Source of the DNA: Tubulanus polymorphus
Lineage: Eukaryota; Animalia; Nemertea
Length of the DNA stretch: 64,000 bases
Assembly (NCBI RefSeq): GCF_964204645.1
Contig: NC_134026.1
Coordinates: 26,260,150 to 26,324,149, forward strand
Direction of reading: 5' to 3'
Shown here: positions 1 to 64,000 of the stretch, in pieces
Numbering within the stretch: position 1 is the stretch's first letter
Layout of the letters: each line of letters opens with the position of its first letter
The notes under the pieces: generated by a model
The model's database searches: none
Told to the model about the DNA's origin: nothing
Seen by the model: the letters and a program-made list of their open reading frames with translations, nothing else
Made by a program: the position numbers and the translations under genes

Positions 1-3000
1 GAATCTATTGTGTCTCTGATGGTCAGAAATGTGGATAACTTGATTAAAAAGATTCCAAGCTCGATTGTTGTCTATTTCCTGAAATACGAGTATGTTAACT
101 AATCTCAATACATAATAACCCAGAAATGAGAAGAGAGATGAATATTACTCAAATTTTTACCTTCATACAGTACTCCTTCACAAAGTTAAATGCATAATTC
201 CCATTCTTGTTCAAAATGAATGATATCAAACAGATAAATTCTGCTTCCTACAAATAGAAATAAAATCATTGCCATAAAGACCAACCTACAGTTGAATTTG
301 ATTCATTCATTTAGGACTTACCTTAGATTTACTTGAATCATCCATAAACTGAGGTACTGTTAAAGCTGTTATTGCTAGTTCTTCAAATTCCTGATATCTG
401 TCCAAATCACAAAGTGTATTACAGACCTGTGAATATGCACATTTGAATAAGTTATTGTCAGATATTGGATGGAAGCAGGTATTTGGAGCAAATGTTACAA
501 TTGTCAGTACCTTAAGATATAGTTCCCATACATCATCAAGTGGCAAGGCATTTGTCCCATCAAAACAGGGAGCTAGGATTTATCAAAGAAGCAACATTTA
601 AATAACCATCTTTCGATATTAAGAAATTGGTCAGTTTTGCTGATGTTTACCGTCTTTCAAAACTGAATGCACATCCGATCCCAGCATCTGCCTCAAAGCT
701 AGACTCCTATGTTTCTGAGTTCTATAACTTAACACAACTATAAAAGAGGAGCAATTCTGTCAAATTTATGGTATCTCTATCATAAGATCAATATTCTATG
801 AATGTTATGAATGATTACCCGCAATGTGCTGTGGATTGAGAATTTCTTTGAAATGGCTGAATAACATCTTCTTCGCCAGTTCAAGAAATTCGGAATATTT
901 TCCTTGAGAATGAAGTAACAGACAGCGCTGATGTAACAATCTGATATCTTGTCCAATAATTTCTTGCGGTTTTGAAATATCTGAAAGATGTGTAATTCAA
1001 GATGAAGTAAATTGTCTTTGATATGCAAAACCAAAGGATAGTAGATCCGGTGTATCAAATGGATCAATACCTTGCGTCAGTGCATTAAGAGCTTCCTCTG
1101 GTTTACCAAGTCTTTGTTGTATGGTGGATAATTGTACACGTGCGTTGAAATGAATTGGAGCCAGTTCAACTACATGTTTGAATGCTTCGGCAGCATTCTG
1201 TAGTTCACCCATCGCATTTAAACATTCACCATATGTGTTCCATACAGCAGCCTAGTCAAATAAACCAACACGTTATCAATGATTCTATGTTAGCTCCCCT
1301 TAGATCAAGAGTACGATAGATGGCGAATGTGTGCAACAGCAAATAACACAAAGTCTTACCAAGTTATATGTTTGTGAATTAACAAGAGTTGCCAGAATGG
1401 GTTTAGCTTCTTTAAATTGATCTTCTTCCATGTAGGCTTCAGATACATCCAAGAAAAGGTCACCATACTCTTCAGCACTCAATTCAAATAGCGGAGCAAC
1501 CAGAACCTGAAAAGAAATTATGCGCTATGTAGCACTTGAAAAGAGACGATAGAAGAGTACTAAACAGGTTCTAACGGAATGAGAATTGTTTACCTGGACT
1601 ATTTCATCCATTTTCAGATGTATCAAGCAAACAACGAGTTTAACTTGGAGATCAATCGGCATCATTTCAGGTACAATCACACTACAACGTAATACCGGGA
1701 AAAAAAATTCTCAAAATTTTTGATCCATAAAACATACAGATTATGTTGTCTCATTATCGAAATGCACCTTTTGATATTTTCTCGCAATTCCTTAGTTTCA
1801 AAAATATCCCTGGCAGTTTGTCCTTCGATTTCTTCATCTCTCAACAATTTCAATTTGATTCCACAATTTTGTACTATAACCTATCGTTATAAGCGATTAT
1901 TATGAAATGCATTAAATAAACAGTAAACAAGTAATATTGTAAGCATATTTTCTTCAGTTTCTTTACCTGAACTGGTTTAACATATTCTTTCTGAGACATA
2001 TGAAGCTCCACCAACAAATTAACATCTGAAAAAGTGGAAATTCATTTATAGATAGGAAAGAAAATTATTGATTGCAAAATATATGATGAATACTTACCCT
2101 CTGATGTAATACACGCAGGTCGCTCTTCAAACGCATTTTCTATGATTTGTATAGCTAGATCATTTTTATCTATTTCATGAGCGAGCTAATGAAGAAAATA
2201 ATACATTAAGCTGAATTATAAAGTTACAACATCATTGCTTATAAAAGATATATTCAAGTTTCATTCACCTTTGCGGTATCTCTAACTAATTGAATATAGC
2301 GATCTGCAGCATCGACGGGCAGCAACTTCAATATCTGAATATATCCATCGATCGCTTTATCTTTCTCGTCTAAATGACGATGCAAACTGCTGCGCTCAAA
2401 TATCAAGTCAATGTTACCAGGCTCAGCTTTTATCGCTAAATAATTCAGAACAATAAATACTCAATCTCCCTCTAGAATTTTCAATATGCCAGGGTAACTG
2501 TAATGCAAGGCTTCAACTCTACCTTTGCTCAGATAGGTAATGGCATCCTTCAATTTGTTAAAATCGACTGCCATTTCTGCTAATCTCATCCACTGTTCAG
2601 CATTGCTTGGCATCAAATGAGCCGCAATCAATAAGAACTACAAAGAAACAAAGATTATGGTAAGCCTTATGTTATGCCATTCTGAAAAGCTAAATAAGAT
2701 TTCGATCAGAACAAATTACCTGCATTGATTTTTCTGTATCGCCTATTTCGTCATACAGCATAGCTAATGTTTGGAAAGGTTCTGGTGCAGTAGGTGCTGA
2801 AACACAAACAGACACCCAGTAAAAACTACACCCATCATACCAGGAATGACACCAAAATTCAATAATAATCAACTTACCAAGTCTTACAACTTCCATGCAC
2901 ATTTTTATAGCCTCCATGTGTTGTCCTCTGGCATACATTAAATTGGCTTCACCCATGAGTCCCTGAAGATCTTTGGCGAGACGAGAATGCATCTTTTTTG

Positions 3001-3925
3001 GCTAAAAACATAAGAGAGGAAATATTTTAGTGAAGATTCAATTGTAAATATTCAGCTATAAAATCAATGATGGATTGACGTCAAAACATACACGTTTTTT
3101 GCGTTTTTTCACTGGAGGTTCTTCTTGCTTTACTACAGCTTCATTCTGTCCTAGAATTGCAGAAAATAACGATGTCAAATCAGATATGAAAGAGAAATTG
3201 ACTTGTCGTAATAACATATCGCTCATTCAACGTACCACTAGTTGAAGGTTTAGGTTCCTCTTCTTGTTCCATTTCAACTTCCTCATTATCTTCAGCCTCC
3301 TCCATTTCAATAGTTTGGTCAGCATCTTCTCTTTTGTTAAACATGGAATGTTCTTTCATAAACTGTTCAAATGAAATGATGCCTGCAAGCAAGAGATACA
3401 TTATTACCTTTATATGAATTACGTACATAATTCAATGAGATGAAGTTCATTTTTGATATTGATTCTTTGCTTACCATGGATGTACTTAATTGTCAATTCA
3501 TCATTGGGGTCAATTGGTTGAACCTCTAACTCTGATGATGTAGCCGGTTCAGCAGGGTTTTCAACGACAATATGAACTGTTTGTATACCCTGTTCATCAT
3601 CAACATATGTACTCTCCAGAAGCTCCGTGGTCTGAAAAAAAGTCATTAAAATCATTATTGAACAATTATACTAGGGTACTGGCTTGAAATGAAGGAACCA
3701 TCATGAACAAGAAGGTGCTGCCACCTAGCGTATAGTAGAATACCTCAATTCTAGCATGATTATCAGAACTTGTATAATAATTAAACGCAATAGAAATGTC
3801 AGAATAGCAACTGAAAATGATCTAAGACTGATAATTACCAGATTTTTCATCTGTTGAAGCTGCTGTATTTGTTCAGCAGTTAGATTTCCATCGAGACATT
3901 GAAAAACTATTTCTTGCGCGTCCAT
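1..3925 (-). CDS. GTF3C3: General transcription factor IIIC subunit 3 (TFIIIC102, TPR protein); multi-exon, 3' part runs off the window start
   Basis: Exons encode LQGLMGEANLMYARG, PEPFQTLAMLYDEIG and EEYGDLFLDVSEAYM, followed by TPR repeats (AAEAFKHVVELAPIHFNARVQLSTIQQRLGKPEEAL), as recalled for GTF3C3. ATG at 3925 (MDAQEIVF); the intron boundaries checked are GT-AG. Confidence 0.93.
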
Positions 3926-4240
3926 TTTGAAAAGTGTAGCTCGATTTTTCAAATTGCAGAATATTTTCATTTCCTGTGCAATAACTAGGTGTATCTTATC
4001 CATCAAAATAATATTGAAATTTAAGAAAATATTTGAGTTTTTAAAACTATACATGTATTCCTTAAGTTAATGCATAATTTTTAGTTACAGCAATAACAAA
4101 CTGTTAACAACTGATGCAACATTAATTCCACCATTTGCCTGCACTTCCGTGTTTTTGCGATGAATCGAAATGTTCTAAATTTGTAAAACAGTGAAAGCTC
4201 TAGAATATTACTTAATTCAGATTGCTGGTCATTCTAGTAA
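3926..4240. promoter_or_regulatory. Probable bidirectional promoter GTF3C3/PHETA
   Basis: Head-to-head genes. ETS-like ACTTCCG at ~4143. A + strand donor GTAAGT at ~4237 pairs with an acceptor TTTAG at ~4789, just before the PHETA ATG. Confidence 0.5.
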
Positions 4241-4374
4241 GTTTATGTATTCGTTGTTGTTTCTGCTGTCAATGAGTTGAAAATTTGTGAATCAATACTA
4301 AACAATCTTTTATTGATTAAGAAACCACCCCTCGGCCCTCCCCCACATATGCCTGCCTATGGCCATGCTCAATT

Positions 4375-4637
4375 TATTCTCGCTTGCCAGGGTTTGATAT
4401 TCTCCCGCCGAATCGAAGAACACAAACCCTGGCCACAGACCTGTCATTGGTGTATAGTACATCGCCCAAGATCCAATGAAACTGTCTAGATTCTTGGCTA
4501 GATATAATATAGAACCTGTCTGCCAAGAAATACTGTACTGGGCGGTGTACTGTGGTAAAAGACCAATGAAGGGTCTGCCGCCAGGGTTTGTTTTGGCGTA
4601 ACCTTCGGCAATCGTTACACCCTGGCAAGCGAGGGTG
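4375..4637. mobile_element. Foldback MITE with 9-bp TSD in the 5'UTR intron of PHETA
   Basis: Arms CTCGCTTGCCAGGG / CCCTGGCAAGCGAG plus nested internal inverted segments. Flanked by TGCTCAATT (4366-4374) and TGCTCAATC (4638-4646). Confidence 0.75.
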
Positions 4638-4796
4638 TGCTCAATCAAACAATATAAACTTTATTTAACCAACGCTCAACTTTAATACCTAATCGTTGGT
4701 GGTAAGCTTTTATAATCGGATATGGGTAGGACCTGGAACAGAAGTTGCAGCTACTGAATTGCAACTTTGATTTTTAATTTCCAATTTAGGACAAGT

Positions 4797-5600
4797 ATGA
4801 AAATAAATGAAAAGAACGTCATCAGTTTTGCTGTATGCAATTCGCCTATCGATAAAGAAGGTTTCCTGTTGAAGAAGGGCGAGGTGAATAAAGGATTTCA
4901 AAAACGTTGGTTTGTGCTAAAAGGGAATTTACTGTTTTATTTTGAGAAACCCGGTGATAAGGAACCTATTGGAGTTATAATATTAGAGGGTTGTACAGTT
5001 GAGCTATCTGAACGTGAATACGACGCGTATAGTTTTTCGATAGTTTATCCCGGACCCGGATGTAGAAGTTATATTCTGGCCGCGGAAACACAAGAAGAGA
5101 TGGAGGCTTGGATGAAAGCAATAACGTGTGCTGGATACGAGTATATGAAACTGATGGTATCGGAATTACAAAGACAGCTCGATGAACATAATAAAATGAC
5201 CACTTTATCCGGAATTAAGAATAACGATATCGGGAAAAATGTCACGGAATTAGGAACTTTAATGTTGGATACTCCAGTGCCTTCGGTTTCGAATGAACCA
5301 AAACCGACATCTTCGCAACGGTTTAATCCATTCAATAACCTTGACATTACGGTTGATGAGGAAGAGAACTATAACCCTTTACCGGCTAATCAGTTACCCT
5401 CGCCATCCTCTCCACCCATAACACCAGAGCTTATGATGGGTGTTTCAAACTTTGGCAATTCTAGTTTTTTCAGCGAGGTTTCTATTCCCCCGTTACCAAC
5501 GGTTACAACTTCACGATCGTTTGAAGAAATGCATGAATTGTTTGGGCAGCAAATTCATTCACTCAGGCAGAGTATGATGCTAGATAGTTCCGAAGCGTAA
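4797..5600 (+). CDS. PHETA1: Sesquipedalian / PH domain-containing endocytic trafficking adaptor (FAM109); single coding exon
   Basis: Begins MKINEK, then a PH domain (KEGFLLKKGEVNKGFQKRWFVLKGNLLFYF), a coiled coil, and a C-terminal F&H motif FEEMHELFGQQI (OCRL-binding). Confidence 0.92.
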   Translation: MKINEKNVISFAVCNSPIDKEGFLLKKGEVNKGFQKRWFVLKGNLLFYFEKPGDKEPIGVIILEGCTVELSEREYDAYSFSIVYPGPGCRSYILAAETQEEMEAWMKAITCAGYEYMKLMVSELQRQLDEHNKMTTLSGIKNNDIGKNVTELGTLMLDTPVPSVSNEPKPTSSQRFNPFNNLDITVDEEENYNPLPANQLPSPSSPPITPELMMGVSNFGNSSFFSEVSIPPLPTVTTSRSFEEMHELFGQQIHSLRQSMMLDSSEA

Positions 5601-6868
5601 ACATGTTTAGAATCTTTGATTTAATCGACTGCTGATATTCATATGAATTGCTTTTGAGTGTCTATATAGTGACTGTGATACATGTTATATACCTGGCATG
5701 AGATTTTAATCTATTTTATTACTAATGTGTCCACAGCATTTTCATTAATTCGAATGTATGTGTCTGGATTTTGATGAACTTGAAACCTATCTATGTACAT
5801 TTATCTAAGATTTATTTTAGCTAATGCTTAAACTTGTTGTTATCAATTAACTTGTTCAATTAATGAACATTTGTCTTGCCTAGTGTAAATGGCTAATGAT
5901 GAGATTGCCTGACAATTCAGCTTTTCAGAGCCAGTATGTTCCACAGTGTGAGAGTGATTTACTCTTCATCATGATTTATTATGAAATGCAAAATTTACTA
6001 TAAATGTTCCATGCCATGCATGCTCGAGTCTGCAGTCTTTTATCTTTGAATTTATTGTATGAAGACAATTTAACTGTTGTAATTTCAACCAAATAAAAGT
6101 TCATGTATGATTACATCCTTTTTTGTTAAACAATTATTTATGGGCATTGTTCCTATACAATTGGAATAGTTTCCCTGTCGGTAGGCTACTGCATCCTAAA
6201 CTAAATTTTGCGTATTTCTTATCGTCTACATTTGTATCTTCGACGTACAACGGCTGGTTGGTGTATGTTTCATATTGCTGCAATAAAGTATGATTGAATT
6301 GAATTTCGTCCGAGTCCGAGCCCGGAATAAATGAAAAATCGAAAAACCACAGTAATTTATAGATGGCGCCACGATGTACGTGTACATTTGAGGTTTTTGA
6401 ATCAAATAAAACAACTAACATCGACGGTACCACAAATTGAATGAATAATTTCGACCTGATTGATTGAAGGATTCGTCCTGCTACTTGACATACAAGTGAG
6501 TTATTTACTATAGTTGTGGCTCTTTTTATACGTGTACTAGGCCGTAGGTAGTGAAATAAACTCGTTCTGTAAAACGGGTAGTCTGTGTGAATTTTCTGTT
6601 TTAATATTTGAAAAATAGCAAAAACATCTCACAGGAGCTTGTGTCAGAGTTGTAGGTGCTGTTAAAACGATAATCTGTTAATTCTGTGTCTATGTAAAAT
6701 CTCCGAGAACATTCATCATCCTCATGCCTGTAATGAATGAATAATGACATTCATCACACTCACTCTCAGACAGAAAGGATATTTATTGGCTTGCTATAGA
6801 TAGGACTGTGGTGGGCTGCCACTTTATTACTTTTGTTTATTTTTCAGATGTATTGAGTATTATCAAGA

Positions 6869-8253
6869 ATGGATCCAACCACTGGCACTACTGGAGCTCA
6901 CATATGGAATCATTTCAGCAACACTGATGTTCTTGCTTCTGCTGGCACAAATCAACCTTATGCTGCTGGATATCAACCAGGTTCACTGAATGAGATGGTA
7001 GCCAATTTAACGCGTCCAAATATGCCATGGAATGAACCTCCACTGCAAAATTCATTCTTTTCTTCATCAAATGCTGCAATGAATTTGAATGGTTATACTC
7101 ATAATAGAACTATTCCTGTCACAGCTAGTGGTTCAGGAAATAGCCCAGGACTAGCCTGGAAAAAACGGAAAAAGAAAACAGATTCTATTTGGTAAACATA
7201 CATGCCAAGATTCAATATTCGTGGATATTATAACAATTTACAGGAATTTATATTTGTCCATTTTTTGTAGTTCAATGCCACGGAAAATGTTTATTAGTGA
7301 AGAGAAAATGGCTGAATGTATGAAGAATTTGTATATCGATGATAGGTTTAAGAAGCGTGCTGCCTGGTATTGTACATCACAAGAGGAAGCGATGAAAATT
7401 ATCCAAGAAATTGATAGTCGGTGCGTATCATATGCTCACACCTCTTCTCACTGTATTTTGGATTCACTCCAGCAGCTGTAGTAGTGAATGAAGATATTGA
7501 ATGATTCCAACCTTTTCGATTCTTGAAGAAATTGTCGTGCTGCTTTACATACCTATGGATCAAATTCTTTTTTATTCTTTTAAGTAGTAGTCTGTGCAGT
7601 TTCTGTTTATTTCAATTAGCTAAAACATTCATCATCATGTTTGTAATAATAGTAAGAATAAGGCCATTCATCATGAGATGTTAGGCCTATTACTTACTGT
7701 CAATCTATGAATTTTGTTTGAAGGTTTGTATATGAATTTTGTTTTAAGTTTATCCTTGGAAGATGAAGAAATAGAAGAAAAAATGGAGAATGAACAGGGT
7801 AGATTGGAAATCTGTGAAGCGTTAAGAGAACAAATGGTTAGCTGGCCTAAAGTAATGAACGAAAGGTATGATTTATTCTTACCGTTTTAGGTTATAATTA
7901 ATCATCTAATTTTTTGTCCATGTATTTTGAAATGGTATATTTCAATTCAGTAAACCATGTATGGAAGTAGTTCTTTGGAAATGTCCTTCATCAGTATTAA
8001 AGAACTTAGAAAACACTCCAAAACCACAGTCAGCCCCTAATATAGTTTGTGCACCTGTAGAGCCAGTTCATGTAGATTTCAAGCCGTAAGTGTCCATTGT
8101 TTTCGGTCATTCATCATAACCCATGGGGTGAAATATTTACTGTTGATATGTTTTTTTAGATTAAGTGTGCCGAGACCAGTGAATTCATCAGCAGAAATTG
8201 AACTATCATGGAACGAAGAAGATGAAGATAATGACAACAAAATGGATTTATGA
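6869..8253 (+). CDS. CCDC117: CCDC117-like protein; 5 coding exons (6869-7191, 7271-7420, 7749-7865, 7951-8085, 8160-8253)
   Basis: Hand-spliced exons stay in frame. Motifs KKRKKK...KMFISEEKMAECM and SKPCMEVVLWK, the latter resembling the recalled CCDC117 RPSMELVLWKP. Confidence 0.7.
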
Positions 8254-10990
8254 CAAATGTCTGGTTGAACTACTTGAAGAATTTATTGTATATAGAAGCT
8301 ATGATTATTTGGAATCTCTTGATGTGCGAGTGTTGTCCTCACAGCTGTCAAACTGGGTTTATCATAAATCAATGAACACTTTATTTCTGGCAATTGTAAT
8401 GGATTCCTGTGAACTGTTTACAGGCAACCTTGTTAGATTCAGTTGTTGTAATTCTAGTCTCTGTGAGAATTTTTACCGTATCGATTTTTAAGAAAAATAA
8501 AACGTTTAATCCATAGATATCATGTTCTACTTTTAAGTCTAGGATAGTTTGATCCTTCAGGGAAGAGGAAAAGGTCTGCATCTTTACTTAGATTAGATCT
8601 CGGATCCTTAAACATTTATTGGCATAATCATTTTATAAAATTAATTGATAGCCAGTTGAATACTTTCAATGCTAAGAATTTTCTTCGAATCCGACCCACA
8701 AATCGATAAATACTTTGTCCACTATGGCCATTCAAGGCCTTTGGCAAGTGAGTATTATCTTAGTTCTCGAGATGGTTATTTTTACTGCGCTGAGTAAATG
8801 GTTTCAATCGTCAATTCTTTAATCCAGCAAACCATTGAAGGTACGCTGAAATCAGTTTTGACTTAAACATAATACATTTTCAAATGCAGCTTAAAAAATT
8901 TCAATGAAAATGAATGTTTTAGAGCATTTGAAGAAAAGTACCAGTAACTTAAGTTTTCATTTGGTATTTTTATTGAATAAGGAGATAATTGCAACATTTG
9001 GTATCCAAATACCCACATATAATCTTTCCAACATTCACAAAGCCAGATTATATATATATATACTTATATATTCAATAATATTAATAATAATCAATAATAT
9101 GTACACAATGTACAAGCAAAAATCATAAACCTAACTAGATATTTATATTAGTACATACTTATTATCATCATACACATTCTTAAACTTGCATGGATGAGAA
9201 ATCATAATTTGTACACTTTTTGCAGCAAAGCAGTTTTTGAATGAGCCAACAATGTCCATGGTAGCCCGTCATGTGGACTAACTTTGCACAAAATCTCTTC
9301 AACAGGAGTGTCATAATTTTAGAAAAAAGATTGATAACAACAACAAATTACATACATACACATACAAACACTTCATAGAAAATTAACAGCAACGTGGTGA
9401 TCTAAAAGAGGAAAATGTCCCAACTATTCCTGGGATAAGAGAAATTGATCTTCGTTAGCTTTTAACCAGACACATTGTGTGGACACAGATCAGATTACCA
9501 TGGACTCTTTTTTAGAGTCCATGATATAACTGATGAGAAAGCTATAAGTCGTATCTATTAGTGTTTCATCGGTGTGTTCATCTAAAATTCATAAGTGTGC
9601 ATCAATATACATACATACATCTATACGCTGTGATGGAAAAAAACTCACACCAATCCTTATTTATCAATAAGTATCTAAAAATCCAGGGAAAGAGTAGATG
9701 AATCATAGCCAATATTTGTAATATATTAATAGCTGAAATGACAAGAGACATTATTCCTTCATACGCAAGCACATCTGTAGTTATTTTTAGGTATGTGCAC
9801 ATTGTGGCTAATCACAATATGACAAGGCATCAGCACCTAACACTTTAGAGGCGATGAATGGATCATTATTGTCGCTTCATTATTGCGATATGATGTTAGT
9901 TGTCAGTATTTTATGTTCAAAGTCACTTACAGCAATCAAAAAACAATATGGTGATAAATTCTAGTACATCGACAATTCAGAAACTTACAATTTTAAAATT
10001 GTTACAATTTTAAAATTGTTGCACAGTACAGCTCTCTTGTTTTCGTTGAAGATAACATACTACAACGCACCCCATTTAATTTTACCTACATTAACATCCA
10101 TCAATCATTTATTTACAATTTCAAACATACAGAAATATATCACAATATTAATCATCAGACAACATACTTCAGCCCATTGCCTTGAGAAATCTAATTCCCC
10201 TCTGTGGTCGGACATGAAAGATAAAATAAGTTAGCTGATAAAAATATCAAACCTATCATCAATTCAAATTATTTGATACATGCTGCTTTTTGTTCTCCAG
10301 AGTAAAATATAGATTTTGTACTATACCTTGATACCTTATCATATCTATATAATTCCTGATCCTATCTTGATACAAAGAATACCTCTCAGAAATGTGCCTT
10401 TTTAAATTTATCTATCAGCAGAAAAGGAATTAAGCAGCCGAAATGTTTGTCCACATAAAATGGAAATGTTCTAAATAAGGAATACTTACTCATCTGTGTG
10501 ACATGAAACACAATTCATTGAATATGGATTACCCCCTATTATTTGAATGTTTTTTATTCATTTAAGAAGAGAATTCCTGATCGGACCCTGTGACATTTTA
10601 TATGACTATAACATTTTCTTGGGACTATAGAAGTAAAACATTAAAATAACATGCATAACAAATGAGGATGCTAGCACTCAAACAAGGAATTGTGAACAAG
10701 ATTTCTTTGATTTTCATCAATTACTGGAACAAATTCATGAGTTGAATTTCAAAGAGACCCATACAGCCATACAATATATTGTGTATGTACAGCGTACTCT
10801 GATCACAGAAAGAGATCAAGTGCAGTAATACTCAAAAGTGTAAATTTCTATAGCTCATACTGTTATACATAAGATGACCGACTGGTTAAATGAATCGGCT
10901 TCAATAAAGCAAACAGCACACTGTTCTCACTACAGTGTCTGCAGTAACTTCACCAGCAGCTTTGTTTTATGCTTTTACAATGTAAGAATT

Positions 10991-13900
10991 CTAGAAAATA
11001 TCTGGACAGTCCGCCCAATCTTGCCTAGCTTTGCAATCCCAATATTTCTTGTTAAATGAATGGATTGGGTTCCCAGTGATCGTATCGGTTTCTAATGTGA
11101 ACCACATGGGTTTATATGGTTCGATATATTTGCCTGCAAACAAATAAAGAAGAAAAGTTCATCACAGGAAAACCATTTTCATTCAGAAAATTTATTTCAC
11201 AAACTGTACATACCCTCTGCAGCAGCTTTCTCAGTCTCAGATTCTCGTTTCCTTCTAACAGCTCGTTGTTTCTCTTCTAATCGCATTTTCTCTTTGTTTG
11301 CCTCGTCCCATTTTCCATCCTCCATAAATCGTTGATCAGGTCGCAATCGACAATCAGTCGGTGCTACACCATCCTCTAACTCATTTAACTCAATAGCCAT
11401 TGTGGTAAAGTAGTACATTTTCTCATTACCAGGTCTGCAAGTAAGTGATATTAAATTGCTTTTTATATTCAAGTTGGTTCTTAAATCGAAAAGTATTTGA
11501 ATTACAGATTGAATACTAACGGAGGCATTCTTCGTTTCCATAATATCTTCGATGGTCCAGTGGCTTCAAATACTGGCTTGCCTTTACTCGAATCGGAACT
11601 CTGAATCACAGGAGCTCCTTCAATCTTGTCATCCCACGTTCCATTCACATACCACTTGGCTTCACCTTCGGCATTTGTTATCACACCAGTTACCTACAAA
11701 TGAAATCAAAGATATAAATGAATGAATGATAACTTTTCATTTCAATTTTCAAATCTTTACTGAACATACCTTTCTGGGAGGCTCCCTAGAGAAATAACTA
11801 TAGGCCGAATATTTCAAGTGGCAGATATCACCATTCTTATGATTATGAATGTCCATTTCACCGTGATGATCAACCCACAAACGACCAACGATGATGTTAT
11901 GCACCGTTGATGTTACTTTACGCCACGTATAATGATTACCGGACTTCTTGAAGACTAGATGAGCAATACCTGAGATATACATAAGAGAAAACATGACACA
12001 TTTCAACCTAATATTCGACTAAAAAGCAATTCAAGTCAATTCTGGTAGGATACATACCCAGTGGAATAATTTGAAGATATTTCCCCCTAAATTTACTTGA
12101 CATAGTAAATTCTTGCCACAACATCCAACCTCGACCTTCTGTATACTGAGCAGCAGTTGGTGGATGGTGGCTTACCTGCAAAACACATCAAACCTCAATA
12201 TACCATGAAAAGTACACCAGAGCTTTATCTGAGAAAACACTTAGTTTCAATTGCTTGGTTCATAAAATGAAATGATCACCTGTTCTGCTACGGCTCTCCA
12301 ACCCATATCATCAGTCCTATCACATTCATATGTTTCACCGAGTAAAGGATTAAATGGTTTACTAGTCCTGTGCGTTGTTGTGGAGTATGAAGATACCGTG
12401 AATGCTGCTACATATGCAGCCTGTTCACAGGCATCTTCGCATAATGCTGCTTTATCCAAGCATTCAGAATATTCGAAATCTTCTGTCAATCTTTGGAGCA
12501 TAGATAAAGGCTCACTGAAATTTACCTGAAGATAGATTGAATATATTTTGATTCTATTCGAACATAATCAACACGACCTCGAAAACTATATTGGGAATAC
12601 ATACAGGCATAGGTATTTTTGAGAGATCTCTACCAATACAGTTCTTCATTATTCCCCAAAGATTAATACTAAAGCTTGGCTTCTCCATGATAACAGCCCT
12701 TCTTTTACGTTTCACTGTATTTCCGAATTTACTGATAGATCCAGGAGTGCCAGGCATTTCCCCACTTTTGAATGAGCGTGTACTATCTTGGCTAGGAGTC
12801 TTCCGATGGCGACTCTGTCAATAAAATAAAAAAGAAAATTGTTTACCTTTGTATTGTACAATAATGTTATTGTATACTATTATAGCAATCCTGGATAATT
12901 CACCTTAAGTTTTTTGTCTTTACGTTGGATAACTTTTGCCGTGGGACCAGGCTCATCCATATCTGAACTAGTATCGGTGTCCATGTCACTGTGTACCTCC
13001 ATATCAGCTCGCCTACAATAAGCAAATTTGGAATATCAGATCCAACAGAACTATCAATGAATCTATCCTTACTACGGATTGATAGTTTTTCTAAAGAAAT
13101 AATGAACTAACCCTTCGACGGGCAATGCAACTTTGAATATTTCAGCTCCATCCTCATTTTGTTCTGGTGCATCATAGAACTCATCTTCATCATCATCCGA
13201 CAATGGTGGTCCACCTTTTAACACAAAGCATAAACTATACATATTCCAAAACCTTGTCTCAAAATCTAATAATACAGACACATACTTCCTACTCCGTTAC
13301 ATGAAAATACAGGCATTGTTTGAGTTTGTTGAGATTCAATAGTTCAATAAAAAAATGTATAGCCAGATTTGGTTTGTCAATCTTATACAATTGTAATTCC
13401 AATGAAATATGACACATGTAATAGACGTGTCCTCGACATTTACAATCATCATGTATCATGCGTAATAAAGATAATTGCTCTAAAAACTAGAAATTGACCT
13501 TAATCAATATTTATTGATCGAGACATAAGACATTTGGATGCGTGTATCATTACCTACCATCAGATTCAACTTTATTAAGATTGACAGCAGCCAGAGATTT
13601 TCTTGCCCTCTTTTCTAATGAACTGTGCTGTCTGGCGATCTCTTCGACCATTTCTTCCAAGCGCAAACGCTGGTCATGTTCATGTTGTAGCATTCGTTGC
13701 CAGCGTTTTCCTTGTGCTTGAGCAAGGTCCAAATAGTCAGCACAAGCCTGCAATGATTACAAATAAGAAGTGTTATTATACATAATAATGACTGGTGATT
13801 AGCTTAGAATAAGTAAGCCTCTTAAATGTTGATTCTATTTTCAGAAATATTATCACGCTGAATAAATTAACTTGAATATAGATGAACATATATCCAAATT

Positions 13901-16900
13901 ACATACATCAAAGCATTCATGCATTGATCATCAAACAATAAAATTGAATTAATTAGTCAAAATTACATTATCAGCATCTGTGATATAGGGTTTCATGCAT
14001 ATGGATATATATATATATATAACTGTGTACGACAGAAACAAAAGCAGTTACCTATAACTACCATTAGCAAAATAATAATCATTCGCTAGGAAAATTGGCC
14101 GAAATATCATTTTCGAATGTAAAAAATATGACCTGGAATCATGGAGCATTAGCTCTGATACTGCTATATGTTTTAGGAATGATGACAGACCAAGTCCGTA
14201 TAAGCGGGGAGGTCACAGCCAGTACAAAGCTTATTGTCAAGTGAACTTTGGCACGTGTGTCATATTTGTTTTACAATCAGCCCACACATTGATATGGAAT
14301 TTGATTTTAGATCTGAAGTATATTCCCAACAGAGGGGCAATAAATGAAATTGTCTTGCAATTGAGAGATGGATGGTGGTCTAGGCTACTGCTCGGGAACT
14401 GTCCGTTTTAACTTACGTTGATCATAGCGGTAGAAGTGATGCGGAATAAAGTCGCTCGTTCATTGATGGCTTTGATTTTTGAAGCAGTGTCTGTCGCGTT
14501 GTCGAGCAACTCCACCTCGGACAGCGATCTCTGTAAAGCGGCGCCATGTTTCACGATCAGCTCGTTACACGTGTTCAAATCTTCCAGTTTCGAACTGAGG
14601 GTCCGCAGAATGTTCTGAATTTCATTCTTGTCCGGTTGATTCGGCACTTCTTCACCGTCTTCTTCATCTGTGAGGACAATGACTGAGATATATGAACAGA
14701 TTAGCTTCGTTTACAACATTGACACCACCACACATACAGCAATATCTACCAAACATCACCCATCAAGTTAAGCGAATTGCTCTCATGAGCAGTTTTTCTC
14801 TGAAAGTGGTTTGATCTGTATCAAATTATCATCACGATAACTGCTTTGTGAATTCATGAATTTTTTGTCATATACATTAACGCTATGGTATATCTAATCT
14901 TTCTTGAAAACGATGTTTGGTATTTTGATTCATTCATGCTATTAGTATTTGTTATGTATGGACCCTATTCATTACCCAACCCACAAGTAGCAATGCATAA
15001 ATGTACACCGGGACATTACAAAGAAATGTTGCGAAGATAGATCCAATAATCTGTAAACACATGTTGCAGACACATTGATTTAAGTATCATCTACATATTG
15101 ATTCGATTGATTAATTTGATTTCACGTTCTCAATCTAAGCAAATCACATAGTTGTATTGACTAAGAATCCAAAACAAAAAAGCATTAAGCTTAGGTGAAC
15201 AGCAATAACATAGAAACCAAGCTCTAATCATCACATTCTGATTTCTCTCTCTCTCTGACAATTCATCTAGCTAAAAATCCATACATCAGGTAAAATTGCA
15301 TCATATCCACTAAAAAGGGGGATGCTTATGTACTTTAGGAGAGAGTACCTCCATATAGCCTAAACAATATCTCAATGAATGTGCAAGAGATTGTTTGAAA
15401 ATACTCCTAACAAATACAGGATAGAAACAGTTGAAGTGTGCTCACCACCAAATCTGTGAATGACAAGACATCAATGCCGAGGAGACAGGAAGGCACAACT
15501 GATACAATATCTAGTGAATAATCCAAATAACATCCTCTCTCAGTTCAGACGAATCTTACCAACGTCGTAAGTACTTTCAGTATAACGTCTGGGACAAAGT
15601 TGTCGGCAACGGCAGTGCATAAAGAAATATAGAAACAGTGTGCAAACACTGTATACACCGCAATATTCCATACACCTTATCATTCTGATTATATCAGAAA
15701 AATTGAAAATTGGTGAAAAATCGAGCATACATTGAGATTCTTAAATCAGTTCAGGAACCGGTGACCTAGTCAATCCTGAATTAAATCTCATTTAAAAACG
15801 TTGATGGAAAATGAATGGTATGTTTTTCAGTCAAAACCCAAACACAGGAACATCCTGGATGGATGGTTGATCCATATACTGGAGTAGTTAGCTAATATAA
15901 TCACACAGTCGATTTACATCCGCCACGCTGATTTTTATGAAGAAACCATAAAAAAATCTATGGTATACAAAAATCCATTCTTCATACATAGCAGAATATG
16001 CACATATCCGCAATATTAACTGGAGTAACCTTCATTCTCCGGATAATTCGCCAACTGATATGATCACTAGCTATCCTTACACGTACGAAGGGCCTGGCTC
16101 ATACTAATTAATTTATTTCCAATAAATCATATTCTCTCGATGATTCGGTATAATTCCAGCATGTCTACGACAACGATGACGACCATCTTTCTACACCCAT
16201 TATCAGATCATTGGAATAAACGAAACATTCAGTTTCCTGAACTGAAATAATTGACTCCATTTATACCAGCGCTAGATCGCAATAACAACACAAAGCTTAA
16301 ACTATGATTCCTGATGCACTGTATTTCAGTATTCCTTGAATGACGATTCAATGTCTGCCGATTGGTTAAATACACAGTCGATGTCGCGTGTCGCGCAGAA
16401 AAACACGAATTAAATAAAACATAACCAGCATACGACATCAATAGGTGTAACATGACTGCAGAAAACTGCCACTGGGTGAACTGACTGACTTCCATCATTT
16501 CACCGAATTATCATATATAAGTATGGTATCAAATGCCAAATGCATCCGCGCATACATAGTTTCAGGATTGAGAAGAGAAACGATCTAAAAACCTTCCAAA
16601 ACATTCATCTTCATTAAGAGAGAGAAACCAAAAAAAAATATCGTTAACGTAAATATTCAATCACTCTAAATCAACACAAAATAACCGTTTAATGACATAT
16701 GATTTAATAGTTTGATTATGTATAGGATACATTGTATATGAAGAATCACACAATCTGTAGCTTAGAACAAATAATTCTATATGAAACGATGACTCATCTA
16801 TGTGACCACCCGGAGGCAGTTAAATACAGAAAAATCAATTTGTTCAAAAAGAGTAGTTATAATGTATCAATCCAAGTATATCAAAGAATCCGTCATATTG

Positions 16901-19008
16901 TTCTTAATTTCGCTTTAGGTTCGTTTCGAATGTAGATGTGAAATATGCCCTTAGAATATTTTACTCTTATTACGCGATACATGAAGTCAACAAAGAATGT
17001 GTCACTTTTTGATGTCGGAAACCGAAAAAGCAATATACTCGTGGAAATGGTAACTTGCGATCAGTAGCAGAACGGAGTTTTATTTTTTCTTAATCGTGCA
17101 AATATTTTATCACGTAGGAACATGGAAGTTCCGAGGTACCGAGTATTTAACAGTTAATAACTCAGATGATTATATCACATGTTTACCCATCATCACGTGA
17201 ATCATGCCATTAACGGTTACAGCAACTAGTTTTTATTACGCACTAAATCTGAGGTTTTGTATGAACTTGGAGTCAGGTCAACAATTGTCAATCATTATGG
17301 GATAGCTGTTAAATGGCAAGTTATACCGGGAAATGTCCAATAGAGACGAGTAGTATGTAGAGGAATGCTTAAAACGACATCATTTACAGATACATAAAAA
17401 AACCAACAAATTCCACCAGGTATGAATCGGCAAACTTGATCAGACAATTTTGCAAGCTGATGCATTTATAGGCAAGCGCAATGACGAGGGGCCACCTGTT
17501 ACCATTTCAGCTCTACATATAAACATATACACTGGAGACAAATATACGCTTTTCTGATATTACCCCTCTAATAACCTCTAAAACGGTGGGTAAAACATAT
17601 TTGCGATACGCCGGAAAGTCCCTTTATAGGCAATAAAAATGCCAAAGTAGAAGCTATTTAGACAAGCCTTGGAGAGAAGAATGGTCTAAAATACCATTAC
17701 AGCAATCGAGAGCTAGACTAGAAAAATATCCACCTGACTGTTACGTTCAGGTAGTTCCATAGTCAATTTGTGGTAATCCATTTCTCTATCACCTAAATGA
17801 GATTTAACAGATGCTACAAATTATATGATTTTGAAAAGCTAAATTTGAAAATTTCATCATGCGTAATTTTTTCCTCGTCTATAAAGCCACTGGTGAAGAC
17901 AGACCCGGGAACCTGGAAATTATAGCTGGATGAATTCAGAGTTATAGAAACAATAATATCCAAACTATAGCAGCTAAAAACTAAAAGAACTGGGAAGAGA
18001 ATTTTGTTGTTTAAGAAGCAGAAACATTGCACCATGCAAGCAGGTACGCAAATAGTGTCTACTTAAACAACTTACATGCTTCACGGGATATGAAAAGAAA
18101 ATTTGAATCTATGGTAAATATATGAGAAGGTAAAAATATGAACTCTTTCTAACATTGACAGAACTCGAGAAATGATGAACTCTTTCTACCATTTTGATAA
18201 CAGAACTTGAGAAATGATCATTCAAGGAAGAGACACAACTTCTAACAGGTTTTTCCCTGACTTCTAGAAATTATTCACTTGTACTATACTGGCTTGGAGG
18301 AATTGTGAGGATCAGAATACAAGCCTTATTCCTCTGGATTTGTAACGGGGCACACACATACAAAACATACAACCTAGAGAGGTAAACATACCTGATGATA
18401 TCAAATTTATCGCTTTCGTTTTTGCTAGTTCAAGGGCTGTTACCCATCTCTGGCGTTCCACTTCTGAGCTGGCTCGAAGGTGGAAACTCTGCGTTCCCCC
18501 GTTGGAGATAACCAATCCACACGAATCTTCTATATGTATAAATGCATTTGCTAGGTTCAGAGTACCACGACAAGTGTGGGCCATCTCTGCTTGATTTCTG
18601 AAATAGGATAAACATATCTATAAAATACAGGTGAAATGCAATGGAATGCAACGGCCCTCCACGAAGGTGTTGCAATACAGCATTTGTTTTGTGTAGGCCT
18701 AGTCCATGCATGCATACCTCATAGAATGAGGTACACGAAGTAAGAGGAAGGTGCATTCATTCTCAAATTAGCCAGGCTGGGTTGACATGAAAATGACAGG
18801 AAAGAATGGATAGGATAGGCTGTGCCTGTGGTGTGGATGGAAGTCGAGACTCGAGTCGAGGAGGAAAAAATGTAGTGTCAAACCTGTAGTATGATAGTAA
18901 TCCATTTTGGAGGACAAACCAGCGCTTCTGGTAACCTTTTATGTAATTAGTCCACTTATAGAGCCAGCCCTTGTATTGATCCGATTGATTGTGCTTTGCT
19001 TCAGACAT
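10991..19008 (-). CDS. OSBP: Oxysterol-binding protein (OSBP/OSBP2 type): PH + FFAT + ORD; multi-exon
   Basis: PH domain ([21 protein letters not shown]), FFAT motif EFYDAPE, ORD motifs [12 protein letters not shown] and EQVSHHPP (split across an intron), C-terminus DWADCPDIF*. Probable ~2 kb 3'UTR to an AATAAA at ~8970. Confidence 0.96.
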
Positions 19009-19300
19009 TTTGGGGGCGAAAATGAATATGATTTTCCGGCAACATTTGCAAGGGAACAGGAAGTAACAAAATGGCTGTAGATTATTGTCACATCAGTTAT
19101 TACAAAGGTCATTGCTACATCATTTTCTCTGATTTTCTTTTATCCATTGTAATAGAACAATTCGGAATCATTTGATATAATTTTCATTACTTTAAAATTT
19201 CTCGTGAAACTGAATATAATCGTCAATATGCTATTGATATGACTATTAATTGTTGTCACATAGATTTTGTTTCAAAATGGCCGCCTGACTGTTCAGTTTT
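19009..19300. promoter_or_regulatory. Probable bidirectional promoter OSBP/MZT2
   Basis: Head-to-head arrangement. ETS CAGGAAGT at ~19057; YY1-like AAAATGGC at ~19068 and AAAATGGCCGCC at ~19274. Confidence 0.5.
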
Positions 19301-19558
19301 CGAGTTTTCATTAGAAACACTCAGTTTTAGCGATTTTAACTGCTTGGCTAGAGAGTTTACAAATTTTTAGATAGTTTCTTAGTAAGTTCTTTAGTGTCTT
19401 GATTTAAATTCTTACTTTCACGGTTATGTTATTTATCATTCATCAAAAAATGATTAAATAATCATTGAAATTTGGAATTCTATACGTAAGTGCCACCTGG
19501 TGGTAGAATATGTAAATAAATGTAACATCGATCTTTTCAGGGATACAGAACCAGTGTG

Positions 19559-20012
19559 ATGACGACTCCAACTCCACAAGCTCAGATTGCCAAATCTCAA
19601 ACGATGAAATTTACTTTGCTTAGTAAAAATGTATTGAGTGCAGATGAAGCAGAATTGTATGAATTGGGTCATCTCGCTGGAGTTGTGATGGATCCAAATC
19701 TCTTCAAGTATGTTTCATTATTATCTTTTTATTCCGCGCTTATTTTGAGAGTGAAGCATGAATCCGCATAATATTTCTATTTACAGGATTGTATTGGACC
19801 TGTTGAAGATGAACATTGCTCCTACGGTGATAATGCAAATGTTGAAATCGATTCGTAATCAAAAACGTGCGAAAAAAGACGTTGCTAGTCGATCACAGAG
19901 CGTTGTTACAGTTCAATCAGCTGGATCAATGGAGTTCTCTGGAAATGTAATTAAACGTATTCGACCTCCATCTAGGGCTCGATCTGAGAAAACAGACTCT
20001 GATAGATCATGA
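19559..20012 (+). CDS. MZT2: Mitotic spindle organizing protein 2 (MOZART2); exons 19559-19707 and 19787-20012
   Basis: KNVLSADEAELYELGHLAGVVMDPNLFKIVLDLLKMNIAP matches the recalled MZT2 core KKVLSTEEMELYELAQAAG..DPDVFKILVDLLKLNVAP. Confidence 0.9.
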
Positions 20013-20999
20013 GATTGACCATTTTTATGAACTAAACATTTTCAACTTTGAATGCATTTTAATTGCTCTGCGGAATAAAATATCATCCCCTTTCAACAGG
20101 AATATATATATTTTTTTAGTGTAAATAAATTATATAAAAGAAGTTTGCAGTTTTAGTTTTATCATATTTTGATTGTAGCCAGTCTGGCCTATATGACGGG
20201 TTTCCTTGTTTCACATGTCTTTATTGCTAGGTAACGCGTAGCCTTGTTGTTTCACATTTTCCAGCTATCAAGTGTGTTTTTGATACACACTGGCGATTGT
20301 AATACTACTTTATGTGGTTTGGTGATCCAGAATTTTAATTTCGTTGTAGAGACCATCTTAATGTCTCAAACTTATTGAAAAGTGAAAAAGTGAAGCACCT
20401 GGAAATAATAACTAAATTGTTTTGTGTCTAAAAATGAGATCATTTATTCTAGCACATAGTAGTGGTGAAAAACAAAATCCAAGAAAACAGTACAGCAGTT
20501 GAATAGTATGACCACATGAACAATTAACTCTGTAACAAATGTAGATTCTTCTGGTCAAACCTTATTACATCTATGAGGTCTAAAATCATAACATTATATC
20601 ATTTATGTAGAGTAGTTGATAGTTTGTGTTCTCCCACAAGCATTACACAAAGAAGAATGAATTTCCGTTGAAACCGGTTTGGTTTTAAAACAATCTATTA
20701 AAACTTTAATAAATAACAGATGACTATTTGTTCAGCACATTTTGTAGTATCACAAAAGTAAGGGAAAATCATGAAGTATAGTTTAACCTTTAACAGTCCA
20801 GCTAAGGTAGTAGTTGTACATTTCAGTTTTACCTTCACCAGGTTATAGAAAGAGTCTACAGCTCTATCTTGTATTGATAATCCATTTCCAATATTTTTTG
20901 CCCAGGGAAACCCAACCAGGATCCCAGATATGCCCTCAATAAATGTAAAACCAACTGATGTATTGAGCGACAATACATAATATATGTCAGAAATCAAGA

Positions 21000-23900
21000 T
21001 TAGAATCCTTGCAATTCAGGAATATTATCATACAGATCAAGTGATTCTGGATTTGAATATGCTCCTCTTTGTGTAACTTTCATGCCAGCTAAGATCTTAC
21101 GAATGGCTACTTCAACTTTTTTCCCACTGACAGTGTACTGAAATTAAGACAGAAAATTTGTTGATTTTATAGAACTTCGACATTAAGTTTGATATTATAT
21201 TCATAGTCATACCGGAATATCCTGGATTTGAAGAATGACTGATGGTACATGTCTAGCTGATAACTGCAGACGAATATTAGTCCTCAAACGCTTCACAAGA
21301 TCTTCATTAAATGGACTTCCATCGACCATTTTAATGAACAACACAACCCGTTCTTCCATACCATCCTTACTACGTTGACTGACGCATACACTGTCATCTA
21401 TCTCTTTAAAAGTCTCAACTACATAAGAAATTTAAGTGTTATATGATGTAATTGAATCATCATTCAATTGACAATTCAAAATTCTTAGATTCTTTGAAAC
21501 ATACCAATGTTATAAATTTCAGCACTACCAAATCGAACACCGTTGGGGTTCAATGTTCCATCACTGAAATAAAATACAATCATATTGGTATCGTAGATGT
21601 ATCAATTACTGTATTCATATTCAACAAATGTAAGCAAATTACCTTCTTCCTAACATAAGAATACCTCCTGTTTGAGAACTAATTGAACAGAAGTCACCAT
21701 GAGCCCAAACACCAGGAAATTTACTGAAATAGGCTTTCTTGTATAACGCGTTTTCCTCATCATTCCAGAATGAAGTCGGCATCGAAGGAAAGGGCTTGAG
21801 ACAAACCAATTCTCCACTTTCATCGAGTAGGGATTTACCTACAGTGTTAAATCAATGAAGATATATTATATTATAAAAAGTATGTATGTAATAGTTAAAC
21901 CGAATGGAATGTAATTCTAACCTCCTTCGTCCCAACATTCTATGGCCATTCCGAGGTGACGACTTTGGATTTCACCACGATAAACCGGGACATTCCAGTT
22001 CTGTCCCATAAAACAGGCAATTATATCAGTACCCCCTGAAAAACATGTACAATTATACATTGATTACCAGAGACATAGCAGTGTAAAGAACAGAGTTTGC
22101 ATTGAGGTATTTTACCCGAGATTGATCCAACGAGTAAATCTTTCTTGATATCGCAGTAGATATAATCAAAGGTTTGTGGTTTCAGTGGAGATCCAGTTGA
22201 GAGAATAGTATGAAGACTGGTCAGTTTGTGGGTTTTCACTAAAACATAAGACAATTTCAACACTTGATTATCCTCTGCGCATATGCAAATAGTTTTGGGA
22301 TTGACAATATGAATGTATATTTTTGTACATACTTGGTTTGATGCCTTTTTCATCAAGTACAGCCAGCCATTTTGCCCCTGTACCCAAAACAGTAATGCTG
22401 TAAATGAATGACAAAGACATAAGAAAAAATGTATATCTATATACATGTATCGGGTAAGTAATTGTTTTTCCAAATTACCCAATCTTGTCAACAAGGTCCC
22501 ACAGTACTGTAGCACTGGGAACCAGTGGTGAACCATCATAGCAGACTATTGCACTACCAACAGCTAAACATGTCACAAGCCAATTCCACATCATCCAACC
22601 ACTCTGGAAATAGAAATAAAATATGCTACGGGTGATGACTTCCTGAGCTGAAGATGATGCAAGAAATCATCTCTGCTTCATTTATACCGTTGTATAATAC
22701 ATCATTATATCATCTCTGTTCATGTTTCCTTGTAGCATGTGCTCTTCTAAATGTTTCATCAATGTGCCCTGTAAATAATACAACATCATTTAAATCTGAC
22801 TGGTGCACATTAAATCTTTCAATACATTTTAGTATAAGATGCAATTGACTTACCCCTGCTGAATGCACCATACACTTTGGAACCCCTGTTGTTCCAGATG
22901 AATACATTATAAATAATGGATGATTAAACGGTAATTGTTCGAATACTAATTCAGGCTCGTCACCATTTTTATCTAATCCCATTTCAAGAAACTCATCTAA
23001 GGAACAACTAGAAAATCAATTAATCAGACAAATCATTCATACACCGCCCTCATCACAAAACACATTTAGCAATAAGAAAAATCATCTAACCTATTGGGAA
23101 TAGCCGAAATGTCCATACTTGCTTCATTCACAAAGGGAATAACAACAACTTTGTTTAAGTCAGATAAACCTAGAAAATAATCAAAATTAAATATACCGGT
23201 ACTGATTATTAAAATTTGACTAAATGGCATGAATTCTATCAATAGGAATATTTTTTACCATTTGCAACCTTCAAAACTTTATCCAAGTGATTATGTGTCT
23301 TGCCATTATACTGTACAGCATTCACAGTAAAAAGCAGATTAGGACGGATTTGTGTAAAACGATCAAGAACTCCCTGTAAATACCATCTTTATGTACAAAT
23401 TTCTGTCAGAAAATCTATAACTGAATGAAATCTAACGAATCAACTTACAGTCACACCAAAGTCTGGCGAGGTAGAACTCCAAATTGCCCCTAAACTGGCT
23501 GCGGCAAGCATTGCTACTACTGCCTCAGGACAGTTAGAAATGTAACCTAAAAAAAAACAGTGATTTCTTTCATGTCGTGTGATAATCGAATTAGTTTTGT
23601 CCGATGTTATCTATGAACGAACCAACGACTCTATCTCCTTTTGCAATTCCCAGCTTTTTCATAGCTACAGCGTATTTTGCCACAAGTTTACGCAATTCGG
23701 CAAATGTTATTTGGCTCACATCTTTTCGGCCTTCACCTAGAGTGGTACAAGATACTTATTGTTATACAACAATATTGTGCATATTCATCAGATCAAACAG
23801 TATAGGAGTCTGACTAGTGAATACCTGTTGAATAAATGGCAACTCTGTCATCATTGTATCTAAGCATATTCTCCGCATAGTTCAATCTACTTCCTTCAAA

Positions 23901-25335
23901 CCACTGAGGTATTTCATCTATTTTTTTGTTTGGATCTACAACCTGAAACCAAAATACTATCTTTTCTTAACAGGGACGAAAATAGTATTGATTGATGTGA
24001 TTTCTATCAGTAATGATTCGCAACTGGAGAAAAAATCAATGATGTCAAGAATCAAGTTGCCAGTGCCATATGTTACAGTAGTTGTGAATGAAACAGACCC
24101 ATTAATCAATACCACAATTAGAATTCACTGACTACGTCAATCATATACCCACTAGGCATATAAACATATTCTGACTGACAGTACTTAGACAAACATCATT
24201 AGATAAAACAGTTGATATCCATTTGACCGAGGAATGAACTTATTTTGACTCAACTCACGACTGTGTAAAGCTGGCTCAAATGCACTGTAAAGATTTTAAA
24301 TGAACTGGTGTATCAGATAAATCTCCAATTGACAATAAACTCTGATTGAATATCAAATATTTCATCAACAGGATCATAGGCTCAAAAACTAATTGCATGC
24401 AGAAAAATCATCATGAATATAATGCATAGAACAGAGAACAATGTACCAGTAAATGCTCATTATTCAAATAAATGCTTGTATTATCATTATGGTGATAGTT
24501 TATAAAGGGTAGATAGTGAAATGCACCCATATTGTGAATACCCAGTATCTATTACGTCACATTGTCTATTCCATAGACTAGTAAGGCATAAAACCAAATA
24601 AATCATTAAAAACCAGACAGACAGGATAACCTCACTGGAAAGGTCAAGCTAGTCTTCCATGATAACATGTTGACACTGTATTGAAAAAGTCTGATATACG
24701 AAAATAGGTCTTGTACTTGTGCACTTCAATGTAATTCTTCTGAAGACACAGCATTCTCATTATAATATAGTTTGCCAGAATATTCTTGTAAGCGGATTAA
24801 ACAGGTAGCTATGTCTACACTAGATATTTGAACTTTTTGGCTAATATCTACACTAGATTAAAAAACCATGCTTATTCAAGTTCCGCCAGACAGATCTGTA
24901 CGAGACATTGTATTCAGTGAAATGTAATTAATGTTTAGCTTGAATTGTGATAACAATATGTTAAAGTAAATAATGAGAACATTTTGAAATTATTAAAAAC
25001 ATAACCCTATAAATTGCTTACCTTCTCAAATGGTTGTGAATGTATGATGTCAGCAAAGTGCCAAAACTCTTCCCAAAATACAGGATAATTTTCAATTGAC
25101 CAGTGATAGAACTCATGGTAGCTATCTTAAAAACAGAAAGAATTTAAAATACATGGAAAACATCATTGATTATCGTAATCTTTTCATATGTAATCAGGCA
25201 ATTGTTTGTTGCTTAAATACCTAATCGCAGCTGAAATTTATTGTTTATCTTCTTCCTGAATTCATCCATACGCGTTACTTGAATTTTATCAGGACACCAC
25301 ATCATTCGTGGCCCCATATCATTAGGTGCATCCAT
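21000..25335 (-). CDS. AACS: Acetoacetyl-CoA synthetase; multi-exon
   Basis: AMP-binding motif [22 protein letters not shown], plus [22 protein letters not shown] and GFWAHGDF. C-terminus IPELQGF* as recalled for vertebrate AACS. Confidence 0.95.
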
Positions 25336-25576
25336 TATTGAACACGATATGCTACAAAACAACAAGGAAGGGTTGAAAGCAGAGTCCTAATGAGACCTCT
25401 GGCTTTAGCCAGGCTAACAAGTTATTAATGATAAGACATGTTGGATCGATTTATTAACCGTTACACAGTGAGTAGATCTAGATGCAGGAGTGATCAATTG
25501 AATTAATGATTGAGCCTACCCCATCTTATTTCGGTAAATAATAACATCTATCTTCTATTGTAATCTGGTGTGTCTG

Positions 25577-25691
25577 TAGTCAGTAACCTGTCTGTGGTTT
25601 AGTTTCACGATCGAATATTTTCACAAACCACAGTTGGTATAAGCCCATCCGATTATAAAAAGCTTACCACCAACGATTAGGTAACTAACTA
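25577..25691. mobile_element. 115-bp non-autonomous DNA transposon (short copy), 9-bp TSD
   Basis: Imperfect TIR TAGTCAGTAACC / GGTAACTAACTA. Near-identical to the two ends of 34116-34962. Flanks GTGTGTCTG / GTGCATCTG. Confidence 0.85.
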
Positions 25692-26169
25692 GTGCATCTG
25701 TGAACCTTGAGTCTCAGGTGCTAACATGGGCCGGGGTAGGAAAATTTGCTTCAGCCCCCCTCTTTTTGGCCTTCCACTCCATAACCGTCTGGTGATGAAG
25801 ATTGGTGATACGTGACGGTGTTGATGGCCAGCAGCAGTGCCAGTGGACACTCACTGTGACGACACTGACTCTCTGTTCTCTCTGTGCCTGTGTGGTGTGT
25901 TACTGTTGTGTTGACTGACATTGACAAGACAGTGAAACTGACAGACTTAACTTTCAATCTCTCTTATAAAAGGCTTTAGCATTAGCCAGATAACGACCAG
26001 AATAACTCCTTACGTACGCCTTTCAATAATATAACATATGCTGTATACTTACTACTTGGTTGAACAACAGAGCGCAACGAAAGTCGATGTCTGTCTGTCT
26101 GCAATCAATTCAATTCAATTGTACCTAGCACTTCCTACTCCACGATGACCTTGGACGACCAAGCGTTCT

Positions 26170-26332
26170 TACAGTTGGTTCGAATCCCATTAATATGTAT
26201 TCCCACTGATCAGACATAACTTGGATTTCTGACCAACTGGGACCACCGATTATTTTCTGATTTACTCGGACTTATGCTTACCTCGGACGGATTTTACCGG
26301 TCCCAGTTTGTCTTTAGGTGACGTTTACTGTA
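26170..26332. mobile_element. Degenerate pogo/Tigger-like MITE
   Basis: TACAGT...ACTGTA termini; internal GGGACC / GGTCCC inverted segments. Confidence 0.35.
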
Positions 26333-27020
26333 TATGAAATATTATTAATCCACATGGCTATAGACTTCAATCGGAGAAAGCTATCAAAATTTAACGACAC
26401 GCTGATATATCAATGGTCATTTTTATTTTTTCCTCAAGACATTACATTCATTTTCAACAAATGGTCTGTGCCTAATGGTATTTTGTAGTATTATCATATT
26501 ACAGCATAAAATCATGACCAAATAAGGATAAGGTGAAACAACAGTTTGTGTTATACAATATTAGAAACACACCGCAAATCTCTGAAATAATTAAAACAAT
26601 AAGTAATAATAAAACACATGCTTTCAAGATTTTCAATCAATTGATATATCGTCTTTCCTGGGCAATATAATTTTCATTGTTAAATTTTGTACAAGAAATA
26701 AATTACATGTTTACACCACATCCTGATTTTTGAATCAAATTTTAACGTTAAAATTTGAATTGTGGGACTTCTCATATTACCTACACTATACACGGACAAA
26801 TGTTTATTCGACTACTACCGAATCCTGTATGCATTGCATCCACACCTCATACTAGGCAACATGACATTGAAAGGCAATTCTGGGAGCTGCCAGGACTGTT
26901 GAAAATGACATTTTCTTTGATTTATCGAGTAGACTCATGACATACAGTCTATTGAATAATATAATGTCCAACGAAGTGACATACACATATTTCTCTCATT
27001 TAAAAATTACATAAGATCTA

Positions 27021-27188
27021 CATTGTAGAGGAACCTCCTTACAATGAACTTTTCGGGACCTGAAAATCAGTTCGTTATAACCGATAGTGTGTTATATCCA
27101 GTATGAAATTAGTCAAATTGTGTTACTTGGAGATGAAATTCTATATTTGTTAATATCCGGTGAATCGTTATTACGAGGTTCTACTGTA
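27021..27188. mobile_element. Pogo/Tc1-mariner-like MITE in the probable SLC7 3'UTR
   Basis: Ends GGAACCTC / GAGGTTCTACTGTA. Shares ends and internal ATATCCAGTA and GTTATAAC motifs with 27514-27652. Confidence 0.6.
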
Positions 27189-27513
27189 CAACAATTGCCG
27201 AGTGAAAGTTTAGGAGCCATTTCAAACATCTAGCAATGGCAGATAATATCACAACACTAAACATAAAATCAACCAGTGCTATTCTTCAATACGGGTTTGG
27301 AGTAATTTTTCTGGATGTGTCTGAGGTAACAGCAGGCATCTCTGAATGACTACAGGATTGGTAACATCTGCATTATAAACCTACACGCACATATGTATAA
27401 AATAAAAACCTGGTTTGAGTGTACACTTGGAACAGATCAAGTTTTGTCAACAGATCAAGTTTTGTCAACATATTAAGATGTTGCTTACGACGATTTGACA
27501 ACTGAAATATACG

Positions 27514-27652
27514 CAGTGGAACCTCATTTCAGGCGACCAGAAAATTTGTTCTCACAACCGATATATAGTTCAGTATGATGATATCCAGTATTATGTCATT
27601 AAATCGGTCATTATTGTTATATCTGAGGTCGTTATAACAAGGTTCCTCTGTA
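27514..27652. mobile_element. Second copy of the same pogo-like MITE family
   Basis: Termini CAGTGGAACCTC / AAGGTTCCTCTG-TA. Confidence 0.6.
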
Positions 27653-28831
27653 CCCAGTCAGAATTAACCAAATACTTAGTGCATATCTGATTTTGATGAT
27701 TTACAGTCTCAATTCATTTTAGCATATCATGATTGAATGCTCGACTAACTCAATAGCATGACACTGAAATACTTATCACTGATTTTCAATACAAACCATG
27801 ATCTAGATAAATAATTAGTTAGTGAATATAGGAATCATAAATATGTTCATCAAAGATTTTTCATGATTGTCTGTAAGTCGAGAACTAAAGGTTTTGTTTT
27901 GAGCATGAACTACTACTGGTAATAGATTTTTTTTTCGGGGTATACTTTTCTGATACTTCATGAGCCATGTAGAAAGATAGGTAATATTAGTCACATTAGG
28001 CAAATAGGATGGGATAAAAATCTTCATTATATACGAGATAGTTGATGCTAATAGTGAAGCTTCATTTAACATAACCAATTGTTGGATTTCTTTACAAATT
28101 TTCTACCTGTTATACCTGTAAGTGCTACAACACTAGTAAATATCAATTAAGCTATAGTGATGAAGCAAAGAAAATGAAATTGCATTACCGTTAACACCTC
28201 ATCACACAAAATTAAGCCATCATATGCTACGAACAAGTTTATTTACATGTTGTACGACAAACTTGTATCACAGATCTCTGGGGACCATGAGTTAAGAGTG
28301 AAGAATACAACAGAAAGATTAAATATTTGTACAACACACAATATTAATAGCTGGGGATCACTTCACTCTTCCAGATCATACCATATCTTACATTCTAGAT
28401 AAATGTTAAGATGCAACTCAGTTTACATGAATCATGCATTGACTATTGCAATGGTGAATGTGAACTTTACAGTTATGTCTATTCAATGAAAAACCTGATT
28501 TGTGTATGCATGGTTTTCAAAATGAATTTACATCAATAGTAAACAATAGATGTTTTCTAGTTAGTCATGTTCCAAGTTCACCGATGATATTGAAGCACCA
28601 GCAAGCACATTAGAAATTATCGGTACCCGGTAAGTGCCTGATGTACTGATTATATCAACCACCAAATTGTAACAAGACTAACTCTTAGAAATTGTTCAAG
28701 TTCATTTTCTAATTGGCCGAAGATCACAGTTCTTGCGTACAAACATAAATTCTAAGGATCAAATCCATTCATTATTTACTACAGATCACCTAAAAGAGGT
28801 TTTACACATTGAACTAATTTTTCCTCAAGTC

Positions 28832-31800
28832 TCATGAAACACGTCTTTCTTCTGGTACACACATGAATAGTTTCTGCATCCATAAGGTAGACTCATCTGA
28901 AAAAAAGATAAACCATGCATCAAGTATATATCAAAAGGAGAATAGTCTTAAGAGTGGCTACGGCAGTTGCTACAGTACCAGTGACAAAACTTACTCATAA
29001 AGTTAAGGAAGACCTTTGGTTTCTTCTCCCATTTCACAAAGATTATGTAAACAGGAATTCCTGTGGCAATTATAAGGCAACCGAAGCCAGTTTCAACCGG
29101 ACTGGCATATAGCGGCAGTACAACCAGGAAAACAGTACAACTCACATACAAAATCGGCCAAAACAGAGCCACCTGAAATGAAATAAGAAAACATGAGACT
29201 TATATATATATATCATGAAATAGCATAAACATGTGCATATCATGAAATAAAATTTGTTATTAATCATTAAGTTAATAGAAACAACTATGTATGTACCTTT
29301 ATTGGTCTGTTCATTTCTGGACGTTTCCAACGGAAATATAACAATGCTACGACAGATAAACCAATGGAGAGCCAGTTGACAAATCCAACATAGTTAATCA
29401 AAGCATACATATCAGTAGAACATAGGTAGATCAGAGATGTTAAACCCATGAACAATACAGCTGGAAGGGGAGTCATTCGCTGTACCTGAACCATACTCAA
29501 TATCTGAGGCATATGACCTTCACGCGCACCGACAAAAAATAATCTGAAAAGAGAAAAGAAGGCATCGAACTAAAAAGAATTTCAAAATTCACTTTCAGAA
29601 CTTAAGGACCTGAAATAAATGTAAATATAATTTAGATAATTCAGTATCTAACCTAAATTCAACTGACATTGATTAACCAGAACAATAGCCAAAGTAAACA
29701 TACCCTAATTTTAGCAGTTAAGATATTTTACTTTTCTGACGTTCATGAAAACGATCAAAATCAACTAGCACAACAACAATAACCGATTTATCAATCATTC
29801 TAAATCAATGCTAGAATTGACACCTACCGAGAAGTGGTGAAGAGAACACCATTAACACCCCCGAATGTTGACAGCGATACAAAGATCGGCATAACCCACC
29901 ACATAATTCCATACAATCTCTTCGAGAAAGTCTGCAAAATAATCAAGAAACTCTAGTAGTCATCAGTCTTCAATGAAGGTTTGCGTGGGGTAATTTAATC
30001 GAAACTTTCATTGATAATATTGACATCAATCAGGACACCTCAGATCATTAGTAATCCTCATTGAATTTTGATACGTACCACGGCTACAGCAGACGATTCT
30101 AATATTTCGTCAGGCATAACAGTAGTGAAATATGCCACATTTGCAAACACATACACTACCATTACCAAAATACAGGAGATCCATATAGCTTTCGGCAAAT
30201 TCCTAGAACGAGAATTGGATTTCAATGTGAAATCAATCAATTATGGGCATATCAACATGATGAAACCATATAAAAATGAATGCTTACTTTACTGGATCTT
30301 TCAGTTCCTCAATTACATAGTTCAAGTAATTCCTGTAAGAAAAATTTCATTTATTCATCCATCTTTCTTTACATAAGTACTTCTAGTTTGAGACATGTAG
30401 TGACTTTTAACACATTTAAGCCTAACATAGCTAATTTTCCTTATACCTACCAACCATTATATGCAAATAAACCAGAATAAAATGCCAATGATATTTCGCC
30501 CACGTCTGTTTTAGAATTTTCGAACGGATTTTTGAAGGCTTCATACTTTCCTAAGAAAAAAATTAATTTCAAACAAAATTAATTCTACAGTGGACATTAT
30601 AAATCAATACCATGACTGGATAAACATGATCACTACAAGTATTACATTGGGAGAGGCCAGGAAGGTTAGAAACTGATGACATAATGCTATTGATACGAAC
30701 AAGAGATATTTTATCCTTCAATCAGTCATTTGTAGATCGATCGCCGAGAAATCAATACTAAGTTACTTAGTGGAGATTTACGTTAGAAGAAAATCAATCA
30801 ATTTTCATGATAGAAAGTGCCACTAAGTATTACAAAAGTAATCAGTTTATGCTTGCAGCTACGTTAGATGGGGCCGAAGAGAGATAAAAGAAATAACAGG
30901 CAGAAACCCTGATAGGAATTTCATCTATCGGTATATCACACCACTAAATATGACATAGCTGTTCTTTATACCTTAGTTTCTTTTTCAGCTATAAATTGAA
31001 CTCAAACAAACCTCTTCCTATTTGAACAAATCCAGTGATGATGATCAGTATTAGTGCAAGAACTTTCGCATACGTGAATATATCTTGAACTCTGGTTGCC
31101 CATTTCACATCAGCACAGTTAACAAATGTTAAAATCGCTGAAAATACACATAAAGACCAGCATTATTATATCTGTACAAATTAGGGGCTTTACTGTTCTC
31201 ATCTGAACAATCATCGGAGTATGATGACGTAGAATAGAAAACATTAAGGTCATCAAACATTGGAATTGTCATAACTATAACTAGAATAGCTACCATATAG
31301 TGATTCAGCTGTAGAAAAGTATAAACTATAACAAAAATCATTTCTATCTACTGGAAAAACTATTGTAAGCTTATATTACATTATGACATAAATTTGCTTA
31401 CTGGTTTATTTATATCCAGCTGTCATCGAAATGAAATTAAAATTTCAACAAAAAAATTATATCAATTTCTGTAATAGCAGCTGTAACCCAATTCATGTTT
31501 AAACTACCAGTAGGCCTGGCCTATAAGTAACCTGCTGAAGCATGAATTGGGGACTCTGGTGTGAAATGACATTGCCATTCATAATCTTGATAAATTGTGT
31601 CTTTTGTCTTAAATGGTGCGCCAGGTTCAACTAACAACCCAATTTTATTGAGTGTGGACCCATAGGAAAACTAGTTTATTATTACCAGCATGGTAGTACT
31701 TCAAATGTGACCATTCAATGAACCATATGATAATAGAGCTATTTGAGTAAAGCCTCCACATTACTCGGCGACTGACTACTACTATCTACTATGAAATAAC

Positions 31801-32728
31801 ATACAGGTCTGAAATGAGAGACCATGCAGATGCTAAAACTAATAAAAATTTATATTCTAAATCCAGCATTAAATAAACTCAATCAAAATCTAACAAAAAT
31901 TTCACTAATTCTGTGTACGATGAAAATCCTAACGCATATGAACTCAAAATACTAATCTGAGTTTATCTAGAAATACATAATTTGCCTAATTTTTGGATTG
32001 GATGACCGAAATTTGAAGTCAGAGTTAATTAGAAAAAGAACTATGGTACTTTTGATCGAGTATGTCTGATTTTTTTAGAGCTTTCCAATATCGATAGCTG
32101 GTTTTCCGGTAACCAATTGTAACTAAGTCATGTTTACACTATACCTTTCGTGTACATGATACTTACCAATACAAACAGTTGCCAATAGCCTGACAGCTGT
32201 ATCAGGCTGATCACAGTCTGGAAACAGTGGCTCTATAACATAGTACGCAAATGTAAGGGCGACAATTGCCTGAGAACATGGGCGGACTATCATACACTCG
32301 ACCCATAGACGTAAAAACGCTAATAATGGTCCAAATGCTTCAAATATATACGCGTAGTCAGCTCCAGATCTCGTTATTAGAAGTCCTAATTCGGCATAGC
32401 AATACGCGCCTACCATTGAAAACAGTCCGCATAATATCCAAACTATCAGCGATGTACCGACACTTCCACAACCATCCAGCACTCCTTTAGGGCTGACAAA
32501 AATTCCGGAACCGATGATACTGCCAACGATTACTGTAATTCCGTTGATGAGGGTAACTTTTGGTTTGAGATTAACAGCTTCATTTCCAGCGGCTGGTGGC
32601 GGTACATCACCATTCACGGCTGTTTGTTCATTGTCCACTAACGGAGATAAACCAGTTCCTGAACTTGAAGGTCCATTTGGAGGAGTAACTGGCTCGTACT
32701 CCTTTTGAGGCGAGTTGCGCTTCGACAT
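28832..32728 (-). CDS. SLC7A5: SLC7 L-type amino-acid transporter light chain (LAT1/LAT2-like), isoform A: first exon 32167-32728 plus 8 shared exons within 28832-31137
   Basis: TM1 [20 protein letters not shown], heavy-chain cysteine [37 protein letters not shown] and GAREGHMP; stop TGA at 28832-28834. The exact vertebrate ortholog (SLC7A5 vs 7A8 and others) cannot be assigned here. Confidence 0.93.
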
Positions 32729-32815
32729 TTTCAGACAAAATCTAGTGCCGAATGTATGACCGTGCTACTATATATGTCTGTCAGTTATATCAGGTGTGTC
32801 AAGATAACAGCTGTT

Positions 32816-33150
32816 CTTTTATAATAAGAACTTGACGATCAGGCGTCTAGAACAATTGATGACGCAATGAGTCCAAAAGCAGTCTCCTCAGTTACTATCG
32901 TAGACAGTGTTACTCACGTTTAAAAACCCGGAAGTAGAAATTCCACGTTACGATTTTCTTCAAATTTACCGGTTTATTAGTAGATTTTCACGTGATCTTC
33001 TAGTTCAGATCATTTCCAAGATATCCACATGTCGCCGATAAATTAATTGTCAACTTGAAGGCGGTGTAAAGCTACAAATGTCCGTTGACACGTACAAAAC
33101 TTCACGAAATTCTATCACGACCACGCTTCAGCAGCGCCAATAACCACGTG
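32816..33150 (-). promoter_or_regulatory. Candidate promoter of SLC7 exon A
   Basis: TATAAAAG (minus strand, 32816-32823). C/EBP-ATF composite TGACGCAAT at 32860-32868. E-boxes TCACGTGA at ~32988 and CACGTGAC at ~33145. Confidence 0.5.
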
Positions 33151-34115
33151 ACTTTAAATGCGGCCCATTTATCGACGGGGCATAGAGGTCATGCAAAATG
33201 GAACTATGTCTTTCAAGAACAAAATCACACGGAACAATTATTCCGAGATTACACTTAAATAATAACGATTACTTAAATTTTGTTATATATGATATTTCGC
33301 TAAAATATATCCCGTTTTCAATAATCTTGAAATGAGCTACGGCTAACGAGGGAAATAATAAACTATTCCAAATACGTCATTGATCTCGGGCCAATCAACA
33401 CCTAGAATGAAGTTATGAATGAACACCCACGTGCACTTGTTTACTACACATTGAATACTATACTACACACGACCAAAATTCAAAACAATAGCGCGTATAG
33501 CATATATCGAATATACGACATAATGTCCATCGCATATCATACACTCTGAAAACTATCACATGTTTTCTATGGTGGCCGACCCGTGCCATATTGAAAAAGT
33601 ATAATTGATCAGTCCCCACCAATCATCTTTTTTACATTTTTGCTCGTTTCGACCAAAATCCCGCAAATGTTCGTTTCAATGTCGGTCTTTATTTCATTTA
33701 ACGTGGTATTTTTCGTCTTAAGGTCGTAAATCCAACTTGTCGTTTTAAACGCGCCGGAATGAACAAAATGAGACACAAACATTTTCCTTTAGATTACCAC
33801 GCCGTAGTTTGAAAGTAGGATAAGTGTCTAAAACGACAATTTGGATTTAACGCCACAAAATGAAAAGCGTTAAAAAAGAAATTTGTGCCGGCAGATTGCC
33901 GTGCCATATCTCTTATCAATGCGCCCCGAATAAGCCATCATAATTTTTGCATATCTGCTAAAATCTCGGGCTAGCATTTCATTTCGGAAACGCGATAGTA
34001 CCGTGGAAAATGTCTTACAAACGTCTCTACGTGTCGTCAACTTCGAGACCGTCGATTCTGGATTTGTTTTATAGATCGCCAAAAATATGCAAATACATTT
34101 TATCATGACTTTGTA

Positions 34116-34962
34116 TAGTCAGTAACCTGTCTGTGGTTTAGTTTCACAATCGGATATTTTCACAAACCACAGTCAGGAATGGGAAGGTCATTTTTGTATG
34201 AAATCTTCGTCAGCCAATTTGACTGACGAGTAATTTGCCTGGCATTTCATTGTCTCTTAAGATATCCGTCTATTTTTTGTTGTAATCGACGCACAACAGA
34301 TTCGTTGTTTGTCTGATACCTATAACACCTCACCTGACGATCTTAATCCATGTGCAAATCGGCCGTAAAGTGAGAGTAAATTTCCGTCGGGTCAACAGCT
34401 GCCATTTTGAAAATTACTGGAGGTGCTGGCACCTGTGGACTGAGGCCAGGACAACAGCACAAACTAACGAAGCGAAACGACGAAATTGAAAAAAATTAAG
34501 AAATCAACACTTATTCACATTTTTCTTTTACCAGAATTTATTATTTTGTAATTTAATATGGAAAACCTGAAGATTTGAAATATAAGTTGGAAAACCATCA
34601 AAAATAAAAATTGTCGTTTCGTCTTGAAAGTTTTATATAAATCCTTGTAGGTCCCCTTGTCTTATCATGCCACATGTGCAATACAGAGAAATGGCGGCCA
34701 ATGGCGAAATTGGTGGAGAAATTAATTAATTTCTCAAAATAATGTTGATTAACCACTCGAAACATACATAAAATTGGATTATTTCGAAAGGTACCTGTGT
34801 TAGATTGTGAATTAAGCCATTAATTGTGGACTGAAGTGAATAGAAAGTATATTTTTGAAGTGTTACTTTTTTCAACCGTGTTTTGGTCCTTGTCATCCCT
34901 AACGTTGGTATAAGCCCATCCGATTATAAAAAGCTTACCACCAACGATTAGGTAACTAACTA
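34116..34962. mobile_element. 847-bp non-autonomous DNA transposon (long copy) with perfect 9-bp TSD GACTTTGTA
   Basis: Same termini as 25577-25691. TSD copies at 34107-34115 and 34963-34971. No transposase ORF. Confidence 0.88.
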
Positions 34963-35888
34963 GACTTTGTATAGGCCTACTCGAAACGGTATAAACTATA
35001 TTTCATTAAAAATCAGACCCTCATCTAAGAGGACAAGTGAAGCAGTTTCTTGAGACATTATCCTCGGCCCATACATCGTTTGGTTAGAGATCACCTGATA
35101 CATCATCTGACCATTAATATTATGATTTACTCTACGAATTGGTTGTCCTATTCCCCTCGCACTATATTTATTCATGTTTGCCAAGTTATCATTCGGAAGT
35201 TTGCGTGCATCTAGCGTAGAAGGCCATCCATTGGAAAAAGGGAAACTCTCTATTGATTATTCCTTAGTTTTTGTATATTTCAGACCTTACCATCATAGCG
35301 AACGAACCCCCTTTTTTCGGCTAGGTTTCTTCATTTTTTACTACATAGTTTTGTAAACAGCTTAATACTACGTATTTGTAAAGATATTATACATATTAAA
35401 TAAAACAAACACGCAATTGTTGTAATTTGTTTCTCCTCACGGTTCTCGTGTTTTTTTCCCGGAAGGTAATCACTCAAGGTGGCAGGAAAACGCTTTAAAT
35501 CGCTCCTTATTTCCAAACCCCCCGTGGGGACTTCGAACCTCAGGTCCTTTTCAAAGGCGCCTTACTAGATTCGCCAAATCGCCGATGATCGAACCCCCTA
35601 AAAATATCTATGTCCCGAATATCCTATGACCATGATGCTAGGTTTTCTATATAACGTACACAGCTCTTGACGTTACATACTATTAACTTAAAATGTGGTT
35701 TCAGATATTCAACAAATGACATTGAACGCGCATGACCTCTTCACTCTTTCACCCCGAGAAAACAATTTCATCACATCTTAATCGTGTCGCGCGTGAAAGA
35801 AATGAATGCCGCGTAGTAGAAAAATATAGGAAATATGGACAATGAGGTGACATTTAACAAACCTTCGCCTCACTCGCTAGATACTTAC

Positions 35889-36420
35889 TTATGCAGCCGG
35901 CAGCAAGAAGGACCACCGATGTTCGTGGCTGATCACATTCTGGGAAAATTGGTTCAAGCACGTAATAAGCAAATGCCAACGCTATGATAGCCTGAGTACC
36001 TGGCCTGACAATCATACACTCCACCCAGAGCCTTAAAAATCCCAGAAATGGTCCAAATGCGTCAGAGATGTACGAATAGTCAGCGCCTGACTTTTTTATC
36101 ATAGTTCCCAATTCGGCATAACAGTAGGCACCACATAGCGAAAATAATCCACACAGTAACCAAATAATTAGTGATATACCAACACTTCCAGAATGTTCAA
36201 GAACTCCAGTCGGGCTGATGAATATACCCGAGCCTATTATGCTACCAACAATTACAGTAACTCCATTTAAAAGTGAAACTTTTGGCTTGAGATTTACTCC
36301 TTTTTGACCATCTCCAGTATCTGATTGTTTGACTTCTTGAAGCAGGTTTTCCGGCCCTTCTGGTGATTTAACCACGGAACCATCTCCGGCTCCATTCGCC
36401 GATTTATCATCCACATTCAT
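35889..36420 (-). CDS. SLC7 alternative first coding exon B (N-terminus to TM4)
   Basis: Intact ORF from the ATG at 36420, paralogous to exon A. Ends TGC ATA A|GTAAGT (phase 1), in frame with the exon-2 acceptor at 31137. Confidence 0.85.
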
Positions 36421-37006
36421 AGTTTTAATTCTGTTTTATTTATATGCGAAATTGCTGAAAAACTCTTTTAATAAAAATAGAGTTTTCCACGAGCGGATAG
36501 CATATGTCGGTCGTCTCGCAACGTCCGTGGAATGAAACACCTTGGAGATACGACAACGCGGATGCTTTATATTGCCATCACTACGTCACCCACACACGCG
36601 ATGATATATTTCTTTTTTCCATGTTTGAACTCAGAACAATCGTCCGTACATTTGAAAAGTGGCTCATATCTAAATGGCTGTGAAAAGTAATCATGTTATC
36701 TCCTCAAAATCAGAATAATTGATAGCAAAGTTCGCATATAAAAGAATAGATAAGCAGAATGGGCTAAATGAATAACCAACAAATTTACCAAACATTGTGC
36801 GTGTCAAAGCCTTTTGCAACCATCTGATATATAACTTTTCCTGTACTGGCATTTTTCCTGGTTTTTAGGCCAGTGAGCCCTTTGGTCAGAAAATATGAAT
36901 TAGGTAGGCCTATATCAGATGGCCGCCGTGCTTTTCGTTTGGATAGAAGTACTGATAGATCTTTTGAAAAACACCAAAAGTTGTAAAACAAATTCATCAT
37001 TCTTAC

Positions 37007-37502
37007 TTATGCAGCACATCGCTAGAAAGACAACGCCCAGTTCAGGTTCTTTGCAATCAGGAAATAGTGGTTCCAGAACGTAGTTTGCAAATACTAATGC
37101 CATAATAGCTTGTGTAGCTGGTCTTATGATTGTCACCTCTACCCATAAGCGTAAAAAGCCAATAAATGGTCCAAATGCTTCGGACATGTAGGCATAATCG
37201 GCGCCTGATTTTGTGATGATAGTTCCCAATTCGGCATAACAATAAGCTCCACACAAGGAGAACAGTCCACACGCCACCCAAACGACCAGTGACGAACCGA
37301 CACTTCCAGCATGCTTCAACACACCAGTTGGAGCCACGAAAGGTCCAGATCCTATGATGCTACCAACTATAAAAGTTACTCCACTGAACATAGAAATTTT
37401 AGGCTTTAAATACACCTTTTTATCATCGTCCGCAAAACCATCTTCTCTCAGTGAAGAAAGAATATTTTCCTGAATATCATCGTTAACAGCAGAGTGAGCC
37501 AT
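37007..37502 (-). CDS. SLC7 alternative first coding exon C (N-terminus to TM4)
   Basis: Intact ORF from the ATG at 37502. Ends TGC ATA A|GTAAGA (phase 1). It is only ~590 bp from exon B, leaving no room for its own downstream exons. Confidence 0.82.
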
Positions 37503-38082
37503 TTAAAATCCATACAAGTCCTTCGTTCGAATAACTAAGGCCCAGGACACACCCGATATCCGCAATAAAGGGCTTATCTTCAACTCAGGGTATCTTCCAA
37601 TCAGCGACTTTAGGTCTGTTCAAACAACAAATCGGATTAAATACGTATGAATGCGTGAAAGATTTCAATTGAAAGAAATATAAATCATATGTAAAACGAT
37701 GTTTTTATTTGTGATACGAAACTATCAGTTTCTAATAATGTATGTATGTATATATTCGTAGTAAAACATATAAGAATTATAGTTGTATGAATTAACAATC
37801 GAAGGAAAATTTGATGAAAACGCTAACACGAAATTTAAAATCACCAGTAAGATCCGGTATTATATATCTTTTCTTCGTAAGACGCCATAACTGTGGAAAT
37901 GATAAATTTAGCTTTATTTGGCAAGTTTTACAATAGAAAGCCCACACCATGATTTATCATGGTATACACATGGTTTAACGTTTTCCAATAACCATCGTAT
38001 AAAGTGAATATTTTCCTGTAAAATCGGTCAGTGTCAGTGGGTCCCGGAATTTCATATTTGGTGCATCAGTCGGTTATGTGGT

Positions 38083-40445
38083 TTATGTTGCAATCAAAGA
38101 ACTTGGATTTTGTTCACAAACTGCCAGTGATCTACTCGTATTGCCGTAGGTATGTCCGAATTTAAAGACTTGTTCTGAAAAAACCCAGAAAAATGTGTAA
38201 TTGTTACAAAATTCGATTTCAAAACGCACGAACATCATGTTTTATTGATACAAAATGAATCTGAACAAATAAAATAACAACAAAGCAACAAAATTAAATA
38301 ACTTATAAAAACCAACAATTGATATCGAGCTTGTAATAGTTTCCTAAAATATAATCCCCTGACGACTGCATTCAATCCCGGATTTGACCGTACGGTGAAT
38401 GGTGCAAAAAGCTTTGCGTGATGAACCGAGCTACGTGCTGACAGGACGTCAGATAATCACTGAAAAACATTGTCGGCGCCAATTTGTTGATTGTGGTATA
38501 CAGAACTAATCACATTTGCTTATAAATCCGTGACACGTTTTGCGATGTTATTTGGTTATTGTTTTTGATAAATCAGTGTATATCCGTCAGCTGAATATAT
38601 CATATTATATTTGCCGCTTGTAGACTGTCCAATAGAAGATCTTTAAATAATTCGAAAAGCTACTAAATATAGATTTAAATAGCAAAAAGCATTAAACACT
38701 GATGTGATACGTATCATTTCTGACCGCCGTGAAGCTGGCTCCCGGTTCCCGGTTCCCGGTTGGGCTCCCGATTGAAAATGATTTTGAATCGGGAGCCCAA
38801 CCGGGAACCGGGAACCGGGAGCCAGCTTCACGGGGGTTCATTTCTGTAGTAGCCATAGACAACGAAAATAGTGTTTGGCTAATGTGATGTTGTACCTTTA
38901 ATTGCTTGCCGTTCTTTCTAAAACAAGAAATACATTTACGATGATTTTTTAGTAAGTCTACCTTTGTCCTTTTGATTTTTTCTTTGAACCACCGCATATC
39001 ACAGCAGACAGCTTTACATTTTTACTAGGTTTCATGAAATACACGAATCACCGATATTTCTCGATAAGAAGTTTGTTACTGATTTTGGATGACTTACGAG
39101 GCAGATATCCTGTATAATTAGGTACCATTCCCTCTGGAGCATAGATACTTCGTGTACCTGGTGAATCAAGGCGGAAATTGACGTTGTACTTTTGAGGTGT
39201 CGGTCTGAAACACGCAAACAAAAATATATTGCCATTTCTACAACGAGTTGATATTTCAGCAAATGGTTGCACATAAATGTTACCTTTGATCCAGTGAAAT
39301 CGGGGCATTCCTGTTTGCTTGAGTGCGTTCCATTTCGTTGTAGAAAACGCTAAAACCATTTTTGCTAACAGTATGGTATCGAGCACCCAAACCAATTTCA
39401 GTCGGTTTCACCTTCGGGACATATCCTACGTAACCAGGTATCGGGGCCTCATCACCAGTGCGTTTCTCTTCTACAGTTACCCAAAATATGATCAATTATT
39501 TTGATATTTGAATTCCAAGATATTTAAAATTCAATAATCTATTGATCATGGTTTTGAAACTATTTACCAATTAAAACGTTTTGACGGTTTGGATTTCTTT
39601 CTCTGAATTGAAGGCAGGATTCTCTCACTTCGGAATCTGGTGCTATGGACTTTAAAACTGGTTGTCGGTTGACCGTGTTTCGTAAACTGGCCTCCTCGTG
39701 CGCGTTCTTCTCATTAGCGTGCATGAAATCATCGATACTTAAATCACAGATCACTCGGTACCGATTACCAAATTTATAGGGTGAAGTTGGAACATAGCCT
39801 GTAAAAAATAAACCGTGTAAAAACGAATTCAATTCTATTGTCTTATCTTGACAAATGCCCACGTGATTATCGATATATTCTTATCGAAAAATCTTCTTAA
39901 GTAAATTTTGCATTATTTTTGGGTCATTAGAATATCATATCAACCTGTATAACCGGGTACCATTTCTTTGAAGTATTTATTGTCTCCTGTAGCTTCAGGA
40001 ATTAGAAGTTCACGTGGTTTACCAGTAGTTACTTCCAACTCACCACCTTCAACCGTCCAGTTTTGCTGCAAATATAATTAGATCACTTTATTTAAAACAT
40101 ATGATACACAATGAAATGATGGAATTATATTTGTCAGTAATTTCAATATAAAGGGATTTTGACTAATCGACTAAAGAGTATCGATCTGATGACGATGGTA
40201 ATGTTTTTTATTGATTTGCAGCTGAAACATTGCATGGATGCTGATGAATATGATTAATCATAGTGGCAGTTCCAAATCCGATTTGATATTTTCGAAAACA
40301 TTTATACCTGATTGCATTGACTATCCTCCCATTTTCTCATAGATTCCTCCCATTTACGACGAAGTCTGCCATAACAGTATTCATCTACATATTCCGTATC
40401 GTATTCATCCTCAAATAAAATCTCAGGATCCTTTGTTTTCGACAT
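38083..40445 (-). CDS. SPMIP5: SPMIP5/C10orf82-like ciliary microtubule inner protein (PYG-repeat type); multi-exon
   Basis: EAPIPGYVGYVPKVKPTEIGLGARYHTVSKNGF resembles the recalled C10orf82 [25 protein letters not shown]. Repeats MVPGYTGYVP and MVPNYTGYLP. Last exon 38083-38174 (QVFKFGHTYGNTSRSLAVC) is in phase. Confidence 0.8.
38723..38837. mobile_element. 115-bp near-perfect palindromic MITE with perfect 9-bp TSD TCATTTCTG, in a SPMIP5 intron
   Basis: Arm CCGTGAAGCTGGCTCCCGGTTCCCGGTTCCCGGTTGGGCTCCCGATT and its exact reverse complement. TSD copies at 38714-38722 and 38838-38846. Confidence 0.92.
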
Positions 40446-43400
40446 TTTTCAATCGAATAAATCCCAATCTTTATCGCATAAATCAACAAATACTATTCTA
40501 TATAGGCCGTACAAGTATGAATTGACGCCGAGTCGCTTTTCTAGATTTTTTTGTCGATGAATGTTTATTGTGTAGCTAGCCTAGAAAAATGCTCTTAGTT
40601 ACAAGCGCGAGGGATTTTAAAGCGAGCTACGTTCTATTTTTATTTCCATGGAATAGAAATTTGAACAAGGAAGAATATGTAGACGCTTTGGATCTTAACA
40701 CGATATGTTATCAAGATATGTTTTGAAATAAAAATCATACATTGAATGCATGACACATTTTGTCTATAAAGAAATATCAAGATGGTCGTAAATACACTTG
40801 TTAAACTCCAACGTGAATACCTGACTGACATCTTTGCGCGATGCACATCAATTAAGAATAAATCTGGCAAAACAATTTGTATATTTGAGGTTGTTTGATA
40901 ATGCATTTATTTCGTGTCAACCAGGAAATAATTCTAAGAGATTTCACCGTTCAGGTTAATCCAACTGATCCTTGGACAAATACGTGTAATGCATTTCACT
41001 TTATGAACTGTTTACCTTGTCACTAGTAAAAGTGTTCGTCCCTTTAATTCATGAGAATATCTGCCATTATCTCAGAGGTTGACACAAGACAAATCGTAAG
41101 AACAGGTTTTATTGTGAAGATTTCGTTCTCTTAATTAAAATTTCACCTGAATTCGTGTTAGTTATAGTTTATTGCGTTTTATTGTAAAGATCTGAAATGA
41201 AAATATTTGGTATCAAATGTTTTTTTCACCTGACCAAAACAGCTTGTAAATCTTTCAAAAACGTCAATTATGAGATACTAAATTCTAATAAATGAATAGA
41301 AATTTGACCTCAGTAAAATGTACATAAATCGATTCTTTTTGAATGTCTCCAGCCTCGTCATTTTGATTTTGAAGTAATAGTCGGATAAAACGGTAGGTCG
41401 TCACTTTAATCTTCATCCCTACCACAGCCATTTTGTAACCATAGCAATGGATGTAAATATTGACGTTAGCAATGGATTTTCAGCACTATGGTGAATATAA
41501 CTGTCCCATTAGATATGTTGATAATTTATTCACATGAGCAAGAAAGACAGCAACCATGCAACAGAGGTAAGTGAAATAACGTCATTGTTGGTATAAAGCT
41601 GACCTCTGACCAAATGATACCCCCTGGGATGAGTTGAGATGAACTTATCAACCACGAAATCAATTTTCATAAATCATAATCAAATAGGAACGGACTTAAT
41701 TACGCTGGTCATACGTATATACATGAGCAGGTCCAACGAATGCAGAAATACTGATTAGAAAAATATGTTCAGAATATAGCAAAATCCTGCCCTGCAGTTC
41801 TTAGGGTCTTGATATGCATAAACGTGTATATATTGTTAATTACCATTTGGAGGATTATGGAAAAAAACTGCAAGTCTCATTAATTAATTTATAATAATTG
41901 ATACCACATGCGGTAGTTGACAAATATACAACAAAACATGAAATAAAACCTAGGATTAACGCGCAGTTGGAAAGTACATTAGCAGCAGGGACAAGTGGAT
42001 CATTTAAGATTCCAGAGAATTTCAGTCACCAATTATCGTGATATCACACAGAGTTAAATCACCGTGCTATGTCCACTTGGTCATAACGCGCATTTCAACA
42101 CCTGTAGACAATATCCAATGTCCCCCAGCCATAACATTTTTCCTCACAAAAACCTCGAGTCCAATTTGTTTTGTATTGTCGCTTCGTCAAGCTTAAGCTT
42201 GAATCTTATTATCGTTTGAATGGATTCTTTAATGACCATAAAAGCACAATTTAAATCATACTTCATCTAAACACGACGGCAAGCTAGATGAGGATTTAAT
42301 TAATGTTAATCTATAATTTTGTATGAATAACATGTAGAACATTCCAACGTGATTCTATTATAGGATTTCTTATACAGATACGATACGATGTTTTCAGTTT
42401 AATTCAATTCTAGAAACGAAAAGTTTTACCTTGTATATGTACTAGTAGATATTAGAACTTTATATTTCATATGATCTACTAAAACTTATTTATGTTCACT
42501 TACCAATAAAGTATTAATCTCATAGGTATCCTTTCCATAAGTTTTTCCAATGCGATATTTGCGGAGAGGGGTATAACCCGTATAGCTGAAAAAATTCACC
42601 AAAAAGAACTCTTAAGAAGGAGTGAATGTAGGCCTAAAAATATTTCATCCTTTAGGCACAATTTTACTAGTATGCACAGAATATATCCTATTTAGAGTAT
42701 TTGGGAGTCGCAGATTCTCAAATATATGCTCCAAATTAATAGGATAAACATATATGATTTTAGAGATAATTAGCTACGTTTTTACCCTGGTATATGTGTG
42801 CCTTGTTTTATCCCAACACAAGCTCTCCGTTGTTCAATAGTAGCACCACCACCAGTTGATATAGCCGTCATCTTACTTCAGCATAAAAACATTCGCAGAT
42901 TTATTCCTTTATTTTTAACTGTGAACAGTCCGACTCTGGATATTTCAGCTTACACCAACGCTGTAAAGTTAATACTCAACAAAAACAGTGGGGTATCATA
43001 AAATTTTATTGGCTGATTTTGTAGCCACTGATTGACTGTCGAAATAATCGCGTGCGTTTCGTAAAATGACCGACAACTCACATTCGCATTGTTTCACTAG
43101 TATTTAACAACACGAATGTTGCCCGCACTGAAGTCTGAGTCGTTATGGTCCGCCTTCAACCACCCCACTGTCACTTCGTTTCTCCGTCAAGTCAACAACA
43201 AACAAACTTTTGTATTGTTTGCTTACAGTGCTTCTGGGCTTCAATACCTAGACAACGGAATAAATACTACTGACAGATTGGAGTAAACGAAACAAAAGAT
43301 GAATATACTGACTTTTAGATTATTAATCAACTCCTTGGTATAGCCAATTATTAGTAGCTCCAATAAAGGCATAATTGATATGTGGTTATCGCTATCAGTA

Positions 43401-43602
43401 GTTTCATCAGGGAAGTGTCTCATTACACTTCCCGACAGTTCAACAACCAAGACATCATTATTTCCATTCATACGAACTCTGACAAACCAAAATCCATAAT
43501 ATACTTTCTTTAATTGTTGAACACTTTATGACAATTAGCTAAACAATACTTACTTACTATACGAAATAGGTATAAGTTTTGAGAACAGTAAATGAAAGGA
43601 GA

Positions 43603-46600
43603 ATGGGAAATGCTGAGAGTCAAGTTGCTAGTGGCATCAAAGCTCAAGTAGACAGCGGCCAACGAAAACTATATCGACTCATCTCACTTAAAGGAGATGG
43701 TGAACTTGTAACATTAATGAAAGTGGCAAATAGAACTAAAGATTACAGCATTCTAGATGAGAAAATACGTACCGAAGTCCGCCCATTTCTATACAACGGA
43801 GGAGCGGGAAAATGGATCCCGAAAGGGGATATCGTCAAAATCCGACATGCTGATCGTGAAGATGAATTCCAAAATGTAGCTGGTACATACAAGTCACTGA
43901 AACCTGTGGATCATGTGCAGTTTGGTTGTATTGAAAATGGAAACGCACAATTTGGCAGTCAGAGTAATGGCATCGTACCATGTTACAAAGATCAAGATGG
44001 TAAGCGATTTGGGAGAGCTGATAACTTATTTTGCTGATGATTTTAACTCTCAATGTATAATTTTCATATAATTTTTAGCTTTTTCGCTTTTTCAGATTGT
44101 CCATATCGCTTCTGTTGTTGGGATCTTGATCAACGAGGAACTGTCGGTGAGACAATCCTTCATTTGTGCTTCCTGAATGCATCGTCATTACACGCTGATC
44201 TCGCTAAACGGCTACTAATGGCTTATCCAAATATGATTCGCGATATCTACGTCGGGGATGTCTATTACGGTATTTTTCTACGCATACCCCGGTAATAGTG
44301 TGCAATCTAAAGATACAATAAGCTTATGATTTTAAGGTTTATCATATAATTTCAGGTGAATCGGTACTTCATATGGCAATAGTAAATGAGGACCCGGCGA
44401 TTGTAAAATTCCTTCTAGATCGAGGGGCAGAGGTAAACGACCGTACGTGTGGCAGTTTCTTCACAGCCGATGACCAAAAAGACCATCGTAAAGATACGTA
44501 CGATCAAGAAAACCCCGATATACCCATACAAACTAACTATGATGGGTACGTCACGAGTCCCACTTCTATTTCAAGCAAGTAAACATTTCAAAAACAGTTT
44601 TTCTTTCTTCATTTTTATAGGTATTCATACTGGGGCGAATATCCACTGGGTTTTGCTGCCTGTTTAGGACAGGAGGAATGTGTCAGATTATTGTTAGCTA
44701 AAGGAGCTGATCCAAACAAACAGGATGGTAATGGAAATACAGTACTTCATATGCTTGTCATACTGGATAAAAAGGTAGCTGATTATATGAATAAGTAATC
44801 CACTTTTGCGTGGAATTGCAATTTACTATATAGTCTATGTCCATTAAGAGCTATCGCTATCATTGTCTGTTTTCTTTCCGAACAGAATAGCAAGAAAGTT
44901 GGAAAGGTTGGAATCTAATCTATATGTAATATTCTTGTCATCCATAACCATTTCAGGAATCCTCCTATGTTTGAGATATTTTTCGGCTGTTTCCATGTTA
45001 TATGGACCATACAATACTAATGTTGTGAATTGTCAGTTTAATATCAGTTCTGTTATTTTGTAATTGATGAAACAATTGAGATTTTTAAATTGCACTCTTT
45101 CGGATCGATCCATTTTTTAATTCCTCATTGGAATTTTTACAAAACAGCTTTACCATATAATGCTTGAAAAACCTGTTTACCCAACAATCGTTCTCTGTGG
45201 TTTGGTATTGTTCGTTTTCAATGTAGTTTTACTTGTAATATCAATGTTATAAGCGAATGTTGGAATAAATCTATTTTCAGTGGATAGATCAGTCAATCCT
45301 CAGAAAGAAATTCAAACCTCGAAAGGAATGTATGATGATATGAAATTTCACAAATTTCACTTTGATAACATAATCTATTCACGCCCCAAACTTTAACACG
45401 TGACCAGAATCTCACCCACTAAAACTAAATGTCTTCTTATTGTCTATGTGATCTAGTGTTTTACATAACACATCTTACCACTGAATTCTCTCGACGCTAC
45501 ATCCAGTGTAACTAATACACTTCAAAAATGAAAATTCACTACTTGTATCACTATATTGCTGGATGTATTCTATGTCAACGAAAGTGCGAATGAAATAATA
45601 CTCTGTAATATTTTCCGCATTTGCACGCACCATCATAATCTGCATGGATTTGATCCTTTCTTTGTCACAGTACACAAGTCCAAAGGTAATTTTTCTATCC
45701 ATTTTAAAATCATGTTGTGTTAGCTTACTGTATTCATATGGAAACAAACCTTAAGTTAATCTGGTTTTCGAAATCGCCATTGATGATTATATAGATTTAT
45801 GAAAACGTGTGTTTCTCGTGCGTGTTAGAAAAAGTTAAACACAGAAAATTATCTTTTTTCTCATCATAGGAAATGTTTGATGTTCTGCACAGTCAAGGAG
45901 CTAGATTACATATAAGAAATCGGAAGGGCCTCACTCCACTTACACTTGCCGCTCATTTGGCCAGGAAAGAGGTTTTAACCATTTCGTAAATTAACGAAAC
46001 ACCCAACTTCACCGGTTTCGACGAAATTGCATTAGTAAAATCCATATTTCTATGTAGATGTATGAACACATTTTGGAGTTATCGCGAGAAATTCAATGGG
46101 TTTTTGGCAATGTCATCTGTGCCGCGTACCCTTTGTCAGATATAGACAGTATATCACAGGATGGCAGTATCAGCGAATACTCTGCCATTTACAAAATTGT
46201 CCACGGTGTAAGTAGAAGAAATCCCTTTTAAGACTACCGGTATATGATTTATGTACGGAATATCACTACATCTAGCATTAGCTTACCATCAATTAAAATC
46301 ATTGGTTTCAATTAAAATATCTGCACATTTTTCAGGACGCATTAAGTCATGTAGAAATGTTAGATGGAGTTGTAGCGCAGATTCTACGACTTAAATGGAA
46401 CACTTTCATCAAATCCCAGTGAGTTCATCTGCATTTTAAGTTTCTGACTTACTGAGATGCCTCTTAAATGCAGACTAAGAGAATTTGTATTTTTCAGTTT
46501 TTATTGGCAGTTTGGGCTGTTCACGTTGTATTTTCTGATATTTATGTTGGCTTTTGTGATGAGACCCGGTCGTGATTTAAACCCAATCATTCGTCAGATG

Positions 46601-48788
46601 AACCTCACTACTTCCAATAACTCTCATTATTCCGTCAACAAAACAATAAATGATCCATGTTACCTGATGAAAAATACCCGTACAGAAGATTCTGTAAGTT
46701 ATGATACCTAATGAGTTCACGAAATATTTCCTATTTTGTAATGATATTTGTAAAGACATTTGTAAATGTTGAACTAAATTAGTTCTATGTTGAAGTCTTT
46801 GAAATGGAACAATGATAAGTACAAACTGATAGTCAGTTGATTAGAAGCTTAGATAGTTGTGTAATGTAAATTAGTTCGATATTAATTTCTATTCTAGGCA
46901 CGTTTTGTCTTAGAGTTGATGACTATTATCGGTGCAACCTGTTACCTTTACTTCGCTGCTTATGAAATACATCAACAGAAATTGAAAATATTCTTCCAAA
47001 CGTTGGTAATTTCAATCAAAAAATGCCACTCCATTCTTTAGTAACTTTTGAAATTGGAAAATTAAGTAACTTTGATTTTTGAAAAATCGTTTTGTAGAGC
47101 GCTGCGCCGATGAAGGCCCTATTTCTGTTTTCTTGTATTCTGGTTTTATTGATGGTACCAGGACGAGCAGCTTGTATGCCGATGTATGAAGATGTTATGG
47201 GCATCATGGCTATTCTCTGTACCGCTCCTTATTTCCTATTCTTCTGTCGGTATGTACCTACTTATTGACAAAAAACCACACAAAATCCATTATATTCCAT
47301 TCGTATTGAATTCCAAGAAACACTTTTTCGTCGAGAACAATATAGGCGACCTCTGTACCTACGAGGATGTATGAAAATGTGTGTACAGAAATTGTGTCGA
47401 ATTGAGTAAAATATCAAATCAGTGACAATGCTATAAATTTCTATAAAAAAGATCCAATTATACGCAGATTCCCAATATCGTTTGGTCAAATCAGAGGACA
47501 TCTGGCCACTGCCCCATAGATAAAGATGTTCGTTCCACTGTCACAATTCCGATCAAAACCAGATAATGTGTAATTAGTAAAGTGTAATTTACAGAGGTTT
47601 TAAGATGGTTGGCCCATTTGTCGTGATGATTTATAAAATGGTTCGAGGAGATCTGTTACGTTTTGTCATTATATACGCCGTATTTATGATAGGATTTTCT
47701 CAAGGTATTTTTGATGTATGAATATAGGCTATATTTAGTTAAAATGCTTGTTTTTTAGAATTAGGCCTGCACAACGGGTAGTCATTGGATCTATTGTAAA
47801 TATCAAATGTATACATTTAATGTTATTACAGCAATGTTTGTAGTATTTCGGAGAGTAGATGCTGATCAAACGATTTTTTCAAACGCCATAGAAGCTATGG
47901 TCGGTATGTTCATCATGTCACTTGGAGAATTTGGAGACATTTATGAACAATTAGAAGAATCAAACCATGCTAGACTTGGAAAGGTGCATAGATAATGAAA
48001 TCAACCATCAGAATAATTGATGATGTAGTTTCGTTCATTCAATCATTTGTAGTCAGGAAATTTTACAAAGATTCCGTATATATTTTGCTTAACCTAATTA
48101 AATCCGTTTTTACAATTGAAGGTAATATTCGTTGCACATATGGTACTTGTAACTCTACTCTTAGTGAATATGTTGATAGCTATGATGGGTAATACATATC
48201 AAATGGTAACTGAGACACAAGGAGAATGGTTGCGTCAGGTAACAACGATTCCCTCGCCCATTAACGACATCACCAAATTCGTTATTCAAATATTACCAAT
48301 TCCTATAATCTCTTTAGTGGGCTAGCATCTTACTGGTTGTAGAACAGGGAGTATCGGCAAATAAAAGGAAATTAATGCAAGAAATTTATTCACAACCGCT
48401 GTCAGACGGACAACAAAGAGCGGTCGTAATCAGATGGCATCAAACGGTAAGCTCCGTTTCAACGGATTCGTTATTTTGAAAGAAAAATAGGTATCGTATT
48501 ACACGTAATCATGAGCTTCACTGAACGAATTCCGATCACAATGAGGACTTTCTTTTCTTCCATTATTTTCTGTCATATTTTTGTGTCCTTCTCAGGCCTT
48601 CTTTCGAAACGAGGCATTTAGCCTTATCGTCATCGTAACAATGTATACAGATTTCGATATTTCAGAGAGAGGTCGAAGAGAAAGACTTGGAAACAGCAAA
48701 ACAGGAGAAACAGAAACTACTGCGGTCTTTAATGATCAAAAATACTCAAAGTATCATCACGGATACAGATAGCATAGAAAATTGCTAA
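43603..48788 (+). CDS. nan: TRPV cation channel, nanchung/OCR-like (canonical copy); multi-exon
   Basis: [15 protein letters not shown] resembles the Nan N-terminus. Ankyrin repeats ([24 protein letters not shown]), S4-S5 linker [16 protein letters not shown], pore [10 protein letters not shown]6 [17 protein letters not shown] box EWLRQWA. Confidence 0.93.
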
Positions 48789-49384
48789 TATTATCATCAT
48801 CTTCTGATGTACTCATGAAGAACATGCAAAAATAAAAAGCATTGTTCTTTTCAATAATGAAATTTGTATTTTATTGTTTCTCATCATTGTACACAAATAA
48901 AGAATTTATTAAAAACCTGTTAACACATTATGCATTACTGCAATATAAATAGTTGTCATACGTTGCAAATACCTTTAAAAAAACTTAAGAAATACATAAG
49001 TAATAAGAAAACATGGACTTACCCGCATAAAACAAAACATTTTGTGGAGAAGATTGTCAATTTAGTGAATAAAATATAATCTATACATTTATATAACAAG
49101 TATAGCTAAAATGCTGATTAAAACGTAACAATATGTAAAGCCATGATCTTATTTAAAACTGATTTTTTCATGATAAAACAAATACATACGAATTGCATCT
49201 TAATATAACATGTATGAAAATAAGATTTAACAAGAATTAAGCCAATATACTGTTAAGCAAACCAAATCGAACATTGACTAAATACTGAAAATATTTTTAG
49301 GCATGCTGAGGTAAGACTATTTTTTAATGACAGAACTAATCAAGCAACATGCAGGAGATATCACTTAATGCTATGAAAGAATCA

Positions 49385-52300
49385 TCATCTTTCACTAGGT
49401 GTTCGACTCACTGAACTACTATGACGAGGTGTATTCAATAATAAATTCTCCTCATTTTTCTGATGTAAACGATGCTGTTCACGAAGTAATTTGTCCTCAA
49501 TTTGTTCTTCTTCCTAAAAAGAAAAAGAAAATACCGCAATCAAATACATCATATATTGAAAACAAATAAATTGAGAAATATGCTGTCAGAGAAAGAGATT
49601 GAGGAGAGACAGGTACTCACTGTTCTCTGCCAACGAATAACAAATTGTCTTCCATCTTTTCCATCTTCACCGAGTGGTTGAGAATATTGCTTCTGGCAAC
49701 TCAGGCGTTTCTCAGCAGATACAGAAAATTCAACAACCAAAACAATCTGTGAGTACTACAAAAAGCAACAATACGCCAGATAAATGCAAAACATTCGCCC
49801 CAGTAAATAAACTGCTGTAGGATTATCAAAGATAAACTAACCTGTCTAATCCATTCTCTGTCCTGATCATTGATGATATTAAAAGTTTGACCCATCATCG
49901 CAATCAGCATATTGACCAGTAGAATTGTACTGATAATCAAATTGAATATGAACAATGCCTAATAATATAAATAACAGAACATCATCAAATAATATCAGTG
50001 ATTCAAAGGAGGGCCAAAGTCAACTTGAAATAGTGCACATGAAGAAGGACCGTCATCTTGGATGGATATTTGTTATACTTACTTTCGCTATCAGATGATG
50101 TGGTGATAATTCGAACTGCTCATAAAGCTCCTGAAATTCTGACAGAGTGATAATAATAGTTCCCATGATAGCTTTCAACGGATGATTAAACTGGGTTTCT
50201 TCGGTCACCAATCGAAAACAGATGTAAAGCGCTAAAAAAGACATACATATACATATCATACATCTATATATGGGTACTTCATTGTACTAACATCATCTAT
50301 CAAAATACATGGTTGTTACTGACCTTGTGAAAATCCAATGAGGAAAACAAAATATATCAATGCAAATCGTATAAGATCACCTTTGATCATCTTATAAAAC
50401 ATAACTACTGAAGGTCCACTGTACTTGAAACCCCTGAAAATAGGACACAATTCTATTTCAGATATATATCTTGATAGGTTTCATTGAATTGTAGAGGTAC
50501 ACATATAAATGCATATACATACCGTAGAAAGAATAGAAAATGGGGTGTACTGAGAACTATTGAAATGGTACAGATTGTGTCCTCATAAGGGAAATAACAG
50601 GCAAAGCGTCCAGGGATGGCAATGACCACTAAAACACAGCCTAACAGAAAAAGTGCTTTTGTTGGAGCAAATGCCTGTAATAGATTATACAAATAATTAA
50701 AATTTGGTACATTGCGCATACATCGAAATGCATGACTCCTTGAAAATAAGATCTTACTATGGTATTGATGTATAATCTAAAGGAATTTTGATATATAACC
50801 AAAAACTGGTACAATATCTGTGAAATAGCTATCACCACGACCAAACATTCAATCACAATGCGGGCCTGAAATAGAAAATGTTACAAGTTTGAAAACAGAT
50901 TGCAGAAATCACATTACAAAGCCTGGGTTTATGAAGTACTCACATATGCAGTGGTATCTTTAGGATAGTATAGGTAACATTTATCTTTGATGGTGACATT
51001 CTTCCAACCTGTTGTTCCATTAACCAGTGATTGAACAACAAAATTGTCATCACCAGGACGAATATACATTGCTGCAGTGAACAGAACAATGTACAAAAGA
51101 AACCAAATAAACTGCAACAACAGCCTGAAAATAGCATCTTTTATATCTATATTACTGAAGTTGACAAGATACATTTCATTGAAAATTACTGTTTTTGATC
51201 TTAAAATGGGCATTGACCCTGTTATTTATCTAAAAATCACTGTTTTAATGAACCTTTTTGCGACGAAAGTTTTCCATTTTTCTGCCAGCAGATCGGTAAC
51301 TAAGCCATCAAGCATATTAAGATGACACTGTTCATTCTATAAAAATCAAAACCAAATTGGGATTTAGTAGAAGATTATCAATAGTTCAAATCAATTCATG
51401 TTATTCATATACATTGTAATTAATACCATCAACTAACCCCATGGACAATCTTATACAGAGCAGAATTTTCATCTATTTCTCCCTTCGGTCCAATCGTATC
51501 AAAGGTAGATAATGGATAACCAGCACACACTACATCTCCATAGCTCCAACAAATTGATCGCTTGATCTTAAGTATATGTTCATACATCTAAGGGTTTAAA
51601 GATTTATTCATAGAGGATTAATATTGCTGTTTGATTAACAAACAAAAAGTCACGCACATGTATGCACAATCATATATACCTCCAGATTTCCAATATGAGC
51701 AGAAAGAGTGAAAGGAGACAATCCCTGGCGATTTCTTATATTTATATCTGCACCGAGTTCATGTAGTAGATCAAACATATGCTATAATATATGAACAACA
51801 TTAAAAATCGTTTGTAAAGTCAGAAATATATCATGTACCGGTAAAGAATTTAAGGAGCAGTCTCTTACAGTATTATTCTGCACAACCAGCATATGAAGAG
51901 CAGTGTTACCATTAGCATCCTGCCTGTTAGGATCCGCTCCATGAGCTAACAATAATCGAACACATTCTTCCTGATTCAAACACGCTGCAAAACTCAGCGG
52001 ATATTCACCCCAATATACCTTCCTGTAAGAGCAAGAAATGTTCGAATCCTTATAAAACACAAGCTAAGTAAGATTAAAAGTAAAAGATTTTTTTCAACAA
52101 TTTACCCGATATGTGAAGTTTTCTTAGGCAACGCAATCCATTCATAATCGCTGTAATCATTTCTTTCATCTTTCTGGTCATCAGCGCAGAAGAAATTACC
52201 ACATGCACGATCATAAAGTGATGGGCCGCAGTCTAACAGCATTTTCAACATAGCAGGACTCTCAGACACAATAGCCATATGGAGTGTTCCTTCACCTGTA

Positions 52301-53159
52301 AATTACCAAATTATGAAAATCATGTAAGTAACTTGGAGATGACTTGACAATTTGCTTTTGAATGTTTGAAAGATAATGATTTACCATAATATTCATCACC
52401 GATGTAGATGTCTTTCGCGAGATTTGGGTAAATTTGGATGAGTCTTTTAGCAAGATTTATGTGAAGTGATGATCCATTCAATAAACATAAATGCAAGATT
52501 GTTTCACCAACAGTCCCGCGCTTGTCTATATCCCAACAACAGAATCTGTATTTATCGGCTAGGAAAGAAATGATAATAATCGTTTATGTTAACGAATGGA
52601 AAAATTTAACAAATTTGAATATTTCTTCTAATATAAGCCCATATCTATATAAAACATTACCATCTTCAGGATATTTATATTTCATAGACGTCATCAGCTC
52701 TTCTTTATCATGAGCGCTTAAAACTCGATGCAACATTCTTGGATTATTGACAGATGCTTGTATTTTACGTATTGACTGTCCAGCCCTTGATCTCGATGAT
52801 CCAGAAACAAGTAGACCACGCGGTCGGGAATAAAACTCATTCAATGACTTCTCGTCGATTTCATTTCCTGATTCGAATTTTGCCAGACGGCTGATCAATT
52901 TACTTCTTTCAGAGCGACGCCTCGTCACAAGCTCGGTCTTTTCAATAAGTCGCCCTTTACCTCCGTAATATAGATAGGGTTGAACCTTCTGCTTAATTGC
53001 ATGATCAAGTTTAGTAAGATCTTTTGAAGCTATAGCCGTCTTTGCCAAATCAATCAACTCCCCACCACCTTCCAAATTAACCAATTTATACAAGGGTCTG
53101 GATTCAGCAACAGTTTGCTGTTTTACATTCGTTTTGATATGAGAATTCGTGGCTCCCAT
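49385..53159 (-). CDS. TRPV nanchung-like paralog 2 (divergent); multi-exon
   Basis: MGATNS...[25 protein letters not shown] and [14 protein letters not shown]. Intron positions correspond to copy 1. No frame breaks in the exons traced. Confidence 0.9.
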
Positions 53160-53565
53160 TATGGAATTTTCAATTTTTCTATGAAATTAAGTTGTTAGTC
53201 ATGATTTGAATACTTAAGATTATATCAAATTGTCAATATACACTATGATAGTGTTTGACACTTGGTAAATACAGCTGTTGTCGCGTATCCAATGACGCTT
53301 TGCCGACAGAGCCCTCTAGGTGTACATGATGTATGGTGGCTGGATTAGGCTATTCAATATAAACAGATGGCAGCAGTATACAATCATTTATGAATATAAA
53401 CTCTGTAGCGGTTCATTGCTTTTTATTTAAACTATCAAATAAACAAAAATACATATCAATATACATATCAGTGCGATATACAACGCCAAAAGTAGATCAT
53501 AAGACTACCTGTACTTAGCATATCGTCAAATCTTTTTTGAATTTAAAAGAATAATTCTTATTCGA

Positions 53566-56500
53566 TTATTCTAGTCCCGGATTCAAATCTCCACCTGGTT
53601 GTTTACATATTTTCTCTTTTTTGTTCATCTACCTACAACAAACAATTTCACTGTGAAACTCTTGCTTATCTACCTACTACTATCATACACTGGACGGGTA
53701 CATACAGTTTTTCTCCATCTGACGAAGAAAAGACGACCATCCTTTGGATTTTCACTGGCTGGTATCGAATAAATCTGTTGCTCTTTCAGTCGACTCTTTC
53801 TACTTACTGTCAACTCCATCACAAGCACAACTTGAGACCACTGAATTATCATAAAACGGAAAAAATAATTTTACTTATGTGGTTTAACAAAAAAAAAAAA
53901 CTTGATCACAGAGTATTCCGGAAAACAGGCCCAGTTTTCAAAGTACCTATCAGATGCATCATTTTCCTGAATTTTACTAGATGTCCCCCTCAATCAAAAA
54001 GATAGACCCTCCAAACCTTGCTTCATTCAAACTTGACAGTTTGTACTTGTAATGACAAATAAAGAGTCACCTGTCTGAGCCATTCTCGATCAAGAACTTG
54101 GACACTGATGTATGTTCTAGCCATCATAGCGATTAACAAGTTGGTCAGTAAAATTGCAGTAAAAACCATATTAAACAAGAACACAGCCTTAAATGATAAC
54201 CAAAAAAGTTAAAGTTGATATTCAAGACAGTTTTTATCAGAAATCTAATGTTTCCAGCTACGCTAACCTTGGCTGCCAATTGATGCTGGGACTTTTCAAA
54301 CTCTTCATAAAAGTCTTGAAATTCATGCAATGATATGGCAAACATTGACACCAAAGCATTCAGGGGATGCCAGAAACTATTCGGAGGAGGAACCGACCGG
54401 AAACAGATATACAAAGCTGAAATAAGATGTAGAGAATCTATAATTTTGAAATATGTCAATGTTGAAATATTTCATGCTATGGACAATCAAGGTTTGTTAG
54501 ACTTACATTGAGAAAATCCAATCAAAAAGATGAGATAAATGATCATAAATCGTAGGATGTCACGACTTACAATCTTGTAGATCATGCTTACAAACGGACC
54601 AAAAACCTTGAAACCCCTTAATATGAAAGAAAGATGACTGCTAAATTAGATTTCGAAATGTGACTCTTTTAAGAAAACAATGAACGTCCTGTCAGTGCAT
54701 TACCGGCAAAAGAATAAGAAATGTGGAACGGTAAATAACACTGCTAGTGTAATCATCACATCTTCATAAGCAGCAGAACATGTAAACCGACCAGGTACAG
54801 ATAATATCACTAAAATACAACCGATCAGAAACATTGTCCTTGATGGAGCAAATATCTGAAAGATGAAAAATTGAAAAATAGTCATTTTTCAAACATTTCT
54901 TTCTACACAAAGAAGGAGCTGAAAAAATCTTACCAAGGTTCTGAAGAATAGGCGAGTAGACTGCATACACATTAGGATTAAAACATAGAAAACAGCACTA
55001 ACCGCAAAAAGTAGAGTTATGCATTCAAGAACAATTCTTGCCTGGAAAACATTAATTAAAGATATTTCACCACACTACTAGTTATTGAAACACTGTTATT
55101 ATTTTCATACCTACATAGTCAGTAGAATCAACTGCTTGTAAGAGATAACACTCATTCACTTTGGTGGTCGTTAAGTTAGTACCGTTTTGTACGAACGTTA
55201 CATTTGTTCGGTGTGGATCATTACTAGGACGCAGGCCAACAGCAACAAGGAAAACAATTGTGTACAATATAAACAAAATTAGTTGCACAACGAATCTGTA
55301 AAAACAACATCAGTGATTTGTAAAGATTTTCAAAGTTATATGTATTGCACACAGTTATAATAGATTAATGTTCAGACCTGAATTTGATGTAAGCGTTCCA
55401 TTTCTGTTCGAGAAGATCAATTACCATTCCATCATACATTTTCAAGTGATTTGGATCAGACTGGAAAATCAAACATTATGATGAAGCTCAAAGTTCACTA
55501 CACCCAAAAAAAATGATAATGTACAACTTACCCCATGCACAATTTTGTATAAAACTGAAGTACTATCAATCTCACCATTTATATCACAAGTATCTATACT
55601 TTTTAGTGGATATGTGGCACATGTCACTGAACCATAGTTCCATTGAATCCGTCTTGTGGTATCAATTATATGTCGATAAATCTGTAGAAATATTAGAAAG
55701 TCAAGCAACTGAAATCTCATTGAATCCTCAAACTGTAAATAATCAAACTTACCTCTAATTTACCCATATGAGCAGCTAATGATAGAGGGGTCATTCCTAA
55801 TCGATTACGAATTGTCAAACTGCCTCCCAGATCATGAAGTAAGTCAAACATATCCTAAAAATTATCAAAGATTTCTGGCTATAACAATTTAAATAGGTCC
55901 TATTGTTATAGTCATCAATCTAGATACAGGTAGATATTGTTATTAGATTAATTCAAATTTTACTTAAACCAATGATGATGTAAAGCATTTTTAAAGAGAG
56001 CTATGAGAACCTTTCTGTTATATATGACACTCATGTGAAGTGCTGTGTTGCCATTCATATCTTGTCTATCGAGTTCAGCTCCATGGGCAACTAAAAGACG
56101 CACACATTCTTGTAATCCGAGTGAGGCAGCAAAACTCAACGGATATTCACCAAAATAAACAAATCTACATGATAAACATCAACACAATATAATCATTAAT
56201 ACAGAAGAAATGTGCTTAGAGAGAAATAATAATTCAAATATGACCTTTTGAATTTGCGTTTATTAAATGTGATTAAACATGTAGTTATTACCCGCGATAG
56301 TTAGTTTGCAATGGAACTTGAATGGCTTCGCTATCAATGTAGTCATTGCGGTATGCTTTCTGGTCATCAGCACAGAAGAAATTTCCACATGCTCTGTCGT
56401 GGAGACCAGCTTTACATTCCAACAGCTTCTTCAATAGGGCAGGGTTCTCATTAACAATAGCCATATGCAGTGGGTTTTCACCTATGGATAGAAGAAAAAT

Positions 56501-57338
56501 TATATTGAAATACACTGAACAAAAATTATAATTCTCTATTGATAGAAAGATATTACCATAGTACTCATCTTTGATGTAAATGTCCATGGCAAGGTTAGGG
56601 AAATGTTCTACAAGTCTCTTAGCCAGATTTACATGTGTAGTAGATCCATTCAAACAGCAAAGATGAAAAATGGTTTCACCAACAGTTCCACGTTTATCAA
56701 TATCCCAACAACAAAAGCGATACAAGTCATCTAAGAATATACGGGTGTATTGAAATGTGAAATGACAAGATTGATACATACAAGTATCACTATTTGAAAA
56801 AGAACATATACTTACTATCTTCCTGTTGTTTTTGGCGTACTTGTGTTTGACTATCACCTCTATAAAACTTTTTTAACATACTGGAATCTTTAGCAAATAT
56901 ACTCTCTTGTCTGCGCATTGCTAGATTACTGCCTGGTGTTAGTGGTAGCTTCATCGTCTGTCCGTAAGATTTCTGTGCTTGAGAACTGACAATAAGACCT
57001 CGCGGTCGTGAGAAATATTCCAGAATTTCTTCATCTTCTTCTTCACGAGGATCGTGTGTAGCTAATTTCTCATAGATTCTTGTTCGTTCATCACGTCGTC
57101 CTTCGACTAATTTAGATTTAAGAATCATCTTACCCTTTCCACCTCGGTACAAATAAGGTTTTACTTTAGTCAAGATAGCGTCGTCAAGTTTTGAATAGTC
57201 ATTAGTTGACAATGCATCCTGCATTAACGTAACAAGTTCTCCAGTGCCCCCTAAATTCACCAAACTATATAATGGTCTAGATTCATTTTGGATCTGTTTC
57301 TTAACTCCAGTATTGATTGAAGTATTTGTATTCCCCAT
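53566..57338 (-). CDS. TRPV nanchung-like paralog 3 (divergent); multi-exon, last-exon acceptor ambiguous (stop at ~53603 or 53566)
   Basis: [67 protein letters not shown] and WLRQWS. Confidence 0.9.
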
Positions 57339-58983
57339 TTTGCAGCAATAAATTGTTCAGCCAAATGACTTCACAATACTGTCACTAGCACAAGTAAACC
57401 ACACAACATATTTGACGTATCTACACATATACCGGTAGGTAGGTCACATAGGAAAGTGAAAACTGGTTTTCTATGAAACTTTATCTCACTCATGCATTCC
57501 ATTGAAATAAGCACAATTTCTTAACTCGAATTTTTATTAATTTTCTTTACACTTTAATACAAATAAATAAATCACTACATATGTGTTAACATGGTTGAAT
57601 CTCCAAAGATTAAGTTTGCCTTGCAAATTATTATTAATTTCACATCATATTTTTTGCAGTCCATTTTATTAGCATTCTACAGCAAAACAAGCCAGACTGG
57701 ACGTTAAAATAAAAGTGTACACAAAGAATTCATTTTGAATCACCATACTTAAAAATAAACATCATAATACAATAAAAGTCTGTAATTCGAAGGTTTTCTC
57801 ACTAAATTAGATCAGTATTTGCTATTGCTTTGAAATAATCAAACCTTTTTACCACCAATGGTTCCGACAAACAGGCTGGTTAACAAATCTTGAATACTAA
57901 TAAGCTGATCTAATGTTCTTGACAAAATAAATAGAATATGCCTGGCTATAATACTGATATGACAAAGATCTAGGAATCGCGATGGTAAAATCAATTAGAA
58001 ATTTACCTCAAAGAGAATAACATAATAGTATATATGTAGTACAGGAAATGTGAAGCTACTCTTATATCTTGGTTTTAAATGATCATTTTTATTAGTGATA
58101 AAAATTGAAAAGCCGATTAGAGAGATATATATTCAGGCGGTGATGTTAGGTCTTTAACATTTATACACCCAGAAATTGTTCCATCAGGCAGATGATACTG
58201 TAATAACAATATCACAGTCAATACTATTGCCACAACATTGAATATTTTAATTTTCTTTCATTTCTAGTTTCAATATCATTAAATTCAATAAAACTCCAAT
58301 CATTTTCTATATTTCGAAAATAACATTCAAAATACGTAAGCCAAAAGCAGTAGCAAATCAGGGCTGTTTTGAAAGAGTCGTAATGTTTTTAACAAAATAA
58401 AAATGAATTTAATAAGGAAACTATAATAAAACAAAAACAGCAACCAGTAACCTGAAACAGCTAGAAATTAGTCATCTGCAAGCCTGAATGAACATTTCCC
58501 TTCATTTCTGAAACAACCAAATAATATTGTAGGAATGTTAGGTTAAAACGAGCATGAGTTTCATGGTAAATTTCACAACTAAAAGCGGCATCCAAACACG
58601 TTATTGAAAGAAACCTTGAATATGAACACATGTGTGAAGTATATCTTATCAACTGTGCACATCAGGTTAGCAAATAGAAACAAACAGAAACGATCCAAAA
58701 TAATGTATATACATAAGTTAAGGGTGTCCCAAAATGTGAAATGAAAATAAAAGGTTTTTAGTTTTTAACGAATCTAAATTTCAAGAGCATTTAGGTTGAT
58801 AAATAGTGAAATTGGTGTCAGATGAATGTGTGTTAAATCAAATTAAAAAATCGATAGAAAAAAGTAAAATGGAAAAAATAAATTATTGTTTCAACGAGGT
58901 GAAAAAAATCAATTAATGTTTACAATTATTTGATCACATTGGTGCCAGTTGGGTACAACGATATATTTTTGCGTCAAAATTCC

Positions 58984-60580
58984 TCAACTATTATTGACCG
59001 AAGACGGGTCGAAAATGATCACTTGGACGACGAACCCTTTCGGGATTTTACATTCGTCAATTGTCATCTTATTGCTAAGCAATCGTCCGGAAAAAAACCA
59101 ACGTTGAAAGCGCGGGTCGATGTTGAATTCGGCGTGCAATCTGCGTTTGATTTTCATCACAGTGTCGGTTGATCTTACAACTAGCTTTATGTCATTACTC
59201 GTCGTAGATAGGCGGAATTTGATTGGAATTTCGGTTCCCGTCGGTGGGCCGGATTCAGAGTCTGTAGCAGTGTCCGTATCACTAGATTCTTGAATTAAAT
59301 TAGCAGGTGCGCTAAGTACATAAACGGGTAATTGATAGCGATTTCCTAATTCATCGTAACAGTCCATAAGCGTACCTGAAAAATGTTACCCAATGAGTTT
59401 AAGAATTTGTCTCATCTAGGCCCTAAAATCTATTTCATTTTGTTTGGGATAGATTTTTTAAAATACTCCTCTTTTGAACACACCAGTGAAACTGCGCAGT
59501 CTGATCAAACCATAATTTTTTATCCATTATGCAATGTATAGAAGGATTGCTATAAACTCATTTGAATCAGGAAAAAAAAAACTTGTGAACTAAATAAACT
59601 TTAACAATATGCCTCCATGGCTACCATTCAAAATTATTTTCAAATCATCTTAAATCATAGTTTGATTATGATTGATTAGAGGTATGTGTCCAAAAGATTT
59701 AGTGAATTATCCTCAAAAATCAATCCCAAGATTAGATTGTAACATTTAATTAATCATAGCTCTACATACCGTTTGGTAAGGATATGCTAGCACCATCAAT
59801 AATAGCTTGGGCTAATGCATGGTCATTAGTCTCTAAAGCGTAAGCAGCAGCTTTAAGTGCATCCCAAATTTCTTTTCTTCCCTCGAACGCGGGTGCAGTA
59901 TCCCAAAATTCATCACGTTTACTGCGAAGCTGACCCTCGGTCAGCGGTACATCGCTGCGCCATTTCGGCTTCTCATGTTTGAGTGGTTGGTTTTTACCGA
60001 TAGTAACTGGAAAATAAAGATAGCTTTGAAACATCCATTCTTACTTATTATAAGGTTGCAAATGGTTAGCAATTATTCATAGGATATTATAGAAAGGGAG
60101 TGCAAGCGAGAAATCTTGTCGATGTTGTTATTAAATTTGTTGGAACGGTGGAGCCTCTAAGAACAGAGCTTTTACAATACACTGGCATTGGAAAACTGCT
60201 CCAGCCTCGGTACGATTATTGAGAGCCGTTTGAGGCCCTTTCTGTTCACCGATCGAAGAATTAGAATAGAATTTGAAAGAATTGGCGATATTGTAATGAA
60301 TACGGAAATCCTTGCTTGTAATTAATGCCAGGCAAGTAAACCTACAACAGATTTACAGATAACACTAACCCTTGGCCTTACTACATACTATACATGATAG
60401 TATATACATGACTTATTATAATGAATTTATGCTAGGCTACATAATAGTAGTAATAAAAAAGAAGGAAGTCAGGTCACCACTGCACAATACAGGATGAAAA
60501 TGGCGATATTTACCTGTCCCATCAGTTGAATCTGAAGCAGGGCCGTTTATATCTCTGGGAGAGCTTATGCACCCTCCCAT
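58984..60580 (-). CDS. UBTD2: Ubiquitin domain-containing protein (UBTD1/2, DC-UbP); 3 coding exons
   Basis: MGGC N-terminus (candidate acylation site), [62 protein letters not shown] and a C-terminal UBL domain. Confidence 0.95.
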
Positions 60581-60852
60581 ATTGACCTTTTATCTGCTAC
60601 AAAGTCGTCTCTAAACGTCCATGAAGCTTGATAGATTGAAAATGACAGATTGAGGAAAAAATTGTTCCAAGTCCATCTTACATACTCCGCCGTGAATACT
60701 TCTAATATAGTAGAAAAAAGTAGTCTTCTCCAGTTAAACCTAATAAAATCTATTAAAACAATTTAACACAACGTTTTTAATTTTTGAAGATTATTGAGAG
60801 AATATTACCAATCATTTTTGAGAATTACTTGCCATTCACTGCGGAATCAAAG

Positions 60853-63800
60853 ATGTCTGCGCCCATGGCGAAGGCCGATTTAGAAATTTTATTGAAAAAT
60901 GAGGATGGTAAAGGAATAGATCGCGTAACAAAAGGTAAACTGTTAAATAGAGAAAGTGCTAACGCTTCTGTATCGAATAGGATTTAAATGCACGCTTGTT
61001 TAATCATCAATTGTCTGTAAATGAACGCTAAACTGAAATTGAGGAGTTATTTTAGTTTGCATAACTGCCACCAATGGCGCCACGGGACGGTCTCATAGTT
61101 TGTACATGCATAGGTTCTATGGTGCATATAGGCAACTATCAAAAATTGCATATATTTTCAGACATACTGCAGTCGAAATTAACTTTAGTGGACCTGATAG
61201 AATCACTTGGAACCCACTTAACCAGTGAAGATGTAGAAATAAGAAAGAATGGGACAAAAGTTTTAGCTGATATTCTTCATCGTTTGCCGCACGATTTCAT
61301 CAAAGAAAGCGAATGTAAGTATAGAATTTTGCAGATCAAAGGCTGTTCTGTCTTGATTGTCAACTGAAAATAATCAAGTTTTTCATTTTAGCTGAACTTC
61401 TATGTACTTTTTTCCTGTCACGACTAAAAGATCACCATTCAATTACTCCTTCCATTCTTCATGGATTGAATGCACTTGTAAGTTTATAAATTATTAGGTT
61501 ATCAATTTTCATGAACTACAACTCAATCAATGTCATATGTTTTCAATTTTGCAATTCATTAGAGTACATTTGTGAATTTACCATATGATGCACCAAAGAA
61601 GATTTGTCAGGAGATATTTCGCGAAGTTCAAGCCCAATCGTTGCCACAAGCTGACCGAAGATCTATTTATAAACTCCTGTCTAACTTTCTGAATTTACAG
61701 ATTAATTGTAAGTCACAAAGTCACACAGTAAGTTTATTCAAGATGTATTGCATTACATTTAGTTATCATTCTGTGTGTTATTCATCTATTATAGGCCTTC
61801 AAACACTAGGAAGTGATTTTGTGTTTGGTTTTATCCAAGTGATGGATGGTGAAAAAGATCCCCGAAATCTGTCTATTGCCTTCAATCTAGTACCTAAGAT
61901 TATCAATAACTTTCCTATAGGTAATGACTTATAATCAGTCTTATTGAGACAGGAGCAAATTCTCTTTCTACTGAATTGATTTACTGGTGGTAATTTCTCT
62001 TTTACAGAAAATTTTGTTGAAGATTTGTTTGAGATCACATCATGTTATTTTCCAATTGATTTTAACCCTGTAAGTTTTTATATAAACACATACCGGTACA
62101 GGATGGTAATTCAAGGAGAAACATGATGAATTCAGATTTTTTTAAATTTCTAGCCTCCAAATGATCCGCACGGAATTACTAGAGAAGAACTTATTCTTGG
62201 GTTACAAAATTGTATGATAGCAACTGACAAATTTGCTGAGTATTGTTACCCACTTTTACTGGAGAAACTTTCATCCGATATACCCAGCTCAAAATTAGAT
62301 TCACTTCATACTTTAGTAAGTATAAAATGGGAGATAGTTTCGCCTTATTTTGTCTCGTGTTGGCTACAGATGTAATTTATTGATATTTTACAGACTGCTG
62401 GAGCTGCTGTTTATGGCTCTAAGTATTTACTGGAATACATAAATTCCATTGTTGGAATCATAAAAGCTGAGGTACGTTGTTTAAATTCATACTGTGCTAC
62501 TGAGTCAAAAATATCTCGTCAATGAAAAACATTTCATATTTTTCATATTTCAGGTTTTTGCTGCGTCGAGTGAGTCACTAGAAACTGCTTCTTTAAATGC
62601 TCTAACGGCAATTACAAAAACTCTTACAGATGATGTTAAACAGGTACAATCACCATGGGCTCGTATTTGAAGTTTGGGGGTGAATAGTAGATTAGATCAT
62701 CCAGTGTCCTAGGAAGTACTGGTATACCCCAGTATGTATATAAAAAGAAAAGGGTGGCAATTATATCCTTTGGATATCTTAAGAGTTACAGCCAATTTGA
62801 ATTATATCCTATGGATATTTTTAGAGTTATAGCCAATTTGACTCGAAGTATCTGGATACGAGTTGCCATCTTTTCTTTTTATATATATAGTACCTGGGAT
62901 ATGCTGGATGATTCACCCTCAATCATTAAATACGTGCCCCTGTAACAATCACCTACGGGTACATTTCAGAGATGTCAATTATTTACATGAGTGTTACTTC
63001 CTTAACAATCTGACCATGTTTATTATGATGCTATTTGAAATTTCAGGTGGATCATTCTTCTTTGAATGATTTCATACAGAACATATTTAAAGGTGAAGTA
63101 TGAGTGCTGGTATCATATTCTGTGTATATTACGGTAGTATGAATTACCAAAATAAATATATGATGAATCTTCTTTTTAGACTGTAAACGCCATTTATGTG
63201 AACCCGAACACAAACTTGTATTTCCCAGTGGAAAGCTATTACATGCTATTGCCAGTGCTTCAAAGACGGCATGTGAAAAGATCAGTGAACTGTCTGTGCC
63301 ATTATTATTGGAGCAGTTTCACAAACATCTCCAAGCTAATACTCGCAGAAATATTCTCAGTTTAATCATCGGCTTTATTAGAATATCAAATCAACACCAA
63401 CCAGATGGCTGTAAGTACTGAAGTGAACATATATAAGGCCCATTTTGTTCAAATACGTAATTGTTGAATTGAATCTTTACAGTTTCTATAATGCGTCCGT
63501 ATAGAGATGAATTACTGACTATATTTCTAACTCTATTGAGTGATATAAACTCACAACTGAGATGTCTAGCTATTACTGGAATGACTGGACTTGCTGCTCT
63601 GCATCATATGTTGTCGGAATCTGAAATGAGTGGTGTAGTCGACCAAATATTACAGAAATATCTCGTTGAAAATGATGTAAACGTACGGTAAGCTTTACTT
63701 ATAACATTGCTCTCTCACCACTTACCGTAACTGAGTGCTCATTTTGTAACATCGATGCTGTTTTTACAGTCAGGAGTGTATAACTAGTCTAGCTTTTGTT

Positions 63801-64000
63801 GGAGTTGAACAACCAATACTTATAATCAACCGAGTATTACCAGTGTTAGAGAAACAATTACAACAAGGTATTTTCAGCTTATCATAGCTTTATTTTCTAA
63901 TACTTGTCCTTAGTGTCTCAGTATAGGTGAATTGCTGATTAATTCTCTGCTGAATAGGTTGCAAAAAAAGTTCAAGTGTTGAACAATCTAGGGTACTAAG
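60853..64000 (+). CDS. MMS19: MMS19 cytosolic Fe-S assembly HEAT-repeat scaffold; multi-exon, 3' truncated by the window end
   Basis: LVDLIESLGTHLTSED, RLKDHH, EVQAQSLPQADR, FIQVMDGEKDPRNL, SCYFPIDFNPPPNDPHGIT and PLLLEKLSSD. Confidence 0.95.
62654..62942. mobile_element. Foldback MITE in an MMS19 intron
   Basis: Ends CATGGGCTCGTATTT / AAATACGTGCCCCTG with long imperfect arms (TATATAAAAAGAAAAGGGTGGCAA vs TTGCCATCTTTTCTTTTATATA). Flanks TACAATCAC / TAACAATCAC. Confidence 0.75.

Follow-up and report, generated by a model that had tools for sequence, protein, structure and literature searches.

We consider it probable that, in the ribbon worm Tubulanus polymorphus, one SLC7/LAT gene with three tandem first coding exons splices at least two of them (A and B) onto a single downstream set, likely via separate promoters, and so yields transporters predicted to differ in the neutral amino acids that they carry. 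The window, by which we mean the whole 64-kb stretch of DNA analyzed, contains three paralogous first coding exons of this gene (A, B, and C) and eight constant exons, all on the minus strand. The coding part of exon A lies at 32167..32728 (562 nt, 187 codons plus 1 nt) and that of exon B at 35889..36420 (532 nt, 177 codons plus 1 nt); exon C, whose frame is intact, lies at 37007..37502 (496 nt, 165 codons plus 1 nt). Pairwise matches among the three, with E values of 1e-60 to 1e-69, are not due to chance. Each exon begins with an ATG, contains no stops, has a length that leaves a remainder of 1 when divided by 3, and possesses its own in-phase donor. All three terminate at one aligned residue, followed by the donors GTAAGT (A), GTAAGT (B), and GTAAGA (C). 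The coordinates, start codons, homologous ends, and GTAAG donors given for A, B, and C in an initial annotation of this DNA proved right when recomputed.

The constant set comprises exon 2 (31012..31137, with the common acceptor at 31137), exon 3 (30451..30550, encoding the TM6 gate motif), exon 4 (30288..30332), exon 5 (30079..30202), exon 6 (29828..29931), exon 7 (29297..29543), exon 8 (28995..29172), and the coding part of exon 9 up to the stop (28832..28896), after which an RNA contig runs on as 3' UTR beyond 27500. As had been proposed, a single exon 2 is in frame with all three variable exons; the constant set is present as a single copy within the window, and its combination with A, B, and C gives stop-free proteins of 516, 506, and 494 amino acids, respectively. 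The gaps measure 586 bp (C-B), 3160 bp (B-A), and 1029 bp (A-exon 2). The C-B and B-A gaps had been claimed to lack downstream transporter exons, and we found no remnant transporter exons in these two gaps, in the A-exon 2 gap, or in the 1.5 kb upstream of C (best tblastn E value, 1.7). A multi-copy repeat between B and A (34116..34962, no strand assigned) recurs many times elsewhere in the sequencing runs, also in internally deleted forms. Three TRPV-like genes in the window were considered as a second variable/constant locus and rejected, as they are whole-gene duplicates.

The encoded proteins match the AA_permease_2 domain (PF13520; E values of 4e-61 and 3e-65), and the best PDB match is human LAT2 (E value of 3.5e-170). 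The GSG motif of a broken TM1 is found in A, B, and C, the break being visible in the model, and Phe258 of the A isoform aligns with the TM6 gate residue Phe243 of LAT2. In LAT-type light chains, a Cys between TM3 and TM4 forms the disulfide with the heavy chain; A, B, C, and every partner exon carry a Cys at the position of LAT2 residue 154. Asn stands at both of the positions where dibasic transporters have acidic residues, which suggests, contrary to the Y+L label, that the substrates are neutral. Because the variable exons end midway through TM4 (residue 177 of B is the last before the boundary, and the model helix spans 166-186), they encode TM1-TM3 and half of TM4, so that their initial description as running from TM1 through TM4 was correct for TM1-TM3 but not for the whole of TM4.

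None of the listed runs that match the locus was recorded as RNA; two of them, X2 and X5 (not to be confused with the RefSeq isoforms), were taken as RNA because both skip seven GT-AG introns. A further run, X6, contributed no contig here. All seven constant introns were spliced out in two runs from two studies. The contig covering exon B spans 36641-35889 and is 783 nt long; the 30 nt at its loose end repeat the initial 30 nt of exon 2 letter for letter, and this match indicates a B-to-exon 2 splice in RNA, at the very junction (35889 to 31137) that had been proposed for checking. The contig covering exon A (33139-32167) ends exactly at the donor at 32167. The start of the constant contig can be calculated to lie at exon 2, given that exons 2-6 total 499 nt and record position 500 corresponds to 29543. 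Joining of A to exon 2 is supported by these contig ends and RefSeq isoform X1 rather than by sequence read across the junction. The RefSeq isoforms X1 and X2, both automatic models, are identical to A plus the constant exons and B plus the constant exons, respectively.

The first positions of the contigs for A and B are 33139 and 36641, respectively, and nothing is joined to either upstream, although contigs cannot show transcription starts or strand. Since every variable exon finishes with a donor and neither A nor B is linked to upstream sequence in any RNA piece, the transcription start would choose the first exon, and its donor would skip the downstream first exons and use the first acceptor, that of exon 2. 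A promoter motif scan revealed nothing distinctive. A further contig of run X2 (36661-36849, depth 4.5) might stem from pre-mRNA of C, from a B transcript with a more distant start, or from DNA and was not used.

The amino acid identity among A, B, and C is 66-75%, and their N-tails do not align beyond a 136-aa core. Third codon positions changed at 76-86 of 136 sites between exon pairs, compared with 13-21 of 136 second positions. The dN/dS values among the three exons, the computation of which had also been suggested, were 0.078, 0.076, and 0.148 (B-C, 0.15 at a dS of about 1.5) and are not neutral. These patterns indicate that the exons are under purifying selection, which for C was in the past. 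At 68 near-invariant columns of a reference set picked by its TM3 motif, C departs 11 times, B six times, and A not at all. The proposed design of variable first exons on a shared constant region is supported by RNA, RefSeq, and purifying selection for A and B.

No RNA or database record was found for exon C. The two members of the RefSeq cluster are X1 and X2, and a search for longer proteins that match exon C yielded five hits and no C isoform, a weak result, as this search missed most known relatives. Run X2 has no cover at 36913-37821, across C, which is the absence from one sample and not evidence of silence; short unspliced contigs on C in runs X3 and X4, for which the library kind is unrecorded, were not counted as expression. 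In this exon, the GSG motif is also followed by Pro, whereas the residue there is Ile in all 287 motif matches. The claim of three transporters from one locus is consequently well supported for two (A and B) but unproven for the third. There is slightly less than an even chance that C alone is dead or dying and that the locus yields two transporters, as in other species, a reading compatible with our main statement for A and B. The absence from RefSeq, the Pro, a branch that is the longest of the three in our trees, and scant promoter room (only 416 bp from the AATAAA of the upstream gene to the ATG of C) would all agree with a dying exon. Nevertheless, the ATG, frame, donor, and heavy-chain Cys are all intact, B-C dN/dS is low at considerable dS, and a simulated neutral copy stayed intact in just 4% of draws at 0.05 substitutions/site and 0.1% at 0.1, so that any loss of C must be recent. 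We place about equal weight on C being a tissue- or stage-restricted third isoform and on its being a very recently silenced copy.

Protein records indicate the same design in 12 other species, namely a second nemertean (Lineus), seven gastropods, three mites, and one copepod, and the variable-first-exon design is by this evidence not confined to T. polymorphus. Ten of them have isoform pairs with the same boundary and identical downstream protein, and the two further species have fused two-exon models. This recurrence had gone unseen in the initial annotation. Nematode two-core proteins (P0116, P0131, and P0267) were left out because their cores are 370-530 residues apart, as in fused whole genes.

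The variable exon would supply TM1 and TM3 and the constant part TM6, TM8, and TM10, so that an exon swap would change half of the substrate pocket. At the TM3 position corresponding to LAT1-S144/LAT2-N134, A has Ser, the ancestral type, and both B and C have Thr. This position is the equivalent of LeuT-V104, which is reported to govern the substrate selectivity of APC transporters in general, and the N133S mutation of mouse LAT2 raises T2 transport (PMC5809530). LAT2 N134Q has about 15-20% activity left (PMC7653941), and LAT1 S144N abolishes Leu uptake (PMC11828871). In 13 of 13 species, including Tubulanus, the faster-evolving exon has Thr or Asn in place of Ser here. No other of the 136 columns reaches 13 (the next best has 10), and all 22 reference orthologues in which no second exon was seen retain Ser. 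To avoid circularity, the faster-evolving exon was ranked outside the TM1 and TM3 motifs and the count was made without columns 133-135; the ranking margin is small in Patella (0.693 versus 0.689) and Physella (0.692 versus 0.677). The extra exons of mites have Asn, the human LAT2 residue. Ser to Thr is a mild change, B and C have neighboring TM3 changes besides Thr, and Thr also occupies this position in certain LAT proteins, nematode ones among them, for which no partner exon is known. The Ser of A versus the Thr and nearby TM3 changes of B and C would shift selectivity or affinity, and the isoforms likely carry different amino acids, as judged from their sequences. The earlier proposal that they possess different halves of the binding pocket is borne out for the pocket residues, whereas the difference in substrates is one that we infer.

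It is conceivable, although unlikely in our view, that the exons are used solely for regulation, with separate promoters and N-tails directing tissue expression or trafficking and the pocket changes being tolerated drift. The unalignable N-tails, the conservative nature of many TM3 changes, and the greater overall divergence of the extra exons, as expected under relaxed constraint, would suit this explanation, which is harder to reconcile with the sole 13-of-13 column being a published specificity site that is Ser in all 22 reference orthologues and that in mites carries the LAT2 residue. Although the constant-exon copy count covers the 64-kb window only and the DNA run was compared over 35600-38600 only, a collapse of separate whole genes in the assembly, or an origin of B and C as partial-duplication pseudo-exons, is very improbable and already largely ruled out, given that RNA joins B to this very exon 2 sequence, the constant contig has no variant letters in that run, one DNA contig of flat depth (possibly the source of the assembly) spans C and B, and the 10 species above have isoform pairs with identical downstream protein.

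Returning to transporters with different pockets, the 13 species represent at most four independent lineages, perhaps fewer. Uniting all extra exons as one clade gave a p-AU of 0.031 with 59 rows and 0.085 with 60 rows (three rows added and two long ones dropped). For groups named after the first tree had been inspected, p-AU was 0.38 (gastropod), 0.73 (nemertean), 0.37 (spiralian), 0.33 (arthropod), and 0.53 (Tubulanus A+B+C). The clade tests did not single out one number of origins (AU p of 0.03 and 0.08). We suggest only tentatively, and with more doubt than confidence, that the same LAT orthologue duplicated its first exon independently in three to four lineages (nemerteans, gastropods, mites, and copepods), the new copy each time changing the same TM3 specificity residue. 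This would constitute a promoter-operated substrate switch in which one locus takes the role that vertebrates gave to two genes, LAT1 and LAT2, and a second duplication in the ribbon worm would have produced the third pocket variant, whose Pro in the TM1 hinge is unprecedented. The recurrent change at this position would reflect either molecular convergence that happened repeatedly or a two-exon system of great age. The isoforms are natural LeuT-fold chimeras that share everything after mid-TM4 and vary only within TM1-TM4, so that the share of that pocket half in selectivity can be measured without engineering. The design also accounts for the fused gene models mis-annotated in mites and a copepod, and it implies that counting LAT genes understates gastropod transporter diversity.

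The architecture is of a known kind, represented by UGT1A, GCNT2, protocadherin, and sDscam. In clustered protocadherins, promoter choice is stochastic and CTCF-dependent in each cell, a mechanism to which nothing at the present locus points; the choice here would be among putative separate promoters, and the array is small (two to three exons). UGT1A shares the exon arrangement found here. Tandem homologous 5' coding exons, one per transcript, with shared 3' exons and with specificity-related residues in the variable part, are likewise features of clustered protocadherins and GCNT2, according to a published survey (PMC8373072). Unlike in these systems, the variable exon here encodes 3.5 helices of a 12-helix LeuT-fold transporter. 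In chelicerate sDscam, also an invertebrate system, tandem 5' cassettes with alternative promoters are joined to constant exons, but sDscam is an adhesion receptor, not a transporter, with large arrays of multi-exon cassettes (PMC4835542). Our literature search found no paper describing a variable-first-exon design for SLC7, in line with the initial remark that none was known; two of the isoforms already exist as RefSeq automatic models, which the initial annotation had not noticed. Homologous transporter segments are swapped in human SLC genes with duplicated alternative exons, which are internal in SLC7A2, SLC12A1, SLC25A3, and SLC39A14 and N-terminal in SLC25A24, SLC41A3, and SLC44A2; the 11 SLC rows in supplement sheet 1 of the survey include no SLC7 gene of the LAT type (PMC8373072). 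SLC7A2, a member of the same family, differs in that its exon is internal, encodes about 46 aa, and belongs to a cationic transporter, and the N-terminal events differ in that the exons, among those examined, encode 42-91 aa (PMC8373072). Human LAT1 (SLC7A5) and LAT2 (SLC7A8) differ at the same TM3 position, Ser144 versus Asn134, but vertebrates place these two pockets in separate genes, whereas here the pocket variants come from one locus.

Three paralogous first coding exons of one SLC7/LAT gene lie on the reverse strand (A, 32728-32167; B, 36420-35889; C, 37502-37007), each opening with its own ATG and closing, at one shared alignment position, with a phase-1 GTAAG donor, followed downstream on that strand by eight constant exons (31137-28832). 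Over their last 136 codons, the three share 64-70% DNA identity and protein identities of 75% (A-B), 66% (A-C), and 71% (B-C). The constant exons occur once within the window, and joining them by script to A, B, or C gave stop-free proteins of 516, 506, and 494 amino acids, respectively; no transporter-exon remnant was found in the gaps between first exons within the window. These data are in agreement with the initial annotation, which had placed the three exons and their homologous donors here and had proposed one constant region with no transporter exons between the in-frame first exons. It had also assigned TM1-TM4 to the variable exons; this holds for TM1-TM3, but in the AlphaFold prediction for B, at a mean pLDDT of 80, the variable/constant boundary falls midway through TM4. 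Between B and A, a multi-copy repeat (34116-34962), many of whose copies in the sequencing runs carry internal deletions, is probably a non-autonomous transposon.

Six sequencing runs were available for the locus, none of them called RNA in its record. Two, X2 and X5, from two studies, behave as RNA because all seven constant introns are skipped. A 783-nt contig of run X2 spans 36641-35889 and has a loose 30-nt end that reproduces the start of exon 2 exactly; B is therefore spliced to the shared acceptor, confirming the predicted 35889 to 31137 junction. Over A, a contig of the same run covers 33139-32167, ending exactly at the donor, and its constant-region contig starts, by arithmetic, at exon 2. 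A is covered in run X5 too, where 3 letters differ. The Tubulanus polymorphus (Nemertea) RefSeq isoforms X1 (XP_074640592.1) and X2 (XP_074640593.1) are identical to A and B plus the constant region, respectively, and are the only two members of their protein cluster, so the two-isoform design is already in the automatic annotation. Two isoforms from one locus are thus well supported, whereas the third transporter proposed initially, from exon C, has neither RNA nor a database record. The leader of the A transcript measures at least 410 nt (RNA contig; 32729-33139) and contains upstream ATGs, including those at 33030 and 33013, which might allow translational control.

Nei-Gojobori estimates among the three exons gave dN of 0.17-0.28 and dS of 1.5-3.7, with dN/dS of 0.078 (A-B), 0.076 (A-C), and 0.148 (B-C), ratios that are rough because dS is close to saturation. 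The duplications date far back, and A, B, and C have each been under purifying selection through most of their history.

For exon C, the odds are about even between a functional third isoform and a dead or dying copy. In its favour, its start codon, frame, donor, and the Cys between TM3 and TM4 are all intact, and simulated neutral copies remained so in 4% of draws once 0.05 substitutions per site had accrued. On the other side, no RNA piece fell on C in the runs examined, its branch is the longest of the three, Pro follows the TM1 GSG motif where 287/287 motif matches have Ile, and 416 bp separate its ATG from the AATAAA of the upstream gene. One contig of run X1 crosses C and B at flat depth and may be the assembly's own source. 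The upstream gene (37911 to about 42900, reverse strand) encodes repeated PGYTG-like motifs and is presumably FAM166/CIMIP2-like; two exons tried gave no Pfam match. Its last exon starts at 38174, is spliced from an exon ending near 39099, and ends about 400 bp from C. Farther along, 43576-57356 holds three whole tandem ankyrin-repeat channel genes with almost every exon in three copies (from about 43600, forward; from about 53160 and about 57340, both reverse), which we take from their motifs to be of TRPV type.

The variable-first-exon design proved real and wider than initially seen. Among 324 fetched proteins, a comparison of protein records rather than genomes, single-species pairs share a common protein downstream of the boundary and differ in homologous TM1-TM4 blocks (73-83% identical where computed). 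Such pairs occur in the nemertean Lineus longissimus, the gastropods Patella vulgata, Haliotis asinina, Gigantopelta aegis, Littorina saxatilis, Babylonia areolata, Physella acuta, and Biomphalaria glabrata, and the mites Dermatophagoides farinae and D. pteronyssinus. Two consecutive blocks appear in fused models of Blomia tropicalis, D. pteronyssinus, and a crustacean record labelled Tk, presumably the copepod Tigriopus, which groups with crustaceans and insects in trees. Fused models are probable annotation errors, informative on exon order; the fetched proteins P0101, P0102, P0225, and P0249 are public over-long models joining both first exons. A second first exon was not seen in the fetched isoforms of oysters, Dreissena, decapods, Daphnia, or insects, where larger clusters were sampled partly and absence from annotation does not equal absence. 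In the constant-region tree, all host genes form one group (SH-aLRT 92), roughly tracking species relationships. In the spiny lobster Panulirus ornatus (P0215-P0219, P0177), this orthologue carries a choice of two homologous segments in the TM8 region and of three last exons, and its C terminus has alternative forms in the bivalves oyster (P0201/P0203) and Dreissena (P0193/P0038). The gene seems liable to duplicate its exons in several places.

Two to four origins of the extra first exon are favoured. In free trees, the extra exons of mites and copepod fall among arthropod sequences, and Tubulanus B joins C (bootstrap 98-100). Forcing all extra exons into one clade gave p-AU of 0.031 with one row set and 0.085 with another, so a single clade is disfavoured without being firmly excluded; tree tests did not reject a single origin inside the gastropods, the nemerteans, or the spiralians. 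Exon order is a further difference: the exon with Ser at TM3 position 134 (LAT2 numbering) comes first in fused mite and copepod models and lies nearest exon 2 in Tubulanus. Gene conversion between adjoining exons could, however, have masked one old origin.

This transporter belongs to the SLC7 light chains, with human LAT2 nearest among solved structures. Where dibasic transporters have acidic residues in TM6, it has Asn, which suggests neutral amino acids as substrates. LAT2 Asn134, which corresponds to LAT1 Ser144 and LeuT Val104, is matched by residue 152 of isoform A; this single position is reported to tune substrate selectivity across APC transporters (PMC5809530). LAT2 N134Q retains about 15-20% activity (PMC7653941), and LAT1 S144 contacts BCH and JPH203, with S144N abolishing Leu uptake (PMC11828871). 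Within each species, we ranked the exons according to their identity with a set of 22 reference orthologues; columns of the TM1 and TM3 motifs were excluded so that the ranking would not be circular. The slower exon has Ser at position 134 in 13/13 species, as do 22/22 reference orthologues, and the faster exons never do (Thr in 10 species, Asn in 3 mites). No other column changes in all 13 species, which represent at most four independent lineages; 10 show a change at adjoining position 135, and 8 at TM1 position 52. The recurrent change at position 134 falls on a specificity residue and makes a testable candidate for altered substrate choice.

From the established exon structure, B splice, selection, and residue differences, we infer the remainder of the mechanism. 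Promoter choice would pick the first exon, whose donor would then bypass any other first exon lying between it and exon 2. The variable exon would contribute TM1, TM3, and the N-tail, and the constant part TM6, TM8, and TM10. A would be ancestral in type; the pocket of B, and of C should that exon be used, would be reshaped.

A search of titles and abstract openings in open-access PMC and bioRxiv yielded no description of first-exon duplication for any SLC7/LAT gene. N-terminal swaps that arise through such duplication form a recognised class: PMC8373072 lists 39/236 human events, including GCNT2, SLC25A24, SLC41A3, and SLC44A2, whereas its human SLC7A2 event is internal. Chelicerate sDscam provides an invertebrate case (PMC4835542). 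The Tubulanus locus represents a known type of gene architecture, here in a further gene.
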